A DNA stretch of 64,000 nucleotides from assembly GCA_041891055.1 (NCBI GenBank), contig CP169074.1, forward strand, positions 1,760,001 to 1,824,000, in the 5' to 3' direction. This document shows positions 1 to 64,000 of the stretch, piece after piece. A program made the translations under genes and the position numbers. The first letter of the stretch is position 1. Each line of letters starts with the position of its first letter. The stretch comes from Halorutilales archaeon Cl-col2-1 (GTDB taxonomy: Archaea; Halobacteriota; Halobacteria; Halobacteriales; Afararchaeaceae). The notes beneath the pieces were generated by a model. The model had not been told where the DNA came from. It was given only the letters and a program-made list of their open reading frames with translations, and ran no database searches.

Positions 1-2
1 CC

Positions 3-377
3 GATTTCCGGGGTCTGTGTGACGGTCTCAGAGACGAAGACCCCGACCTCTTCGGGAAAGTCGTCGAAGCCGCGGGGATACAAGACACTACGGGATGGTG
101 TGATGGAGAAGTTGAGACGGCTTTCGACTCGCTCATACGACTTTTCAGCCCGTCTCTGACACGCGTCGTCTTCGAGTCCGAGAACCAGACCGTATTCGGG
201 CGTTATCCCGACGGACAGGTAATCTTCCGTCTCTCACAGAGAGAGGTGGAGTCGTTGCCCGCCGACGTCGACGTGAATCCGATATCAGAGACACGTGTCT
301 CGGGAGCTGAGGGCGACGGTATAAACCGGGGTGTCCTCCAGGCTCTTATGGAGGAGACGCCGTACGAACACGACTGA
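3..377 (+). CDS. Hypothetical acidic protein, C-terminal part (5' end outside window)
   Basis: Frame 3 is open from base 3 to TGA at 375-377 (DFRGLCDGLRDED...ETPYEHD*). Acidic composition; converges on tyrS. Confidence 0.6.
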   Translation, partial: DFRGLCDGLRDEDPDLFGKVVEAAGIQDTTGWCDGEVETAFDSLIRLFSPSLTRVVFESENQTVFGRYPDGQVIFRLSQREVESLPADVDVNPISETRVSGAEGDGINRGVLQALMEETPYEHD

Positions 378-379
378 GT

Positions 380-1351
380 CTAGTCTATCTTCTCGCGTCC
401 TTCCGATACGAGACGGTCGAGGTACTCGACGAGAGCTGTCTTGGCGTCCTGTGGATGTAGCTCACCTGACTCGAGATCCTCCGCGAGCCGGCTGTACTCG
501 GTGTATTCGAGGTTGCCGCCGTACTTCTCGGGACGTTCGACTACGACCTCGTCGAACCTCGGGAAGACGTGGTATCTGTAGATCTCGGCGACGGGGTTTC
601 CTTCGATCTCGGGCGGACAGTAGGCGCTCTGTACCTTCTCCTCGATCTCTTCGCGTGAGTCGTCCATCGCGATCAGATTACCTTTGCTCGAAGACATCTT
701 CTCGCCTCCGCCTTCGAGACCAGTGAGTATCGGCATATGTACAGCAGTCGGAGAGTCGTAGCCTATACTCGGAAGACCCTCACGCGCGAGCATATGTATC
801 TTCCTCTGGTCGATGCCTCCGACTGCGAGGTCGACGTCTAAGTGGGCGATGTCGACAGCCTGCATCAGTGGGTAGATCGCCTGGCTGACCTTGGGGTTGT
901 CTGCGTTCCTCGCGACCTCCGACATGCTTCTCTCCGCCCTGTTGAGCGTGGTGTCTACGGCGAGCGAGTAGACGTCTAAGACGTACTCCCTGTCGAACTG
1001 GAAGTCGCTTCCCATCACGAACTCGGTCTTGTCGGGGTCGAGACCGAATGCGATGAACTGTTCTTTCATCGACTCGGCTATCTCCTCTATCTCATCGAAA
1101 CTACCCTTCTCGTTGAGGTAGGCGTGGACGTCTGCGAGGAGAACCACGACGTCTATACCCGCTTCCTGGAGGTCGATGAGCTTGTTCGCCGTCAGCATAT
1201 GTCCGAGATGGAGCGCGCCGCTCGGCTCATAGCCGACGTAGGCTCTTCTTCCCTCGGTGTCCTCGGCAATCTCACGCGCCTCGTCGTCGGTCACGACCTC
1301 CTCGGTGTTCCGTGTGATGAGGTCGTACGGGTCGGCGTCTGTATTATCCAT
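380..1351 (-). CDS. tyrS: Tyrosine--tRNA ligase, archaeal type
   Basis: AYVGYEPSGALHLGH (HIGH motif), YPLMQAVD, GGIDQRKIHM, KMSSS; 323 aa. Confidence 0.95.
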   Translation of the reverse strand: MDNTDADPYDLITRNTEEVVTDDEAREIAEDTEGRRAYVGYEPSGALHLGHMLTANKLIDLQEAGIDVVVLLADVHAYLNEKGSFDEIEEIAESMKEQFIAFGLDPDKTEFVMGSDFQFDREYVLDVYSLAVDTTLNRAERSMSEVARNADNPKVSQAIYPLMQAVDIAHLDVDLAVGGIDQRKIHMLAREGLPSIGYDSPTAVHMPILTGLEGGGEKMSSSKGNLIAMDDSREEIEEKVQSAYCPPEIEGNPVAEIYRYHVFPRFDEVVVERPEKYGGNLEYTEYSRLAEDLESGELHPQDAKTALVEYLDRLVSEGREKID

Positions 1352-1462
1352 ACTCGAAATCAGTCTCGGGGTTAAAAAACAGTTTCACCTTCCTCGCGCC
1401 ACGCCGCGGTACGGTAATGTAAAGAAACGTTTATCGCTCCACTGGGATTAAGGTACAACTAC

Positions 1463-1756
1463 ATGGCAGACACTGTCACGGTCACGGTCGACGTACGTCT
1501 CTTCGCTGATCTAGCCGAGGTAGTCGGGGAGGACAAGACGGAGCTAAGAGTTGAGTCAGAGTCGTCGAAGGTAACTGTGGGGGAAGCCGTAGACTCACTC
1601 GTGTCTGAGTACCCCGACCTCGAAGACAGGATACTCGACTCCGAAGGTATACGTGGACACATAAATCTCTTAGTCAACGGCGATGACGCCGGAGCACAGA
1701 CGCCCGTCGAAGACGGCGACGAACTCGGGGTCTTTCCTCCCGTGAGCGGCGGCTGA
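1463..1756 (+). CDS. Ubiquitin-like small archaeal modifier / MoaD-ThiS family (SAMP1-like)
   Basis: VRLFADLAE...INLLVNG...FPPVSGG with C-terminal di-Gly. Confidence 0.9.
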   Translation: MADTVTVTVDVRLFADLAEVVGEDKTELRVESESSKVTVGEAVDSLVSEYPDLEDRILDSEGIRGHINLLVNGDDAGAQTPVEDGDELGVFPPVSGG

Positions 1757-1757
1757 G

Positions 1758-2756
1758 TTATACGCCCACAGTCGCGCGGAGGAAGTCACGTGACCCGGGT
1801 CCTAAGCCGACCATCAGAACCGCGACGAGGAGTATGTACGACAGGCGCTTGAACTCCTCGAACGACTTCTCGTCGAAGAGATAGAGGACGACGAGAACTG
1901 CGACAGCCTTTACGAGTATGAATGTGTAGGTCGTACCCGAGGTCTGTATTATAGCCTGTACGACGGGGTGTTTCTGGCTGTATCCGAGGTATTCTATCCC
2001 TATCGTTGTCGCCGATCCGTCGACGAGATGTCCCCAGAGTATGACCGCTCCCATCTTACCCGTACCCTCGTTTATAGACGGAGCGAAGGTCTTGATCCCG
2101 TACCAGACTACCGTCCAGATCGCAGTTGCCATCCCGAAGGTCGCGAACGGAACCCAAGGCACGAGTGTGCCGTTAGAGACGCCGAACCAGACGAGGAACG
2201 AGAGGAGTCCGACGAGCCAGACTACGCCGAGAGCCGCAAGAGGCTTCGTGTAGGAGTCGACATATCCCGATCTTTCGAGACGCAGGGAGACAAAGAGGAA
2301 GAGTACGACGACCGCGAACATCACGAAGTAGATGATCGGAGAGATCACGAAGAAGTTTATGGGCCAGTCTAGTACGCCCGTGTCCTCGACGACACGGAAG
2401 GCTCCTCCGACGAATGCGTACGGGAAGAGAGCGTAGAAGAAGCTGTCGGAGGTCGCTATCTCCCATCTCCTGACGAGACGCACGACACCGAAAGCCGCGA
2501 CACCGAGACTGTAGGCGTATCCTGCCTCGCTCACGAGTGTGTATCCCGGATACGCAGTCACTCCGTTACGTGTTATGCTCGACTGACCTAATGCGTCCGC
2601 CCTCACGGGACCGTAGAAGTACTTCCAGATGAACCTGTCGTAGAACAAGTCGGGAGCGACTACGAGACCCACAGCTAAGATACCCGCGGGGACTGCTACC
2701 GCGAGTGTCCAGAGGCTCGGGACTGAGAGGGAACGTGGTTCGGACTCGGAGGACAT
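1758..2756 (-). CDS. DUF63-like archaeal multi-pass membrane protein
   Basis: Multiple TM segments; FIWKYFYGPV, RVVED, GHLVDG, GLGPGSRD motifs. Confidence 0.7.
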   Translation of the reverse strand: MSSESEPRSLSVPSLWTLAVAVPAGILAVGLVVAPDLFYDRFIWKYFYGPVRADALGQSSITRNGVTAYPGYTLVSEAGYAYSLGVAAFGVVRLVRRWEIATSDSFFYALFPYAFVGGAFRVVEDTGVLDWPINFFVISPIIYFVMFAVVVLFLFVSLRLERSGYVDSYTKPLAALGVVWLVGLLSFLVWFGVSNGTLVPWVPFATFGMATAIWTVVWYGIKTFAPSINEGTGKMGAVILWGHLVDGSATTIGIEYLGYSQKHPVVQAIIQTSGTTYTFILVKAVAVLVVLYLFDEKSFEEFKRLSYILLVAVLMVGLGPGSRDFLRATVGV

Positions 2757-2800
2757 TGTAGTGCTTAGGATACGTGTACCTCTGTTGTATAGTGCTTACG

Positions 2801-4261
2801 TTAGTCATTACACGAGTACTCGCCGAGCTTACGGCGTAGGATCGGCTCGGGCTCGCCGAAGCGCGTCGGCTGTTCGACGTAGTAGACGGTGACATTTCTG
2901 AGCCGGGTCTCGGTCGCGCGCCCGTCCCATCTCTCACAGACGTAGCCGCCGAAGTAGGGACGCAGGTCAGCGTACTCACGCCTCTGGAGGTCGACGAGAT
3001 AGACCATCCATCTGTGGCTCGGATAGGTCGAGTCGACGTCGGGCGGCTTTTCGAAGCTCTCCGAGACGGGGAAGGCGTTAACCGTCTCAGGTTCAAGGGA
3101 CTCCGATCCTGACGCTGATCCTGACACCGAACCACGGACGACGTACCAGCCGTCCGACTCCGGCGGTTTGGCGAACATGTCCCAAGCGCGTTTCTCGGGA
3201 TCGACGGGAGAGTCCTCGGAGACGTCGACGTATCCTAGGGACGCGGCGTTCCAGAATACGAGGAAGCCGATGAGCACAACTACGACTGCCGACGCCGGAC
3301 GCAGCCGTGACTTCACGACGCCGTGTCCCGTCTCCGAGGCGACTGACACGTCAGTACCTATCCTTTCAGAGACGTGGTTCCAGAACGAAGTCGGAACGAA
3401 GGGTATCAGTCCGGCTATCGATATCAGAGGGAAGAGACCGAGATTGAGACTCCCCAACATTCCGAGGTGTGCGAGAACGAAGACTGAGACGAGGAGTCCG
3501 CGTCTGCGCCCTTTGAGTACCAGGAGGAGGGGTGACGAGACGACCAAGCCGAGCCAGAAGTAATCGGTGACTCCAAGGAGACCGATATCGGGATGTTGTG
3601 CGAGTACCTCTCCGACCCCGACTGTGAGACGGTCTATGCTGAAGACGTACCGCCCGGCGTCGCCTCCCATCCATACGTCGTTCCTGAGCTTGAAGACGGC
3701 GTTGACCGAGTAGATTACGACGACCTGTATCAGAACTGCGGCTGTCGCGGGGGTGGCTATACGTGTCGGGACTTCTCTCTCACGCCGCGACGAGTCGACC
3801 GACCATACCCCTCCGAGAGGCAGGAAGAGGCTCCAGATGAGGAGTCTTCTCAGAACCGAGTCGCCGCCGTTGAGTACCACGGGGTTCCTCATCTGTAACG
3901 AGACGAGTAGGACGACTGTGACGAGGGCTGCGAGACGTGTCGCGTGTCCGATAGCTAGAAGGATCGCCGCGACGCCCGCAACGACGAAGAGAGCCGCGAC
4001 GAACCACGTCTCACCCGAGACGGCGTGGAGGGGGAGCTGAGAGAAGACGGGGCTGAAATCCCTGAGAGCCGAACGAGGGAAGACACCCGAGTCGGTGTAA
4101 TGGGCGACGAGATCGCGTGAACGGAGTACGAGGTCGGCTACCACGAGCAGACCCAGGCTGAGACGTAGAGCCGCAAGTGATCTGACATCGACCGAGAGAC
4201 GTCTCTCTACCCCGGATCTGACAGTTTTCCAATCGAAACCGAAGTCGAAATCGACTTTCAT
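2801..4261 (-). CDS. HTTM-domain membrane protein
   Basis: DVRSLAALR, YTDSGVFPR, RNPVVLNGGD, WSLFLPLG..WSVD. Confidence 0.8.
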   Translation of the reverse strand: MKVDFDFGFDWKTVRSGVERRLSVDVRSLAALRLSLGLLVVADLVLRSRDLVAHYTDSGVFPRSALRDFSPVFSQLPLHAVSGETWFVAALFVVAGVAAILLAIGHATRLAALVTVVLLVSLQMRNPVVLNGGDSVLRRLLIWSLFLPLGGVWSVDSSRREREVPTRIATPATAAVLIQVVVIYSVNAVFKLRNDVWMGGDAGRYVFSIDRLTVGVGEVLAQHPDIGLLGVTDYFWLGLVVSSPLLLVLKGRRRGLLVSVFVLAHLGMLGSLNLGLFPLISIAGLIPFVPTSFWNHVSERIGTDVSVASETGHGVVKSRLRPASAVVVVLIGFLVFWNAASLGYVDVSEDSPVDPEKRAWDMFAKPPESDGWYVVRGSVSGSASGSESLEPETVNAFPVSESFEKPPDVDSTYPSHRWMVYLVDLQRREYADLRPYFGGYVCERWDGRATETRLRNVTVYYVEQPTRFGEPEPILRRKLGEYSCND

Positions 4262-4349
4262 CCGTCTCGGTTCTTATCTCTCAGTTTCGTCACATAAACT
4301 CTGGTGTGAGACACGAGTCTTTTATACGCGCCCGCCGTCTCTCCCGTAG

Positions 4350-5159
4350 ATGCTGACTTCACGAGTGATTCCGTGTCTCGACGTCACAATAGAGGACGGA
4401 GAGCCGAATGTCGTCAAGGGCGAGCAGTTCGAGGAGCTGAGGTACGCGGGCGATCCCGTCGAGTTAGCGAAGAAATACAACCGACAGGGAGCCGACGAGC
4501 TAGTCTTCTTAGACATAACAGCGAGCTCCGAGGGACGTGACACTATGCTCGATGTCGTGAGAAGGACTGCGGACGAGGTCTTCATACCCCTCACGGTCGG
4601 CGGAGGCATCTCGTCGGTCGAGGACATAAAGGAGACACTCAGGGCGGGAGCCGACAAGACGAGCATGAACACGGGCGCGATAAAGAACCCCGACGTCGTC
4701 GACGAGGGTGCCGAGAAGTTCGGGTCACAGTGTATAGTCGTCGCGATAGACGCACGACGCAACACGAGCGACGAGGGTGAGTACTACTTCGAGGTCGACG
4801 GGGACGAGGTCTGGTTCGAAGCAGTAATATACGGCGGAAGTGAGCCCACCGGAATCGACGCCGTCTCTTGGGCACAGGAGGTTGAGGAACGAGGAGCGGG
4901 GGAGATACTCCTCACGAGCATGTACGGCGATGGAACCAAGGACGGCTATGACATACCTCTAACGAGAGCGGTGAGCCAGAACGTTTCTATACCTGTCATA
5001 GCGAGCGGCGGAGCCGGAGAACCCAAACACATGGTCGAGGCGTTTACCGACGGGAGCGCGGACGCCGCCCTCGCCGCCTCTATATTCCATTTCGACGAGT
5101 ACACGGTCGAAGAGGTGAAGGAGTACCTCGACGACTCGGGTATAAACGTCCGTCTGTAA
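4350..5159 (+). CDS. hisF: Imidazole glycerol phosphate synthase cyclase subunit
   Basis: [48 protein letters not shown]. Confidence 0.97.
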
Positions 5160-5185
5160 TCGACAGGAAAGATATGTTCTTATGA

Positions 5186-5326
5186 CTACGCTCCTCTGCT
5201 AGCTTCGGTGTCCATGCCTCTACTCCTCTCACACTCGGGACAGGCGTAGACCTCGTCCTGGTTGTTTCCGAACACCCTGGAGTAGCTATCGCTGACGTAA
5301 GACCCGCATGTCTTGCACTCTGCCAT
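5186..5326 (-). CDS. Small CPxCG-related zinc-finger protein (46 aa, absent from ORF track)
   Basis: Manual translation MAECKTCGSYVSDSYSRVFGNNQDEVYACPECERSRGMDTEASRGA; two CxxC knuckles; TATA-like box upstream. Confidence 0.8.
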   Translation of the reverse strand: MAECKTCGSYVSDSYSRVFGNNQDEVYACPECERSRGMDTEASRGA

Positions 5327-5388
5327 AGAAGATCCTTGTTCGAGATTTATCGCGTCGTTTTAAAAAGACTGTGGTTCTTAGCCACGGA

Positions 5389-5952
5389 TCAGTCTCTCCT
5401 GCGTACCTCATCTATCACGGATCGTATCTCGTCACGGAACTCTTCGAGACTAGACGTGTTCTCGACAGTGACCTCGGCGTTCTCGATAGCCTCGTCCATA
5501 CCGTAGCCTATCTCCCTCTCGTCTCTCTGTCTGAGATCGTCTGCTTCGGTGACGTCGTCCGAACGTCCCCTCTCACGTATACGTCCGAGACGCGTCTCGA
5601 AGGGTGCCTCGATAGCTACGAGGATGAAGTCATCTCCGAACTCGTCACGGAACCTCTCGGCTTCCGCCCATCCTCTCAAGCCGTCGACTAAGACGACTTG
5701 GATGTCACCGTCTTCGAGCTCTGACTCTATGAGGTCGACACATCTCTCGGCGACAGCGTCTTCTCCTTCTTCCTCCCTGAGACTCGTTGCGACCTGACCG
5801 AGACTCTCGTCGGTCTCGTCTGCGTCCCTCTTCTCGGCTTCTCGGCGTATGACATCTCCCATCGTCACGACGGGAATACCCATCTCTTCGGCTACCTCCG
5901 CTGCCTCACTCTTGCCGCTTCCCGGCATACCCACCGTACCTATGACACGCAT
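5389..5952 (-). CDS. P-loop nucleotide kinase (UPF0200 / dephospho-CoA-kinase-like)
   Basis: Start re-called at MRVIGTVGMPGSGKS (Walker A); DGLR, RGRSDD, RDERE motifs. Confidence 0.8.
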   Translation of the reverse strand: MRVIGTVGMPGSGKSEAAEVAEEMGIPVVTMGDVIRREAEKRDADETDESLGQVATSLREEEGEDAVAERCVDLIESELEDGDIQVVLVDGLRGWAEAERFRDEFGDDFILVAIEAPFETRLGRIRERGRSDDVTEADDLRQRDEREIGYGMDEAIENAEVTVENTSSLEEFRDEIRSVIDEVRRRD

Positions 5953-6347
5953 ACTCGCGTCTATTCGCGCACCCCGTATCTGAGTACCGGTTCGCTCTGG
6001 CACAATCCGAAATCTTTTTACATAAGTGCTACTAAGAATGTAGTAGCACCGGTTGATTACCCCCCTTCCCCCACCATACATCAAACCGGTGTCACCCCTT
6101 ACCCCCCACCCCACCAGTACAGTACTCGTTTTCTATTTCCCCCTTATACGTAGTACAGGAGAATACCTGACTCCTTCAGGGTCAGGATGAATCCGTTCTC
6201 GAAGTTACCACTTCGAGGGCTGTTGAGCTTCGCTCAACAACGTTAAACTACTCACCAAATCATTCTAATAGACACAAACGGATATTCAACGAAGCTCATA
6301 TTCAAGTAAGATTTAATAATATACATATACAATAACTACGTGTAGTC

Positions 6348-7646
6348 ATGGAGACCAACCTAACGATAACAGCCGAGATACTAAATCACTCTCAAGTAGA
6401 GAGTGATTTAGACAGGCATGGTTGGTCTGCCTCGAAACTATGGAATATTGCCAGATACTACACTAGAGAAGTCTGGGAAAAGACAGGAGAGATCCCTGAG
6501 GAAGATACGTTGAAGACCGAGTTGAAAGAACACGAAAGATACGAGGACTTACACAGTCAGTCCAGTCAGAAAGTTCTAGAAGAGCTTTCTGAGGCGTACC
6601 AGTCTTGGTACGGCTCCGACGACGACAGGGATAATCCTCCTGGCTACCGCAAACGTTGGTACTACGACGGCTCAGGTAATCTAGTCCACGAAGAACATCC
6701 TAGGAGTACGGTCACATGGAAGAATCGTGGCATAAGACACGATTCTGACAATAACAGAGTACGTCTCTCTAAAGGCAAGAATCACAAACAAGTAGAAGAA
6801 CGTAGCGACTTCATCCTCATAGAGTACGACTTACACAGACCATACAACGAGATAGACGGAAGTATACAGCAGGTTCGTGCTGTATACGACGAAAAGGAAG
6901 AAAAGTGGGAGTTACACCTAGTCGTACAGAAAGAGATAGAAGTAGAAGACTCAGGAGAAGAGACTGTAGGGATCGATCTAGGTATCAGTAACTTCGCTGC
7001 GCTCTCGTTCGAGAACGGCGATACCGTTCTTTACCCCGGCAACGAACTCAGCCAGAACAACTACTACTTCGAGAAAGAGAAGGCTAAACTCGATAAGTCG
7101 GACGGTAGAGAACGTACTCGTCTAGATCATCTACAGTCAGAGAGACGTAGACACTTCCTCCATTCGTTGTCTAAGCATATCGTAGAGGAGTGTAAGAAGA
7201 GAGACGTTGGAAAGATCGCCGTAGGCGATCTTGAGGACATTCGTCAGGACGACGATGGAGAAGCCAGAAACTGGAGAGACTCAGGTAATTTAAACCTGCA
7301 CAAGTGGGCGTTCGACCGCTTTACCGGGATGCTAGAGTACAAGGCGAGGCTGAGTGGTATTGAGCTAGAGAGGATAGACGAAGAGAACACGTCGAAGACG
7401 TGTTGTGTCTGTGGTAAGCTCGATGGTGACCAGAGAGTCGAACGTGGTCTGTACGTCTGTGATGACTGTGATACGGTAGCTAACTCAGACGTTAACGGAG
7501 CTGAAAACATAAGACAGAAGTCTGAAGGTAACTCCGAGTCTTCTTGCTTTGATCAAGAAGATAGGAGTATCGGTTGTTTGGCACAACCTGGAGTCTACCT
7601 GTATGATCGGTCTTGCGGATTCGAACCGCAAGAAGCCGTTGGGTAG
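6348..7646 (+). CDS. tnpB: RNA-guided endonuclease TnpB
   Basis: SKLWN helix, GIDLG (RuvC-I), TSKTCCVCG...CDDC zinc finger, NSDVNGAENI (RuvC-III). Confidence 0.93.
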   Translation: METNLTITAEILNHSQVESDLDRHGWSASKLWNIARYYTREVWEKTGEIPEEDTLKTELKEHERYEDLHSQSSQKVLEELSEAYQSWYGSDDDRDNPPGYRKRWYYDGSGNLVHEEHPRSTVTWKNRGIRHDSDNNRVRLSKGKNHKQVEERSDFILIEYDLHRPYNEIDGSIQQVRAVYDEKEEKWELHLVVQKEIEVEDSGEETVGIDLGISNFAALSFENGDTVLYPGNELSQNNYYFEKEKAKLDKSDGRERTRLDHLQSERRRHFLHSLSKHIVEECKKRDVGKIAVGDLEDIRQDDDGEARNWRDSGNLNLHKWAFDRFTGMLEYKARLSGIELERIDEENTSKTCCVCGKLDGDQRVERGLYVCDDCDTVANSDVNGAENIRQKSEGNSESSCFDQEDRSIGCLAQPGVYLYDRSCGFEPQEAVG

Positions 7647-7684
7647 GCTTCAAACCTTAATATCCCAACTGGGATTCACCCCGT

Positions 7685-7777
7685 TCGTGAATCTTTGATT
7701 CACGAGCATGCTGAGGGAACCTCAGCATACGTCTCCAGATCTTTGATCTGGATGGCTAACGAATTCGAAGAATTCGT
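7685..7777. repeat. Cassette of four perfect 8-9 bp triloop palindromes inside the IS right end
   Basis: TCGTGAATC-ttt-GATTCACGA; ATGCTGAGG-gaa-CCTCAGCAT; TCCAGATC-ttt-GATCTGGA; ACGAATTC-gaa-GAATTCGT. Confidence 0.9.
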
Positions 7778-7801
7778 ACCGCCTTCAGGCGGGTGAGGAT
7801 G

Positions 7802-9232
7802 TCAAGATATAAGAGATATGACTCTAACTCCGTCCTTAGATAGTAGACTGCTTATCTTAGAAGATGCTTTTACTACTCTGTCCGCGGACTCTTCAGCGAA
7901 TACGTCAGGATCACATGACTCTATCAGAGATGGTAGTTTTTCGACGCCGGTTACTCTCTGACCTCCCGTGAGGTTCGAGACTCCGTCGTTGAGTATCACA
8001 ACGAGGATGTCCTCATCTCTCTCAGACGCCTCCAAGAGACCCTGTATACCCGAGTGAATGAATGCGGTGTCTCCGACGAAAGCTACGGCATCCTCGGGAT
8101 GTCCGGACGCGAGGCTTATCGCAGATCCGAGCGCCGAAGCACCGTCGGCGAACTCGAACGGAGGACGTCCCGTGAGTGCTACCGAGCCTATGTCGACCGC
8201 GACGAAGACGTCCAGAAGATCATCGACGACACCCTTGTAGATCTCGTAGAAAGGATTCGACTCAGGTAGGGGACGTCCGCTTTTCTCTATATCTGGGCTG
8301 ACGGGTGAGGGGTCGGTGAAAGCAGTCTCGATACCTCTCTCCACGGCTTCCTCGGTCAGTCTTCCGTACCGCGGCAGGTGTCCAGTCTCCTTACCCACCA
8401 CGTTTTGGGTGTCGAGGAAATTTTCTATCAGAGGATCACCGTCTTCCACTACGAGGACTCTGTCGTGTCTCCCGACGAAACGTTCCGCCTCGGACGGTAC
8501 TGGATACGAGTATCCGAGCGAGAGATGTGAGACGTCGTCGGGAACCACCTCCGAGGCGTCGCCACACGACAGTACGCCGAGGTCAGTACCCCCGTCTCTC
8601 AGACTGTGTAGATCCGAACTGTCGACGTACCTCCGTATCTCGGGACGTATCTCTTCCTCGAAGACCTTTCTGCGTCTGACTACGGGACCTTTCCACGCCC
8701 TCTGTCTGTCGAACTCGCCCGTTTCTTCTATTCTGTCGAATCTCAGTCTCTCGACTGCAGTCTCAGATTCGAGAAGACGCGAGGTCACGCGTACTATACA
8801 CGGCACACCTACGTCTTCTGAGAGTCTCAGACCCTCCTCGACTGACTCGAGTAATCCGTCTACTCCTGAGGGAGTCAGAACCGGAACCCGCGCCTTGAAA
8901 CCTAACGAGCGTGAGTCTCCCTCGTCCTGTGACTTGACAGCTCCGGGATCGTCGCCCGCGATGACTAAGACACCGCCGCCCGTCCCGAAGGTGGCTGAGC
9001 TCGCGAGGGGGTCGAGTGCGACGTTGACACCCACGTGTTTGGCTATGAGACAGCCCCTCTCGCCAGCGAACGACCTTCCTATGGCTTTCTCTACCCCCAC
9101 CATCTCGTTTGGAACCACGTCGGAATCGGTCTCCTCGACCAGATCCGTGACAGGATATCCCACGACTCCCGCCGTGTATACGTCGTTTTTCTTGAGACAA
9201 CGCGCGACCGCTTCAGCGCCGCTTATCCTCAT
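7802..9232 (-). CDS. TPP-dependent enzyme related to indolepyruvate:ferredoxin oxidoreductase alpha subunit, lacking Fe-S motifs (candidate 2-oxoacid decarboxylase)
   Basis: SGAEAVAR, GYP, NEMVG, KHVGVNVALD, GDDPG..SQ.EGDSR (IorA-like) and TPP motif GDTAFIHSG...VVILND; no ferredoxin domain. Confidence 0.8.
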   Translation of the reverse strand: MRISGAEAVARCLKKNDVYTAGVVGYPVTDLVEETDSDVVPNEMVGVEKAIGRSFAGERGCLIAKHVGVNVALDPLASSATFGTGGGVLVIAGDDPGAVKSQDEGDSRSLGFKARVPVLTPSGVDGLLESVEEGLRLSEDVGVPCIVRVTSRLLESETAVERLRFDRIEETGEFDRQRAWKGPVVRRRKVFEEEIRPEIRRYVDSSDLHSLRDGGTDLGVLSCGDASEVVPDDVSHLSLGYSYPVPSEAERFVGRHDRVLVVEDGDPLIENFLDTQNVVGKETGHLPRYGRLTEEAVERGIETAFTDPSPVSPDIEKSGRPLPESNPFYEIYKGVVDDLLDVFVAVDIGSVALTGRPPFEFADGASALGSAISLASGHPEDAVAFVGDTAFIHSGIQGLLEASERDEDILVVILNDGVSNLTGGQRVTGVEKLPSLIESCDPDVFAEESADRVVKASSKISSLLSKDGVRVISLIS

Positions 9233-10191
9233 ATGTACGGACTGTCCTTCGTGAGTTCGTCTATCACTGCTTCGACTACTTCCTCAGTCGATGACTCTCC
9301 TCCTAAGTCGGGCGTCGGCGCGCGTCTGACCCCCTCATAGGTTGCTTCTTCGAGCCTCCTACTCCTCTTCTCGAAGCCGAGGTAATCGAGCATCATAGAT
9401 GCGCTCAGAAGACAGCCCGCGGGATTGGCTACTCCTTCGCCGGCTATGTCGGGGGCACTCCCGTGGACGGGCTCGAACATCCCGAAGTCGTCGCCTATGT
9501 TCGCGCTCGGTGCTACTCCTAACCCGTCTCCGAGTCCGGCTGTGAGGTCGCTGAGTATGTCTCCGTACAGATTCGGCGTGAGTAAGACGTCGAACTCCTC
9601 ACCATCTGCGAGGTCGTGGGCTACGGAGTCGACGAGCCTTTCGTCGTACTCGACGTACGAATCCTCGATGACTTCTCTGCTCACGTCTCTGAAGAGACGG
9701 TCCGAACCCACGACGTTGGCTTTGTGGACTACGGTGACTTCTGACTCCGCCTCTTCGACGGCTTTTACCGCCGTCTTCCGTGTCGCCTCCGTTGTCACTG
9801 AACGGACTGTCTCACACGCGCCTTCCTTTGATATCTCCTCCCCTGAGTAAAGACCCTCAGTGTTTTCCCTGACTACTGTCCCAGTCCGCGAGGGGCGTAC
9901 GTTGGCATAGAGTCCTAGCTCGTTTCTCAGACGGAGGACGGTGCTCTCGTACTTCGGGTCGTCGGGACTCTCGACGGCTCCGAGAAGAAGGGCATCACAG
10001 TCACGTATACGTTCGAGCGTCTCCTCGGTCACGCCTGTGTCGACCTCCTCTGACTCCCAGACAGACCTCCCGACATCGAGGCTCACGGTCTCGATACCCA
10101 CGTCGAGACATCTCAGAGACTCGACCGTAGCAGGCACGACCTCTCTGCCTACTCCGTCTCCCTCAGCCACTCCTAAAGTGATATCAGCCAT
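9229..10191 (-). CDS. aksF: Isocitrate/isopropylmalate family beta-decarboxylating dehydrogenase (AksF/homoisocitrate dehydrogenase-like)
   Basis: EGDGVGREV, LYANVRP, RENTEGLY, NLYGDILSDL, FEPVHGSAPDIAG. The aks assignment comes from gene context. Confidence 0.75.
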   Translation of the reverse strand: MADITLGVAEGDGVGREVVPATVESLRCLDVGIETVSLDVGRSVWESEEVDTGVTEETLERIRDCDALLLGAVESPDDPKYESTVLRLRNELGLYANVRPSRTGTVVRENTEGLYSGEEISKEGACETVRSVTTEATRKTAVKAVEEAESEVTVVHKANVVGSDRLFRDVSREVIEDSYVEYDERLVDSVAHDLADGEEFDVLLTPNLYGDILSDLTAGLGDGLGVAPSANIGDDFGMFEPVHGSAPDIAGEGVANPAGCLLSASMMLDYLGFEKRSRRLEEATYEGVRRAPTPDLGGESSTEEVVEAVIDELTKDSPYI

Positions 10192-10669
10192 TCTTTCTCC
10201 TCCAGCTTAGCAAGCCACCCGCTTCGAGAACCTCACGAAGCCTCTCGGGAAGCTCCTCACACTCGTGCCTCGTCTTCCCGGGCTCCGACTCCACTACCAC
10301 GGTGCCTTCTGACAGATCCAGTGAGACGCGGTCACCGTCGTCGGTGTCTTCGGCGACAGATGCTGTTGCTATCGGGAGACCAACGTTGATCGCGTTTCGG
10401 TAGAATATACGTGCGAACGACTCGGCGACTACCCCTCTGATCCCGGCTGCCTTTATCGCCCTCGGTGCCTGTTCACGTGACGATCCGTACCCGAAGTTCT
10501 CACCCGCTACTATAACGACTCCCTCGCTGTCGTCCGCAAACCGGGGATCTACGCCCTCCATTACGTGGTCAGCCCACACGTCCTCGTCACGCCGGAGGTA
10601 CTTTCCGGGTATTATCTCGTCGGTGCTGATGTCGTCTCCGAATGTCCTCGCTTCTCCTTTGACCCTCAT
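10184..10669 (-). CDS. aksE: Homoaconitase/isopropylmalate isomerase small subunit (AksE-like)
   Basis: Start re-called at MRVKGEA (ATGA overlap with the upstream stop); DISTDEIIPGKYLRR, NFGYGSSREQA, SFARIFYRNAINVGL. Confidence 0.8.
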   Translation of the reverse strand: MRVKGEARTFGDDISTDEIIPGKYLRRDEDVWADHVMEGVDPRFADDSEGVVIVAGENFGYGSSREQAPRAIKAAGIRGVVAESFARIFYRNAINVGLPIATASVAEDTDDGDRVSLDLSEGTVVVESEPGKTRHECEELPERLREVLEAGGLLSWRRKNG

Positions 10670-11913
10670 ACTACCTCCGCTGGGTTGGTTATCTCCCCTT
10701 CTACTGCACTCGCAGCGACGGTCTCGGGCGACCCGAGATACACGTCTCCCGATCCCATTCTCCCGTCGAAGTTCCTGTTGCCCGACGAGATACAGACCTC
10801 CCCGTCTCCGACGACTCCCTGGTGGTATCCCATACACGGACCACATCCGGGGTTGAGTATAGTCGCGCCGGCTTCCATAAGCACGTTCGAGATGCCCTCC
10901 TCGTTGGCTCTCATCAGGGCTTCCTTCGTGGCGGGAACTAATATCAGACGCGTCTCGGGTGCTACCTCGCTGCCTTCGAGGATTTCAGCCGCGGCGGCTA
11001 GGTCGGAGAAGCCCCCGTTCGTACAAGTTCCTATATGTGCCTGATCCACAGCCGTACCTTCGACTTCGTCGACTGGAACGGCGTCCTCGGGAGCACCCGG
11101 ACGTGCTACGAGGGGTGACTCGGGAGCCTGTATACGTATCTCCTCGTCCCAAGACCCCGGGTCGGAGTAGACGGGGTTCGCGTCCTCCTTTCCGGTGTAC
11201 TCGAAGGTAGTCTCATCGGGTGGTATCACCGCCGACTTCGCGTCCATTTCGACACCCATGTTACACAGGGTTATCCTCTCCTCTACGCTGAGATCCTCTA
11301 TACAGTCGCCGTGGTACTCTATCACGCTGTAGTTAGCACCGCTCGCCCCCAGCTCCGAGACGATCTTGAGAGTCAGATCCTTGGGTGTAATACGGCTCCG
11401 GCTCGGGTCGAATTCCTCAATCTCTACCTTAATTGTCTCTGGGACACGGAACCACAGCTTTCCCGAGATGAGTGCCTCGGCGATATCAGTGCTTCCCACA
11501 CCCGTCGAGAATGCTCCGAGTGCACCGAAGCTACACGTGTGTGAGTCGCCCCCGACTACAATATCTCCGGGGTTTATGTAGTCTTTCTCGGGAAGTACCC
11601 TGTGACATATCCCCTCACCCTCGTGTCTGTCGATGCCATTCTCGGTGGTCCAGTCCCTTATCTCAGACTGCTGTTCGGCGACGTCCTCGTCGGGTGCCGG
11701 GAAGTAGTGGTCGAAGGGAACAACCACCTTGTCGGAGTCCCACGGCTCTTCATCCATCTCCTTCATAGCCTCGACGGCTAGGACGCTCGAACCGTCGTGA
11801 GCCATCACGAGGTCGAGATCAGCCTCAACAACGTCTCCTGCTCGCGCTTCCTCACCCGACGCGTCCGAGAGCACCTTCTCCGCCATCGTCGTAGGCTCTG
11901 TCGCCCGCGTCAT
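10666..11913 (-). CDS. aksD: Homoaconitase/isopropylmalate isomerase large subunit (AksD-like)
   Basis: MAHD, DH, GICH, DSHT, GTCTNG, PGCGPCMG ([4Fe-4S] ligands), NRNFDGRMG. Confidence 0.8.
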   Translation of the reverse strand: MTRATEPTTMAEKVLSDASGEEARAGDVVEADLDLVMAHDGSSVLAVEAMKEMDEEPWDSDKVVVPFDHYFPAPDEDVAEQQSEIRDWTTENGIDRHEGEGICHRVLPEKDYINPGDIVVGGDSHTCSFGALGAFSTGVGSTDIAEALISGKLWFRVPETIKVEIEEFDPSRSRITPKDLTLKIVSELGASGANYSVIEYHGDCIEDLSVEERITLCNMGVEMDAKSAVIPPDETTFEYTGKEDANPVYSDPGSWDEEIRIQAPESPLVARPGAPEDAVPVDEVEGTAVDQAHIGTCTNGGFSDLAAAAEILEGSEVAPETRLILVPATKEALMRANEEGISNVLMEAGATILNPGCGPCMGYHQGVVGDGEVCISSGNRNFDGRMGSGDVYLGSPETVAASAVEGEITNPAEVV

Positions 11914-13052
11914 CTTCCTCTCACCTCCTCGACCAGCTCGGATATGCTGACTGTGTCTCTTCCCGACTTGAGACTCTCGACTACCTCCTCAATCTCGTCC
12001 TCGATCTCTATACCCTCTCTCTCGGCGATGAACTCTACTGCCTTTCTACCTGAATGTTTCCCGATCTCGAACTCCCTCTCTCGTCCGACTTTCTCGGGAG
12101 GGTATACCTCGTAAGTCCCGGGATCGTTGGCTATCCCCTCGACGTGGACACCGCTCTCGTATCTGAAGGCGTTTTTCCCGACTACCGGCTTCGTAGGGCT
12201 GACCTCTATTCCCGATCTCTCTTCGACGACTTCCGAGAGACGGCTCAGTTTCTCAGTCTCTACCACCTCGAACGAGTACTGTGTCGAGAGGACGACTGCG
12301 ACCTCTTCTAGGGGAGTGTTGCCCGCGTTCTCACCTATGCCGTTCACAGTCGTGTGTAGCTGTACTGCGCCCTCCTCGGCTGCGGCAACTGTGTTCGCGA
12401 CTGAAAGACCCAGGTCGTCGTGGCAGTGTACCGAGACGGGTACCTCGACCCAGTCTCTGACCTTAGTCACCATCGTTCGTGTCGTCGGTGGGGTTAGAGC
12501 ACCCACAGTGTCGGCTATACCTACCATGTCGGCTCCTCTCTCCTCGGCACCCGTGTAGAGACGTCTGAGGAAGCCGGGGTCGGATCGTGTAGAGTCCTCG
12601 ATGGCGAAACGCACCTCTATCCCATGATCAGACGCGTACTCGACCGTCCTGAACGCCTTCTCAGCCGCCTCTTGCCTCGTTATACCGTACTTCTGACTCA
12701 GATGGCGGTCGCTCCCGGCTATGAATACACCTACTGCGTCGGCTCCCGTCTCGATTACGGAGTCTATGTCGTCTTCCATACACCGCGCGAGACACGAGAT
12801 CTTAGCGTCTGTTCCGAGACTCACGACCTCCTCGACGGCTCTTCTCTCGTCGTCGCTTACAGCCGGAAATCCCGCCTCTATGTATCCTACTCCTGCTTCG
12901 TCAAGCAGACGCGCTATCTCCTTCTTGTCCTCGACCGAGAACGAGACTCCGGGTGTCTGTTCTCCGTCTCTTAACGTGACATCGTATATATGAAGATCAT
13001 CAGTTAGTTGGGGTCTGTCGACGAAGTTCGAGAAGCTGTTGGCTTGGGTCAT
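11910..13052 (-). CDS. aksA: Homocitrate synthase-like DRE-TIM acyltransferase (AksA-like), no regulatory domain
   Basis: DVTLRDGEQTPG, HCHDDLG, GIGENAGN, ESGVH, GKHSG; about 380 aa from the ATG at 13052. Confidence 0.8.
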   Translation of the reverse strand: MTQANSFSNFVDRPQLTDDLHIYDVTLRDGEQTPGVSFSVEDKKEIARLLDEAGVGYIEAGFPAVSDDERRAVEEVVSLGTDAKISCLARCMEDDIDSVIETGADAVGVFIAGSDRHLSQKYGITRQEAAEKAFRTVEYASDHGIEVRFAIEDSTRSDPGFLRRLYTGAEERGADMVGIADTVGALTPPTTRTMVTKVRDWVEVPVSVHCHDDLGLSVANTVAAAEEGAVQLHTTVNGIGENAGNTPLEEVAVVLSTQYSFEVVETEKLSRLSEVVEERSGIEVSPTKPVVGKNAFRYESGVHVEGIANDPGTYEVYPPEKVGREREFEIGKHSGRKAVEFIAEREGIEIEDEIEEVVESLKSGRDTVSISELVEEVRGR

Positions 13053-13071
13053 TGTGGTTGTCGTGTTTACT

Positions 13072-13752
13072 TTACTCTCCGAATACCTCTGTCGTGAGGC
13101 TCTTTCTGACGGATTTGGCGGCTTCCTCGGGTGTGACTCTCTCCTCTGAGACACCGATATCAGGTATCTTTCCGACGACGTCAATGCCTGTCATCATCTC
13201 AATTTCGTCGGGGTTTGTCCTCTCGGCTGTGTCGGGATTCTCAGGATATCTGTTGATAACTATTCCCGAGACATCGAGGCTTCTTCTCTCGACTGCCTCG
13301 ACGGTGAGCGCTGTGTGGTTGAGGGTTCCGAGGCTCGGGCGCGTGACAATGAGAACGGGGACTCCGAGGTCTTCTATCAGGTCTATTACCTCCTTACCGT
13401 CGTCGAGAGGCACTCTCACACCTCCGATACCCTCTACGACGGTGAAGCCGTCCTCGGATAACCTCGATACGACGTGTTCGAGTACACTGTCGTAGCCCAG
13501 GTCACACCCCTCTATCTCCGCCGCGACTCTCGGAGCCAAGGGCTCTTCGAGTACCGACGCGCAGACTTCGTCTACGGGGTCGCCTGACGCCGCACTAAGA
13601 AACTCGGCGTCGTCACTCCCGCCTGACTCGACGGGCTTTACTGCGTTCACGTCGAATCCCTTGTCTTTCAGGTATCTTACTATTCCTCCCGCGACTACTG
13701 TCTTACCCACTCCTGTGTCGGTTCCGGCTACGAATATCCCGTTCGTGTTCAT
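13072..13752 (-). CDS. bioD: Dethiobiotin synthase
   Basis: FVAGTDTGVGKT, KPVESG, VEGIGG, LGTLNHT. Confidence 0.95.
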   Translation of the reverse strand: MNTNGIFVAGTDTGVGKTVVAGGIVRYLKDKGFDVNAVKPVESGGSDDAEFLSAASGDPVDEVCASVLEEPLAPRVAAEIEGCDLGYDSVLEHVVSRLSEDGFTVVEGIGGVRVPLDDGKEVIDLIEDLGVPVLIVTRPSLGTLNHTALTVEAVERRSLDVSGIVINRYPENPDTAERTNPDEIEMMTGIDVVGKIPDIGVSEERVTPEEAAKSVRKSLTTEVFGE

Positions 13753-14960
13753 ATCACTCCCACCTCTTTGCCTGCCTCCTCGAACGCGTCCACGACTTTT
13801 CGGATTTCGTCATCTGTATGGGTCGCCATCGCGCTCACACGTATCCTACTCGTACCTTCGGGGACTGTCGGAGGACGTACTGCGGGAGCGAAGATGCCTC
13901 TCTCCTCGAGCTTATCCCCTAGACTTACTGCGTCTTCGGCGTCGCCTACGAGAACCGGGATTATCTGTGACTCACGGCTGAGTATCTCATATCCGAGGTC
14001 GCTCAGACTCTCTCTCAAGAACTCGACGTTCGACCATAGATCTTCTCTCAGATTCTCTCCCTCACCACTCCTTACGAGATTTACTGCCTCGCGTGAGACC
14101 TCGGCGTCTATCGGGCTCAGACCCGTGCTGAAGACGAACGACCTCGCCTCGTTCACGAGGAGGTCGATAAGCTCTGAGGATCCAGCGACAAAGCCGCCCT
14201 GGCTTCCGAGGGCTTTGCTCATCGTACCCATCTGAATATCTATGTCGTCCACAAGCCCCTCGCGTCTGACTACTCCAGAACCTTCCTCGCCTACTACACC
14301 TGTGGCATGCGCCTCGTCGACCATTACGAAGCCACCGTCGTCGCGCGCTATCTCCGATATTTCCTTGAGGGGAGCTATGTCGCCGTCCATCGAGAATACC
14401 GAGTCGGTCACAATCAGCTTACGTCTTCCGTCGTGTTTCTTCCATTTTTCACGGAGGTCGTCGGGATCGCAATGGTCGTACACAACGGTTTTGGCGTCTG
14501 AGAGGCGGCATCCGTCTATTATGCTCGCGTGGTTGAGTTCGTCGCTGAATATAACGTCCCTCTCGTCTGCAGATCCCTGATCTCCAGGCTCGGAAATCAA
14601 AGATTTCCGAACGTCGGTGACTGCGGTGATCGTTCCGACGTTCGCGGCATATCCCGACGAAAAAACCAGAGCGTCTTGTGTTCTCTTGTACTCGGCAATC
14701 TCGTCCTCGAGACGCCGGTGTGGCTCCAGATTGCCCGATAGTAGACGCGACGCTCCTGCCCCAGTGCCGTACTTATCGCTCGCTCTGCACGCCGCCTCCT
14801 TCAGACGTCTATGGCTTCCGAGCCCGAGGTACGAGTTGGAGGAGAGAACCAAGGTTCTGTCATCCTCGCCGTCGACCGTCGCTGTCTTTCCAAAGCCGCC
14901 GAGTTCCCTCATCGACCTGTAGAGTCCCCGGCGTTTCCTGACCTCAACCTCCTCGAACAT
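13749..14960 (-). CDS. bioF: 8-amino-7-oxononanoate synthase
   Basis: SSNSYLGL, GASRLLSG, DELNHASIIDG, FSMDGD, DEAHA, GTMSKALG (PLP lysine). Confidence 0.95.
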   Translation of the reverse strand: MFEEVEVRKRRGLYRSMRELGGFGKTATVDGEDDRTLVLSSNSYLGLGSHRRLKEAACRASDKYGTGAGASRLLSGNLEPHRRLEDEIAEYKRTQDALVFSSGYAANVGTITAVTDVRKSLISEPGDQGSADERDVIFSDELNHASIIDGCRLSDAKTVVYDHCDPDDLREKWKKHDGRRKLIVTDSVFSMDGDIAPLKEISEIARDDGGFVMVDEAHATGVVGEEGSGVVRREGLVDDIDIQMGTMSKALGSQGGFVAGSSELIDLLVNEARSFVFSTGLSPIDAEVSREAVNLVRSGEGENLREDLWSNVEFLRESLSDLGYEILSRESQIIPVLVGDAEDAVSLGDKLEERGIFAPAVRPPTVPEGTSRIRVSAMATHTDDEIRKVVDAFEEAGKEVGVI

Positions 14961-14963
14961 CTA

Positions 14964-15962
14964 CTAGAATCCGGGCATTATCTCGCTCGGATCGAAGAGG
15001 CCGTAGAGTCCGTTTTGGTTGAGGAAGACCCCTTTCTTGAGGTATCCGAGCGCGGGACCGTTGACGTTCGCTGCCATGCTCGTGTTGTCGTCTAGCTTGA
15101 ATGTGTTGGTGCCCTCGTCGCCCTCGAAGGTCGTACCCGTCACACGTACGGTCGTCGTCGTGGGTTTCTCGTCCTGTGTGACGTCGAGTATTCCTCCTAC
15201 CTTGACGTCGGCGGAGTCACATATTCCCGCCTTTTCGAGGAGTACCTCGTCGGCGTGTTCCATGTCCTCGAACTCAAGACGTCCGTCGTGTTCCTCTATT
15301 ATCTCCTCTATCTCGTCGTCGGACATCTCGGAGACCTTTTCGAGGTCGTACTCCGGGAGATGTGCGATGTCCTCTCTCACGGTTCCCTTGTTCTCCTCGT
15401 ATCCGCTCGCTATGCCTACTCCCCACCATATCTCTATCTCGTCGACCTCTACGAAGCTCTGTGAAGCGATTGCGGCGGCTCCCGTGAGGAAGCCGGGCGT
15501 CGCACCTGCGCCACAGATGAAGGTAATTCCCGATGCCTCTATCTTCGACTCCATATCTTCGAGCATGCCGATCACACGCGACCTCTTGAGGACGTCAATC
15601 ATGACTCCCGAGTAGCCCGCGTCTGCGAATCTGTCGACGGTATCGGGTATGAACGAATGGGGGATGTTGGGAAGAGCCATCAGGACGGCGTCTATACGGT
15701 CGCTGACCTCGATGACCTCCTGTATCGAGTCGTTCGCGGGAGTCCCACCGGGAGCCTTCGCGACTGTTCCTCCGTCGGCTTCGACCGCATCGACGATGTC
15801 GTCGACTTCGAGACCGTCGAAGTCTATTGCCACACCTTCTTTGTCACACACCGCGACCGGATTGAGGTCGTCCTTGTACTCCGAGACTTCGAGTGTTCGT
15901 TTGCCTATTCCACCTGTACCAAGTACGGCTATGTTCTTTGTATCTGCGTCTGTTTCAGACAT
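14964..15962 (-). CDS. bioU: BioU NAD(P)H-dependent suicide enzyme (replaces BioA)
   Basis: Rossmann VLGTGGIG, ALPNIP, DVLKRS (conserved Lys), GATPGFLT, REDIAHL, MEHAD, TSMAANVNGP; lies between bioW and bioF with no bioA present. Confidence 0.85.
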   Translation of the reverse strand: MSETDADTKNIAVLGTGGIGKRTLEVSEYKDDLNPVAVCDKEGVAIDFDGLEVDDIVDAVEADGGTVAKAPGGTPANDSIQEVIEVSDRIDAVLMALPNIPHSFIPDTVDRFADAGYSGVMIDVLKRSRVIGMLEDMESKIEASGITFICGAGATPGFLTGAAAIASQSFVEVDEIEIWWGVGIASGYEENKGTVREDIAHLPEYDLEKVSEMSDDEIEEIIEEHDGRLEFEDMEHADEVLLEKAGICDSADVKVGGILDVTQDEKPTTTTVRVTGTTFEGDEGTNTFKLDDNTSMAANVNGPALGYLKKGVFLNQNGLYGLFDPSEIMPGF

Positions 15963-16725
15963 ATTTATCGAGTTCTTTGGGTTTTATACTGTAGAAATCC
16001 GACACTCCGTCAACCAGAAACGGCGTAGTCTCAAGACTGTCTATATAGCTGTTCAGATCCGTGTCGGGAGAGACGAAGTAGACGCGTCCTCCCGAAGAGC
16101 CGTCAGGCTTCATCCTCGGAAAACGGAAGTAAGTCGCGTCCACAGCTACGTATCCGGGCTTATAGCCGGGGTTGTCCGACCAGCAGATTTCCCCGACTGT
16201 TCCCTCGACCCACTGTGTCTTCGTAGACAGAACGACTGCGTCCTTGACACGTGTTCCGCCGAGACCCGCGTCGTGTATACACTCTTCGAGTCCCTCCTCG
16301 CCTTCATCTGTCGTGCCGACGTAAGAGGTTCTCACTCCTCGACTCTCGTCGGGTTCGAGCCTCTCGCCAGTCTCGGAGTCGACGACTGCAGCACCTCTCA
16401 TCGCCGTCTCGGAGCGGAGTATCTCGAACCCTCTTTCGGTAGCCTCCTTAGAGATGTGTTCCTGAAGTATACTCCTCGCTGTCGCGTGACTCTCTTTGAG
16501 GCTCGATGTCTCGACCGTGACGACATCGACTGTGTCGCTTCTCTCGGGCTTTTGTTCGATCTCTTCTATTGAGATCTCTACGGAGTCGGGCGTCTCTCTC
16601 GGGTGGTTCATCGCTCTCGCCGTCATAGACGAGACTGTGTCGTCTATCTCGTCGTCGACGACTATGTCCTCCGCGCCCGAGACGTGTTCGTCGTTCAGAG
16701 AAGCCCTCATCCGTACGCTGTACAT
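15955..16725 (-). CDS. bioW: 6-carboxyhexanoate--CoA ligase (pimeloyl-CoA synthetase)
   Basis: MYSVRMRAS..HVSGAE, RAMNHPR, MRGA, RLEPDESRGVR, EICWSDNPGYKPGYVA, GGRVYF. Confidence 0.92.
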   Translation of the reverse strand: MYSVRMRASLNDEHVSGAEDIVVDDEIDDTVSSMTARAMNHPRETPDSVEISIEEIEQKPERSDTVDVVTVETSSLKESHATARSILQEHISKEATERGFEILRSETAMRGAAVVDSETGERLEPDESRGVRTSYVGTTDEGEEGLEECIHDAGLGGTRVKDAVVLSTKTQWVEGTVGEICWSDNPGYKPGYVAVDATYFRFPRMKPDGSSGGRVYFVSPDTDLNSYIDSLETTPFLVDGVSDFYSIKPKELDKYV

Positions 16726-16728
16726 ACT

Positions 16729-17727
16729 CTATTCGAGGTCTTCGACGCGTCTTCCCGCGTTCTGGATCATCTCTATGTCTTCCTGAGCGTTCTGTCCCTC
16801 AGTCGTGAGGTAGTCGCCTATTAGGAGACCGTTGGCTCCCGATTCGAGTATCTCGGGCTGTCTGTCCTTGAGGTTCTCCTCGCGCCCTCCGGTGATCCGT
16901 ATCACCTTCTCGGGCATCATGAACCGGTAGATGGAGACCGACCGGAGTATCTCGTCGACGGTGATCTTCGAGTACGACTCGAACGGCGTTCCGGGTACGG
17001 GATTGAGTATGTTGACAGGTATCGAGTCGACATCGAGCCTCCTAAGCTCGGAAGCCGCCTCTATCCTGTGCTCCATCTCCTCACCCATTCCGAATATCAC
17101 TCCGACACACGTCTTGAGACCGACCTCCTGTGCGATCTGAATAGTCCTGACCCTGTCGTCGTAGTCGTGTGTGGATATGACCTCGTCGAAGTACGACGGC
17201 GCGGTCTCTATGTTGTGGTTGTAATGCTGAAGACCCGCCTCTGCGAGATCCTCCGCCTCCTCGCGCGTGAGAACTCCGAGGGAGCCGTCGGGTTCTACGT
17301 CTGTCTCGTCCCTGATGAGACGTATCGACTCTAAGACCTTCTCGAACTCGTCGGGGCGTTTCTGCTTGTCGATTCCGCGCTCGGCGACCACGATACCAAA
17401 CCTGTTCGAGCCGTCTTCCTCTGCCCTCTTCGCGGCTTCGAGTATCTCCTCGGGGTCGAGGTAGTCGTACTCGTCGACGCCCGTGTCGTAATGGTTCGAC
17501 TGGGCACAGAAGCCACAGTCCTCGGCACATCCGCCGCTCTTGGCGTTGATGATAGAGCACGTATCGACGCCGTCGCCCATATTCGACTCACGTATCTCGT
17601 CGGCGGCGTCAACGAGGGGTTCGAGGGGAGCGTCGGCGAGACGGAGAGCCTCTTCCTCCGAGACTCCCTCACCCCTCAGAGCCTTCGTCTTCAGATGACC
17701 TATCTCCTCAGCTAACTCGTTAACCAT
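16729..17727 (-). CDS. bioB: Biotin synthase
   Basis: CSIINAKSGGCAEDCGFCAQS radical-SAM motif, YNHNIET, GDYLTT. Confidence 0.97.
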   Translation of the reverse strand: MVNELAEEIGHLKTKALRGEGVSEEEALRLADAPLEPLVDAADEIRESNMGDGVDTCSIINAKSGGCAEDCGFCAQSNHYDTGVDEYDYLDPEEILEAAKRAEEDGSNRFGIVVAERGIDKQKRPDEFEKVLESIRLIRDETDVEPDGSLGVLTREEAEDLAEAGLQHYNHNIETAPSYFDEVISTHDYDDRVRTIQIAQEVGLKTCVGVIFGMGEEMEHRIEAASELRRLDVDSIPVNILNPVPGTPFESYSKITVDEILRSVSIYRFMMPEKVIRITGGREENLKDRQPEILESGANGLLIGDYLTTEGQNAQEDIEMIQNAGRRVEDLE

Positions 17728-17749
17728 GCAGACGAGCTTGGTTGACGAG
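17716..17749. promoter_or_regulatory. Putative BirA-type biotin operator overlapping the bioB start
   Basis: CTCGTTAAC-N16-GTTGACGAG palindrome. A TATA-like TATTATA on the minus strand at about 17754-17760 suggests a leaderless transcript. Confidence 0.65.
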
Positions 17750-17997
17750 ATAGTATAATACTTATGGTAGTTGATTATAGTCTCACCCTCTCAGCCGGCT
17801 GTCTGTCTGTGACTTACCTTTTCGTAAGGTTAATTTTACTTCGGCAACTTCTAACAGTTGACACACGCTCCCGCAGCCAGCCCATCCTTCTGATCCGAGT
17901 GTGTGTCACGACACGCCCATGTCACCACGTCCACATCCAGTCTATTTTTGACCGAAACACGAAAGGAGTTAGACACGGAATCCGTACCCAGAGCCGG

Positions 17998-19584
17998 ATG
18001 GACGACTCGTCTGACATAGACACCGGGAGTCTGAGACCGAGAGAGTTAGCCAAGGTCGTTGTTCGTGTGTGGCGTGAGAGAGGACACAGAGCCGCTGTCA
18101 AGACACACGACTCCGACGTATTCGTCGTCACGAGAAGCCGATCCGAGTCATACCCAGACTCCGGGTACGATCGTCTTATCTTGGTCAAGACGTCGGGTAG
18201 CTTCGGTCAAGACGACGCCGAGTACCTACTCAGGACTGCGTCGCGAGCAAATGCGTCTAAGGCTTACGTCGTCCACACCGACACTGTCGAATTACTCGTC
18301 GACACCGACGACATACAGTTCGTTCCCGCGCGGCGTCTGTTGGACGAAGTCGACCCCGACGACGTGACAGATCTCAGCGCGGATGACTCCATACTTATCG
18401 ACAGACGCCGACTCCTCCTCGCAGCAGCCACAGTAGCGGGTCTCGGGATTGGAGTTACTCTCGTACTCAACCTCTTAAACTCCCCGAATGAGGTAAATCC
18501 TGGCTCGACGTCTTCCGGGACAGTCCCATCGGATGATCCGTCGGCGTGGTCACAGTTCCAGCACGACGCCGCGAACACGGGATACATCTCCTACGGTACC
18601 GAGGACAGTCTTACGGATACGTGGAGTTACCCGACCCGGGGCTCCCTCGTCTCGTCGCCCGCAGTCGCCGACGGTAGAGTCTTCTTCGGAAGTAAAGACG
18701 GAAGCCTCTACGCCGTAGACTCCGAGACGTCTGAGACGGCTTGGAGTTACAGTACTCGGGCTGGGATTGCCTCGTCGCCCGCAGCCGTCGGCGATCGAGT
18801 CTATGTCGGGAGCAATGACGGAAGTCTCTACGCAGTCGACGCCGAGTCGGGCGACCGAATCTGGGAACACTCCACGGACGGAGGCGTCGTCTCGTCACCC
18901 GCAGTCGTCGGAGGAACTGTCTTCTTCGGAAGCAGGGACGCGAGTCTCTACGCAGTCGACGCCGAGTCAGGCGACCGTCTCTGGAGCTACGAGACGGGGT
19001 TCGACGTCGTCTCGTCACCCGCAGTCGTCGGAGGAACTGTCTTCTTCGGAAGTAGGGACGCGAGTCTCTATGCAGTCGACGCCGAGTCGGGCGACCGTCT
19101 CTGGAGATACGAGACCGGAGAGCCCGTCAACTCGTCTCCGGCAGCTGTCGACGGCACTGTCTACTTCGGGGGTCTCGACTCGAACCTCTACGCAGTCGAC
19201 GCTGATACGGGCGAGGAGACCTGGAGAAAATCGACAGATGGTCAGATCAGATCCTCGCCGGCTGTCGATGTCGAGGATGACAGGATATACGTCTCTTCTC
19301 TCGACCGACGTCTCTACTGTCTGACCTTGGACGGTGACGAGGTCTGGACCTACGACGCCCGAAGCCAGATGAGACCTTCTCCAGCCGTCACACGTAACAC
19401 CGTCTATGTCGGCGACTCCGACGGTGTGCTACACGCCGTCGACGCCGAGTCGGGGGATCGAGTTACGACACATTCACTTGGCGAAAGGATAATTTCATCT
19501 CCCGCTGTTGTTGAGGGCTCGCTCTATGTCGGGGACGACTCCGGCGAGCTACATTCTCTCGGACTCGTGGAGACTGACGGCTGA
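17998..19584 (+). CDS. PQQ/BamB-type beta-propeller repeat protein with N-terminal degenerate Mrr-like domain and one TM helix
   Basis: About eight SSPAVxxGxVFFGSxDxxLYAVDAxSGxxxW repeats; WSQFQHDAANTG; start re-called at MDDSSD. Confidence 0.8.
   Translation: MDDSSDIDTGSLRPRELAKVVVRVWRERGHRAAVKTHDSDVFVVTRSRSESYPDSGYDRLILVKTSGSFGQDDAEYLLRTASRANASKAYVVHTDTVELLVDTDDIQFVPARRLLDEVDPDDVTDLSADDSILIDRRRLLLAAATVAGLGIGVTLVLNLLNSPNEVNPGSTSSGTVPSDDPSAWSQFQHDAANTGYISYGTEDSLTDTWSYPTRGSLVSSPAVADGRVFFGSKDGSLYAVDSETSETAWSYSTRAGIASSPAAVGDRVYVGSNDGSLYAVDAESGDRIWEHSTDGGVVSSPAVVGGTVFFGSRDASLYAVDAESGDRLWSYETGFDVVSSPAVVGGTVFFGSRDASLYAVDAESGDRLWRYETGEPVNSSPAAVDGTVYFGGLDSNLYAVDADTGEETWRKSTDGQIRSSPAVDVEDDRIYVSSLDRRLYCLTLDGDEVWTYDARSQMRPSPAVTRNTVYVGDSDGVLHAVDAESGDRVTTHSLGERIISSPAVVEGSLYVGDDSGELHSLGLVETDG
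18884..19116 (+). repeat. Near-identical 120-bp tandem repeat within the propeller gene
   Basis: GTCGTCTCGTCACCCGCAGTCGTCGGAGGAACTGTCTTCTTCGGAAG... occurs twice with a 120-bp period. Confidence 0.85.
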
Positions 19585-19683
19585 CTCAGCCCCAGCCCCT
19601 TTCTCTAAGCGGAAGGAATTTTTTGGTTTACCAAAAAATCCTTGGCAATTTTTAGGTAGCTGGAGAACATACGGATTACTGAG

Positions 19684-20481
19684 ATGGGACTGATAGCCAA
19701 CCTCAGCCTGGTCTTCGTAGCCGGGTTCATTACGGCGTTAGCCACAGGCGTAGGAGCGCTCCCTTTCTTCATATTCGACGAGATAGAGGATCGGTGGAAC
19801 GTCGTCCTCTGGGGACTCGCCTCGGGGATCATGGTATCTGCGTCCGTCTTCGGTCTCGTCGAGGAGGGTCTGAACGAGGGAACTGTCTGGGAGATACTCC
19901 CCGGAGTCGGAGTCGGTATCCTCCTCGTCGTCGTTAGCCACCATTTCATAGTCAACGCCGACGTCGACCCGCGTGAGTACGAGGAGGCTGACTTCAAGAA
20001 GCTTCTCATCATACTCGGAATACTCACCGTACACAGCTTTCCCGAGGGAGTCGCGGTCGGTGTCTCTTTCGCTGACCTCAACCTCGGTGTCGGGCCCGAG
20101 ATCCTCGGTTTCACAGTTCCCGCCCTCGCTGTCTTCATGACTCTCGCTATCTCGATACACAACGTCCCAGAGGGAACCGCGGTGGCGATACCCCTTAAGA
20201 CGATGGGTGTCTCGAAATGGAAGATGGTCTGGTGGGCTGTATTCTCAAGCCTTCCCCAGCCGATAGGTGCTGTGATAGCATTCGCCTTCGTCCGTATCGC
20301 GCGTGAGTTCCTGCCGTTCGGCTTCGGCTTCGCGGCGGGTGCGATGGTCTTCCTCGTACTCACTGAGTTCATACCCGAAGCTCTCGAAACCGGCGAGGAC
20401 CTCCCTAGAGGCGGAAAGGTCGAGTTACTCTCAGGGATCGCCCTCGGAGTCCTCATAATGCTTCCCCTCAACATGGTCTGA
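19684..20481 (+). CDS. ZIP family metal transporter (GufA/ZupT-like)
   Basis: HSFPEG and HNVPEG metal motifs, GFAAGAM, multiple TMs. Confidence 0.92.
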   Translation: MGLIANLSLVFVAGFITALATGVGALPFFIFDEIEDRWNVVLWGLASGIMVSASVFGLVEEGLNEGTVWEILPGVGVGILLVVVSHHFIVNADVDPREYEEADFKKLLIILGILTVHSFPEGVAVGVSFADLNLGVGPEILGFTVPALAVFMTLAISIHNVPEGTAVAIPLKTMGVSKWKMVWWAVFSSLPQPIGAVIAFAFVRIAREFLPFGFGFAAGAMVFLVLTEFIPEALETGEDLPRGGKVELLSGIALGVLIMLPLNMV

Positions 20482-20544
20482 TCATCCCAACCCAAGACTT
20501 AGTACCGTAGGCGACTAATCCGGACTCGGACTAATTAGACACAG

Positions 20545-21852
20545 ATGTTTGACCGCCTTCTAGATATCTTCGGGAGCGAGGAAGACCAAGCCCTCGAAAC
20601 CACATACTCCGACGCAGCCGACGACTTCAGGACTCTCCGGGAAGACGATATAAAGAAAGCAAAGGACGAGTACGCACGTCTCAGGGATGAGATCGAGGAC
20701 ACACTCGTGAGACTCGACGACGAACTCGCGGAGATGCAAGGACAGAGCTACGATGAGTCGGTTATCGAGGACGTCATGCAGAATGTCTTGAGACAGAGAC
20801 GCGGACTGATAGACAGCGTCGATGTCTCAGATTCGGCTTCTGAGGACGGGACACGACCCAGCCCACGTCCTCGTGATCTGCGCGCCGAACTCGCCGACTT
20901 CATAGACGGCTTCCGTGACATGAACCGGAAGGAGATGGCTGTCATCAACGAGGTCGACCTTCCCGAGGGATTCTACTCAAGACTCGAGGAGATAGAGGAG
21001 TACTACGAGAAGCTCGGCGAACTCGTCGAGTCGGAGTTCTCGGCTGTCGAGACCTATGAGTCGCTAGACGACGCCGTCGAGAGACGCACCTCCCTTATCG
21101 ACGAGGCCGAGGAGCTCCGTGGTGAGATAGACGATCTTGGGATCGAGGAAGATGAGGACGAGATACAGAGTAGACGTCAGAGGATAGACGAGTTAGAGGG
21201 TTCGGAGGACTGGGAGGATCTCCAGGAACTCAGGCAAGATCTCCAGGATCTCAGAGACGAGATAGACGCCGAAACCTCGGCACTCTCGAAGGCTGCCTCC
21301 GACGCGAACAGGGGTCTCAAGAAACTCCTCTACGAAGCCGAGAACTCCGACCTGTCATTCGCCTCCAACGTCGACACACGCGTCCTTCAGAGGCTCCGCG
21401 ACTCGGAGGTTTCGGATCTTCTCGACATCCAGCCCGCGACTGTCGAGGAGACCGTCGAGAGTCTCAGACGTGACCTCGAAGACGGCTTCGGCTCCGATGT
21501 TCTCGGGGAAAAGGGGACTCAGAAGCTGATCGACGCGTTGAGTGTCTTCGAGAACTTCTCCGAGACTGTCGAGACCATCGAGTCTGCGCGTGAGAGAGCC
21601 GATGAGATCGAGGAGAGGATTGAGGATCACGAGGTACGTGAGGAGAGGCGACGTCTCGAAGACGAGATCGAGAACCTCGAACGCACTGTCGAGAGGAAAC
21701 GTGAGACGCGCGAGTCTCTACGTGACCGTGTCGACGAGAAACACGACGAGATCGCCGAGGTCGAGGACAGGATAAGGAACATACTTGAGTCCGAGGCTGA
21801 CCGCGAAGTCGTACTCGAAGACGAGTACACTGACGGAGACAGGGAGGAATAG
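20545..21852 (+). CDS. Hypothetical acidic coiled-coil protein
   Basis: 435-aa ORF, heptad-rich, D/E-rich, host-like codon usage. Confidence 0.7.
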   Translation: MFDRLLDIFGSEEDQALETTYSDAADDFRTLREDDIKKAKDEYARLRDEIEDTLVRLDDELAEMQGQSYDESVIEDVMQNVLRQRRGLIDSVDVSDSASEDGTRPSPRPRDLRAELADFIDGFRDMNRKEMAVINEVDLPEGFYSRLEEIEEYYEKLGELVESEFSAVETYESLDDAVERRTSLIDEAEELRGEIDDLGIEEDEDEIQSRRQRIDELEGSEDWEDLQELRQDLQDLRDEIDAETSALSKAASDANRGLKKLLYEAENSDLSFASNVDTRVLQRLRDSEVSDLLDIQPATVEETVESLRRDLEDGFGSDVLGEKGTQKLIDALSVFENFSETVETIESARERADEIEERIEDHEVREERRRLEDEIENLERTVERKRETRESLRDRVDEKHDEIAEVEDRIRNILESEADREVVLEDEYTDGDREE

Positions 21853-21853
21853 T

Positions 21854-24181
21854 ATGCACGAGGGACATATCACCGAGGACGAGAGGTACATAGAAGCCTT
21901 CCTCGACGCATTCGACGACTTGCTCTACACACACACAGCCGACGGCGAACTTCTCGACTGGAACGGGGCAGTCAACGAGGTCACGGGCTACTCCGACGAT
22001 GAGATAGAGGAGATGAACGCTCTCGACTTCTTCGACGGCGAAGACAGGCAGACGATACGTGACGGGATCGAGGAGGCTGTCGAGACGGGAGACGCGAGGA
22101 GAGAGGCTAAAATCACTACTAAACACGGCGATGAGATTCCCTACGACTTCAGGGCTAAGGCGGTGAGTGAGTCCGACGACATAGTCATAGGCATAGGAAG
22201 GGGCGTCTCGGAGGCGAAGGACCGCGAGCACGAACTCGTCGAAGAGAGGGAGTACACCCGGCGTATACTCGATGCTGTCGACGACGTCTTCTACATACTC
22301 GACTCCGAAGGCGACGTCTCGCGGTGGAACGAGAGCTTCTTGGAGGTCACGGGGTACACGGAAGAAGAGATAGAGGGGATGAACGCAGTCGAGTTCTTCG
22401 AGGGCGAAGACAGGCACAGAATACGTGAGGTGGTCGACGAGATACTCGAAACCGGCAGCCGGAAGATCGAGGCGGATCTCGTGACTAAGCACGGCGACGG
22501 GATTTCCTATGAGTTCGTCGCCAACAGACTCGAAGACCCCGACGGAAACACAGTAATCGCTGGGATAGGGAGGGATATCACCGAACGCAGTGAGTATGAG
22601 GAGGAGCTAGAGAGGACGCGTGACCGTCTTGAGGAGGCACAGAGGGTTGCGGGCATGGGACACTGGTTATCTGACTTCGAGGATATCGACTGGTCAGACG
22701 AGGTATACAGGATATTTGGTGTCGACAAGGACGGCTTCGACCCGACACACGAAAGCTGGCTCGAACTCGTGCATCCCGACGACCGCGAAAGGGTAGAGAA
22801 GGCTTTCGAGGAGGCTCTCGAAAAAGACAATTACGACATAGATCACCGTATAATACGTCCTGACGGAGAGGTACGTGTAGTCCACGAGAGGGGCGACGTA
22901 CAGTACGAGGACGGTGAGCCCGTACGTATGCTCGGAACCGTGCAGGACGTCACGCGTGAGAGACGTATCAGGAGCCTACTCAACTCTATAAGGGATATAG
23001 CCCAGGCTGTTCTCGAAGCCGAGACAGCCGAGGAGGTCTACGGTTCGACTATGGAGGTTCTGTCTACGAGGAACGACTTAGGACACGACTACGCCTGTAC
23101 GTCGATAGGCGTCTTCGGTGACGACGGACACGAGGTCGAGGATATATATGACGCAGGAGAGATAGCCGACAACGCCGAAGACTGTGATGCGAGGTGGCGC
23201 GACGTCTATACCCGTGACTACGTAGACGAGGTCTTTGAGAAAGATGTCCTCGTCATAGATGACGTCACACAGCCGCCGTACCAGCAACACGAGAGGTCGA
23301 AGACACCCGTTCACGGTGCTGTCTCGGTACCCCTGAGACACAGAGGTGACGAGTACGGTATTATGACACTCCATCTCCCGCCCGACTCCGACTCCGACGT
23401 AGGAGACGACGACAGAGGCGTCTCGGAGGAGGTGACACGTCTCGTAGAGGAGATGGCTCACGACGTCTCTCTCGGTGTCTACTCGGTTGTGGCTGAGGAA
23501 AGGCTCGAACGTGAGAGGGACGAGCTAGCCCTGCTCAACCGGATAGTGAGACATGACATACGTAACGACATGAACCTCGTCTTAGGCTGGGGGGATATAC
23601 TCAGGGAACACGTCGACGACGACGGCGAGGAGTACCTCGACACTGTTCTCGACACGAGCCGTCACGTCGTCGATCTCACGAAGACGGCGAGGGACTACGT
23701 CGAGTCAATCGATATGGACGACGAGGTCGATGTAGAGCCGATCAGTCTTCGTGAGACTCTGGAGAAGTCGGTCGAAAAGAGACGTGAGACCTATCCCGGA
23801 GCCGAGTTTGTCGTCGAAGAAATCCCCGATGTCGAAGTCAAGGCGAACGATCTACTCTCGACTATCTTCAGGAATATACTCAACAACGCAGTACACCACA
23901 GCGACGCCGAAGTTCCGAGGATCGAGGTTTCAGCAGAGGAGGGAGACGGCGAAGTAGTAGTCTCTGTCGCCGACAACGGCTCCGGGATACCCGACGACCG
24001 GAAGGACGAGATCTTCGGAAAGGGCGAGAGGGGACTCGAAAGTGAGGGAACCGGAGTCGGTCTCTACCTCGTGAAGACACTCGTTGAGGGCTACGGCGGT
24101 GAGGTCTGGGTCGAGGACTCCGACCTCGGCGGTGCCGACTTCAAGGTCAGGCTCAGAATCACAGAGACTTCCCTCAGCTAA
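21854..24181 (+). CDS. PAS/PAS/PAS/GAF sensor histidine kinase
   Basis: Three PAS/PAC domains, GAF, LNRIVRHDIRN H-box, NILNNA, DNGSG, GTGVGL. Confidence 0.92.
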   Translation: MHEGHITEDERYIEAFLDAFDDLLYTHTADGELLDWNGAVNEVTGYSDDEIEEMNALDFFDGEDRQTIRDGIEEAVETGDARREAKITTKHGDEIPYDFRAKAVSESDDIVIGIGRGVSEAKDREHELVEEREYTRRILDAVDDVFYILDSEGDVSRWNESFLEVTGYTEEEIEGMNAVEFFEGEDRHRIREVVDEILETGSRKIEADLVTKHGDGISYEFVANRLEDPDGNTVIAGIGRDITERSEYEEELERTRDRLEEAQRVAGMGHWLSDFEDIDWSDEVYRIFGVDKDGFDPTHESWLELVHPDDRERVEKAFEEALEKDNYDIDHRIIRPDGEVRVVHERGDVQYEDGEPVRMLGTVQDVTRERRIRSLLNSIRDIAQAVLEAETAEEVYGSTMEVLSTRNDLGHDYACTSIGVFGDDGHEVEDIYDAGEIADNAEDCDARWRDVYTRDYVDEVFEKDVLVIDDVTQPPYQQHERSKTPVHGAVSVPLRHRGDEYGIMTLHLPPDSDSDVGDDDRGVSEEVTRLVEEMAHDVSLGVYSVVAEERLERERDELALLNRIVRHDIRNDMNLVLGWGDILREHVDDDGEEYLDTVLDTSRHVVDLTKTARDYVESIDMDDEVDVEPISLRETLEKSVEKRRETYPGAEFVVEEIPDVEVKANDLLSTIFRNILNNAVHHSDAEVPRIEVSAEEGDGEVVVSVADNGSGIPDDRKDEIFGKGERGLESEGTGVGLYLVKTLVEGYGGEVWVEDSDLGGADFKVRLRITETSLS

Positions 24182-24243
24182 TATCATGATATTTATAGAT
24201 TAAAGATAAATTTAATACAATACGTAGGTAATATTATAAATGT

Positions 24244-24756
24244 GTGACACAGATCGAACTTTCATCGAGTCAGTACCGTATACTTTCGTCGCTCGTGAGC
24301 CTCCACAGGGCGCGCGGTGAGCCTGTCAAGGGAAAGGAGATAGCCGAGGCGGTCGACAGAAACCCCGGGACTATACGTAATAAGATGCAGTCTCTCAAGG
24401 ATCTGAGCCTCGTCGAGGGCGTCGTGGGTCCCAATGGGGGGTACAAGCCGACCCAAGACGCCTACGAACTCCTCGAACTCGACGAGTCGGGCGACCTCAA
24501 CAGCCTGCCTCTTCTCAGAAACGGCTACCCCGTTGAGGGCGCGACTGTCGCCGAGATCGATCTCAAGAGCGTACACCATCCGACCCTCTGTCGAGCCGAG
24601 ATGAACATAAAGGGCGACATACACGAGTTCCACGAGAACGATAAGATAAAGATAGGTCCGACTATCTACGGCTTCATAATCTACGGAACCGTCGACATCA
24701 AGGACGACGACAGCCGTAGGATAGTAGTCGGAGTCGACGAGATGAAGGTCGTCTGA
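24244..24756 (+). CDS. HrcA-like winged-helix transcriptional regulator (haloarchaeal type)
   Basis: IELSSSQYRIL, VKGKEIAEAVDRNPGTIRNKMQSLK, GVVGPNGGYKPT. Confidence 0.8.
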   Translation: MTQIELSSSQYRILSSLVSLHRARGEPVKGKEIAEAVDRNPGTIRNKMQSLKDLSLVEGVVGPNGGYKPTQDAYELLELDESGDLNSLPLLRNGYPVEGATVAEIDLKSVHHPTLCRAEMNIKGDIHEFHENDKIKIGPTIYGFIIYGTVDIKDDDSRRIVVGVDEMKVV

Positions 24757-24874
24757 GATCCACTCGTCGTCGACATCTTGGATTTTTCCGGTCTTTTCTA
24801 CTTATTAGAAAAGGTTTAAAATAGCCAAGGACTAGTGTGTCTTAGACTTGACCGCCGTTCGATCCGAGTAAATA

Positions 24875-27462
24875 ATGAAGCTGACACAGACTGAAGAGAA
24901 GATAGAAATTATTCTCGTCGAGGAGGAGTCGGAGTTCGCCTCGAAGATACGTGACGACATCTCCGAGGCGGGAAGATTTCTTTTCGACCCCGACTACCGG
25001 CTCACACACGTCGAGACGGTCTCGGAGGCACGGAGACGTCTTGAAGACTCCACCGACGTAGTTCTTCTCGACATCGAGACCGGGACGGGGGTCGGAAGCT
25101 TTGACAGCCTCGACCGACTCACCGACACGGATGTACCTGTGGTCGTACTCACGGATCTCACCAATAAGGAGAACGCAGTCGAGGCTATCGAGAGGGGTGC
25201 TCAGGACTACCTCGATAGAAAGGAGGTGAGTCCCGAGGCACTTGCGCGTTCGATACGTTACGCAGTCGAGAGAAACACGCAGAGACGTGAGCTGAGACGG
25301 ACTAAGACGAAGTACGAGTCGCTCTTCGAGGGATCTCCCGACCCTGTCATTCTCTCCGACAGAACTACGGGAGAGATAGTCGAGGCGAACTTGAAGGCTT
25401 CGAGCCTCGTAGGCTACTCCGACCACGAGATAGTCGGGATGAATCAGTCGGAGCTACATCCCGATGAAGAGAGATATAAGAGCCTGTTTGAGAGGGTCAA
25501 GGAGGACGACAGCCCCGTGTCGGAGTTCGAGGACGGCTCGCAGATATACGTGGTTACCGCCGACGGTGAGAGGATACCCGTCGAGATCTCCGTCTCGGAG
25601 GTCGGCGTCGACGGCAGAGACCTCATATACGGTGTCTTCCGCGATATATCCGACAGGAGAGACCGTGAGTCTGACCTAGAGAGGTACGAGGACGTCGTTG
25701 AGAGCCTACGTGTCGGCGTCTACAGAAACACTCCCGGAGAAGAAGGTGACTTTATCGAGGTTAACTCGGCTATGGTCGACCTCTTCGACGCCGACTCGGA
25801 GGAGGAGCTACTCGAAACCCATGTCTCGGATCTCTATGTAGACCCCGAGAAGAGAACCGAGTTGAGTGACGAACTCATGCAGAAGGGCTACGTCGAGGGC
25901 AGAGAGGTTAGACTCAGGACGCTTGAAGGCAACGAGTTCTGGGCTTCGGTAACCGCCACGAGAGAGTTCGACACCGACGGCGAGGTCTACTTCGACGGAA
26001 CTCTGAGGGACGTGACCGAGAGGAAGAAACGCACGAGGGATCTCCGGCGTGTCAAGAGAGTCGTAGACGAGGCTCCTATCAGCGTGAGTATAACCGACCC
26101 AAGGTACGACGACAACCCCATAGTCTATGTCAACGACAGGTTCACCGAGATCACGGGGTACACTAAGGATGAGGTCGTGGGAAGGAACTGCCGTTTCCTA
26201 CAGGGAGACGACACCGACGACGAGACTGTCGCCGAGATACGTGAGGCGATAGAAGACGAGCGCCCAATAAAGACAGAGGTACTCAATTACCGGAAGAACG
26301 GCGTCGAATTCTGGAATGAGCTACATATAGCGCCTATATACGGCTCCGACGGTCAACTCACTAACTTTGCCGGTTTCCAGATCGACGTTACTGACGAGGT
26401 GAGGAGGGAACGCAGGCTGGAGAGGTACCATAGTCTCGTCGAGAACCTTCCGGTGGGCATCTACCGTAAGATGCCCGAGAAGGACGGACGTCTCGTCGAG
26501 GTCAACCCGGCTCTTGCGTCGATATTTGGGGCTGATTCTGAGATAGACCTACTCGGGGTTCCTCTCAAGAACCTCTACTCCAACGTCGAGGATTACGACG
26601 ACTTCCTAACTGAGATCGACTCCGAGGGCGTCGCGACGAAGGAGCTACGTATGAAGACAGTCGACGGAGACGAGTTCTGGGCGATGATGACGGCTTACCA
26701 GTTCGAGTCGGACGAAGGTGAGACGTATATCGACGGCATGGTTCACGATATTACCGAGAGAAAGGAGTACGAGAGGGAGCTAGAGGAGAGGAACTCCGAG
26801 CTTGAGCTTCTCAACCGGATAGTCAGACACGACATACGTAACGACATGCAGGTCGTACTTGGGATGAGCCAGGCTCTCGAAGCCGACATAGACGACGACA
26901 GACTCGACCGTGTCATAGAGAACAGCCAGACGTGATAGAGCTAACGAAGACGATGCGTGATCTGATGGAGACTATGATGTCGGAGTCCGAGGAAGTCGAT
27001 CTCGAAGCCGTGAACCTCCGACAGATCATCGAGAATCAGGTCGACGAGGTCATGAGCTCGTACGAGAGGGCTGAGGTCACGACCGAGAAGACCGACATCG
27101 ACTCTACTGTCGAAGCTGACAGTATGATCTCGTCGGTCTTCAGGAACCTGCTGGAGAACGCAGTACACCACAACGACGCCGAAGTTCCGAGGATCGAGGT
27201 TTCAGCAGAGGAGGAAGACGGTGAAGTAGTAGTCTCTGTCGCCGACAACGGTCCGGGTGTCCCCGACGACCGGAAGGACGAGATCTTCGGAAAGGGCGAG
27301 AGGGGGCTCGAAAGCGAGGGAACCGGAGTCGGTCTCTACCTTGTGAAGACACTCGTCGACAGGTACGGCGGTGAGGTCTGGGTCGAGGACTCCCAACTCG
27401 GCGGTGCCGACTTCAAGGTCAGGCTCAGAATCACAGAGACAGGAGCCGAGATAGAGACGTGA
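24875..27462 (+). pseudogene. Receiver-PAS-PAS-LOV-PAS histidine kinase split by a 1-nt frameshift near 26929 (ORFs 24875-26935 and 26932-27462)
   Basis: Receiver domain, LOV signature GRNCRFLQG, H-box RHDIRN; HATPase domain continues in another frame (AGC CAG -AC GTG ATA GAG). Confidence 0.8.
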
Positions 27463-28674
27463 CTATCCGATGTATCCCTGTGTCGAAGCCGTCGATACTG
27501 GGGCGAACCTGACACTCACCACGGTTCCTGTCTCCGACGACTCCGCCTCGACCTCGGCGTCGAGAATCTTCGAGACGTAGTAGACTAGCGACAGTCCGAG
27601 ACCGCTCCCGTGTCTCAGAGGCTCCTCGTCGCCTCGTGACAGAACCGAGAGATCCTGTTCCGACATACCGGGACCGTCATCCGAGACAGTGACTGTGACC
27701 CCTGATTCAGAGGCTTCGACTTCCACGTCTACCTTGACAGTCGGGGACTCGCCCGCGTGCTCGGCGGCGTTCTCCAGAAGCTCCTTGAATACCAGCTTCG
27801 CCCTCGGTGCGGCGAGAGCCACAGCCTCCGAGGATTCGGGCGGTATGACCGAGACCGAAACAGAGGCGTTGGGGTACTTGTCGCGAGCTTCATCTACGGC
27901 TTCCTCGACGAGACTCAGAACATCGGTCGGACGTGGTATCGGAGGCTCCGTGATCTGGTCTTCGAGCCTCCTCGCCTTCTCACTTAGACTGAGTATCTCG
28001 TCGGTCTTCTCACGTATCATCGCCGCCGCCTCGGCGTCTCTATCACCCTCCCGCGTCTCCTCGATCATATCCGCGTATCCCGAGATCACGTTCATGCCGT
28101 TTCTGAGGTTGTGGCGCAGGACACGGTTGAGTACGCTTATAAGCTCGTCGCGGCGAGTTATCTCTGAGGTGTATCTGTGGTTCCGTATCACCGACCCGAC
28201 GAGTTCGCCGACGAGTTCGACGAATACTCTCTCTGTCTCGGTGAAAGGATCACAGGCTTCGGACGAAGAGAAACACGCCGTGCCGTACGGCTCGCCGTCG
28301 ACTAGTACCGGGGTTCCGTGGTAACATCTCATACCCGATTTCTCGTACGCCGGATCGTTCTCCCAGCCCTCGTTGGGCGCGTCACTGATGTCGATCCGTG
28401 ACCTCGTACGTACGACTTCACGGCAGTAGGTCTCTCCGAGTTCGCGCTCTTTTCCCTCTGCGACCTTGCCGTCGGGAGGATCGGTGCTCACGACCGTCTC
28501 CCATCTGTCTTCGTCGATGTCGGTACGTGCCAAGTAGCCGTGGTCGACTCCGAGATAGTCGCGCCCGACCGAGAGGAGACGTCTGATCTTATCCTTGACC
28601 GGGAGGCTCTCACGCATTACTGCGTAGAGCTCTCGGCGTGCCTCGCCTGGGTCTCTCTCGGTGTCTCGGATCAT
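27463..28674 (-). CDS. GAF-domain sensor histidine kinase
   Basis: GAF (TYCR, CYHGTPV), LNRVLRHNLRN, ELLENA, DDGPG, HGSGLGL. Confidence 0.9.
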   Translation of the reverse strand: MIRDTERDPGEARRELYAVMRESLPVKDKIRRLLSVGRDYLGVDHGYLARTDIDEDRWETVVSTDPPDGKVAEGKERELGETYCREVVRTRSRIDISDAPNEGWENDPAYEKSGMRCYHGTPVLVDGEPYGTACFSSSEACDPFTETERVFVELVGELVGSVIRNHRYTSEITRRDELISVLNRVLRHNLRNGMNVISGYADMIEETREGDRDAEAAAMIREKTDEILSLSEKARRLEDQITEPPIPRPTDVLSLVEEAVDEARDKYPNASVSVSVIPPESSEAVALAAPRAKLVFKELLENAAEHAGESPTVKVDVEVEASESGVTVTVSDDGPGMSEQDLSVLSRGDEEPLRHGSGLGLSLVYYVSKILDAEVEAESSETGTVVSVRFAPVSTASTQGYIG

Positions 28675-28679
28675 GTCAG

Positions 28680-29822
28680 TTACTCAAGAAATCCACTAAC
28701 TGCTGGACCCACGTTCTCTGGCTCGACGAGAAAGGCATCGTGTCCGTAGTCACTCTCCTGTACCGTGTGTTCGACGTCGACGTCTGCCTCCTCGAACGCC
28801 TTCTCCAGGCTCCTCGACTGTTCGACCGTGAAGTGCCAGTCGCCCGTGAAGCTGATTATGAGAGCCTCGCCGTCGAATGCGGCTAAGGCGTCGGCGTCGG
28901 ACTCGTAGCCCTGTGAGAGGTCGTAGTCGTCCATCGCCCTGAGGAGGTATATGTAGCTGTTGGGGTCGAACCTCTCGGCGAACTTCTCCGACTGGTAGTC
29001 GAGGTACGACTCGACGTCCCTGTACTTGAAGAAGTCGCTCGTGGGGTCTGACGAGACTATCTCGTCGTCGGTGGGGTCACGTCTCGCCGACCTCCTCCCG
29101 AACTTGTCCTCCATCGAGTCCTTCGAGAGGTACATTATGTGCCCGATCTGTCTCGCGAGACGCAGACCGTCCTTCGGCGGGTCGGGCTCGCCGTCGTCTC
29201 CCGCGGAGTAGTAACGTCCGCCCCTCCATTTGGGGTCGTTGAGTATCGCTCTCCTCGCTACGGAGTCGAGCGCGAGTGCCTGTGGATCGAGACGCGCCGC
29301 CGTCGCGATAGGGACGACCTTCTCGACGAAGTCGGGGTAGAGCTTCGCCCACTCTAAGACGTTCATGCCGCCGACGCTTCCTCCCACGACTGCGTGGAGG
29401 CTGTCGACCCCGAGTATCTCGAGAAGCATGCTCTGGGCACGTGTCCAGTCTGTGATGGTCACGGGAGGGAAGTCGGGCCCGTAGGGCTCCCCCGTCTCGG
29501 GGTTCTCGCTCGCTGGTCCCGTACTGCCGTAACACGAACCCGGGACGTTCGCACAGACTATGTAGTAGTCGGAGGGATCTATCGGCTTACCGGGACCGAC
29601 TATGTCGTCCCACCACGCCGCAGCCTGCCCGCTCGTCCCAGCGTCACGCCCCCTTCCAGCGACGTGTGAGCTTCCCGTGAGGGCGTGACAGATCAGGACG
29701 GCGTTGTCACCCGTGTACTCGCCGTAGGTCTCGTACGCGACCTCTAGCTCGGGTATCGACTCGCCACACTCGAACTCGAACCGCCCGAGACTCACGGTGT
29801 CACGGGTCACGTCTATCTCCAT
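28680..29822 (-). CDS. metX: Homoserine O-acetyltransferase
   Basis: [28 protein letters not shown]. Confidence 0.95.
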
Positions 29823-29825
29823 CTA

Positions 29826-31124
29826 CTACGACACCTCTCTTATCGCGTTATCTATGTCGTCTACTATGTCGTCGGCGTCCTCGATGCCGACCGAGAGACG
29901 TACCATGTCGGGAGTCACACCGCTTGCCTCCTGTTCCTCCTCCGTAAGCTGCTGGTGTGTCGTGCTCGCGGGATGTATCACGAGCGTCTTCGAGTCACCG
30001 ACGTTTGCGAGGAGTGTAGCCAACTCGGTCGCCTCACAGAACCCCCTTCCGGCATCGTAGCCTCCCTCTAAGCCGAAGGTTATCATTCCGCCGTAGCCTC
30101 CGTCGAGGTACTCGGTCGCCTCCTCGTGTGTCTCGTGGCTTTCGAGACCGGGGTAGTTTACCCACGCGACCTCGTCGTGGTCTTCGAGGAACTCGGCGAC
30201 CTCCAAGGCGTTCTCCGACTGCTTCTCCATCCTGAGTGGGAGGGTTTCGAGCTTCTGGGCGGTGTTCCACGCGTCGAAGGGCGACTGCTGGTTCCCGAGG
30301 TCTCTCATCCCCCTCGTCCTCGCGGCGTAGGCGAAGGCTGCGTCTCCGAAACGCTCCTTGAAGTTGACGCCGTGGTAGGCGGGATTGTCACCAGCGACCT
30401 CTGGGTAGTCGTCGGCGTCCCAGTCGAAGCTCCCTCCGTCGACGACGACTCCGCCGACAGTCGTGCCGCTTCCGTGTATCCATTTCGTCGTCGACTCCCA
30501 GACTATGTCAGCTCCGTGGTCGAGAGGGTTGGACAGGAAGGGCGTAGCGAAGGTGTTGTCGATAACGAGAGGAACCCCGTTTTCGTGTGCTACCTCGGCT
30601 AGCCTCTCGATGTCGGGGGTCACGAGAGCGGGGTTGCCGATGGTCTCGGCGTGGACGTACGCGGTGTCGTCGTCTATCTTCTCGCCGAATCCCTCGTAGT
30701 CTAGCGGGTCGACGAAACGTGACTCGACGCCTCGTCTGGGTGCTGTGTGAGTGAAGTAGGTGAACGTACCGCCGTAGAGAGCCGAAGACGTCACGACGTT
30801 GTCTCCCGCAGACGCGAGTATGAAGGTCAGAAGGTCGAGAGACGCCATCCCGCTCGCAGTCGCGACCGCGGCGACTCCGTTTTCGAGACTCGCCATCCTC
30901 TTCTCGAGGACGGCGTTCGTGGGGTTCATTATCCTGCTGTATATGTTGCCCGCCTCTTCGAGACCGAAGAGCTTCGCGGCGTGTTCGGCGTCCTCGAACT
31001 CGTAGGAGGTAGTCTGGTAGATCGGCGGTGCTACCGAACCCGTCGTTGGGTCGGGGTCGTAGCCGTCGTGTACGCTCCGTGTCCTGAACCCGTCGCTTTC
31101 ATCAGATGAGTCTGAGTCAGTCAT
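29826..31124 (-). CDS. metY: O-acetylhomoserine aminocarboxypropyltransferase / sulfhydrylase
   Basis: PIYQTTSY, YSRIMNPT, DNTFATP, STTKW, HPASTTHQQL. Confidence 0.93.
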   Translation of the reverse strand: MTDSDSSDESDGFRTRSVHDGYDPDPTTGSVAPPIYQTTSYEFEDAEHAAKLFGLEEAGNIYSRIMNPTNAVLEKRMASLENGVAAVATASGMASLDLLTFILASAGDNVVTSSALYGGTFTYFTHTAPRRGVESRFVDPLDYEGFGEKIDDDTAYVHAETIGNPALVTPDIERLAEVAHENGVPLVIDNTFATPFLSNPLDHGADIVWESTTKWIHGSGTTVGGVVVDGGSFDWDADDYPEVAGDNPAYHGVNFKERFGDAAFAYAARTRGMRDLGNQQSPFDAWNTAQKLETLPLRMEKQSENALEVAEFLEDHDEVAWVNYPGLESHETHEEATEYLDGGYGGMITFGLEGGYDAGRGFCEATELATLLANVGDSKTLVIHPASTTHQQLTEEEQEASGVTPDMVRLSVGIEDADDIVDDIDNAIREVS

Positions 31125-31249
31125 TGTTACTGTAGTAGTATCGTACTTCTTCGGTTATAAATGCGGTGTACGTACCGGTGTATGACACGGGTCTGACTGA
31201 GATTTATACGTACGGATATATAGTCTCAAACGCGCGGGAATCCGAGCGA

Positions 31250-31379
31250 TGGGTATGCAGGGACTTGAACCCCGGGCTTCCCGTGGCTGTAACCGGGCGG
31301 AGTGCCGCGCGGACTCACTCCGTCCGTGGCTCTACAGTACACAACAGTCACGGGCGTTCTTCCGCTGAACTACATACCC
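31250..31379 (-). ncRNA. tRNA or tRNA-like RNA, 130 nt, with 65 nt enclosed by the anticodon stem; isotype unresolved
   Basis: Acceptor GGGTATG/CATACCC-A, D arm GTTC-AGCGGAA-GAAC, stem CCCGT/ACGGG, T arm CGGGG-TTCAAGT-CCCTG. Confidence 0.75.
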
Positions 31380-31452
31380 CGAGCCAACTCTCTAGCCGGA
31401 GACCACAAAAATCTATCCCCATTATTATGAGGGAGCCACGACGACTTAGAGT

Positions 31453-32646
31453 ATGAGTCTGAGTCTCCCTGTCGACCCCGGAAAACTCGAAGAAGCAGCC
31501 GAGGAGTTCGGCACACCCGTCTATGTCACCGACTCCGAGACGATACGCGATAGATACTCCGAGATGAGTGACGCCTTCCCCGACGCGAGGATACAGTACG
31601 CCGCGAAGGCAAATACCAACCCTCGTATACTCGAAGTTCTGAGGGACGAGGGCGCGGCGGTCGATGCCGTATCGCTCGGCGAGGTCGTAGCAGCCGAGAA
31701 AGCAGGGTTTGAGCCCGACGAAATAATGTATACGGGGGTCAACCCGCCCGAAGAAGAGTTACGGCGTGTCATCGAGAAGGACGTCAGGCTAAACGCCGAC
31801 TCGGTAAGCGGAATAGAGAGGATCGCCGAGATAGACCCCGGTAGGGAGATAGGTATACGTGTCAACCCTTCGGTGGGCGCAGGACACCACGAGAAGGTCA
31901 TCACGGGGGGCGAGGGATCGAAGTTCGGAGTACCCGAGGAGGCGATAGTCGAGGCGTACGAACGCGCCGACGAAGTCGGTCTCGAAGCCGTTGGCGTACA
32001 TATGCATATAGGGAGCGGAGTCACCCAGCGCGAGCCCTTCGAGAAGGCGGCGGAGAAGATGGGCGAGATAGTCGGAAGGATAGAGGACGCGGGATATAAG
32101 ATGGAGTACATAGACGTCGGCGGCGGAATAGGTGTGCCGTACAGACCCGGCGACGACAGACCCGACCTGAGCGGCATAGCCGACGGGATACGTGAAGGAC
32201 TCGGAACCGAGTCACGTGACACCGAACTGATAGTCGAGCCGGGACGTTTCTTAGTCGCCGAGTCGACAGTCCTTCTTACGCGGGTCAACACGGTAAAGGA
32301 TGGCTTCGTGGGGGTCGATGCGGGCTTCAACACTCTACTCCGTCCCGCGATGTACGACGCCTACCACCATATCACTAACCTGTCACGCGACGCGCCCGAG
32401 AGAAAGGTCGATGTCGTAGGTCCGATCTGTGAGACGGGAGACGTCTTAGGGGAGGACAGACGGATCGCCGATCCGAGAGAGGGAGACGTCTTAGCGATCC
32501 ACACCGCGGGAGCCTACGGCTTCTCTATGTCTTCACGTTACAACTCACGACGTCTCCCAGCCGAAGTGATGGTCTCGAACGGCGGTCTTGAGCTTATACG
32601 TCAACGCGAGACATTCGACGACGTATTCGGGAAGGTCGTCGAGTGA
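31453..32646 (+). CDS. lysA: Diaminopimelate decarboxylase
   Basis: YAAKAN, SKFG, HMHIGS, EPGR, GPICETGD, GAYG, YNSR. Confidence 0.95.
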   Translation: MSLSLPVDPGKLEEAAEEFGTPVYVTDSETIRDRYSEMSDAFPDARIQYAAKANTNPRILEVLRDEGAAVDAVSLGEVVAAEKAGFEPDEIMYTGVNPPEEELRRVIEKDVRLNADSVSGIERIAEIDPGREIGIRVNPSVGAGHHEKVITGGEGSKFGVPEEAIVEAYERADEVGLEAVGVHMHIGSGVTQREPFEKAAEKMGEIVGRIEDAGYKMEYIDVGGGIGVPYRPGDDRPDLSGIADGIREGLGTESRDTELIVEPGRFLVAESTVLLTRVNTVKDGFVGVDAGFNTLLRPAMYDAYHHITNLSRDAPERKVDVVGPICETGDVLGEDRRIADPREGDVLAIHTAGAYGFSMSSRYNSRRLPAEVMVSNGGLELIRQRETFDDVFGKVVE

Positions 32647-32653
32647 AGGACAG

Positions 32654-33046
32654 TCAACCATGTGCACTGACTGCGTTCTTCCGTGAGATACTGACGTTAA
32701 TATCTATGTCGTCGTAGGGCACGACGGGCTTCTTAGCACGTCCTTCCTCACGTAGCTCAACTACACCGTACTCTTCGAGAGTATGTACGTCGTCATGTAC
32801 CTCGCTGGGATTACGACCGAGTACCTCGGCTAACTCACGTATGCTTCCGACATCCACAGTCATCAACGTCTGTATGAGCTCTAACCGCTTCGGCGTTAGT
32901 AGACGCTGTACGTCAGAAGGTTCTACAAAGATTATACTTGTCTCTGTAACTTCCTCTCCATCGTCGAACTTCCTCGCCTTTTCGAGTGCTTTCTCCTTTG
33001 CGTCTTCCCAAGTCTGTGTTTGTATTTTTAGCGTCTTCTCAGTCAT
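32654..33046 (-). CDS. HTH DNA-binding protein (HVO_A0114-like), putative antitoxin
   Basis: LLTPKRLELI..SIRELAEVLGRNPSEVHDDV..LEEYGVV..KKPVVPYD; start re-called at MTEKTL. Confidence 0.75.
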   Translation of the reverse strand: MTEKTLKIQTQTWEDAKEKALEKARKFDDGEEVTETSIIFVEPSDVQRLLTPKRLELIQTLMTVDVGSIRELAEVLGRNPSEVHDDVHTLEEYGVVELREEGRAKKPVVPYDDIDINVSISRKNAVSAHG

Positions 33047-33048
33047 GG

Positions 33049-33351
33049 TTACACCTCCGTGTCGTCTCGGCTCCTGATCTCTTCGACCTCCTCGAAGAAC
33101 CTCTCCAGATGTTCCTCCACCGATCCCGACCACTCTATGATTTCGGGATCGTTGAGGTCGGCGTAGTGTCGCTCGTGGACTCCGTGACTGTTGTCGTATC
33201 TCAGTATCCTCGTACCGTCGTGTACGTACTGAAAGCCGTACTTCACCCCTCTCGGAAATCTGTCGCTTTTGGGCACCGAGGTGAACCGGTACTCGACAAA
33301 TCCGTCGGGGAATTCGATACGGTTAGGAGTTTCTTCTTCATCTATCTCCAT
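33049..33351 (-). CDS. DUF6516/TumE-like small protein, putative toxin
   Basis: VPKSDRFPRGVKY..ILRYDNSHG.HERH, coupled to the HTH gene. Confidence 0.75.
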   Translation of the reverse strand: MEIDEEETPNRIEFPDGFVEYRFTSVPKSDRFPRGVKYGFQYVHDGTRILRYDNSHGVHERHYADLNDPEIIEWSGSVEEHLERFFEEVEEIRSRDDTEV

Positions 33352-33499
33352 CTGACGACACCATTAGGGTCACAGGCTAACAAAGAACCCGTGTCTGGAT
33401 AAGTGTTAGGGTGGGAACCTAACAAAGACGACGCCCGGTCTGGTAAGAGTCTGAAACCTCCCCATACTTTTATATGGGATTCCTCCGTATGGCACAGAT

Positions 33500-33919
33500 A
33501 TGGCACAAAAGAACAGGAACGGGGCGGACGACGCCGTCTCGCCGGTTATCGGTGTGATACTGATGGTAGCTATCACCGTGATACTCGCGGCGGTCATCGG
33601 AACGTTCGTCCTCGGACTCGGTGGACAGGTACAGCAGAACGCTCAGGCAGGAGTGACGTTTGAGCAAGGTGAGGACTCTGTAGATATAACTCTATCATCA
33701 CTACAAAGGGCAGATAATATATATATAATATCACCAAAGGATGGAGAGGGATCTCAGACTTGTGATACGGGATGGGATAGCCAAAGCAATGTGGGCAGCA
33801 CTTACACTGTGCCTGATGATTGTGAAACCACATTCACATTAGCATCAAGTGGGCAAATTAGAGTTGTTGGGGAATATCAGGGATCAAGAAATACTATCCA
33901 GACATATGAGATAAGCTAA
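33500..33919 (+). CDS. pilA: Archaeal type IV pilin
   Basis: Class III signal with conserved H-domain [31 protein letters not shown]. Confidence 0.92.
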
Positions 33920-33921
33920 TT

Positions 33922-34353
33922 ATGATACATGAAAAACACACCGAAGAAGATGCTGTATCGCCTGTAATAGGTGTTATATTAATGGTAGCTATCACCGTGA
34001 TACTCGCGGCGGTCATCGGAACGTTCGTCCTCGGACTCGGTGGACAGGTGCAGCAGAACGCGCAGGCGGGAGTGTCGTTTGAGCAAACAGATGATACAAC
34101 AGTGTCAACAGACTGTACTGCTGCTACTTGTGTCAAAATAACCTTAAACTCTTTACAAAGAGCAGATAGTATTCGCATAGAAGGAGACGGAACTGTTCAA
34201 AATAACCCATGGAGTGAAAGTAATGATGGTGTTACTCAGAGTGAAGTAGGAACAACGGCATGGGTAGATGGGCTTTCATCAGATAATCAAATAACTATAG
34301 TCGGTGAGTACCAAGGCAGTTCCAACACTATACAGACGTACACAGTCAAGTAA
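33922..34353 (+). CDS. pilA: Archaeal type IV pilin (second copy)
   Basis: Same H-domain; divergent AT-rich globular domain. Confidence 0.92.
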
Positions 34354-34624
34354 ACTACTCGATAAAATTTTTGTTTTGAAGCGCATCCAACATAAAAACT
34401 GACTATGTTTGAAATTAGAATAGGGGAGTGGAGATGAACAACTCTGGATGACGGGGCTCAACTTAGCATTCTAACACTGATACGTCCACTAAACCATTCT
34501 TCCCAACAAAGGAACGTATCAGAAGGTCGTCGTAGAAAAATTTCTTCTCGACGAGACGTAAGATCCCGAGAGCTTCGAGTCAGTAACATATAATAACACA
34601 AGATAACATACTATAACACGGATA

Positions 34625-34987
34625 ATGCCGATAGGGATAGACGAGTTCGAACACGCGCCCGAGAAGGCACTCGGCATCGACAGAGACACCAACCAGTGGC
34701 AGGTTGTCGAGTTTCTTCTGGAGAACCGTGACAAGGCTTTCACTCCGAAGGAGATCGAGAGCGAAGTCGGTATACCCCAAGGTAGCGCGGGTGTGATACT
34801 CTCGCGCCTCGAAGAGAAGGGGATAGTTAGACACAAGGGTAAGTACTGGGCTGTAGAACGCGACGACAGGCTCGCGGGTATCACGTCGATGGTTGCGAGC
34901 ACCCGGTCGGCTAACGAAACTTTAGGAGAGGAGGAGATAGACGAATGGACAGAACACGCAGAAGAGGACGTAAAGGATGGTCTTTAG
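34625..34987 (+). CDS. Winged-helix (MarR-like) protein, putative antitoxin
   Basis: MPIGIDEFE..FLLENRDKAFTPKEI..GSAGVILSRLEEKGIVRHKGKYW. Confidence 0.75.
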   Translation: MPIGIDEFEHAPEKALGIDRDTNQWQVVEFLLENRDKAFTPKEIESEVGIPQGSAGVILSRLEEKGIVRHKGKYWAVERDDRLAGITSMVASTRSANETLGEEEIDEWTEHAEEDVKDGL

Positions 34988-35018
34988 TCGAGGCGACGTC
35001 GTCTGGGCTCCCGACTTC
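34977..35018 (+). pseudogene. 5' remnant of PemK/MazF-like toxin
   Basis: MVFSRGDVVWAPDF overlaps the antitoxin stop, then runs into the convergent PIN gene. Confidence 0.6.
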
Positions 35019-35435
35019 TTAATAGCTCGGCTCTAGTCTCTCGACTATCCCGTCGAAGTCGGTGTCGAAGCTCAGAACCCTGTCAATACTTCTCTCGCGC
35101 ATCACGGCGACAGTGACAGCGTCGGTGAAAGACAGATCTTGATCCGAGTACTTCTCGAAGATCTCGACGCCTTGCTCGAAGTCGTTCTTCGAAACGTGTT
35201 CCAGACTTATCCAGTCTCGGTTGAGAATCCTGTCCGAGATCTCCATCGACTCCGAGAACTCTCCGGTTCGTCTGAGTGCGAGAGTAACGGCTTCGTCATA
35301 GACGTAATCAGTCGTGTAGGGCTCTCCGTACTTTCCTTTCAGGACTGTCGTAAGAGATTCCTTGGCTGGTCTGTGACGACTCGAAGACCGGTTCTGGTGA
35401 GCGTAGAACACACCCGTGTCTATCAGAACCGACAT
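35019..35435 (-). CDS. vapC: PIN-domain (VapC) toxin
   Basis: VLIDTGVF, TDYVYDEAVT, LSFTDA, SFDTDFD. Confidence 0.9.
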   Translation of the reverse strand: MSVLIDTGVFYAHQNRSSSRHRPAKESLTTVLKGKYGEPYTTDYVYDEAVTLALRRTGEFSESMEISDRILNRDWISLEHVSKNDFEQGVEIFEKYSDQDLSFTDAVTVAVMRERSIDRVLSFDTDFDGIVERLEPSY

Positions 35436-35436
35436 A

Positions 35437-35718
35437 CTATCCGTAGAGTACTTCGTCGATCTCGTCCTCGCCGAGATCCTCATCCCAGTCGGAGATTCCC
35501 TCGTGGAAGTCGTCTATCTCGTCGTCGCTGAGAGGCACGGATAACTCCTTGAATGACTCTATTATCTCGTCTTCGGTCGACATAGCGTGGCTGACTACCT
35601 TCTCAAGTACCTCTTCCTGTGTGACTTTCTTGCCAGTCTCTATCTTTATTCTAGCTTGTAACTCCTCTATCCTTGATTTTGTTCCCTCGTCTATCTTCAC
35701 CGATGTGCTCATGTTCAT
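35437..35718 (-). CDS. Putative antitoxin (ribbon-helix-helix-like)
   Basis: STSVKIDEGTK..LQARIKIETGKKVTQEEVL..EIDEVLYG, directly upstream of the PIN gene. Confidence 0.75.
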   Translation of the reverse strand: MNMSTSVKIDEGTKSRIEELQARIKIETGKKVTQEEVLEKVVSHAMSTEDEIIESFKELSVPLSDDEIDDFHEGISDWDEDLGEDEIDEVLYG

Positions 35719-35818
35719 CGTAGAGGATTCTTCTGTATAAACTCTTCCACGCTTGAATACGACAAAGTCACCGGAATAGTCTCCCACTCACCTCGCCGAC
35801 GAAGAAATAACACGACGA

Positions 35819-36670
35819 CTAAACCAACTTCTCGTAGACGGACACGGCGTCTGAGACCTCGTATCCCGCTGACTCAAGCGAGTTGACGTAGTCGGGGTCG
35901 TCGGGAACGAACGCGAGGACGTCGTCGGCGTCCTCGACACGTGCCTCCGTCCTCATCTGTAGACCGAGGTCGGTTATGTACCGTGTCTTCGCCCACGCAA
36001 ACCCCATCACGAGTTCGTCGCGGTCGTCCTCCTCTGTCGTGTTGACACGGACTCCCGTCGGAAGACACGCTCCGACCGTCTCGCCGTCCTCGTCGCGGAG
36101 GTAGAGAGGGTCGAAGTCGACGTCTTCGAGGCTTCCGTTTCCGAGACTCGCCGCCCGCCAGTCACATACGTAGAGACCACCCATCTCCTCGTGGGCTTCG
36201 GTTCCCTCGACGACGTCGGCGAACTCCTCGTTCTCGTCTCTCTCCAGCCTCGTCGAGTAAGGGAATCCGAAGGCTCTCGCGTGTCTCAGAGACGCGACGT
36301 GTCCGAAGCCGAGATCGTCGAAGAGATCCTGTCCGACGCCGTTCGACCTGAAGACCATACACCGGATGACCTGTCTTCCTCCTTCGCGTGCCCTCTCCTC
36401 GGCTGCCTCAATGAGACGTGTCGCCACACCCTCGCGCCTGTAGTCGGGATCGACCCGTAGCCCCTCTATCCAAGCCTCGTCCTCCGAGACCCCGACGAGA
36501 TGTATCACACCGACGACTGTGCCCTCGACGTCTCCTACGAGTAGGTCGCCTTCTTCGATCCAGTCTTCCCAGACCTCGGGTATGTAGTCCCAGCCGTCCC
36601 AGGTCTCCGAGGCGAATCCGAGTACGTCTTCGCGATCCTCGGGACGAGCGTCTCTGATCCCTATCTCCAT
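35819..36670 (-). CDS. GNAT family N-acetyltransferase
   Basis: IRDARPED, DYIPEVW, EGLRVDPDYRREGVAT acetyl-CoA motif. Confidence 0.88.
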   Translation of the reverse strand: MEIGIRDARPEDREDVLGFASETWDGWDYIPEVWEDWIEEGDLLVGDVEGTVVGVIHLVGVSEDEAWIEGLRVDPDYRREGVATRLIEAAEERAREGGRQVIRCMVFRSNGVGQDLFDDLGFGHVASLRHARAFGFPYSTRLERDENEEFADVVEGTEAHEEMGGLYVCDWRAASLGNGSLEDVDFDPLYLRDEDGETVGACLPTGVRVNTTEEDDRDELVMGFAWAKTRYITDLGLQMRTEARVEDADDVLAFVPDDPDYVNSLESAGYEVSDAVSVYEKLV

Positions 36671-37926
36671 GGACGTGATGTCTCGGTGATCTCTCCCGCG
36701 AGGCTCTCCTCCATCGCAGACTCGGGGTCGTCTGTGTTAGCCAGAACCCACATCAGCTTGACGTATGCCGTCTCGGGGAGACTGTCGCCCGCCTCGACGA
36801 CTCCCGCGTCCAAGAGGTCGCGTCCCGTGTCGTAGACCCTGTCACAGACACGTCCCTCGATACACTGTGACGTCATAACGAAGACGGGGTCGAGTCCGTC
36901 GATCTTCTCCGCCCAGTCCGACTTGACGTGTCCGAGTCCTGTTCCCTCAAGAACCACACCGTCCTTCTCGGAGTAGAAGTCGAGTATCTCGCCGTCGCTT
37001 CCTGGCGTGTACTTCACGAGTTCGACGTCGGTGTTGAGGTCGTCCTCAAGCCGGAGTTCGTTCTCACCTCTCTCGTCGTACTCCCTCCTCGTGGTTATCT
37101 CACGCGTCTCGTACTCTATTTCGCCGAGCGGCTTTCTCCCGACTGTCTCGAAGGCGTCACGTCGGCTCGTGTGGTTCTTCCTGACCCTCGTCGCCCTGTG
37201 GAGAGCGCATCTGTGGTCGCTCTCGTCGGCGTGCATACAGACGAGAACCTCCGCTATGTCCGACTTCGCCGCCTCGACTGCACAGACTGCGTTGACGACG
37301 TTGTCACTCGAAGGACGGTCAGCCGACCTCTGTGACCCCACGAAGACGACCGGAACCGGGGTGTCGAGCATGAACGCGAGCGCGCTTGCGGTGTGCTGCA
37401 TCGTGTCTGTGCCGTGCATAACCACGACGCCGTCGGCACCCGACTCTATCTCGTCCCTGACAGCACGCGCTAGCTCCTGCCAGTGTTCGGGAGTCATGTT
37501 CTCGCTGAGTATGTTCGAGACGACACTTCCCCTGTAGTTGGCGAGTCCCGCGAGGTCAGGGACGGCTCTCAGGACGTCCTCAGCGTCGAACTGTGCCGTG
37601 ACGGCTCCGGTGCGGTAGTCGACGGTCGAGGCTATCGTACCTCCCGTAGATATTAATGAGACTGTGGGCAGGTCGTCCTCGAATACGACCTCCGTCTCTT
37701 CTTCGTCCTCCGACTTCGACTTCTCTGTCTCTGACTTCTGGCTGACCTCCTCACCCTCGTCTATGACCTCGATCTCCGCATTCTCGCGGTCTATTCCGAC
37801 GTTGTAGCCTCCTTCGATCTTAACCACGAGATGTTCGTCGTCCGACGACGGCAGGAGTATACCCTCGAACTCCTCGCCCTCGCTCTCTACTCTGACCGTG
37901 TCTCCTTCCTTAGCCTTAGCTGTCAT
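36661..37926 (-). CDS. gatD: Glu-tRNA(Gln) amidotransferase subunit D
   Basis: KIEGGYNVG, STGGTIAS, HGTDT, GSQRSADRPSSD, KNHTSRRDAF. Confidence 0.95.
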   Translation of the reverse strand: MTAKAKEGDTVRVESEGEEFEGILLPSSDDEHLVVKIEGGYNVGIDRENAEIEVIDEGEEVSQKSETEKSKSEDEEETEVVFEDDLPTVSLISTGGTIASTVDYRTGAVTAQFDAEDVLRAVPDLAGLANYRGSVVSNILSENMTPEHWQELARAVRDEIESGADGVVVMHGTDTMQHTASALAFMLDTPVPVVFVGSQRSADRPSSDNVVNAVCAVEAAKSDIAEVLVCMHADESDHRCALHRATRVRKNHTSRRDAFETVGRKPLGEIEYETREITTRREYDERGENELRLEDDLNTDVELVKYTPGSDGEILDFYSEKDGVVLEGTGLGHVKSDWAEKIDGLDPVFVMTSQCIEGRVCDRVYDTGRDLLDAGVVEAGDSLPETAYVKLMWVLANTDDPESAMEESLAGEITETSRPWR

Positions 37927-39382
37927 TTTTTATCTCCTCGGCTGCGTCTGAGAGGTTTTCTCTGGATGTCTGGAGGTCTTCCTCTGTCTTATTCAATCTG
38001 TCCAAGTCGGAGTCTACAGACCCGCGGAACTCCTCTACCGCGGTCTCTATCTCGCCCGGACCGCCGTACGAGTCACGTGTCTCGACGTTCTTACGCGGGT
38101 CGAGTGCCTCACGTATCTTCTCGTCGTCTACACCGAGTCTCTCTCCCGTAATCTCACGTCCGACCTCCTCGACATCCTCTCCACTCACGTCACCGTCACC
38201 GTACTCCGCGGCTACCTCTCCGACTATGTGGTGTGCGGTACGGAAAGCCATCCCCGTCTCACGAACCAGAAGATCGGCGAGCTCAGTCGCTCCCGTGAAT
38301 CCCTCTCGTGTACTCTCCTCGGCGCGGTCGCGGTCGAACTCGGCGGTCTCTACGGCTCCCGCGATCACCTCTACGCTCTCACGTGTCGTCTCGAACGCCT
38401 CCCAGAGATGCTTGGTCGCCTCCTGGAGGTCACGGTTGTACGCCATCGGGAGTCCCTTGGTTATAGACAGAAGCGAGTCGAGCGCGCCGTGTACCGTTCC
38501 CGTCTTGCCCCTCGCTAGCTCCGCAGTGTCGGGGTTCTTCTTCTGTGGCATTATACTCGAACTACTCGCGTACCTGTCGTCCAACTCGACGAATCCGAAC
38601 TCCGACGAGCTCCAGAGGAAGATATCCTCACAGAGACGTGACAGGTTCGTAGCCGCGTTCGAGGCTGCGCTCGCCGACTCGACCGCGAAGTCACGTGATG
38701 CGACCCCGTCCATCGAGTTACGTGTCGGCGAGTCGAATCCGAGAAGCTCTGTCGTTCTGTGTCTGTCTATCCCGAATCCCGTCCCCGCGAAGGCGGCACT
38801 TCCGAGAGGATTCCGGTTGACCCTTCGGTATACGTCGAGGAGGCGGTCGACGTCCCTCTCGAAAGCCGCGGCGTGGGCGAGGAGATGGTGTCCGACCGTC
38901 GTGGGCTGTGCACGCTGGAGATGTGTGTAACCCGAGACGAGCCAGTCTGAGGTCTCCTCGGCGCGGTCGACGAGAGACTCACGGAGACCGATGAGCGAAG
39001 ACGCAAGACGGAGTATCTCTTCTCTCAGGCGGAGACGGATACACGTCGCGACCTCGTCGTTGCGCGAACGTGCGGTATGGAGACGTCCACCGACGTCCTC
39101 TCCGACTCTGTCTATCACGGCTTCCTCTATCGCGGGATGTACGTCCTCGTGTCCCTCGGGGAGAGCGTCGAACCCCTCTTTTTCGACCTCGTCGAGTGCA
39201 CCGAGTATCGAAGCCGCGTCGTCCTCGTCGAGTATTCCCTGTTCGGCGAGCATCACCACGTGGGCGCGTCCTACGTCTATGTCTGCCTCGAATATCCAGT
39301 CGTCGGAGTCGAAAGACGACAGGAACCGTGTCACGTCCTCGTCAGTCGCAGACAGACGTCCTCGTCTGACTAGATCGGTCAT
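37916..39382 (-). CDS. argH: Argininosuccinate lyase
   Basis: EDVH, HTARSRND, GYTHLQRAQP, SSIMPQKKNPD, YNRDLQE; start re-called at MTDLVRRGR. Confidence 0.95.
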   Translation of the reverse strand: MTDLVRRGRLSATDEDVTRFLSSFDSDDWIFEADIDVGRAHVVMLAEQGILDEDDAASILGALDEVEKEGFDALPEGHEDVHPAIEEAVIDRVGEDVGGRLHTARSRNDEVATCIRLRLREEILRLASSLIGLRESLVDRAEETSDWLVSGYTHLQRAQPTTVGHHLLAHAAAFERDVDRLLDVYRRVNRNPLGSAAFAGTGFGIDRHRTTELLGFDSPTRNSMDGVASRDFAVESASAASNAATNLSRLCEDIFLWSSSEFGFVELDDRYASSSSIMPQKKNPDTAELARGKTGTVHGALDSLLSITKGLPMAYNRDLQEATKHLWEAFETTRESVEVIAGAVETAEFDRDRAEESTREGFTGATELADLLVRETGMAFRTAHHIVGEVAAEYGDGDVSGEDVEEVGREITGERLGVDDEKIREALDPRKNVETRDSYGGPGEIETAVEEFRGSVDSDLDRLNKTEEDLQTSRENLSDAAEEIKNDS

Positions 39383-39510
39383 ATCCTGAGTACTTCGTCC
39401 AACCACTTGACTTTCGCCTTTCCATAAACCTCCGATCTGTGTTACAGTCAACCGAAGACTGACGTATTTCCGAAGGAGATAAGCAGCACAACTGGTTAGG
39501 TAATGCCGTA

Positions 39511-39583
39511 AGTCCCGTGGTGTAGCGGCCAATCATATGGGCCTTTGGAGCCCATGACGGCGGTTCGAATCCGCCCGGGACTA
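39511..39583 (+). tRNA. tRNA-Gln (TTG)
   Basis: AGTCCCG/CGGGACT-A acceptor, anticodon arm ATGGGC-CT TTG GA-GCCCAT, T loop GGTTCGAATCC. Confidence 0.95.
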
Positions 39584-39831
39584 TCCCCTCTTGCGATTAA
39601 CATCTGGTAAAATCTCTGAAATTAAAGATGTCTTTATCGTCCCTATAATCCCATAGACCCGGTTCCGAGAGGGATTGATAAGGGAATATATCGTCGCTGT
39701 CTGCTAGTATTCTCTTTCTACAGAGTGAAATCAAAGACATCTAACAACCCATTTACTCGGTTAGACTATAGTTTTTCCTAAATATATAAGCGGTCACAAA
39801 ACATATCTTACCGTAGCTGATATACTCAGAC

Positions 39832-40338
39832 ATGCCAGAGGAATCTCTGACGGAAGAATGGCAGAAGTCGTTGGAGGAGCGTTCTGCACGTGAGAGGGTC
39901 TATGACGTAGCTCTACAGCTACACGAGCCTACTAAGGTGTCAGACGTAGCCGAACGGGCAGAAGTCTCGAAAGAGACAGCCAGAAACTACCTTACTTGGT
40001 TCACAGAGATAGGAATACTAACTCAGGACAGCCGAAGTCCAGACACATTCAGCCGTAACGACTCTTATTTCGAGTGGAAACGCATCAACGAGCTTCGGAG
40101 CCTCCCGAAAGACGAACTCACTTCTCGTCTAGAAGAGCTCACTCAGAAAGAGACTGAATACAGAAACAAATACGAGGAAGAGAGTCCTAGCGAAGTCGAA
40201 GCACTCGACTATGCGGATTACGACGAAGTCGAGGAAGTCTGGCTCGAACTCGACGAGTGGGAGACCGTCAGACGTAGAATCAGAGAGTTAGAGAAGGCGA
40301 GAAACAGAAGCGAACCACGGGACGGAGTCAGTGCGTAG
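39832..40338 (+). CDS. ArsR-like HTH protein (haloarchaeal mobilome gene pair, first gene)
   Basis: RERVYDVALQL..VSDVAERAEVSKETARNYL..YFEWKRINEL. Confidence 0.7.
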   Translation: MPEESLTEEWQKSLEERSARERVYDVALQLHEPTKVSDVAERAEVSKETARNYLTWFTEIGILTQDSRSPDTFSRNDSYFEWKRINELRSLPKDELTSRLEELTQKETEYRNKYEEESPSEVEALDYADYDEVEEVWLELDEWETVRRRIRELEKARNRSEPRDGVSA

Positions 40339-40750
40339 GAAAGAAAAGATGTCGAAGACAGTCAACGAGTCACTCCTTCGAAGTACTGCGAACAGACTTG
40401 AGAAGGTAGACAGATTCGAGAAAGTAGTACTCTTTCCGGTCGATTACCCCGAGTCTGTGATTGTCGAGACTGACCTCGTGTACTACCCAGAGGATGTCGA
40501 CCGTGCTTTTCTGGACATCCGGACGTACCTAAACGGAGACTTCCACATCTCGTATATTGAGGAGCGGGAGTTAGACAGATGGAGATGTCGTTGGGATCGA
40601 CATGAGAATAACCATAACTCCAGAGACCACTTCCATCCTCCGCCCGACGCTCCTACTCAGGGGGAAGACAGAGAATACCCCGACGACTTCTTCGACGTTT
40701 TAGGAATAGTCCTCGAATACGTCGAGTCTAGGCTGGGCGAGGTATGGTAG
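40331..40750 (+). CDS. Hypothetical protein with His-rich motif (second gene of pair; possible TA toxin)
   Basis: NGDFHISY..CRWDRHENNHNSRDHFHPPPDA. Confidence 0.65.
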   Translation: MRRKEKMSKTVNESLLRSTANRLEKVDRFEKVVLFPVDYPESVIVETDLVYYPEDVDRAFLDIRTYLNGDFHISYIEERELDRWRCRWDRHENNHNSRDHFHPPPDAPTQGEDREYPDDFFDVLGIVLEYVESRLGEVW

Positions 40751-40802
40751 ACTCGAGTATGTGGGCTAGCTCAAGGACACACTCTTAGATATTAGCAGTT
40801 GC

Positions 40803-40896
40803 TAAGCCCTCGCCCTCAAGGGGTGTTCAAAAATTTGAGTCCTCAAGTCATAGAGTTTGGGACGAAGGAAGTGTGCAGGTGTGTGGCGTAGTTCAC
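40803..40896 (+). mobile_element. Degenerate IS200/IS605 right-end remnant
   Basis: AAGCCCTCGCCCTCAAGGGGTG...GTAGTTCAC resembles haloarchaeal IS605 ends; its TCA forms the stop of the convergent kinase. Confidence 0.45.
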
Positions 40897-41963
40897 GGGC
40901 TTTCTCTCAGATGTAACACAATATCGTTTCCTCTTTCTTCACCCTTCTTTTTGAATTCAACAACTCCTTCACATGACTCTGTTATCCATTTAACGAGCCA
41001 GAGCCCTAGCCCACTTCCGTGCCTGAGTTCATCTGTGTATGAGTCCCCTGTAATCGTCTCTTTTTCCTGTTCGGGGATAATGGGCGCGTTATCGATTACA
41101 TGCAGTTCTATCCAGTTACTACCTTTTGAGCAACAGTCTGTCTTCAACATAACTTCCGGATCGGCTAAATCATTATGCTCAATTGAGTTTTCAACTAGAC
41201 TTTTGATTGCCATATTCACGGCGGGATCGGCTTTAACGCAGACGGGTTCGTCAACAGAGATTTCTATACTCGCTTTCGGATAGAGTTCCGTATACTCGTC
41301 ACGTATGTCCTTAACTATCTCAGCTATATCAACCGGTCTGTTCTCAAAATCTTTCTCTAAAGCACGTTTGATACGGTCTGATTCACGACTGATATGAGAG
41401 AGATATTCAGTCCTTTCGTTGATACTTTGTATGCTTTCAAGGATTTCTTCGTCATCTGAAACGGATTCTATCTTATCGGCGAAACCGGATATTACAGTAA
41501 TGCTGTTTCTAAGGTTATGCCGCAGAATCCTGTGAAGAACCATTAGACGGCTCTCTTTCTGCTTATATGAGTGTATATCTAGATATACTGCAAATCCTCT
41601 TTTATCCTCGCCATCTCCATAAGGTATACCCATATAAACAAACTTCCGTATACCATTAGCAGTCTCACGCTCAACTATTGCGTTATTAACCTTCCCTTCC
41701 TCTGTTCTCTTGTCAAATTTATTTGCCTCCTCTGATAGAAAGTTAGGAACTATTATGTCGTTGATGGACTTATTGAGGACTTCGTCTTTCTCATATCCAA
41801 ATGTTTCAGTAAAAGCAGTATTTACGTCTCTAATCACCGGACGAGAGTTTACTATCTTAAAATCAATAACTGGAGACTGAAACCTATTAAAAAGAGGTCT
41901 GTATTTACCTCTGGAGCTCCAATCAGAGGACTGACCATCTTTTTCAGATCTACCTTTTTCCAT
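40893..41963 (-). CDS. PAS sensor histidine kinase
   Basis: VNTAFTETFGY PAS, LHRILRHNLRN, LVENSIEHN, HGSGLGLW. Confidence 0.88.
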   Translation of the reverse strand: MEKGRSEKDGQSSDWSSRGKYRPLFNRFQSPVIDFKIVNSRPVIRDVNTAFTETFGYEKDEVLNKSINDIIVPNFLSEEANKFDKRTEEGKVNNAIVERETANGIRKFVYMGIPYGDGEDKRGFAVYLDIHSYKQKESRLMVLHRILRHNLRNSITVISGFADKIESVSDDEEILESIQSINERTEYLSHISRESDRIKRALEKDFENRPVDIAEIVKDIRDEYTELYPKASIEISVDEPVCVKADPAVNMAIKSLVENSIEHNDLADPEVMLKTDCCSKGSNWIELHVIDNAPIIPEQEKETITGDSYTDELRHGSGLGLWLVKWITESCEGVVEFKKKGEERGNDIVLHLRESP

Positions 41964-41965
41964 GT

Positions 41966-43546
41966 TTAGAGATCAACGGAATATTTCTTATCCGTACTGG
42001 ACTTCGCAAAAGGTGTTCTCTCAACGTATAGACTGTGTCCTCTTTCGGCTTCTTCGTTCAGTAAGCTAAAGGCTTGATCTGCGGATCCAAAATAAAATGC
42101 TCCGAGGTCATCTCCAACTTTTTCTCTGTCTATGATGTTCATCACAGTATCATCATCCTCAAAGACACCTTCGTCGTTCTCATAACGTACTTTTCTAGCC
42201 TCTTCCTCTCCTAGAACATTTACTTCTCCCGCTATGTTTCCTATAATCAGAAGAGGGTTCTGACTACGTTGGTATGTGATCCGATTTACTTCTTCGAGAC
42301 TTCTTTTCTTGAGATCGAAGATATTCCTGTTGGAGTCCGAGTTCCAGCCACCAAACGCACTAAGGATAAAAAGACGGTCGTTATTCAGATACTTCTCAAG
42401 CGGCTTACTGAAAGAATTCAACAGAGAGTTTCGAGACAAGCTAGAGGGAGGTGTTAGAGAAATGTCATACCCGTTCTCAAATGCCTCCGAGCACGTCGAG
42501 GATATAAACTGTCCTATATCTGCGTCTTCTCGGTGGCGTACAGCTATTTGACCGCCCTTGACAAGTCCTCCAAGAGCCGAATCAATCTTCTCTATTCCCA
42601 CAGGTATTTGTTCGTTATCTGAGAGTTTGCTGCGGCGTCGGGAACGAGCAGAGGAAAGGGCAGTCTCTACCTCTTCAAGCATCTGTGTTTGTTCATCTCT
42701 CATTTCATTGACGTCTTTTATTGAGTCAGAGACCTGAGATGCTTTGTCTGCTGTCTTCTCACACATAGAGGTTACCTCCTCAACGCTAGAAGCTTGATCA
42801 TCGGTGGCATCAGCTATCTCACTTATTCCATCTGATGTCTCTGAGGCTGAATCAGATATCTTCTCAAGTCGTTTTGTTAGGTTCATTACCATATTAGAGT
42901 TCGATTCTATCCTTTGATTCATATTATCTAGGCTTTTGACAGCTCCATGGGTATTTTCTCTCACTTCTCGAACGATCTCCTCTATCTCAGAAGCTCGTTC
43001 TTGAGACTGCTCAGCGAGATCTTTGACTTCGTTGGCTACAACAGCGAATCCATCTCCCGCTTCACCTGCCCTAGCCGCTTCTATGCTAGCGTTAAGAGCG
43101 AGAAGATTAGTCTGATCAGCTATATCATTTATAACATCGACTATCTCGCCAATTTTGTCAACACTATCCTGCAGACTGTGGATATCCTCAGATACCTTTT
43201 CTGCGGCTTCGACAACCTGTGACATAGATTCAGCAGTTTCTTCGGCAGATTCCCTCCCTTTCTCAGCCATTTCCCTGGTTTTTTGACTTTTCTGACTTAT
43301 TTTATCAGTACTTGCAGCTATCTCTTCTATCGTCGCACTTAAATCCGACATCTCGGTGACCACTGACTCCAGTTCTTGAACCTGGGACTGAGATGATTTA
43401 TTTACTGATCTAAGCTCTGAATCAACTTTTGATGAAACAGCATGAACAACCTCCGCAGCTCCTTGTGCGTTTGCTATTGTTCTACCTGTGTCGTGTATAT
43501 TCTCTTGCCGTGTTTGAGTATCCTTGGACAGAGACGAGTCAGACAT
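41966..43546 (-). CDS. Soluble methyl-accepting transducer fused to a C-terminal degenerate RecA/KaiC-like domain
   Basis: [33 protein letters not shown] hairpin tip; C-terminal [20 protein letters not shown]. Confidence 0.8.
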
Positions 43547-44793
43547 ATCTAGTTATGCTAATGAATAACTTCGTATAAAAACCTCAGAGAATAAAATACA
43601 TTAAATATATTATATTTTCTTTATTTGGATATGGTGCTTGATGGATCTCACCCATCAAATCCTCAACTAAATGAAGGGAGGTGACCTCAGATTAATCCCT
43701 CTTAGCCATCTACAATCTTCTTCATAAGAGCGTACAGTATATCTGGTAAATGGCTGGGAAGTGTCAGTATTAGATGTGATCAGGTAGGAATTCCTGAGAT
43801 AAACCAATCCAAAACCAGCGTATCTTGGCTGATAACACTGCTTTTGGATAAATAGTTGTGACGACCTATAAAAAACAGAGTGGAAAGGTGGATAGGACGT
43901 TGGCTCGATTCCTTGGGCTTTCTCAACGTGCGGGTGGGATGGGATAGCAAGTAGTGATCCGGTGGGGGGATTATATGTATGACACAGATCCAGTCATGGA
44001 GTATTTACACTTACACATCACTCCTCATTAGTTGGATATTCTCCCATGTATTAAAACTTTATCAAAACGTTCGTGGTATAGATTGAAATAAATATTGAAA
44101 GATAAATAGAATACAACCCTTACATGGTCTAATTACTGTGAATCCCATATGTAAATGGAAGAGACTGTCCCGAGAAGAAGTCTTCAAGATGGTGCCTTGA
44201 GTCTATTGACCCAAACAGTCACAGCAAACTATCGATAAGCATCTCTTCTCTGTCTGCCAAATAGTTACATCCAATCCAGTTAGGCACAGATGCCCACGAA
44301 GCTGGTCTTTATATATCAAGTTACACAATACTTAGTCAGCAGGAGACCAACTCCAAGAATAGAGCTACAGTAATCCGACGCAGTCATGTGGATAGCTGTT
44401 TAGACTGTATTGGGCGAGAAAGAGGCTAGTCGTCCCGTTTCGATGGAGGATGTAAGATGAGTGAGCCTTTGGAGCCCATGACGGCGGTTCGAATCCGCCC
44501 GGGACTATTTTGCGTCGAATGAACTGTGAGACGCAAATGCCCCCGGCGTTCGAACCAGGGAGTAGTAGCGACCGAGGTTAGGATTACTTGTGCCAATGAT
44601 ATTCCACGACAAGAGAAAGTGCAGTGAATCAGTCGAGAGAAGATACAAAAATGGAGCTATGAAACGGGAGGTTATGTGAAGTCGTCGCCTGTCGTAGTAG
44701 ATGGTATGGTCTATGGAACAGGTTAGCTCAGTAGCACGAAGTTTTCGAGAGCGCATTCTTCCCGCGTTCGTCGATCTAAGATTTACGAGTCTT

Positions 44794-44930
44794 CAGAAAT
44801 CGGAGATTTCTGTGATGCAGAAAACTCCCAGAGTTTTCCAGCACAAGCAAATCGAAGATTTGCCTACGCCTAAAGGCGTCCCCAGAACGCGGAGCGTTCT
44901 GCTGTGCGAACGAATCGCTACGCGATTCGT
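44794..44930. repeat. Array of six short palindromes, mostly with 3-nt loops
   Basis: CAGAAATC-gga-GATTTCTG; GAAAACTC-cca-GAGTTTTC; GCAAATC-gaa-GATTTGC; ACGCCT-aa-AGGCGT; CAGAACGC-gga-GCGTTCTG; ACGAATCGC-tac-GCGATTCGT. Confidence 0.88.
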
Positions 44931-45043
44931 CAACGCGTGTATCCTGCTGTGGAACCTATGATTGAATAGACTGGAGTAATTATCCGAACCCGACTCTACG
45001 TCATCTCAGACTCCTTGCTCCTAAAAAAACTAACGAGGAAATA

Positions 45044-47602
45044 ATGGATAACTCACTGTACAGATCGATCGTTGAAGAGAGTAACGACGGTGTCTTAGTC
45101 GCACGGGACGGCGAGGTGGTCTACGCCAACCGACGTCTACGAGAGATGACCGGGTACTCCGAGGACGAGATAGTTGGATCGTCAAAGACTATGATAGTCG
45201 CCCCTGGGTATATCGACGAAGTCGAGGGATACCACCGAGCACGTATCGAAGGAAAGTCGGCTCCTAACCTGTATGAGGTAGAGATTCAAACACGCGACGG
45301 CGACCCAGTCCCCGTCGAACTTTCGGTCAGCCGAGTTAAACACGAGGGGGAACCGGTGTCAGTCTCTTTCTGGCGTGAAATCACCGAGAGGAAGGAGAAG
45401 AAACGCGAGCTACAAGATCTCAAGCACGAGTACGAGTCAGTATTCGAGAACGTTCAGGACGCCCTCTTCCTACTTGATGTTGACGAGGGCGGTACGGTTC
45501 GGTTCCAGCGGTTTAACGAGCAGGAGGAGGAGTACACGGGGAAGTCGACAGAGGAAGTCCGCGGAAAGACACCTGTCGAGGCTTTCGGAGAGGATATCGG
45601 ATCAGAGCTACGGTCGAACTACCGACAATGTATCGAACGCTGTGAGACGGTAGTCTACGAGGAGGAGCTGACTCTCGGCGGCAAAACCCGTGTCTGGCAG
45701 ACGAAGCTAACACCCGTCGTCGTCGACGGAGAGGTCGAGAAGATTGTCGGTGCGGGACGTGACATCACCGAACTCAAGGAGTACGAGGAAGAGCTCGAAA
45801 GTGCCCGGAAGAGGTTACGTGTACTATTCGATGAGGCACCCGACGCGATGGCTATCCACGACTCCGAGGGTGAGATTCTCGACGTCAACCAGGCAGCCGT
45901 CGAGTATCTCGGCTACTCTAGAGACGGTCTCCTTTCTATGAATATCTCCGATTTCGAGGTGGAAGAGACGAAGGAAGACCTGCGTGAGATGTGGTCGGAT
46001 ATGGAGACCGGAGAAACCGCAAAGCTCAAAACCAAACATGAGCGCAAAGACGGATCAACTTATCCCGTCGAGGTCTGGATATCGAGGATAGAAGTCCATG
46101 GCAAGCCACGGTATTTCGCACTCGCGCGTGACATCACTGAGCGCAGGGAGTACGAGAAGGAGATGGAGGAGAAGAATGCCTTACTCTCGACACTCTTCGA
46201 GGCGTTACCCATCGGGGTGCTGGCTGAGGACGAATCACGCAACGTCCTGGAGATCAACCAACAGCTGTTCAGTATCTTTGGTATTCAGGAGGACTCAGAC
46301 GAAGCCGTCGGAAGGGACTGTGAGAAAATGGCAGAGGAACTCAAAGACATCTTCGTCGACTCTGACGGCTTCGTCGAACGTATCAACAGTATAGTTGAGA
46401 ACCAGAAACCTGTTGACAACGACGAACTCGAACTCGAAGACGGACGTATCCTCGAACGTACCTACCGACCTATCGAGATGCTCGGTGACGACGGACATCT
46501 CTGGATCTACCGTGACATCACTGAGCGAAGGGAGTACGAGAGCGATCTTCGACACGCACGCGAGGAGCTTCGCCAGATCATAGACCTCGTCCCGGACATG
46601 ATATTCGCCAAGGACAGAGAAGGTAAGTATCTCCTCGCCAACAAGAAGACTGCCGAGGTCTACGGACTTACTCCTGAGGAGGTCGAGGGATCGTTCGAGA
46701 AGGATGTGATACCCGATCCCGAGGACTCCGAGGAGTACAGACAGGACGACATAGAAGTCATCGAGTCGGGTGAGCCGAAGGATATTCCCGAGGAGGAGAT
46801 AACCACCGCGGACGGCGAGACACGTCTACTCCAGACTACGAAGATACCCTACAAGGTGCCCGGCACCGGCGAGGACGCTGTTCTCGGATACGCGCGTGAC
46901 GTCACCGAACTCAAGGAGTACGAGACTGAACTCGAAGAGCAGCGTGACAACCTCGAACTCCTCAACCAGGTCGTCCGTCACGACATACGTAACGATCTTC
47001 AGCTCGTCTTAGCTTATGCCGACGCATTAGATATGTACGTCGAAGAAGGAGGACAGGGTTACATAGAGAAGGTTCTAGATGCGGCACGTGACGCCGTCGA
47101 CATCACCACGACTGCACGTGACGTCACCGAGGTGATGCTCAAGTCGGAGTCTGACAGACGTCCGGTGAGTCTGAGATCCACTCTTGAGGACAAGGTTGAC
47201 GACGCGAGGTCGAACCACGAGGACGCCCTTATAACCATAGACGGTTCTGTCCCCGATATCGATGTCCTCGCAGACGACATGCTGGAGTCGGTCTTCAGGA
47301 ACCTCCTAAATAATGCCATACAGCACAACGACAAGGAGGTCGCCGAGGTCAGCGTCTCAGTGGCTGTCGAGGACGGAGACGCCGTGGTAAGGATCGCCGA
47401 CAACGGACCCGGAGTTCCTGACAAACTCAAACAAGAGATATTCGAGGAGGGTGAGATGGGTATCGAAAGCAGAGGAACGGGTCTCGGACTCTATCTTGTC
47501 GACACTCTCGTAGACGGCTACGGTGGCGAGGTCTGGGTCGAGGACAATCCCGACGAGCCTGAGGGATCAGTATTTAAAGTCAGGTTTCAGAAAGCCGAGT
47601 GA
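45044..47602 (+). CDS. Multi-PAS (five) sensor histidine kinase
   Basis: Repeated PAS/PAC blocks ending RDITE; LNQVVRHDIRN; NLLNNA; DNGPG; GTGLGL. Confidence 0.92.
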   Translation: MDNSLYRSIVEESNDGVLVARDGEVVYANRRLREMTGYSEDEIVGSSKTMIVAPGYIDEVEGYHRARIEGKSAPNLYEVEIQTRDGDPVPVELSVSRVKHEGEPVSVSFWREITERKEKKRELQDLKHEYESVFENVQDALFLLDVDEGGTVRFQRFNEQEEEYTGKSTEEVRGKTPVEAFGEDIGSELRSNYRQCIERCETVVYEEELTLGGKTRVWQTKLTPVVVDGEVEKIVGAGRDITELKEYEEELESARKRLRVLFDEAPDAMAIHDSEGEILDVNQAAVEYLGYSRDGLLSMNISDFEVEETKEDLREMWSDMETGETAKLKTKHERKDGSTYPVEVWISRIEVHGKPRYFALARDITERREYEKEMEEKNALLSTLFEALPIGVLAEDESRNVLEINQQLFSIFGIQEDSDEAVGRDCEKMAEELKDIFVDSDGFVERINSIVENQKPVDNDELELEDGRILERTYRPIEMLGDDGHLWIYRDITERREYESDLRHAREELRQIIDLVPDMIFAKDREGKYLLANKKTAEVYGLTPEEVEGSFEKDVIPDPEDSEEYRQDDIEVIESGEPKDIPEEEITTADGETRLLQTTKIPYKVPGTGEDAVLGYARDVTELKEYETELEEQRDNLELLNQVVRHDIRNDLQLVLAYADALDMYVEEGGQGYIEKVLDAARDAVDITTTARDVTEVMLKSESDRRPVSLRSTLEDKVDDARSNHEDALITIDGSVPDIDVLADDMLESVFRNLLNNAIQHNDKEVAEVSVSVAVEDGDAVVRIADNGPGVPDKLKQEIFEEGEMGIESRGTGLGLYLVDTLVDGYGGEVWVEDNPDEPEGSVFKVRFQKAE

Positions 47603-47690
47603 ACCCCCTTTGGAGATGACGGAGTTGGATCTCGGTTTACTACATATTTCCGGGACAAGAAATATACGTTAATACTCAGATATTCATCCA

Positions 47691-49175
47691 ATGACTCAGA
47701 GAATATCCACAGGAATTGAAGGTCTCGACGAAGTCATGGGATCGGGGCTTATATCCAACAGAAGCTACATGGTGCGAGGTGTACCTGGAACCGGAAAGAC
47801 CCTCCTCTGCATGGAGTTTCTGACAGCGAACCCCGACTCCTCCTCTCTCTTTGTCAACCTGAGCCAGTCCGAGGAGTCTCTGCGCGAGGACGCCGAGAGC
47901 TTCGGCTTCGATCTCTCTAATGTCGAAATACTTGATCTGAGTCCGTCACGCGACGAGTTCGGGGACGAACAGTACAGCATATTCAGTCCTGGGGAGGTCG
48001 AGACCGACGAGTACACACAGAAGATAATAGATGAGCTCGACGAGAGGTCTCCCGACAGGGTAGTGATAGACCCGCTGACACAGTTCCGTTACCTCTCACA
48101 GGACACCTACCAGTTCAACAAGCTCGTACTCTCGTTCTTCGGCTACCTCAAGGGAATAGACTCGACAGTTCTCTTTACGTCACAGAAGACGGAACAGAGA
48201 CCCGACGACGACCTCCAGTATCTCAGTGACGCCATAATAAGCCTCGACTACTCCGACGAGGGCAGAACAGTTGAGGTGACCAAGTACAGGGGCTCCGACT
48301 TCCGGAGTGGTCGACACTCGATGAAGATAGACGACGAAGGAATGACCGTCTTCCCGCGTCTCGACCTCGGCTTCGAGACACGTGACAGCCTCACAGGAGA
48401 GAAAGTATCGTCGGGAGTGCCCGAGGTCGACACACTTCTCGGCGGCGGAATCGAGAGAGGAACCGTCACGATAATATCGGGTCCTAGCGGCGTAGGTAAG
48501 ACGACTTCGGGTGCACAGTTCATGAAGGAGGCGGCTGGAAGAGGAGAGAAAGCCGTGATATACATGTTCGAGGAGAGGAAAGCATCGTTCCTACACAGGG
48601 CGGAGTCGATAAACATGCCCCTGCGTGAGATGGTCGAGAACGGTAGCCTCGAACTCAAGGAAGTCGAGGCTATGGAGACTACACCTGACGAGTTCGCTAA
48701 CCAGGTCAGAACCGATGTCGAGGAAGGTGCCGAGTTCGTGATGATCGACGGCGTAACGGGTTACAAGAGGATGATGACGAGAAGTAACAAATCGACAGAC
48801 TTGATCGACGAGATGCATAAACTCGGGAGGTTCCTCTCTAACAGGGACGTCACGACCTTCCTGATAAGTGAGATCAAGGATGTTACGGGCGATTTCAGTG
48901 CTACTGCCGAACACGTGAGTTACATAGCTGACAACATAATCTTCTTGAGATATCTGGAGATGAGTGGCGAGATGAGGAAGGCGATAGGAGTCCTCAAGAA
49001 ACGAGCCGGCAGCTTCGAGAGGATGCTCCGTGAGTTCATGATAACCGAGTACGGGGTAAAGGTCGGTGAGCCTCTCACGGGTCTCAGAGGAATCCTCACC
49101 GGCACGCCCGAGTTCGTGTCTCAGGAAGATCTAAACCTTCTTACCAACCCAGATGGAGGTGACGGCGGTAGATAG
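47691..49175 (+). CDS. Two-domain KaiC-like ATPase
   Basis: ISTGIEGLD..GVPGTGKT and SSGVPEVD..GPSGVGKT; KYRGS; VSYIADN; KKRAG. Confidence 0.9.
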   Translation: MTQRISTGIEGLDEVMGSGLISNRSYMVRGVPGTGKTLLCMEFLTANPDSSSLFVNLSQSEESLREDAESFGFDLSNVEILDLSPSRDEFGDEQYSIFSPGEVETDEYTQKIIDELDERSPDRVVIDPLTQFRYLSQDTYQFNKLVLSFFGYLKGIDSTVLFTSQKTEQRPDDDLQYLSDAIISLDYSDEGRTVEVTKYRGSDFRSGRHSMKIDDEGMTVFPRLDLGFETRDSLTGEKVSSGVPEVDTLLGGGIERGTVTIISGPSGVGKTTSGAQFMKEAAGRGEKAVIYMFEERKASFLHRAESINMPLREMVENGSLELKEVEAMETTPDEFANQVRTDVEEGAEFVMIDGVTGYKRMMTRSNKSTDLIDEMHKLGRFLSNRDVTTFLISEIKDVTGDFSATAEHVSYIADNIIFLRYLEMSGEMRKAIGVLKKRAGSFERMLREFMITEYGVKVGEPLTGLRGILTGTPEFVSQEDLNLLTNPDGGDGGR

Positions 49176-49407
49176 TATGCTAAATGTTACTCGTGAATAC
49201 ATCGGTTATCAGGAAAAGATTCCCGACAACGCCATATACTAGGCATCTGGCGGATTCGAGTCAGAAGAGGCAGCCCAAACCGGATGGGAGAACCGCAAGG
49301 GCTATCGACATACACGGGAAAAACCTGACACTCCGTCGAGTAACACCTCCGGCAAGCCCCGGGATGTAGCCTCTCGCGGTGAATAGTAGTAGATAACCCG
49401 CTTAGTC

Positions 49408-49914
49408 TCAGGCGACGTCTCTCTCCTCTGTGAATACCACTGTTTTCTCGTCGGACTCTATCTTAGTCTCGATAGTTATCAGACCGTCGTTCGATCTTAT
49501 CTTCATTCCTCCTCCAAAACCTACGTCGACCTCCTGCGTCTGTGTATAGCTCTCTCCGGCTTCCAGGTCGCCTATTCTCTTGCTCCCCTCCCAGATAAGA
49601 TCACCGCCAGAGTAGATCTTCGTGCTGACCTCTACGTTGTGGGCGTCGGCGTCGCCCGTGTTATACAGTGTCGAGGTCACGTCTCTGCACGTAGTTCCAC
49701 AGCTCTCTATACTGACTGTCTCGATTCTGAAACCGACGCTCGACGACTCGGAGTCCGCTTCTACATCGCCGTTCCCTGTCTGAGTCTCCGTGGTTCCCTC
49801 GGGACTTAACTGCGTGTCTTCCCTAGGAGACTCGGACGGTATCATCAGAAGACCCCCCACGACTACTACGACTCCCACAACCGTTATCAGTGCTCGTTTT
49901 GTGTTTTGGTTCAT
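49408..49914 (-). CDS. Membrane-anchored hypothetical protein with Ig-like domain
   Basis: N-terminal TM; CGTTCRDV, LYNTGDADAHNV, IGDLEAGES. Confidence 0.65.
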   Translation of the reverse strand: MNQNTKRALITVVGVVVVVGGLLMIPSESPREDTQLSPEGTTETQTGNGDVEADSESSSVGFRIETVSIESCGTTCRDVTSTLYNTGDADAHNVEVSTKIYSGGDLIWEGSKRIGDLEAGESYTQTQEVDVGFGGGMKIRSNDGLITIETKIESDEKTVVFTEERDVA

Positions 49915-50131
49915 GTTTGATCTCCCGCGACGAATCCAACCATACCTGCTGTTAGAGTTCCCATATCTCTAATTAAGCTCGGGGCACTTCAACCCTCCAA
50001 GTAGTTGTACCCAGTTCGAGTCCTTTTCGGAGTTTTTCGGACGACTATGACTGGCAACAGAGTTTAGAGATGTCGATCCGTAGTCGAAGACTGATCCGTA
50101 CCATACCCAAACCAATACCCGAAACTGAGAC

Positions 50132-51076
50132 ATGTCACTTAGAAATATAGCCCTCCTCGGATCTCTATGTCTGATCGTGGTATCTGCAGCACTGCTTACC
50201 TTGTACGTTGACCCGAAAACCGGTTCGAAACCCGTGTCAGGCTCCTCTGTCGAGGACTCGGACGGGATCGATTACATAGTAGACCAGCCACGTGATCCAA
50301 CCCTCCGAGGTCTCGTCGTCCACCGCGAGGTCAAGAATGGAGAGCCACGTCTCTATGTCTATCTGAGGGGAAGAGGTGCTAAGGTTACGGGGAGCCTGAA
50401 TCTGAGAGACGCACGTATAACCAGACTGGAGAACGCCGACGGTAACATGGGACTCGAAAACCCACACAACTCGAAGCCGAACCTCGAAACATCGACACCA
50501 GCTGAGACTCAGTCCGTCTACGAAGATGAGATACATCTGTCACGTGACTCCGAGGGTCTGAGATACGTGATGAATACGGGAAGGTTAGTCGACGCTTTCT
50601 GGGTCTACTACGAGCCCACGGGATCCCATCCATCGTTCTCAGTCGATCTCCGATCCTCCGAAAATATATCCTCGTGGATCTACATAGGCGGATCTAACCC
50701 GGCGCGTGTTCCTCAGTCGACCCGCGTTCCTCTCGGATTCACTCACGAGGACGACACCGACGGCGATGGGATACCTGACTCCGACGAGGAAGACGGAATA
50801 ATAACTGCTGGTGGAGACGTGTACGTGACCAACCCCAGCCGACGTGACACCGATGGGGATGGACTCGGTGACGGGGATGAGATCGGAAAACGTGCGGGCG
50901 GTGTCTACTACGGAACTGTCTCCGACCCCACACGTAAAGACACCGACGGCGACGGTCTGATCGACCCCGAGGAGCTTAATACCGGGACTGACCCCTTCGA
51001 GATAGATACCGACGGTGACGGGGTTTCCGACAGCTTAGACGCGCGACCCACTGTCGAGAACCCTGACCCGGCTTAG
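50132..51076 (+). CDS. Secreted/anchored protein with thrombospondin type-3-like Ca-binding repeats
   Basis: N-terminal hydrophobic segment; four DTDGDG repeats at the C-terminus. Confidence 0.7.
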   Translation: MSLRNIALLGSLCLIVVSAALLTLYVDPKTGSKPVSGSSVEDSDGIDYIVDQPRDPTLRGLVVHREVKNGEPRLYVYLRGRGAKVTGSLNLRDARITRLENADGNMGLENPHNSKPNLETSTPAETQSVYEDEIHLSRDSEGLRYVMNTGRLVDAFWVYYEPTGSHPSFSVDLRSSENISSWIYIGGSNPARVPQSTRVPLGFTHEDDTDGDGIPDSDEEDGIITAGGDVYVTNPSRRDTDGDGLGDGDEIGKRAGGVYYGTVSDPTRKDTDGDGLIDPEELNTGTDPFEIDTDGDGVSDSLDARPTVENPDPA

Positions 51077-51257
51077 CCTCACGTACGTAGATGTCGCCTC
51101 CATCCATTGGCTCGACTTTCGGGGCAAGAAATATATGTTGGTACTGTGATACGTTATCAAACTCCATCCCTCCCTCGACAGGGGGTCACGCTCCGAGCAC
51201 TCGAGTATTCAGGCACTATTCCATCACGATGTGGTGTAGAAAACTCAAAGGACGAAG

Positions 51258-51800
51258 ATGAACGAATCCTACTCGGTACTCACGTTACTCTCGAACGAGA
51301 GAGACAGACAGTTACTCGAAGACTGGATAGAGACAGAGACGACCCACGAGGTCTGTTCGGCTGAGGTAGATCAGGTCAGGAGCCGAGACGCCGAGTTCGA
51401 CCTGTGTGTACTCGACGTCGATTCGTTCGAGAGACACAGCGACTGGCTAATAGACCTAAAGGAGAAGACAGAGCCCGTAATACTCCCGTACCTTCTCCTA
51501 GTCGAGGAGGAAAACAGGGATGTTCTCGAAGGTGAACGGCTTGAGTACGCCGACGGATCTCTTTGGGGGAGCGTAGACGACATTATAAATGTCCCCCTGC
51601 GTAAACACGAGTTCCGAATCCGTCTCGACAGCCTACTCAGACTCAGGAGTCAGTCTCTCGAAATAAAGGAGGCTCGGGACGAGTACAGAAATCTGAGTCA
51701 GAGGCTTGAGAGGGAGAAGACGAAGCTTCAGAAGTACCTCGATGTCTCAGAGGCTATCGTGGTAGGACTCAACTCAGACCACACAGTAAGAGAGATAAGC
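51258..51800 (+). pseudogene. Truncated pseudo-receiver/PAS signalling protein
   Basis: Receiver-like fold (FDLCVLD, LPYLLLV, DDIINVP), coiled coil and start of a PAS domain; after about 51800 the frame reads as non-acidic spurious sequence to 52007. Confidence 0.6.
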
Positions 51801-52105
51801 CTCTCGGTTCTGTTCTGGGGCTGTGAGACAGCTACTCCTCACTGCCAGAGCCCGAAACCGCGTCCACAGACATCTCGACGTACATCGTGTGCCAGTTCCG
51901 TAGATGGTATCTCACGAGACCGACCGCACGTTTCAGCGCTCCAGACACCGAGCGCGAGCCTCTACGTCCGGACGAACCTTCTCTTCCCTTCTGTCCCAGA
52001 CTCATAACTGTCTACTTTGGCTCGACATCCTATAAGTCTTGGGAAGAGTTAACACGACACCTACCGCGCCAGTAAGCTTTTATCCGTACGTGTTAAGTCT
52101 TCTAT

Positions 52106-52939
52106 ATGGTCGGTCCTCTGATATGGATCTCGATAGGTCTCTTCCTAGCCGGCATGGTACTCGAAGACTGGTCCGACGAGCTAGCCGCCGGAGGATGGAT
52201 CGCCTTCGGAGCCTACTGGATGATGCGGTTTCCCGTCTACTACCAGGAGACACACAGCTTCATAAAGAGCATACTCGTCTTAGTCGCACTCCCAGTCTCG
52301 GTCTATGTCGCCTACGAGATATACACGAACCAACGTGACTCGCTCGTGAAGCTAAGCCACGCAGTCGCCGCTATGGGTCTCATATACCTGCCGTTCGCCT
52401 TCGTCGACCCTCTCAGGGCGGCACTCATAGAACACACTGCGCGACAGTCGTACCGTCTCCTCCAGATACTCGGAGTCGAGACGACACTCACTACACGTGA
52501 CGGAGTTCTCAACACATTCGTGACCACGAACCCCGCGACCGGAGAGACCTACGTCACCTACATAATACTCGCGTGTACCGGAATAGGAAGCATGTCGATC
52601 TTCGGAGGAGTCGTAGCCGCAGTCGACGCTCCGCTCGACAAGAAGATAAAGGCACTCGGTGTCTCGATACCCTCTATATACGTCCTCAACCTCATAAGGA
52701 ACGCCTTCATCACGACCTCGTACGGCTACCAGTGGTTCCCTCTCGCAGAGGAGACTATAAGCGGCATGATGGGCGAGCCCTACGGATACGCGAGCTTCTT
52801 CTGGGCTGACAAGGTCATCTCGCAGTCTCTGAGCGTCGTCGTCCTAGTCATCCTCACGATGGCGGTCGTCCGTCTGATGCCCGAGGTTCACGACCTCCTC
52901 ACTGACGTCTTAGACGTACTCGCGGGGAAGTCGGCGTAA
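52106..52939 (+). CDS. artA: Archaeosortase A
   Basis: IILACTGIGSM (catalytic Cys), LNLIRN, FFWADKVISQ; multi-TM. Confidence 0.9.
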   Translation: MVGPLIWISIGLFLAGMVLEDWSDELAAGGWIAFGAYWMMRFPVYYQETHSFIKSILVLVALPVSVYVAYEIYTNQRDSLVKLSHAVAAMGLIYLPFAFVDPLRAALIEHTARQSYRLLQILGVETTLTTRDGVLNTFVTTNPATGETYVTYIILACTGIGSMSIFGGVVAAVDAPLDKKIKALGVSIPSIYVLNLIRNAFITTSYGYQWFPLAEETISGMMGEPYGYASFFWADKVISQSLSVVVLVILTMAVVRLMPEVHDLLTDVLDVLAGKSA

Positions 52940-52993
52940 CGTAACCCTAACGCGGAAGACGGATACGTACACAGATCTTAGAGACGTCCGAGA

Positions 52994-53695
52994 ATGAGAA
53001 TCGGAGACGTCGAAGTCGAGTTCTATAATGACTCCGTCTATCTCCCCGAGACTCAGACTGTCGGAGTCAGCGACCTCCATGTCGGAAGGGAAGCGGAGGC
53101 ACACGACGAAGGGGTCTCTATGCCTCTCTACGAGTCGGAGACACTCGAAGACAAGCTGAGGGACGTACTCGCCGAGTTCGAACCCGAGACTGTCGTATTC
53201 AACGGCGATGTCCTCCACTCTTTCGGGAAGATACGAGACAACGCCGAGACGGTCGAACGTCTCGCGGCTGTCGTAGAGTCATACGACTCCGAGTCAGTCT
53301 TCGTTGAGGGGAACCACGACAGCATGCTCGACTCCGTAGTAGAGACACGCAGGTTCTACGAGGCAGACTCCGGGGTCGTATTCACCCACGGTGACACGAT
53401 TCCTGCCGACCTCCCCCCAGCAGACCTCTATGTCGTGGGGCACGACCATCCGACAGTCGAGATAGAGATGGAGAAGACCAACTGCTACATCTACGGCGAC
53501 TTCGAGTCGTCGAAGGTGCTGATGCTCCCCGCTTTCAGCCCTCTCTTCTCGGGGGTCGCCATAAACGAGATGTCTTCTGCCGACTTAATGAGTCCCTTCG
53601 TGCGCAACCTCGATGAGTTCCAGGTCGCAGTAGAGAAGGAGAAGGGCGAAGTCTTGGAGTTCCCTCGTCTGAGGGAGTTCCGGCGTATGCTGTAG
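52994..53695 (+). CDS. Calcineurin-like metallophosphoesterase
   Basis: SDLHVG, NGDVLH, GNHD, THG, GHDHP. Confidence 0.88.
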   Translation: MRIGDVEVEFYNDSVYLPETQTVGVSDLHVGREAEAHDEGVSMPLYESETLEDKLRDVLAEFEPETVVFNGDVLHSFGKIRDNAETVERLAAVVESYDSESVFVEGNHDSMLDSVVETRRFYEADSGVVFTHGDTIPADLPPADLYVVGHDHPTVEIEMEKTNCYIYGDFESSKVLMLPAFSPLFSGVAINEMSSADLMSPFVRNLDEFQVAVEKEKGEVLEFPRLREFRRML

Positions 53696-53741
53696 AAATT
53701 AGAACCCTTATGTGACTGGGACGGGAAGTTGTGGTTAATAG

Positions 53742-54332
53742 GTGACTAACTCGATGGGCTCCTCAGATACTGACACTGATGCTGATACTGAAACTGAACC
53801 CGGTACTACTGACACAGACATCGACTTAGAAGAGGCTGACGCCGACGAACTCAGGCAGGAACTCCAGAAGAAGGAGGAGACCGTAGAGGATCTTTCGTCG
53901 AAGCTCGACGAGAGGCAGAAGGAGATCGAGGATCTCGAAAGCCGTCTCAAGAGGGTACAGGCGGACTTCCAGAACTACAAGAAGAGGGCGGAGAAGAAGA
54001 AGGAGGAGTTCTCTAAGTACGCCACAGTCGACCTCGTCTCGGAGCTTCTGACTGTGAAGTCGAACCTCGAAAGGGCTCTCGACGAGGAGGGCGACATACG
54101 TGAGGGCGTCGAGATGGTCAACAACGAACTCGACCGTATACTCGAATCCGAGGGCGTCGAGAGGATAGACACAGAGGAGTTCGACCCCGAGGTACACGAG
54201 GCGATGATGCGTGTCGACTCCGACGAACACGAGGAGGGCGAGATAGTCGACGTCTACGAGGACGGCTACGTTATGGAGGACAGGGTAGTCCGTCCCGCGA
54301 AGGTTACAGTCGCGAAGGGCGACGACGAGTAG
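53742..54332 (+). CDS. grpE: Nucleotide exchange factor GrpE
   Basis: QADFQNYKKR, NLERAL, FDPEVHEA, VRPAKVTV; start may be the ATG at 53754. Confidence 0.95.
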   Translation: MTNSMGSSDTDTDADTETEPGTTDTDIDLEEADADELRQELQKKEETVEDLSSKLDERQKEIEDLESRLKRVQADFQNYKKRAEKKKEEFSKYATVDLVSELLTVKSNLERALDEEGDIREGVEMVNNELDRILESEGVERIDTEEFDPEVHEAMMRVDSDEHEEGEIVDVYEDGYVMEDRVVRPAKVTVAKGDDE

Positions 54333-54387
54333 AAGAAACTGCCAAAGTTTTTAAATAACGGGAGTAATAACTTGAGGTAAGTACAAC

Positions 54388-56313
54388 ATGACAACCGAGA
54401 AGATCGTAGGAATTGATTTAGGTACGACGAACAGTGCGATGGCTATCATGGAGGGTGGCGACCCCGAGATAATCGAGAACGCCGAGGGCGAACGTACTAC
54501 TCCTTCAGTCGTGGCTTTCTCCGACGACGGCGAACGTCTCATAGGGAAGCCCGCGAAGAACCAGGCGGTTCAGAACCCCGACAAGACCGTACAGAGTATC
54601 AAACGTCACATGGGTGAGGACTACGAGGTCGAGATAGACGACGACACCTACACCCCCGAACAGATCTCGGCGATGACTCTCCAGAAGCTCAAACGCGATA
54701 CCGAGGACTACCTCGGAGAGGAAGTCGAGAAGGCTGTCATCACCGTCCCCGCTTACTTCTCAGACGCACAGAGACAGGCTACTAAGGACGCGGGCAAGAT
54801 CGCTGGCTTAGAGGTCGAGAGGATCGTCAACGAGCCGACTGCGGCGGCGATGGCTTACGGACTCGACGACGAGAGCGACCAGACCGTCCTCGTATACGAC
54901 CTCGGAGGAGGAACCTTCGACGTCTCGATACTCGACCTCGGAGGAGGAGTCTATGAGGTCGTCTCGACGAGCGGTGACAACGAACTCGGAGGAGACGACT
55001 TCGACCAGGCTATCATAGACTGGCTAGCTGACGACTTCGAGGAAGAGCACGGAATCGACCTACGTGACGACAAGATGGCTCTCCAGCGTCTCAAGGACGC
55101 CGCCGAGGAGGCGAAGATAGAGCTTTCGAGCCGTAAGGAGACGACGATCAACCTCCCGTTCGTCGCCTCGGACGACTCGGGTCCCCTACACATAGAGAAG
55201 GATCTCTCACGTGCGAAGTTCGAGTCGATGACAGAGGATCTCGTCGAGAGGACGATGGGACCTGTCGACCAGGCGATAGAGGACGCCGGCGTTGGAGTCG
55301 ACGGAATAGACGAGATAATACTCGTCGGAGGATCGACACGTATCCCGGCTGTGAGGGAAGCCGTAAAGGACAAGATAGGAATGGAGCCGCGTAAGGACGT
55401 CAACCCCGACGAGGCAGTCGCACTCGGTGCCGCGATACAGGGTGGAGTCCTCTCGGGAGAGGTCGACGACCTCGTTCTCCTCGATGTTACTCCACTCTCG
55501 CTCGGCATAGAGACGAAGGGTGGAGTCTTCACACGTCTCATAGACAGGAACACTACGATTCCGACCGAGGAGTCGAAGGTCTTCACGACCGCTGTCGACA
55601 ACCAGACGAGCGTCAACGTCCGTGTCTTTCAGGGAGAACGTGAGATGGCAGAGGACAACGAGCTACTCGATGAGTTCGTTCTTTCGGGTATCCCGCCCGC
55701 ACCCGCCGGAACCCCCCAGATTGAGGTCTCTTTCTCGATAGACGAGAACGGAATCGTCAACGTCGAGGCTGAGGACAAGGGAAGCGGAGAGTCGAAGTCG
55801 GTCACGATAGAGGGCGGCACCGGACTCACAGACGAGGAGATAGAGGATATGGTCAACGAGGCGGAGAAACACGCCGAGGAGGACAAGAAGCGCAGGGAGC
55901 GTATAGAGGCGCGCAACGCCGCCGAGAGCGCTGTCAACAACGCCGAGAGCATGCTCGAGGACAACGAGGAGGATGTCAGCGATGAGACAGTCGAGAAGGT
56001 CGAAAGTGCCGTAGACGACGTCGAGGAAGTCCTCGAAGACGAAGACGCCGACAAGGACGAGATCGAGTCCGTCACCGAGGATCTCCAGGAGGCTATACAG
56101 GAGATAGGAAAGGAGATCTACGGCGGGCAGGAGGCTCAGGCAGGCGCAGGTCCTGGTGCGGGTGCCGCTGGTGCTGGCGCGGGTGCAGGACCTAACCCCG
56201 GCGCTGGCGCAGGACCCGGTGCGAGCGCAGGCGGTGCCGGAGCCGGAGACGCCGACTTCAACGACGTCGACTTCGAGGACGTAGACTCAGACGCCGACGA
56301 AGAAGACGAGTAA
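54388..56313 (+). CDS. dnaK: Chaperone DnaK
   Basis: [30 protein letters not shown]. Confidence 0.98.
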
Positions 56314-56319
56314 AACTAG

Positions 56320-57519
56320 GTGAGACAGGTGACCCAGAGCTACTACGACGTACTCGGCGTCTCGAAGGACGCCTCGGACGACGAGATCAAGGAGGCGTAC
56401 CGTGAGAAGGCGCGTGAGTACCACCCCGACATAAGCGACCACGACGACGCCGAGGAGAGGTTCAAGAAGGTACAGGAAGCATACGACGTACTCGGTGACG
56501 ACGACGCCCGTCAGGCTTACGACCAGATGGGTCACCAGAGGTTCGAACAGGCGAAGAAACAGGGCTTCGATCCCTCCGAGGACGGCTTCCAGGGTGCAGG
56601 TGCGGGTGCGGGTGCAGGAGCCGGTGGATTCGGCGGCGGTGCTGGAGCCTCCGGAATGGGAGGCTTCGAGGATCTCTTCAACGACCTCTTCGGATTCGGC
56701 GGAGGTCGTGGACGTGGCAGAGGCTCCGACAGGGGCTCCGACGTCGAGACGACGGTGACGATAAGCCTCGAAGACGCATTCGAGGGGATCGAACGCGAGG
56801 TGACCTACTCCCACGACGTGACGTGTCAGACTTGTGGAGGAACCGGAGCGAAGGATGACTCAAGCGTCCACACGTGTGAGACGTGTGGCGGACGCGGAGA
56901 GGTACGTCAGCAGCAGCAGACTCCGTTCGGCACGACGACCTCAGTACGTCCGTGTCCCGACTGTGGCGGATCGGGGCAGATAATCGAGGAAGAATGCCCC
57001 GACTGTAACGGACGCGGGAAGAAGACCAAGACTGAGACGACGAGGGTACGTATACCCTCGGGAGTCGAGGACGGCACCACTCTGAGAGTCTCGGGCGGAG
57101 GAAACGCCGGAGAAGCCGGGTCACGTGACGGCGACCTCTACATACAGGTCGAGGTCGAGGATCACGACAGGTTCGACCGTGAGGGCGACGACATCTACTA
57201 CACACATCCCGTGAGCTTCCCGAGGGCGGTCTTCGGGGGCGAAGTCAGAGTCCCGACACTCGACGGCGAGGTCGAGATGGAGGTACCGTCGGGTACACAG
57301 AGCGGAGAGAGATTCCGACTGCGCGACAAGGGTATGCCTCGTATGAGGGGACGCGGACGTGGAGACGAGTACGTCGACATACAGGTCGTGACCCCCGATC
57401 CGTCCGACCTCAACGACGAGGAGACCGAAGCCCTGAGACAGTTCGCCGAGGCTGGCGGCGACGAAATCGAGGTCGACGAGGGCTTCTTCGACAAGATCAA
57501 GAAGATGAGCGGGCTTTAG
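56320..57519 (+). CDS. dnaJ: Chaperone DnaJ
   Basis: HPD motif, G/F-rich region, four CxxCxGxG repeats. Confidence 0.97.
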   Translation: MRQVTQSYYDVLGVSKDASDDEIKEAYREKAREYHPDISDHDDAEERFKKVQEAYDVLGDDDARQAYDQMGHQRFEQAKKQGFDPSEDGFQGAGAGAGAGAGGFGGGAGASGMGGFEDLFNDLFGFGGGRGRGRGSDRGSDVETTVTISLEDAFEGIEREVTYSHDVTCQTCGGTGAKDDSSVHTCETCGGRGEVRQQQQTPFGTTTSVRPCPDCGGSGQIIEEECPDCNGRGKKTKTETTRVRIPSGVEDGTTLRVSGGGNAGEAGSRDGDLYIQVEVEDHDRFDREGDDIYYTHPVSFPRAVFGGEVRVPTLDGEVEMEVPSGTQSGERFRLRDKGMPRMRGRGRGDEYVDIQVVTPDPSDLNDEETEALRQFAEAGGDEIEVDEGFFDKIKKMSGL

Positions 57520-57530
57520 CTTAGACGTAT

Positions 57531-57951
57531 CTATCCATCTCCCGACACGACTTCCTCTAAGAACTCGTCGGGCGTGACTATCTCTATCCCATCGAACTTG
57601 TGTAGACTCAGAAGATGTGAGTCGCCTGATATGATATAATCCGCGTCGGCACTGACTGCGGCTTCGATAAAGATGTTGTCTGAGGGATCGTCTTCTATCT
57701 CGTTAATCTCAACGTCCGGGAGTACGAAATCCGCGAAGTACTCGATGGTCTCCTTCTCAGAGGTCACTTCGTCAGACTCCATTCCAAACTTGTCCTCGTA
57801 TTTCAGAAGGGTCTCCTCGAACTCCTCTGACCGTCTCGGGTGAGACTATCAACGTGTACTCTCCTTTAAACCCCGCTACCACGACATCGTGGCTCGTACC
57901 TGTGGATATGACAGCCGATATAAGTACATTAGTGTCGACGACAGCCTTCAT
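57531..57951 (-). pseudogene. PIN-family toxin with +1 frameshift near 57828
   Basis: MKAVVDTNVLISA...SPETV, then EEFEETLLKY...DPSDNIFIEAAV..YIISGDSHLL in another frame; span 421 nt. Confidence 0.8.
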
Positions 57952-58208
57952 ACTCCTCTCTTTTCGTGCACGAGATCCTCTATCTCGCTGAGAGGTATCT
58001 CGGTTTCTTTCTCACGTTCTTCGACCCGCCTCTCGAACTCCTCTATAGAGGGTAGGTCTATCTTCTTGAGTACTATTCCGTGCTGTGTTGGAACTGCGAG
58101 AAGCCTGTCACCCTCATCTATTTCGTACCTCTCGCGTAACGAACTCGGTATAGTTATCTGACCCTTTGAACTGACTGTGGCTATCTCCGTCTCGTTATCG
58201 GCGCTCAT
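57948..58208 (-). CDS. AbrB/MazE-family antitoxin
   Basis: ATVSSKGQITIPSSLRERYEIDEGD; start re-called at MSADNE. Confidence 0.88.
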   Translation of the reverse strand: MSADNETEIATVSSKGQITIPSSLRERYEIDEGDRLLAVPTQHGIVLKKIDLPSIEEFERRVEEREKETEIPLSEIEDLVHEKRGV

Positions 58209-58249
58209 GGGTAAGAATTCCTTACTTGTCTGGATAACTCTTGCGGCGG

Positions 58250-59083
58250 TCAGACCCCCATACGTCCCAACACGAACGCCCCCATCGCCGCGAACATTCC
58301 CACTTTGAGTAGCTTCTGACCCTTCGACGGGTTCTTCCAAGAGATGAGGCTTCCGGCTAAGAGAATCAGGTCGCCGGGCACTACACCCACGAGGTAAGCG
58401 AAGCCGAAGATACCCTCTATGTACGGAAGAGGGCTAAGACCCACTGCGACTAAGACTGAGAACGACGCGAGTATTAGTGACTTCTTTTCCCCCCAGATTA
58501 TCGGAAGAGTCCTCGCACCCTCCTCGCGGTCGCCCTCTATGTCCTCAACGTCCTTGACTATCTCTCTGCCGAGAGTCGCGAGAAGACCCAGTACGAAGAG
58601 GACTGCTGTGTACTCGACTCCTCCGACGGCTGCGCCACCGAAGAGAAACGCACTTCCCGTGAGGTAGGCTACGACGAGGTTTCCGACGAGGGGGACGCGT
58701 TTGAGATGTGACGAGTAGGTCACGAGCGCGGTCAGGTTGAGAACACCTATCCCTATCGCGAGGGGCGGAAGAGACAGTACGACGAAGAACGCGAGTAAGA
58801 ACAGAGACGACGCAGCCCCGAGAGCCTCCCTCTCCGAGAGACGTCCGCTGGGTATCGGACGGTCGGGACGGTTCACGGCGTCTATCTCGGCGTCGAAGTA
58901 GTCGTTGACTGCGTTTCCCGCCCCGGTTGCGAAGACTGTCACCGTCGCCGCGGCTACTGCGGGCACTAACGAGAAGCCGCCTATAAAGCTTCCTATCACA
59001 GCGGCGAAGCCCGCGAAGACCGAGTTGGCGGGACGTGTTATCTCGATGGCAGCCTTCGCCTTCTCTTTCGGTATGGATCTCAC
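58250..59083 (-). CDS. Digeranylgeranylglyceryl phosphate synthase (UbiA family)
   Basis: ITRPAN, NAVNDYFDAEIDAVNRPDRPIPSG, REIVKDVEDIEGD; start uncertain. Confidence 0.9.
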   Translation of the reverse strand: MRSIPKEKAKAAIEITRPANSVFAGFAAVIGSFIGGFSLVPAVAAATVTVFATGAGNAVNDYFDAEIDAVNRPDRPIPSGRLSEREALGAASSLFLLAFFVVLSLPPLAIGIGVLNLTALVTYSSHLKRVPLVGNLVVAYLTGSAFLFGGAAVGGVEYTAVLFVLGLLATLGREIVKDVEDIEGDREEGARTLPIIWGEKKSLILASFSVLVAVGLSPLPYIEGIFGFAYLVGVVPGDLILLAGSLISWKNPSKGQKLLKVGMFAAMGAFVLGRMGV

Positions 59084-59176
59084 TGGTGTTGGGACTTCGT
59101 CGAGACGTCCCTTTTTAGCTTCGTTTCCACTACGTTGTACCGTAAGTAGTAATAAGTCTGTTTGCAAGTATGTAAC

Positions 59177-60103
59177 ATGGCATTCGGAGATGTCGACAAG
59201 ATATGGATGGACGGAGATCTCAAGGACTGGGAAGACGCTCAGATACACGTCCTTTCACACGTAGTCCACTACGGAAGCGGCGTCTTCGAGGGAATCCGGT
59301 GTTACGACACAGTCCGAGGACCCGCTGTCTTCCGACACCGTGACCATTATGAGAGGTTCCATAACAGTGCCGACGCACTCGGTATAGACCTCGACTACTC
59401 GGTCGAGGAACTCGTCGATGCGACCCACGAGGTCATAGAAGAAAATGGCTTAGAGTCGTGTTACATACGTCCCGTCGCATTCTACGGCTATAACTCTCTC
59501 GGAGTCGATCCCTCCGACTGTCCCGTTCGGACAGCGATCGCTGCCTGGCCCTGGGGAGCCTACCTCGGTGAGGACGCCATAAAGAACGGCGTCGAGGTTC
59601 AGGTCTCATCGTGGAGGCGGTACCACTCGTCACAGATGCCCACCACAGCGAAGATCAACGGCGGCTACGTCAACTCGCTCCTCTCGAAGACAGAGGCTCT
59701 CGAACGTGGATACGAGGAGTCGATAATGCTCAACAAGGAGGGTGACGTCGCAGAGGGAAGCGGGGAGAACCTCTTCATGGTCGACGACGGAACTATCTAC
59801 ACTCCGGGTCTCGGATCGAGCGTCCTCAACGGCATAACACGCAGGAGCGTCGTCCAGATAGCGAACGACCTAGGATACGAGGTCGTCGAGAAGAGTATCT
59901 CACGTGGAGAGCTCTACAACGCCGACGAGCTTTTCTTCACGGGAACCGCGGCGGAGGTCACTCCTATACGTAAGGTCGACGACGTCGTCGTAGGCGAGGG
60001 TACACGTGGTTCTATCACCGAGGAGATACAGAGTACCTTCTTCGACGTCGTCGAGGGAGAACGTCCCGAGTACGACGCCTGGCTAGACTTCGTCGACGAG
60101 TAA
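59177..60103 (+). CDS. ilvE: Branched-chain amino acid aminotransferase
   Basis: HYGSGVFEGIR, YIRP, AKINGGY, EGSGEN, GITR, GTAAEV. Confidence 0.95.
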   Translation: MAFGDVDKIWMDGDLKDWEDAQIHVLSHVVHYGSGVFEGIRCYDTVRGPAVFRHRDHYERFHNSADALGIDLDYSVEELVDATHEVIEENGLESCYIRPVAFYGYNSLGVDPSDCPVRTAIAAWPWGAYLGEDAIKNGVEVQVSSWRRYHSSQMPTTAKINGGYVNSLLSKTEALERGYEESIMLNKEGDVAEGSGENLFMVDDGTIYTPGLGSSVLNGITRRSVVQIANDLGYEVVEKSISRGELYNADELFFTGTAAEVTPIRKVDDVVVGEGTRGSITEEIQSTFFDVVEGERPEYDAWLDFVDE

Positions 60104-60217
60104 AGATCCATCTATTCTGTCTTCTGTCTCGTCTTAGTAGCTGCTCCGCTACTCTCTTTCAGCTAAAAAATAAAAACAAAACGAAAAACGGAAAGCTGTC
60201 TGTTCTACTGTTCTACT

Positions 60218-61681
60218 CTACGACGCTGAGCCGTTCTGAGCCTGCTCGATTGCAGCCTGTGTACCTTCTTCCTGTATCGTCTCTAGACTTATGCCCATCT
60301 CTTCCCACCACGTCTGGTCGGGTCTGGGCGGATTGTGGTCTATCCAGGCTGAGACGTTCGAGTCAGGTACCTGACTCTCGTTGAGCCAGTCGGGGTACTC
60401 GTCAGAGACGTCTTCGTCTCTGAGAGGCTGGTCGTACCTCGACACGTTGAGGTCTTCGAGCATGCTCTCATTGATCGGCTGATCCGACCCGACCGGTATT
60501 CCGGCGACGAGTAGCTTCTTCGTCATCGGGTTGATGTCGTAGCCGAGCTTGTGCTGGAGACGGTCGTAGTAGAGCGCCTCGTTCCTTATTCCAGAGGAGT
60601 CGTTCATGGGCGTCGATGTGGGCCAGTCCGCAGGGTGACGGTCTAGGTGCGGACGGTTGTGAGCATTCACGAAGCCAGCGACGTCCTGGGCGTCGCTCCA
60701 GTTGGTGAGGTCATGCGGCGAGTCGTACGGCATAGCCTCACGTATGAATGCTGTCGACGTGTAGAGACGGCTCATACCCGCTCCGTCGCTGTAAGATCCA
60801 CTTCCCCATATGGGTGGGTACTGTGATCCACCGAGTAGTCCCTGTCCGTCGTTGCCGTGACATCTCGAACAGTGTTCGAGGTAGAGCTTCGCACCTCTGA
60901 CAGGGTTTGTGTTCTGAACGGGCTTGCGCTCCTCTGCTTCCTGCTTCTTGAGATGTCTCCAGTAGGGCTCTGTCTCAGCAGGTGTTCCCTTGCCGAGCCA
61001 GATCATGTAGCTCTCCATCGCCTGTATCTCCTTGCTCTTCAGTGCAGGAAGTTCGCCAGCAGGCGAGTTGGGTCCTCCATCCATGCTACGGAGGAAACAT
61101 CCCGTGATACGGAGACGCATGTTACGCATTCTGTAAGTACGTCCCGTCCACTCGGGGTAGCCCGCCGAGGTTCCGACGAACGGAATCAGGTTGATGTCCT
61201 GTCCCACCATTCCGGTGGTAGTCGGAAGGTCACCTCCACCGTGGCAGTTAGCACACGAGAGGTTGTTTCCGACGTACTGAGGCATCTCCTCCGAAGTGTT
61301 TGCCATGAGGCTACGTCCGTACCTGATGAGCTCTCCACGTCTGCCGCCAGGCATCGTGGAGTCGTTCATCTCCTTGGGAACGAACTTGTACTCTGCCCCT
61401 TCTACGCTCGCGTTTCTGTGCTTGAGCCCGCCGGCGTTCCTGATGTCCTCATCTAACCACTTGTATCCCGTCCACGTTCCGGGAAGTGACGTCGGCTCAG
61501 CCTCCATGCCGCCGTTCATGTCCTGCCCGTCATCAGGGGTGTCGTCAGGTGCGCCGTCCCCTCCGGTATCACCGTCGGGCGCGCCACCGTTTCCTCCGCC
61601 CCCCATACATCCTGCTAATACCAACACTGCAGCCAGACCGGCTATAATAGCTATCTGTTTGCGTCTTGACGATCTACTCAT
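60218..61681 (-). CDS. Diheme cytochrome c lipoprotein, TsdA (thiosulfate dehydrogenase/tetrathionate reductase)-like
   Basis: Lipobox LAGC; CANCH and CSRCH heme motifs; RITGCFLRSMDG (Cys ligand) and PPIWG..SYSDGAGM. Confidence 0.8.
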   Translation of the reverse strand: MSRSSRRKQIAIIAGLAAVLVLAGCMGGGGNGGAPDGDTGGDGAPDDTPDDGQDMNGGMEAEPTSLPGTWTGYKWLDEDIRNAGGLKHRNASVEGAEYKFVPKEMNDSTMPGGRRGELIRYGRSLMANTSEEMPQYVGNNLSCANCHGGGDLPTTTGMVGQDINLIPFVGTSAGYPEWTGRTYRMRNMRLRITGCFLRSMDGGPNSPAGELPALKSKEIQAMESYMIWLGKGTPAETEPYWRHLKKQEAEERKPVQNTNPVRGAKLYLEHCSRCHGNDGQGLLGGSQYPPIWGSGSYSDGAGMSRLYTSTAFIREAMPYDSPHDLTNWSDAQDVAGFVNAHNRPHLDRHPADWPTSTPMNDSSGIRNEALYYDRLQHKLGYDINPMTKKLLVAGIPVGSDQPINESMLEDLNVSRYDQPLRDEDVSDEYPDWLNESQVPDSNVSAWIDHNPPRPDQTWWEEMGISLETIQEEGTQAAIEQAQNGSAS

Positions 61682-61871
61682 CTGTTATACCACTACGGTG
61701 TGGCTTCTTCTTCCTTTAACATAAATACTTTGACTAATACCCGTACAACCACGTGGTATTTATGTGCAATTTGCATATAAGTCGGGTGGGTTACGGGCTG
61801 AAACCGGCGCGTAAATACAATACGTTAGTTATAACCCTGTCGAAGACCCCGTCTACATAAGTGACAGAAGA

Positions 61872-63137
61872 ATGAGGAAATTACGAGTTCTAGTTCTCGT
61901 AGTACTCGGTCTAGCTCTGACGGCTTCTGCGGCTTCTGCGGCGGAGCTCAGGGGTGAGGTGAGTATAGAGAACGACGTGAATTCGGGGTATAACGTGACT
62001 GTGACTCCTCTCGACGAGAACTTCCAGAGCGTAGCCAACTCGTCGACGACACAGGTTGAGAACGGAAGCTACGTCTTTGAGGACATAGCCGACGCTGAGA
62101 GCTACTTCCTGCGTCTCAGCTATCTGAGGATGTCACATTACAAGCTGATAAACTCGACCGACCAGGGTGACTTCGTTCTCAACGAGACGGTTAGCGGTGA
62201 GGTAGTGAGACCCAACGGCTCGAACGTCACTGGACGTGCTATTAACATCATGAATAGCCAGGGTCTGATGGTAGGAGCGAGCCTGACACGTCTCGACGGC
62301 AGCTTCTCCTTCGAGCCTCTCCAGCCCGACAAGACCTACACTGTCGAGGTCATAGCTGACCAGGTTCCGTATAGGAAGAAGGTGACTACGGGGGTCAACT
62401 CGACGAATATCTCGATAGAGGTGACACCACCTACCGACGACATAGGCGTTATAGAGTCGAGTGGTGGACAGCTCGCTGATCACGTCATACAGGTCTCGAA
62501 TACACCGCCTGCGAATATGACCGACGCTTCCGATGACGCGTCTCTGTATGTAATAGAGACGATGAACGTCATCAACACGGCTGACAGACCCTTCCAGGGA
62601 CGTCTTGAGATAGGTGTTCCTGAGGATTCGCAGCCCAGTGCCGCGATGCTCAATAACCAGAGGGTTCCCTACGAGCGTGAGGGCGACACAGCTTACATAA
62701 ATACGACTATCGCCGCGGGACAGACTGCACAGATAGGTATCGCTTACAGCATACCGAGTTACAGCCTGTCGAAGGCGATAAAGTACGACACGGGAACCGT
62801 CGCAGTCGTACCGAGAGGAGGATACACGACCGATAACCTCGACTACTCCGCAAATCTCGTCGTCGGAAACGCTCCGATTCCGATGCTCACGAGTTCGCGT
62901 GAGATCAGTAGCGGCGAGGAAATCTCGGTGACATTCCCCGAGACACCCAACGGCACCGCCTCAGGTGACACCGGAGATACTGGAACCGGTGGAGACACAG
63001 GTGCAGGCGCAGGCACAGGAGGAGACGGATCGGGACAGAACGGCGGAGACGGGGGATCGAGCCTTCCCCTAACCACGATAGGTATAGCAGTCGTGGCTCT
63101 GATCGTCGCAGGAGTAGTCGTCTACAAGGTTCTTTAG
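61872..63137 (+). CDS. Secreted, C-terminally membrane-anchored protein with carboxypeptidase-regulatory-like beta domains
   Basis: Signal peptide, Ig-like segments, G/T/D linker, C-terminal TM with basic end, several N-x-S/T sequons. Confidence 0.7.
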   Translation: MRKLRVLVLVVLGLALTASAASAAELRGEVSIENDVNSGYNVTVTPLDENFQSVANSSTTQVENGSYVFEDIADAESYFLRLSYLRMSHYKLINSTDQGDFVLNETVSGEVVRPNGSNVTGRAINIMNSQGLMVGASLTRLDGSFSFEPLQPDKTYTVEVIADQVPYRKKVTTGVNSTNISIEVTPPTDDIGVIESSGGQLADHVIQVSNTPPANMTDASDDASLYVIETMNVINTADRPFQGRLEIGVPEDSQPSAAMLNNQRVPYEREGDTAYINTTIAAGQTAQIGIAYSIPSYSLSKAIKYDTGTVAVVPRGGYTTDNLDYSANLVVGNAPIPMLTSSREISSGEEISVTFPETPNGTASGDTGDTGTGGDTGAGAGTGGDGSGQNGGDGGSSLPLTTIGIAVVALIVAGVVVYKVL

Positions 63138-63165
63138 ACGGGGATAGGCTACTTTTTTCTATGGT

Positions 63166-63669
63166 ATGACAGACACCGTACGTGAGACTGTCGAGGAGAT
63201 ACGTAAGAGTCTCAGCCGGAGAGACGAGACCCTCGCAGTCGCCGAGTCGTGTACGGGAGGTCTCGTCTCGTCAAGACTGACTGACTACCCCGGCTCATCG
63301 TCTTTCTTCGAGAGAGGATACGTCGTCTACTCGTACGGTTCACAGCTTGAACTCGGTGTGAGAAGGGAGACACTCGACGAGTACGGTGCTGTGAGTAAAG
63401 AGACAGCGCGCGAACTCGCACAGTCAGTGCGTGACTCGTCAGGGTCGACGTGGGGAATCGCAGTCACGGGAATCACAGGTCCTTCGGGCGGTACCCACGA
63501 CAAGCCCGTCGGGACTGTCTATACCGCCGTCGCCTACTCGGGCGACTGGGGAACCTGCGACTCCTTCACGTCGGTCAGAAGAGACGAGTACGACGGCGAC
63601 AGGAGACAGATCAAGAAGAAGATGGCGGAGGGCTGTCTCAGACATCTCCTCGACGAGATTGAGATCTGA
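63166..63669 (+). CDS. cinA: CinA C-terminal domain protein (NMN deamidase-like)
   Basis: AVAESCTGG, PGSS, GAVS, TGITGPSGGT..KPVGTV. Confidence 0.9.
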   Translation: MTDTVRETVEEIRKSLSRRDETLAVAESCTGGLVSSRLTDYPGSSSFFERGYVVYSYGSQLELGVRRETLDEYGAVSKETARELAQSVRDSSGSTWGIAVTGITGPSGGTHDKPVGTVYTAVAYSGDWGTCDSFTSVRRDEYDGDRRQIKKKMAEGCLRHLLDEIEI

Positions 63670-64000
63670 GGACTTTCCTGACCCCGGCACCCAAGCCGTA
63701 GCTCAGACTTCCAACTCCTACTCCGATAACCACACCCCAGACGACGCCTCTCGTGACGAAGAATACGCGACTCGGGTCACGTCTCACCATTCCCTCCGAG
63801 AAGACTGCCGTCCAGTACGAGAGAAGCGGAGACATAGTAAACAGCCACGAAGACACCAGACCCGCTCGGAGAAACCCCGCCGTAGCTCCGCCAACGACGA
63901 GAACTACCGCGACTACGTTGACCAAGACGAGACTACTGTCGGGTATCAGATTCGCTTCGGTTTTGAGTTCGAGGAGTAGAACCGACGTAACCCCGAGAAA
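63638..64000 (-). CDS. Hypothetical membrane protein, partial (5' end outside window)
   Basis: Frame stays open to the window edge; hydrophobic segments. Confidence 0.55.
   Translation of the reverse strand, partial: FLGVTSVLLLELKTEANLIPDSSLVLVNVVAVVLVVGGATAGFLRAGLVSSWLFTMSPLLSYWTAVFSEGMVRRDPSRVFFVTRGVVWGVVIGVGVGSLSYGLGAGVRKVLRSQSRRGDV

Follow-up and report, generated by a model that had tools for sequence, protein, structure and literature searches.

A haloarchaeal operon joining biotin synthesis genes to coenzyme B-type 2-oxoacid elongation genes as a probable pimelate supply

In Halorutilales archaeon Cl-col2-1, a single operon combines biotin genes with Aks-type 2-oxoacid elongation genes and a short IorA-like TPP enzyme. 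To judge from the families and relatives of its products, the second half of this operon probably supplies the pimelate moiety, while the chain length reached by the elongation enzymes is not readable from sequence. If true, the operon would supply the seven-carbon backbone of biotin from 2-oxoglutarate. The archaeal source of that backbone is an open question, and the available text of PMC6138646 treats the way in which archaea obtain the pimeloyl moiety as such.

The operon comprises ten co-directional genes on the minus strand of the window (the whole 64,000-nucleotide stretch analysed), running from 17727 to 7802 in the order bioB-bioW-bioU-bioF-bioD-aksA-aksD-aksE-aksF-IorA-like TPP gene. 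Both this gene order and the tight packing (overlaps or gaps under 20 bp) had been described in the first-pass annotation, and both are borne out: all ten genes are present on one strand as described, and the junctions, read from bioB to the TPP gene, measure +3, -8, +3, -4, +19, -4, -4, -8 and -4 nt. The span of 7802-17749 given there is correct at the 7802 end, whereas the other end of the operon lies at 17727. The longest open reading frames of aksA and aksE over-extend; their likely starts are ATG codons at 13052, 19 nt past the bioD stop, and at 10669, respectively.

16729..17727, minus strand: bioB, biotin synthase, 332 aa (TIGR00433 382.6 bits, cut-off 225; Radical_SAM and BATS domains)
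15955..16725, minus strand: bioW, pimelate (6-carboxyhexanoate)-CoA ligase, 256 aa (NF002360 240.6 bits, cut-off 226; PF03744 E 3.5e-70)
14964..15962, minus strand: bioU-like gene, 332 aa (NF047886 342 bits, E 2.7e-102, below the cut-off of 600)
13749..14960, minus strand: bioF, 8-amino-7-oxononanoate synthase, 403 aa (TIGR00858 437.7 bits, cut-off 426.45)
13072..13752, minus strand: bioD, dethiobiotin synthase, 226 aa (TIGR00347 138.6 bits, cut-off 83.3)
11910..13052, minus strand: aksA-type homocitrate synthase, 380 aa (PF00682 and PF22617; short form without the LeuA regulatory domain)
10666..11913, minus strand: aksD/hacA-type homoaconitase large subunit, 415 aa (aconitase large subunit; TIGR01343 485 bits, cut-off 385.7)
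10184..10669, minus strand: aksE/hacB-type homoaconitase small subunit, 161 aa (aconitase small subunit)
9229..10191, minus strand: aksF-type homoisocitrate dehydrogenase, 320 aa (PF00180)
7802..9232, minus strand: short IorA-like TPP enzyme, 476 aa (PF02775; TIGR03336 202.9 bits, far under the cut-off of 650.9)

As in the BioW-dependent synthesis of Bacillus subtilis and the Methanococcales, BioW and BioF are expected to use free pimelate. The BioW model was positive in the controls B. subtilis and M. jannaschii. The BioU-like protein is presumed to replace BioA: its gene sits between bioW and bioF, its NF047886 match is full length (profile positions 1-321 of 323), and a genome-wide search gave no bioA match above the cut-off (best 232 bits versus 405, for a gene in the LysW cluster listed below). 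The likeness to Synechocystis BioU is, however, a profile match, with a score under the curated cut-off. bioW is rare in the lineage, occurring in 4/401 genomes of the order and 2/401 of the phylum sample, and its nearest relative beyond the genus is from Ca. Methanoperedens nitroreducens (38% identity). In the available text of PMC6138646, bioW is reported for 17 of 18 Methanococcales and for none of 31 Halobacteria in KEGG, and Bacillus pimelate is said to derive from fatty-acid synthesis. In contrast to Bacillus, the present genome encodes no P450, no BioC (best match 73.9 bits, cut-off 184.95) and no real ketoacyl synthase (a 24-bit match only), all searched genome-wide, and carries a 2-oxoacid module in the operon instead. 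The reported lack of bioC/bioH, bioI and bioZ is thus upheld as far as the BioC, P450 and ketoacyl-synthase searches extend. A biotin carboxylase is encoded in the genome, which points to a need for biotin.

On sequence grounds, the four elongation genes are orthologous to those of the Aks enzymes that serve coenzyme B synthesis in methanogens, as had been proposed, and are distinct from the leucine genes of the genome. The methanogen pathway elongates 2-oxoglutarate iteratively to 2-oxosuberate (PMC3087415, available text). AksA, AksD/AksE (equivalent to HacAB) and AksF belong to the same four families as the window genes, for which the same iterative chemistry is presumed. Trees place both aksA and aksE in methanogen clades: aksA groups with short homocitrate synthases of methanogens in a 14-row clade (SH-aLRT 99), with closest relatives of 50-54% identity that carry the name 'methanogen homocitrate synthase', and aksE within a 9-row clade (SH-aLRT 95). 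The best solved relatives are a homocitrate synthase for aksA (6ktq, E 6e-85), the M. jannaschii homoaconitase small subunit for aksE (2pkp, E 2.2e-40) and Thermus homoisocitrate dehydrogenases for aksF (3asj and 1x0l, E 2e-65). The aksD product matches an aks-cluster copy from another archaeon (locus L018) with E 9e-123, versus 1.6e-58 for LeuC of its own genome. The substrate loop of aksE reads KYLR-R (YLRR, not YLRT), all seven clade mates having the KYLRT of M. jannaschii homoaconitase; other paralogues have YLIL, YLTI or YLVI, and the genome's own LeuD has RFLKE. In contrast to the methanogen enzymes, the products score under the methanogen equivalog cut-offs (430.7 bits versus 550 for aksD with NF040615 HacA_Meth, 162 versus 230 for aksE with the HacB model, and 267.7 versus 540 for aksF with NF040626 AksF2_Meth), and the window branches are long in all three trees, those of aksA, aksE and the TPP protein (1.3-2.0 changes per column).

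A separate leuA-ilvB-ilvN-ilvC-leuC-leuD cluster and a leuB were found elsewhere in the genome, so the aks genes are not its only elongation set. The elongation genes could alternatively make 2-oxoadipate for lysine by the aminoadipate (LysW) route, or some other product, with their adjacency to the bio genes a rearrangement accident in an IS-rich region. The features that bear on this are:

31453-32646: lysA, within the window (TIGR01048 448 bits, cut-off 297.9)
G000:C1:1827298-1832411, 3-8 kb past the window's right end: lysW-lysX-lysY/argC-lysZ/argB-lysJ/argD-lysK cluster (LysX 327 bits, cut-off 275.6; LysK 402, cut-off 363; LysW 62, cut-off 53.2)

The presence of lysA had been taken to make an aminoadipate role less likely. 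The DAP route is indeed present, with dapA, dapB and dapF above their cut-offs in addition to lysA, but the nearby LysW/LysX cluster, which is complete with LysK, means that lysA alone does not dispose of such a role. The cluster is accompanied by a carbamate kinase, with argH nearby, an arrangement that fits arginine synthesis. Although the best solved relatives include Sulfolobus and Thermus lysine-pathway enzymes, aksA and aksE lie within methanogen coenzyme-B clades, the start/stop overlaps continue into a TPP gene whose relatives adjoin aks genes in archaea needing 2-oxosuberate, and a 2-oxoacid decarboxylase would be useless to the aminoadipate route. We therefore regard a lysine role with accidental linkage as unlikely.

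The last gene of the operon encodes a protein that shares the fold and TPP-binding motifs of IorA, the alpha subunit of OFOR enzymes. The predicted structure (Atlas model, pTM 0.89) gives TM values of 0.93-0.95 to IorA-like forms, and N42-E43 and the GD387...N416 motif are retained. Unlike IorA, which has about 590-650 aa, the protein lacks a ferredoxin domain, and the operon contains no IorB-like gene. The four conserved cysteine columns that ligate the TPP-proximal [4Fe-4S] cluster, all kept in 56 of 60 aligned relatives, are replaced by P, N, S and a gap, and the C-terminal cysteine region is missing. Because both the four ligands and the ferredoxin domain are lacking, OFOR-type oxidative decarboxylation appears unlikely; the protein is probably a non-oxidative decarboxylase, and an aldehyde is its expected product. 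The suggestion that the operon could encode a complete path consequently does not stand, as an aldehyde dehydrogenase would have to be recruited from outside: none is found in the operon, and the only strong one in the genome lies about 290 kb away.

G000:C1:1481675-1483036: succinate-semialdehyde-dehydrogenase-like gene, the best aldehyde dehydrogenase candidate

The carbon route could be the same with an oxidative TPP enzyme that uses an external acceptor or partner subunit and converts 2-oxosuberate directly to pimeloyl-CoA or pimelate. This would do away with the need for an aldehyde dehydrogenase, in keeping with its absence from the operon, and BioW would serve for the free acid or for salvage. 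The 2-oxoacid:ferredoxin oxidoreductase alpha fold (TM 0.90-0.95 to IorA families) and the intact TPP motifs agree with this, and labelling literature reportedly describes oxidative decarboxylation to pimelate in methanogens. Set against it are the replaced cluster ligands and missing cysteine region, the lack of a ferredoxin domain and of an IorB-like gene, and the presence of BioW, which points to the free acid rather than the CoA ester as product; we give it a small but real chance. The suggestion that the TPP enzyme is instead a carboligase, or has another 2-oxoacid as its substrate, with the aks product merely co-regulated with the biotin genes, draws on the predicted nature of the substrate assignments in the short clade and on cluster-less relatives without an assigned role in aerobic bacteria (about 25/149 representatives, including Marininema, Amycolatopsis and Mechercharimyces). 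The window protein nevertheless falls outside this bacterial clade, and decarboxylation of a C8 2-oxoacid would yield exactly the C7 diacid that BioW and BioF need, making this the least probable of the alternatives.

In its tree, the TPP protein groups with short forms from archaea that carry mcrA, in a 32-row clade (SH-aLRT 97). Strong short-form matches occur in 75 genomes of a 251-genome phylum sample, with mcrA in 66 of the 73 outside the genus; conversely, the strong short form is present in just 66/134 of the sampled genomes that carry mcrA. The association with aks genes was recovered independently in other archaea, the TPP gene adjoining aksA and aksD in five of the 15 most similar archaeal loci that were analysed. 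In three of these (L014, L016 and L018) aksE and aksF come next, while L013 and L020 have only aksA and aksD beside the TPP gene, L020 ending about 1 kb past aksD. Four of the five genomes carry mcrA and none carries BioW. The methanogen relatives keep one Fe-S cluster, and their chemistry may therefore differ from that of the window enzyme.

The host is a non-methanogen, as had been stated: no mcrA was found in the genome, which leaves coenzyme B without a use. In contrast to the methanogen systems, the aks genes form part of a biotin operon, and the DUF7714 and TCKD-like companions that adjoin the TPP gene in methanogens are absent here. The aks and TPP genes might still be a leftover or imported coenzyme-B fragment, decaying or making 7-oxoheptanoate or a derivative for a use other than biotin. 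For aksA, aksE and the TPP protein alike, the closest relatives come from archaea with mcrA, and the window branches are long; moreover, in the same-genus genome G001 an IS-like element inside the bioD-aksA spacer separates the bio half from the aks half. However, the operon genes are under purifying selection, with dN/dS values against G001 of 0.06-0.39 for nine genes (aks genes 0.10-0.33, TPP gene 0.21). All ten reading frames are intact in two genomes, bioF being intact in the comparison with G001 at 89% amino-acid identity. The overlapping aks/TPP junctions and the short spacer after bioD, together with the lack of mcrA and of the methanogen companions, likewise speak against a relic, which we consider very unlikely.

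The route that we favour, with reasonable though limited confidence, would thus lead from 2-oxoglutarate to biotin through 2-oxosuberate. The AksA-type synthase, HacAB-type isomerase and AksF-type dehydrogenase would perform three elongation rounds from 2-oxoglutarate (C5) to 2-oxosuberate (C8), as suggested by orthology, and the short TPP enzyme would remove C1 without oxidation, yielding 7-oxoheptanoate (pimelate semialdehyde). The unlinked aldehyde dehydrogenase would then form free pimelate, the weakest step of the proposal. BioW would activate pimelate to pimeloyl-CoA, followed by BioF, BioU (in place of BioA), BioD and BioB according to their family assignments. Biotin would be the only remaining customer of the aks module in this haloarchaeon. 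The idea of the aks module as a pimelate source via 2-oxosuberate is thus partly supported, but in principle the route is probably not a new one. Labelling work from the White laboratory is said to have proposed that methanogens derive both coenzyme B and biotin from 2-oxosuberate, and database annotation likewise names it as precursor of the two.

An engineered pathway described in the available text of PMC4666358 resembles this proposal, combining NifV, a homocitrate synthase, and AksD/E/F with a TPP decarboxylase that gives a chain-shortened aldehyde (an omega-oxo acid), the diacid arising on oxidation as a side product. That pathway is, however, synthetic, stops at C7 2-oxopimelate, targets 6-aminocaproate and uses the Lactococcus KdcA decarboxylase, which is unrelated to the window TPP enzyme.

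Linkage of bio and aks genes was found in the same genus and not beyond it among 401 genomes of the order and a phylum sample of 401; G173 and G230, two other bioW-bearing haloarchaea, have no AksA orthologue. Ca. Methanoperedens nitroreducens has bioB-bioW-bioU-bioF-bioD in the identical order (L154) and also encodes aksA (L155) and a short TPP enzyme (L011), but in that genome these three sets sit on separate contigs, and its TPP enzyme retains the four cysteines and follows a TiaS-TCKD-like gene, unlike that of the window. In the evolutionary reading that goes with the favoured route, the front half of methanogen coenzyme-B synthesis and a Methanoperedens-like bioB-W-U-F-D cluster would have come together as one operon in a haloarchaeon that makes no methane.

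IS elements are found beside and inside the operon region. In the window, one lies just downstream of the operon, outside the pathway:

6348..7646, plus strand: IS605-family OrfB/TnpB gene (PF01385 and PF07282)

The GC content of the 6001-8000 bin is 0.465, versus about 0.56-0.58 in the operon. The element is missing from a related strain, in which position 6137 runs directly into 7806 on contigs from runs X2 and X3.

The ten-gene biotin and elongation operon of the first-pass annotation is correct barring small coordinate points, as judged from Pfam and NCBIfam family assignments and ORF junctions. The ten ORFs (bioB-bioW-bioU-bioF-bioD-aksA-aksD-aksE-aksF and a short IorA-like TPP gene) occupy 17727-7802 of the minus strand, and the junctions between them are +3, -8, +3, -4, +19, -4, -4, -8 and -4 nt. 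The host genome (2.06 Mb, 4 contigs, 99.5% complete), in which the window spans C1:1760001-1824000, contains an archaeal SSU rRNA, and window DNA was found in hypersaline and salt-lake metagenomes. A recent foreign island was rejected as origin of the operon, given a GC content of 0.557-0.585 that is close to that of contig C1 (0.554). Divergent from bioB, with start codons 36 nt apart, lies a gene for a 606-aa PQQ/beta-propeller repeat protein (17764-19584, plus strand).

The following biotin proteins exceed curated equivalog cut-offs.

Scores of biotin proteins against curated equivalog models (bits, cut-off in brackets)
BioB, TIGR00433: 382.6 (225)
BioF, TIGR00858: 437.7 (426.45)
BioD, TIGR00347: 138.6 (83.3)
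BioW, NF002360: 240.6 (226)

BioW falls under the cut-off of a second model (TIGR01204, 170.7 versus 193.55), and the BioU-like protein scores 342 bits against an equivalog cut-off of 600, with a match spanning its full length. The same bioU-like gene is also found in the bio clusters of Methanoperedens and of another bioW-bearing haloarchaeon (G173). It would presumably stand in for bioA, for which a genome-wide profile search gave no match over cut-off. The presence of a biotin carboxylase in the host genome indicates that it needs biotin. Neither a P450 nor a real ketoacyl synthase was revealed by genome-wide searches, and no BioC match exceeded its cut-off. The substrate of BioW is free pimelate (C7), and loss of CO2 from C8 2-oxosuberate would leave a C7 skeleton, as in the pimelate of BioW. 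Very few genomes of the lineage encode BioW (4/401 genomes of the order, 2/401 of the phylum sample), with the nearest one outside the genus that of Ca. Methanoperedens nitroreducens (38%).

The elongation genes are Aks-type and form an extra set. The operon synthase (380 aa) contains only PF00682 and PF22617, the short HMGL/HCS D2 form that is devoid of the LeuA/CimA C-terminal regulatory domain. In database searches it is closest, at 50-54% identity, to proteins from Methanocella and Methanothrix that bear the name methanogen homocitrate synthase, and its best solved relative is the homocitrate synthase 6ktq. In a 35-row tree, to which named sequences of M. jannaschii AksA, NifV and lysine-pathway enzymes did not contribute, the operon synthase and its same-genus orthologue fall inside a 14-row short-form clade (SH-aLRT 99) that includes these Methanocella and Methanothrix enzymes as well as copies adjoining a TPP gene. 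Members of this clade are 365-396 aa in length, compared with 411-526 aa in the two separate long-form LeuA/CimA clades, which contain the host's own leuA. The proposed AksA-type identity was thus borne out at this level, the protein grouping with methanogen AksA and not with LeuA/CimA paralogues. As an AksA, it would be predicted to join acetyl-CoA to 2-oxoglutarate, 2-oxoadipate and 2-oxopimelate.

By family assignment, the aksD and aksE products are aconitase-type large and small subunits, and the aksF product belongs to the isocitrate/isopropylmalate dehydrogenases. The aksE product lies inside a 9-row clade (support 95). Its 7 other members share the KYLRT loop with 2pkp, the solved homoaconitase small subunit of M. 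jannaschii. This loop sets the substrate specificity of HacB: where isopropylmalate isomerase has a hydrophobic loop, HacB has one with Arg (YLRT). In the window protein it reads KYLR-R, with the Arg kept and the Thr replaced by Arg when compared with YLRT in 2pkp and 7/7 clade mates; other paralogues have YLIL, YLTI, YLVI or YLVY, and the host's own LeuD has RFLKE. For the aksF product, the best solved relatives are Thermus homoisocitrate dehydrogenases (E 2e-65 versus 1e-46 for IPMDH). In the alignment, an Arg of the window protein sits one position away from Thermus Arg85. Against an Aks-type reading, scores stay below the cut-offs of the NCBIfam equivalogs specific for methanogens, and the branches leading to the window proteins are long. 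The aksD product scores 430.7 with HacA_Meth (cut-off 550), exceeding only the broader hacA_fam (485 versus 385.7); the aksE product scores 162.1 with HacB2_Meth and 158.2 with HacB_Meth (cut-off 230), and the aksF product 267.7 with AksF2_Meth (cut-off 540). The aks genes pass the AksA and HacB clade tests but fail the curated equivalog scores.

Only two HMGL-family genes occur in the host genome. A leuA-ilvB-ilvN-ilvC-leuC-leuD cluster is located at C1:141636-148678, with leuB at ~260 kb on the genome map, and an NADP isocitrate dehydrogenase is also encoded. The operon genes are thus not the sole elongation set, and a role as the host's leucine set was rejected. A second alternative is that the aks genes serve lysine via the aminoadipate/LysW route, which the first-pass annotation had considered less likely on the basis of lysA. 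A LysW-LysX-LysY-LysZ-LysJ-LysK cluster is present 3-8 kb to the right of the window:

L190:3298-8830 (host genome, C1:1827298-1832830), minus strand: LysM-like regulator, lysW, lysX, argC/lysY, argB/lysZ, argD/lysJ and [LysW]-lysine hydrolase, beside carbamate kinase

With this cluster nearby, lysA by itself is insufficient to dismiss an aminoadipate role. The DAP-pathway part of the argument did stand, as dapA, dapB, dapF and lysA are all present. Further points against the aminoadipate alternative are that carbamate kinase and argH also lie close to the LysW cluster, and that a 2-oxoacid decarboxylase would be of no use in lysine synthesis. The same region carries another TnpB gene, paired with a DUF2080 gene (L190:1424-2849).

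The TPP protein (476 aa) matches only PF02775 and, weakly, IorA (TIGR03336, 202.9 bits, cut-off 650.9). Among 61 relatives searched, an orthologue was found in the same-genus genome (G001) only, at 96%; the next best match had 39% identity among 5.8 billion clustered proteins and 41% when 1.84 billion representatives were searched exhaustively, and a genome-collection scan with this protein alone gave no relative. A sequence search of solved structures returned no real match, the single one (E 0.0026, a biotin carboxylase fusion) being attributed to chance. Recoding was rejected as an explanation of apparent internal stops in TPP matches, as in the host genome the TGA is the gene's own stop. 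A dN/dS of 0.21 versus G001 indicates the gene is not decaying. The ESM Atlas model (pTM 0.89) overlays IorA-like proteins over residues 1-476 with TM 0.90-0.95, and the TPP-activating NE pair and GD...N motif are retained.

A 60-row tree places the TPP protein in a 32-row clade (support 97) of 375-596-aa proteins, almost all from methanogen or ANME lineages, separate from a 27-row canonical IorA clade with rows of 525-600 aa, some of which possess ferredoxin domains. In 56/60 rows, four alignment columns read CCCC, which we interpret as ligands of a TPP-proximal [4Fe-4S] cluster; the window protein and its orthologue show P, N, S and a gap there. The window protein stops short of both the fourth Cys position and the ferredoxin domain, no Fer4 Pfam match was found in it, and the operon contains no IorB-like gene. 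It thus fails all tested defining features of IorA (four Cys, C-terminal 2x[4Fe-4S] ferredoxin domain, operon IorB and cut-off) and should not be filed as IorA.

Ligand loss was also seen in relatives, with ~25 of the 149 representatives checked (P0184, P0187, P0190-P0192, P0196-P0199, P0202 and ~15 more) devoid of the four Cys. Twenty of these form one clade in an 85-row tree (496-554 aa), and members of the three sequence clusters bearing organism names come from Marininema (M. halotolerans), Amycolatopsis and Mechercharimyces. As the window protein lies outside this bacterial clade, it seems to have lost its ligands separately, although its branch is long. None of 31 loci (25-41% identity) obtained with an alignment of bacterial cluster-less proteins (A4), a set exclusive of the close cluster-less proteins, has aks or bio neighbours. 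BioF/Kbl-family genes (L049:12146-13417 and L070:11070-12302; E 1e-75 and 9e-79 when compared with BioF of the operon) occur 550-670 nt 3' of IorA-like genes on Bacteroidota and Thermodesulfobacteriota contigs; the IorA-like copy of L070 belongs to the canonical IorA clade, and that of L049 is outside the tree's rows.

We examined gene context in the 15 closest archaeal loci. The TPP gene adjoins aksA and aksD in 5/15 (L013, L014, L016, L018 and L020), with aksE, aksF and a DUF7714 gene following in three of the five. These five genomes contain mcrA in 4/5 cases and BioW in none. In 8/15 loci (Methanoperedens, Methanosarcinaceae and others), a ~300-aa gene of one family directly precedes the TPP gene, and both members scanned (L011 and L023) have TiaS-TCKD/FLD-like domains.

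Genes beside the TPP gene in other archaea
L018:16266-17120, L014:10616-11455 and L016:16035-16871: DUF7714 (PF24830) gene after aksF, in three mcrA-bearing genomes
L011:9120-10004, L023:8993-9970, and in L010, L012, L015, L017, L024 and L025: ~300-aa gene before the TPP gene

In archaea with mcrA, the TCKD-like gene is a candidate for another step of this pathway, one that consumes ATP. In a 251-genome phylum sample, a strong short-form match (483 bits or more, counted from the matches listed) occurs in 75 genomes, including the host and G001. The other 73 belong to five families and 66 of them contain mcrA, the 7 genomes devoid of mcrA being MAGs of 59-95% completeness. No match at E 1e-40 or better was found in 35 other genomes of the window's order, and the short family is not universal, as 68/134 mcrA-bearing genomes have no match at that level. 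Genes for mcrA, DUF7714 and a TCKD-like protein are all absent from the host genome. Most simply, the TPP family would act on the Aks-cycle product, which in this haloarchaeon would serve something other than coenzyme B.

The aks and TPP genes probably supply pimelate via 2-oxosuberate, as the first-pass annotation had suggested; its interpretation finds partial support. The Aks-type set and the tie between TPP and aks genes favour this reading; against it, the operon contains no aldehyde dehydrogenase gene and the linkage is genus-only. With neither cluster nor ferredoxin domain, electron transfer as in the oxidoreductase relatives is not expected, so that the TPP protein would catalyse plain decarboxylation of 2-oxosuberate to 7-oxoheptanoate. 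An aldehyde dehydrogenase encoded outside the operon would then yield free pimelate. This oxidation is the weak point of the mechanism; one strong candidate for it is a succinate-semialdehyde-dehydrogenase-like gene (C1:1481675-1483036; NF006915, 603 bits, cut-off 730). One report (PMC4666358) describes an engineered pathway in which a homocitrate synthase, AksD/E/F and a TPP decarboxylase lead to an aldehyde, with diacid as a side product. By analogy, this shows the logic can work.

A broader proposal is that, in Methanosarcinales, ANME-2 and archaea of Methanoperedens type, the short IorA-like TPP proteins are the missing enzyme drawing 2-oxosuberate from the Aks cycle towards coenzyme B, and that the haloarchaeal operon holds an iron-sulfur-free derivative recruited with the Aks cycle for fatty-acid-independent, oxygen-tolerant pimelate synthesis. 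We advance this tentatively and consider it somewhat improbable as a whole. If true, a single operon would name the archaeal source of the biotin carbon chain and, by homology, the missing coenzyme-B gene, and the neighbouring TiaS-TCKD-like and DUF7714 genes would become candidates for other parts of coenzyme-B synthesis.

All genetically defined pimelate routes that we found in the literature (BioC/BioH, BioI/BioW, BioZ and BioE) rest on fatty-acid synthesis or cleavage, and among the papers searched we found none joining 2-oxosuberate or ketosuberate with pimelate and biotin. Database annotation of Aks proteins gives 2-oxosuberate as precursor of both biotin and coenzyme B, and papers from the White laboratory are said to report that it feeds both in methanogens. 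Three points appear to be new: that the genes are packaged together in an organism that is not a methanogen, that a specific enzyme is nominated for the step following 2-oxosuberate, and that this enzyme is cluster-free. In one paper (PMC6138646), the archaeal source of the biotin pimeloyl moiety is stated as unresolved. The operon is a compact, testable candidate for an ACP-independent route from a TCA-cycle intermediate to biotin, and nomination of the short TPP family bears on the coenzyme-B decarboxylation step in methanogens and methane-oxidising archaea. The Cys-free variant, an oxidoreductase scaffold apparently turned plain decarboxylase, could be of use where aerobic hosts are to produce omega-oxo acids or C7 diacids.

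The Methanoperedens genome has the same bioB-bioW-bioU-bioF-bioD order, with aksA and a short TPP gene at other loci. Going by gene content, this organism, in need of both coenzyme B and biotin, thus has the parts at separate loci, and they form one operon in the haloarchaeon with its biotin need alone. Against the pimelate reading, G173 has a bioB-U-F-D-W cluster and no AksA orthologue, and a further haloarchaeon (G230) has bioW alone. A DASS-family sodium-coupled anion symporter gene (L097:6317-7729) lies ~2.3 kb from the G173 cluster; speculatively, its product might bring pimelate or another dicarboxylate into this haloarchaeon, which is devoid of aks genes.

Also counting against that reading, the bio-aks fusion was found in no other genus, and its two halves lie on separate contigs in G001. 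The contig ends reveal an insertion in the 19-nt bioD-aksA spacer; its inverted ends are CGGTACTTCCCAA / TTGGGAAGTACCG, and ACTTT is duplicated:

G001 L094:1-56 and L095:10281-10315 (corresponding to window 13053-13071): IS-like insertion with 13-base inverted ends

Contigs from two metagenome runs (X2 and X3) have the same break and none spans the spacer. The IS-like insertion accounts for the breaks in both the G001 assembly and these contigs, and its signature together with the shared break confirms an ancestral bio-aks adjacency, with the halves separated in that strain. A further mobile element, an IS605-family OrfB/TnpB gene (ORF 6348-7646, plus strand) in a low-GC stretch (6138-7805), lies directly 3' of the TPP gene. 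It is strain-specific, as the X2 and X3 contigs join 6137 to 7806 with 9 other letters between. Low GC (down to 0.43-0.45 versus ~0.56 in the rest of the window) is also seen at 40001-44000.

Follow-up and report, generated by a model that had tools for sequence, protein, structure and literature searches.

An IorA-like TPP enzyme without Fe-S ligands in an archaeal biotin operon as a candidate 2-oxosuberate decarboxylase

Which reaction can an IorA-family TPP protein carry out at the end of a biotin operon when the iron-sulfur ligands of its lineage are gone? The question arises from P0001, a protein of 476 aa encoded on the minus strand at positions 7802..9232 (an ORF with exactly these bounds) of the window, i.e., the whole stretch of 64,000 nucleotides from Halorutilales archaeon Cl-col2-1 that was analyzed. 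We consider it probable, without being certain, that P0001 is a non-oxidative 2-oxosuberate decarboxylase of the IorA lineage; its substrate, its aldehyde product, and catalysis itself are inferred, and there are no assay or expression data.

The best NCBIfam match of P0001 is TIGR03336 (IOR_alpha), with 202.9 bits, far short of the cut-off of 650.9, and an alignment confined to model positions 51-472 of 595, so that the C-terminal part of the model is absent from the protein. The sole Pfam match is TPP_enzyme_C (PF02775; 35.9 bits, above the cut-off). With IorA, which belongs to the OFOR superfamily, P0001 shares 27-33% identity and the order of pyrimidine-binding domain, domain II, and diphosphate-binding domain. 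A PDB search with the single sequence of P0001 returned nothing significant, the top matches being chance ones to biotin carboxylases; a family profile aligned over its N-terminal half to alpha subunits of structurally solved OFOR enzymes and over its C-terminal half to beta subunits (1yd7, 5b48, 6n2n, 5c4i). In the AlphaFold2 model (pLDDT 90.1, pTM 0.89), the only stretch with a pLDDT of <50 comprises residues 316-318, just ahead of the motif RPLPESNPF.

A preliminary description of the locus held that the pyrimidine-binding motifs of IorA and the GD..N motif for TPP had been kept. The pyrimidine-side motifs are indeed present (E43, GYPVT, and DSR108), with E43 in the context NEM where the relatives have NEK, but the GD..N motif is preserved only approximately, because the Asn of the family is Asp416 in P0001, adjoining N415. 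In the PP domain, the motif that binds diphosphate and Mg (G387-D388-x4-H393-S-G ... N415-D416 ... T422-G-G-Q425; 7958..8074, minus strand) falls on invariant or nearly invariant alignment columns. P0001 retains 49 of the 59 columns that are conserved family-wide, those binding TPP included, and is altered in the other 10, e.g., by K44M and N416D. The gene is under purifying selection: comparison with the sister species gave 38.7 synonymous against 25.3 non-synonymous differences and a dN/dS of 0.206, within the range of hacA (0.245) and hacB (0.103), and the reading frame is uninterrupted in two species. No paralogue of P0001 was found in its own genome. An IS element is inserted right behind the TPP gene.

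The ligand columns of the iron-sulfur cluster were defined from an alignment of 23 sequences by the presence of Cys in at least 90% of the rows; they correspond to positions 323, 326, and 350 of P0001 and to one C-terminal column. Where the relatives provide the first two ligands of the proximal [4Fe-4S] cluster in ..C..CP, P0001 reads RPLPESNPF (residues 320-328; 8249..8275, minus strand), with P323 and N326 in the two Cys columns, and the third ligand, part of D.GC in the relatives, is S350 of the motif DIGS (residues 347-350; 8183..8194, minus strand). The C terminus of P0001 (..VISLIS) falls short of the fourth Cys column. Its five Cys residues (positions 12, 61, 145, 223, and 440) lie dispersed along the chain without any CxxC, in columns that are not Cys in the relatives. 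The replacement of CxxCP by RPLPESNPF and of DIGC by DIGS, initially read from the single sequence, is hence confirmed by the alignment with IorA-type proteins: all four ligand Cys are absent, and none is retained elsewhere.

The ferredoxin domain said to be missing from the C terminus is missing, as no C..C..C...C motif is present in P0001. This trait alone is a weak criterion and not diagnostic, because many IorB-linked IorA proteins (~520-560 aa, mostly from Bacteroidota) lack the domain as well. The absence of an adjacent iorB gene, likewise claimed before, extends to the whole genome (99.47% complete), in which a search for the IorB/POR-gamma domain PF01558 gave no match; the same search matched in 11 of 14 control genomes. 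With four ligands gone, no ferredoxin domain, and no IorB/POR-gamma protein in the genome, the earlier conclusion that P0001 is not a normal ferredoxin oxidoreductase is upheld.

The TPP gene is the last of ten genes on the same strand, in the order bioB-bioW-bioU-bioF-bioD-aksA-hacA-hacB-aksF-X, whose junctions overlap or are short (0-20 nt). An A+T-rich, TATA-like stretch ~25 nt upstream of the bioB ATG is inferred to be a putative promoter. The first gene encodes biotin synthase BioB (16729..17727; TIGR00433, 383 bits), followed by BioW, the pimelate (6-carboxyhexanoate)-CoA ligase (15955..16725; PF03744, 237 bits; NF002360, 241 bits), and further downstream by the 8-amino-7-oxononanoate synthase BioF (13749..14960; TIGR00858, 438 bits) and the dethiobiotin synthase BioD (13072..13752; TIGR00347, 139 bits), all on the minus strand and above their cut-offs. 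The place of BioA is occupied by a BioU-like protein (14964..15962, minus strand; NF047886, 342 bits, below the cut-off of 600), and no bioA above the cut-off was found genome-wide.

Next in the operon stand four genes resembling those of 2-oxoacid elongation, all on the minus strand. P0005, an AksA-like homocitrate/isopropylmalate-type synthase (11910..13052), matches only subfamily models below their cut-offs; its start is inferred, as the likely one, to be the ATG at 13052; the listed TTG at 13184 overlaps bioD. The HacA-like large subunit P0004 (10666..11913) reaches 507 bits with NF001614, above the cut-off, and 431 of the required 550 bits with HacA_Meth. The HacB-like small subunit P0003 (10184..10669, counted from M60) has 162 bits with HacB2_Meth against a cut-off of 230; the listed ORF starts at 10846, and family alignments start only near residue 60. 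P0002, an AksF-like homoisocitrate/isopropylmalate-type dehydrogenase (9229..10191; Pfam Iso_dh), scores 302 bits with LEU3_arch and 268 bits with AksF2_Meth (cut-off 540), both below the cut-offs. None of the aks-like genes of the operon attains an NCBIfam equivalog cut-off. How many rounds of elongation take place, and with it the C8 length of the product, therefore rests on inference from BioW and the relatives of P0001.

These genes represent an extra set, the genome's other LeuA/CD/B-type paralogues being only 31-44% identical and located elsewhere. The substrate loop of P0003 (KYLRR) contains YLRR where hacB genes beside the relatives of P0001 have YLRT, and it is different in the two other LeuD-like genes of the genome. 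The YLR. loop is reportedly known as a homoaconitase-type small-subunit motif from Jeyakanthan et al. 2010; a search for the motif in the open-access literature did not find it. A paper citing that study supports only the point that specificity is determined by this region.

The ATG of the TPP gene overlaps the stop codon of aksF (ATGA), i.e., the two genes are translationally coupled. BioW and the TPP protein occur together in both genomes of the genus and in none of the 39 other genomes of the order (n = 41). The proposed action on 2-oxosuberate has thus gained computational support from the coupling to aksF, the dedicated aks set, and the co-occurrence with BioW; none of this is biochemical.

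The nearest relatives of P0001 (32-41% identity) are IorA-like proteins without IorB from methane-metabolizing archaea, namely Methanoperedens, ANME-2, and Methanosarcinales, which are annotated as IorA or "TPP-dependent enzyme" and are uncharacterized. IorB is encoded at none of the 23 loci of this group, whereas it lies directly downstream in 121 of 137 other IorA loci. Six of the 23 loci adjoin aksA/hacA(/hacB/aksF), and 13 directly follow methanogenesis marker 11. A shorter form of the protein was found in genomes of five further Mcr-bearing families (Methanomicrobiales-like), and in 5/5 of these genomes marker 11, a radical SAM gene, the short form, aksA, and hacA stand in one string. Within a phylum sample of 301 genomes, matches reaching 525 bits or more were confined to 82 genomes from six families, in which McrA was present in 78 of 86 genomes. 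The expectation that homologues of P0001 would be informative for coenzyme B synthesis is therefore strongly borne out, given the IorB-less nearest relatives, their Mcr-bearing hosts, and the linkage to aks genes and marker 11. For one more IorB-less relative (G258), the gene immediately upstream encodes an iron alcohol dehydrogenase, a single case that fits an aldehyde product.

P0001 and the IorB-less group have in common the absence of IorB and of a ferredoxin domain and the linkage to aksA/hacA/hacB/aksF, with 48-51% identity between P0005 and the synthases beside the relatives and 42-46% between P0002 and the corresponding dehydrogenase genes. They differ in that all complete group members checked keep C..CP and D.GC, neither of which is kept in P0001, and in that the hosts of the group need coenzyme B and have no bio genes within 10 kb of the loci. 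Since all aks-linked relatives retain the cluster, it could play a part in their chemistry, and a change of function in P0001 may have accompanied its loss. The source organism of the window is not a methanogen; its genome has no McrA and no homologue of marker 11, marker 12, or DUF7714.

With respect to ancestry, P0001 carries 13 of the 22 residues specific for the IorB-less group, compared with only 5 of the 36 specific for the IorB-linked group. Its fit to the IorB-less group is not a clean one, with 372 bits on the profile of that group, where members reach at least 525 and ordinary IorA proteins at most 340. Its branch is long and of unresolved position, and neither tree places it within the starred clade of IorB-linked proteins; a clade uniting P0001 with the IorB-less proteins is merely one that the test did not reject (lnL difference 2.16, p-AU 0.43).

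Loss of the Cys ligands is not unique to P0001, as they are also missing from 25 of 149 best representatives of IorA-like proteins, in unrelated lineages. Proteins such as those of Marininema halotolerans, Mechercharimyces sp., and Paenibacillus polymyxa (493-554 aa, 29-40% identity, no ferredoxin motif) lack the same three aligned Cys, often with Ser at D.GC. Membership of P0001 in a large Cys-less clade was rejected, because 21 of the 25 group together, apart from it, in a starred clade of their own (branch support 98). A Cys-less clade linked to aks or bioW, for which profiling had been suggested, does not emerge, because the aks-linked relatives keep their four Cys. The best 80 genome-contig loci and the best 80 metagenome-contig loci contained no Cys-less IorA-like protein, and the seven records retrieved by tblastn from a plasmid collection are ordinary IorA, every one.

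In the proposed route, AksA, HacA, HacB, and AksF would extend 2-oxoglutarate to 2-oxosuberate (C8) in three acetyl-CoA-dependent rounds. P0001 would then release C1 of 2-oxosuberate as CO2, and the hydroxyalkyl-TPP would be protonated to yield 7-oxoheptanoate (pimelate semialdehyde), because there is no Fe-S cluster, ferredoxin domain, or CoA-binding IorB that could take up the electrons or the acyl group. Non-oxidative decarboxylation is inferred from the fact that nothing is left to accept electrons or the acyl group. An aldehyde dehydrogenase would have to convert the semialdehyde to pimelate. None is encoded in or near the operon, and the role could fall, by inference, to the one full-length enzyme of this type in the genome, ~290 kb away at C1:1481675-1483036. 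BioW would activate pimelate to pimeloyl-CoA, and BioF, BioU, BioD, and BioB would presumably complete the synthesis of biotin.

Pyrococcus PFOR is capable of releasing acetaldehyde, and sulfopyruvate decarboxylase ComDE performs a non-oxidative TPP-dependent decarboxylation to an aldehyde within a cofactor pathway. What P0001 is inferred to share with ComDE, PDC, KdcA, and benzoylformate decarboxylase is this chemistry. The best Foldseek matches of the P0001 model belong to the structural class of TPP decarboxylases (E values of ~1e-16 to 1e-14), with TM-scores of only ~0.3, so the packing of the domains differs. Pfam models TPP_enzyme_N and TPP_enzyme_M do not match P0001, and phmmer against the PDB yielded nothing significant from the decarboxylase class.

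Three routes are described for the pimelate moiety of biotin, namely BioC-BioH, BioI-BioW, and BioZ (PMC9909488). The route proposed for the window would meet that of Bacillus at BioW/BioF. The known routes draw on fatty acid synthesis or cleavage, whereas that of the window would rely on 2-oxoacid chain elongation and decarboxylation. So far as is known, the evidence for an elongation route to pimelate is limited to isotope labelling in methanogens, with no gene assigned to the decarboxylation. In the labelling studies of R.H. White, 2-oxosuberate is said to lie upstream of both 7-oxoheptanoate for coenzyme B and pimelate for biotin. We know of no gene for the decarboxylation of 2-oxosuberate. 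Section 14.5 of a 2011 genome review gives genes solely for the elongation steps (PMC3087415). Open-access literature contained neither "oxosuberate decarboxylase" nor "ketosuberate", and neither an assigned 2-oxosuberate decarboxylase nor a link of an IorA-like protein to coenzyme B or pimelate; supplements were not covered, and the original work appeared in subscription journals outside the search.

Several other explanations have to be weighed against a 2-oxosuberate decarboxylase. The idea that P0001 is the alpha subunit of a normal indolepyruvate:ferredoxin oxidoreductase served by a distant IorB can practically be dismissed: IOR_alpha is its best family match, but the score of 203 bits where the cut-off demands 651, the absence of the four cluster ligands, and the lack of PF01558 in a 99.47%-complete genome already contradict it. 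A reading of P0001 as what is left of an Fe-S enzyme that arrived with a transferred aks cluster and then decayed to a non-catalytic state, with pimelate supplied by another enzyme or by uptake, would agree with the 10 lost family-wide residues and the IS element behind the gene. We nevertheless regard it as very improbable in view of the uninterrupted frame in two species and the dN/dS of 0.206, the 49 of 59 universal positions that are retained together with the cofactor-binding ones, the confidently predicted fold, and the overlap of the gene start with the aksF stop.

The remaining two explanations grant P0001 activity. It might handle 2-oxosuberate oxidatively, with either O2 or some unidentified partner as electron acceptor, and release pimelate, or a pimeloyl thioester, directly. 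Oxidative release of pimelate would make an aldehyde dehydrogenase unnecessary, in line with its absence from the operon, and P0001 does stem from an oxidoreductase lineage. Yet the protein has no Fe-S ligands, ferredoxin domain, flavin domain, or CoA-binding IorB/POR-gamma domain, and direct formation of pimeloyl-CoA would render BioW superfluous, which is retained in the operon; we thus rate oxidation as rather improbable. An active TPP enzyme with another substrate or chemistry, e.g., a shorter 2-oxo-dicarboxylate or an acyloin-type carboligation unrelated to pimelate, would leave its place at the operon end incidental or point to a second aks product. The translational coupling to aksF, the comparable linkage of the relatives to aks genes, and the lack of any other pimelate source for BioW in the operon make this unlikely, and C6 or C5 products cannot feed BioW/BioF. 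It cannot be put aside entirely in the light of the unresolved position and long branch of P0001, the Cys-less IorA-like proteins of aerobic Bacillales with unknown roles, and the operon aks genes below their equivalog cut-offs.

Non-oxidative decarboxylation of 2-oxosuberate remains our preferred reading of P0001. A wider proposal, quite possible but advanced only tentatively, is that the IorB-less group represents the 2-oxosuberate decarboxylase of coenzyme B synthesis in methane/alkane archaea and that P0001 is its cluster-free, oxygen-compatible descendant or cousin in the biotin operon of a salt-loving aerobe. A single missing gene would then account for two old gaps, namely how 2-oxosuberate is decarboxylated for coenzyme B and where archaeal pimelate for biotin comes from. 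The window states this hypothesis genetically in its cleanest form, as a single operon unites the elongation set with the TPP enzyme, BioW, and the genes for ring formation, and expression and assay of a cluster-free enzyme from an organism of oxic brine should be far easier than those of methanogen proteins. If true, metabolic engineering of C7 building blocks would gain a natural decarboxylase for a C8 2-oxo-dicarboxylate, and a gene could be named for coenzyme B synthesis that is a possible target for methane mitigation. The operon would define a fourth genetic route to pimelate (2-oxoglutarate -> 2-oxosuberate -> pimelate semialdehyde -> pimelate -> BioW), and the function kept despite the loss of the cluster would mean that the cluster of the methanogen enzymes is dispensable for catalysis.

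The TPP gene occupies positions 7802-9232 of the minus strand as an uninterrupted reading frame (476 codons), whose product matches a single Pfam domain, the C-terminal TPP-binding domain. The top NCBIfam model is IOR_alpha (TIGR03336), which the protein matches with 202.9 bits versus a cut-off of 650.9 and covers at positions 51-472 of 595 only. In an alignment with 22 relatives, four columns contain cysteine in at least 90% of the 23 rows, i.e., C..CP, D.GC, and a C-terminal cysteine. The TPP protein has P323 and N326 (RPLPESNPF) and S350 (DIGS) at the first three of these columns and ends before the fourth; its five cysteines (12, 61, 145, 223, and 440) are scattered over columns that are non-cysteine in the relatives. 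It retains 49 of the 59 columns common to the IorB-less and IorB-linked relatives, including E43, GYPVT, DSR108, GD387-388, H393, and TGGQ, and the ten changes comprise the four cysteines, an arginine shortly ahead of them, K44M, A46G, N103D, N209H, and N416D. The loss of the cluster cysteines claimed in the preliminary description is thus borne out. Since the TPP motifs are retained and a search for a ferredoxin-type C..C..C...C motif in the protein was negative, that observation is correct, with two small amendments: the GD of the "GD..N" motif is kept but its Asn is replaced by Asp, and the absence of the ferredoxin domain is real but has no diagnostic value, given that it is shared by many IorB-linked IorA proteins of about 530 aa. 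AlphaFold2, run with a 56-row alignment, predicts a confident fold (pLDDT 90.1, pTM 0.89), in which the sole very weak stretch, residues 316-318, adjoins the lost C..C site. The amino acid composition deviates from that of the relatives, as expected of an acidic halophile protein.

The best 80 loci from each of two collections, genomes and metagenomes, provided 160 loci of relatives. The 23 most similar ones (32 to 38% identity), seven of which are metagenome contigs, originate from Methanoperedens, ANME-2, Methanosarcinales, a "Methanomicrobia" MAG, and MAGs labelled Bathyarchaeia, Nanoarchaeia, and Bipolaricaulota. Their proteins comprise 480 to 527 aa, save one longer 5'-cut ORF, which is also the sole exception to the retention of C..CP and D.GC, and a ferredoxin motif was found in none of them. 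IorB was not detected in any of these 23 loci, 18 of which offer at least 1.7 kb of downstream sequence. Among the other 137 loci, IorB is located directly downstream in 121 and elsewhere in the locus in 4; the remaining ones have less than 500 nt of room (n = 9) or room without IorB (n = 3). In 6 of the 23 loci, the IorB-less gene neighbours genes for a synthase, a hydro-lyase, and a dehydrogenase homologous to those of the window (42 to 55% identity); in 13, it lies directly behind the gene for methanogenesis marker protein 11 (TIGR03280), often overlapping it; 4 loci have neither linkage. Three further genomes from the phylum scan all have marker 11 directly upstream, which extends the marker 11-linked loci to L006-L008, L011, L013, L019-L021, L086, L087, L089-L091, and L168-L170. 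Marker 11 carries a TiaS-TCKD-like kinase-type domain, and marker 12 is encoded downstream of the IorB-less gene in L019, L020, and L170; both markers, whose functions are unknown, are candidates for later steps of coenzyme B synthesis. In four aks clusters holding the IorB-less gene, aksF is followed by a gene for a DUF7714 protein (L010:10616-11455, L012:16035-16871, L014:16266-17120, and L088:15308-16180) with an additional weak, below-cut-off match to the "XcbA family" model.

A 67-row tree groups the IorB-linked proteins in a well-supported clade to the exclusion of the TPP protein, whose branch (length, 1.98) emerges between this clade and the IorB-less group, and a second tree with more relatives places it in an unresolved fork. 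A tree forcing it together with the IorB-less group was not rejected (lnL difference, 2.16; p-AU, 0.43), which documents compatibility, not proof, and membership of that group is not firmly established by the trees. Residue signatures lean towards the IorB-less group, as the TPP protein has 13 of its 22 specific residues and 5 of the 36 specific to IorB-linked IorA. Among 1.84 billion representatives searched exhaustively with HMMER, there was one 99% twin, and all other matches were at most 41% identical. Cysteine loss is not unique to the TPP protein: among the best 149 other representatives, all three aligned cysteines are missing from 25 (within P0067-P0177) and one or two of them from 9 more. 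Twenty-one of the 25 form a well-supported clade of their own and the other four form another; the pair that includes the TPP protein is separate from the large clade, and the cysteines were hence lost on several occasions. Only a few of the 25 have a named source, in each case an aerobic member of the Bacillales (Marininema halotolerans, Mechercharimyces sp., and Paenibacillus polymyxa), and these proteins are annotated merely as TPP-dependent enzymes.

A profile built on the IorB-less group split the matches in 301 genomes of the phylum cleanly, with 82 genomes at 525 bits or more and ordinary IorA at 340 bits or less. All 82 belong to six families, in which McrA was detected in 78 of 86 genomes; the other eight are incomplete or contaminated MAGs. 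The TPP protein reaches 372 bits, that of the congener 368, and that of genome G258 359. The ORFs around five high-scoring IorB-less matches (G290:C9:18573-20054, G294:C18:58099-59607, G127:C1:2183567-2185099, G061:C6:22085-23671, and G213:C1:557689-559233) are reported as having one in-frame stop each, four TGA and one TAA. The high-scoring form is missing in five Mcr-bearing families, and a shorter relative (389 to 455 aa) was present in all five, with one genome each tested. In these five Methanomicrobiales-like loci (L171-L175), roughly 320 codons separate the marker 11 gene from that of the short form, behind which come aksA and hacA. The sole annotated case, L171, has a radical-SAM gene (L171:2763-3731, minus strand) in the gap, with weak likeness to LipS2/lipoyl synthase, which are sulfur-inserting enzymes; this is suggestive with regard to the coenzyme B thiol. 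G258 is a 1.5-Mb genome without a McrA match, and its IorB-less protein of 496 aa retains its four cysteines. The gene (L167:3088-4578, minus strand) lies directly behind an iron alcohol dehydrogenase gene (L167:4616-5857, minus strand) and near a class I/II aminotransferase gene (L167:1458-2621, plus strand). This trio looks like a set leading from an amino acid via a 2-oxoacid and an aldehyde to an alcohol, a hint from a single case that IorB-less members release aldehydes.

The TPP gene is the last of ten genes on a single strand, behind bioB (16729-17727, minus strand), bioW, a bioU-like gene, bioF, bioD, and four elongation genes, which encode, in this order, a homocitrate/isopropylmalate-type synthase, the large and small subunits of a homoaconitase/isopropylmalate-isomerase-type hydro-lyase, and an isocitrate/isopropylmalate-type dehydrogenase. 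All junctions are overlaps or gaps of up to about 20 nt, and the TPP gene begins with an ATG that overlaps the dehydrogenase stop codon. BioB, BioW, BioF, and BioD exceed the curated NCBIfam cut-offs, and the BioU-like protein and the four elongation enzymes remain below the equivalog cut-offs. The bioU-like gene (14964-15962, minus strand) occupies the place of bioA, of which no copy above the cut-off was found in the genome (2.06 Mb, four contigs, 99.47% complete); with 342 bits versus a cut-off of 600, its product is a distant member of the BioU family. Other LeuA/LeuCD/LeuB-type genes are located elsewhere and are 31 to 44% identical to the operon set, which thus represents a dedicated extra elongation set. 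The YLRR loop of its small subunit is similar to the YLRT found in the aks sets next to the relatives and differs from the organism's own LeuD-like genes; the functional meaning of this YLR-type loop is an assumption that a citing paper supports only in a general way. The stop of the TPP gene is directly followed by an insertion sequence with a TnpB-type (IS200/IS605 OrfB) gene (6348-7646, plus strand; element ends at about 6148 and 7801). In the sister species, the element is absent and sequence matching positions 5001-6147 abuts the TPP gene stop directly, so the insertion is recent.

Neither a further copy of the TPP gene nor McrA was found in the genome. The absence of an adjacent iorB, already noticed in the preliminary description, extends to the whole genome, where no PF01558 (IorB/POR-gamma) domain was detected (the Haloferax volcanii control was positive); judging from this absence, the pyruvate and 2-oxoglutarate:ferredoxin oxidoreductases that are usual in salt-loving archaea appear to be missing from this organism. 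Among 41 genomes of the order (18 families, mostly 2 to 4 Mb), the TPP protein is restricted to this genome and one congener (96% identity) and was found in none of the other 39, a distribution identical to that of BioW. Comparison with the sister species yielded dN/dS values of 0.206 for the TPP gene, based on small counts (38.7 synonymous and 25.3 non-synonymous differences), 0.245 for hacA, 0.103 for hacB, and 0.483 for aksF.

OFOR-type enzymes decarboxylate a 2-oxoacid with TPP, pass two electrons via clusters, and transfer the acyl group to CoA, for which the gamma/IorB domain provides the binding site. Because every part acting after decarboxylation is missing from the TPP protein, the simplest fate of the hydroxyalkyl-TPP would be protonation and release of an aldehyde. 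BioW requires free pimelate (C7) and BioF pimeloyl-CoA, and the only upstream chemistry encoded in the operon is 2-oxoacid elongation from 2-oxoglutarate; the operon content therefore likely fixes the substrate as 2-oxosuberate. Decarboxylation of this C8 acid would provide a C7 compound with an aldehyde or acid end, and an aldehyde would then have to be oxidised, for which the organism's single full-length aldehyde dehydrogenase, encoded far from the operon, is the obvious though untested candidate. We consider it moderately probable that the TPP protein is a 2-oxosuberate decarboxylase, an assignment that rests on context, distribution, and selection without any biochemistry.

A normal IOR is excluded. 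An oxidative route, in which the TPP enzyme itself would yield pimelate, fits poorly with the lack of an acceptor domain and the retention of BioW. The long branch of the protein and the unknown roles of the other cysteine-less relatives leave room for another substrate or for action as a carboligase, neither of which can be excluded. That the gene is merely a dead remnant is unlikely in view of purifying selection, intact motifs, and translational coupling.

To our knowledge, the origin of pimelate and 7-oxoheptanoate from 2-oxosuberate in methanogens is known from labelling only. For the pimelate moiety, a review (PMC9909488) names three known routes, via BioC-BioH, BioI-BioW, and BioZ, and the relevant section of a 2011 review (PMC3087415) names genes for the elongation steps only. 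Searches of the open-access literature, with subscription papers and supplements outside the scope, found no paper that assigns a 2-oxosuberate decarboxylase or links IorA-like proteins to 2-oxosuberate decarboxylation. The proposed action resembles that of the TPP decarboxylases ComDE and PDC, but these have no sequence relation to the TPP protein and a fold that is only loosely alike (TM of about 0.3); by descent, it is an IorA/OFOR-type TPP protein. If the assignment as 2-oxosuberate decarboxylase is true, a lineage of redox enzymes would have given rise to a decarboxylase of a cofactor pathway, here in a cluster-free form.
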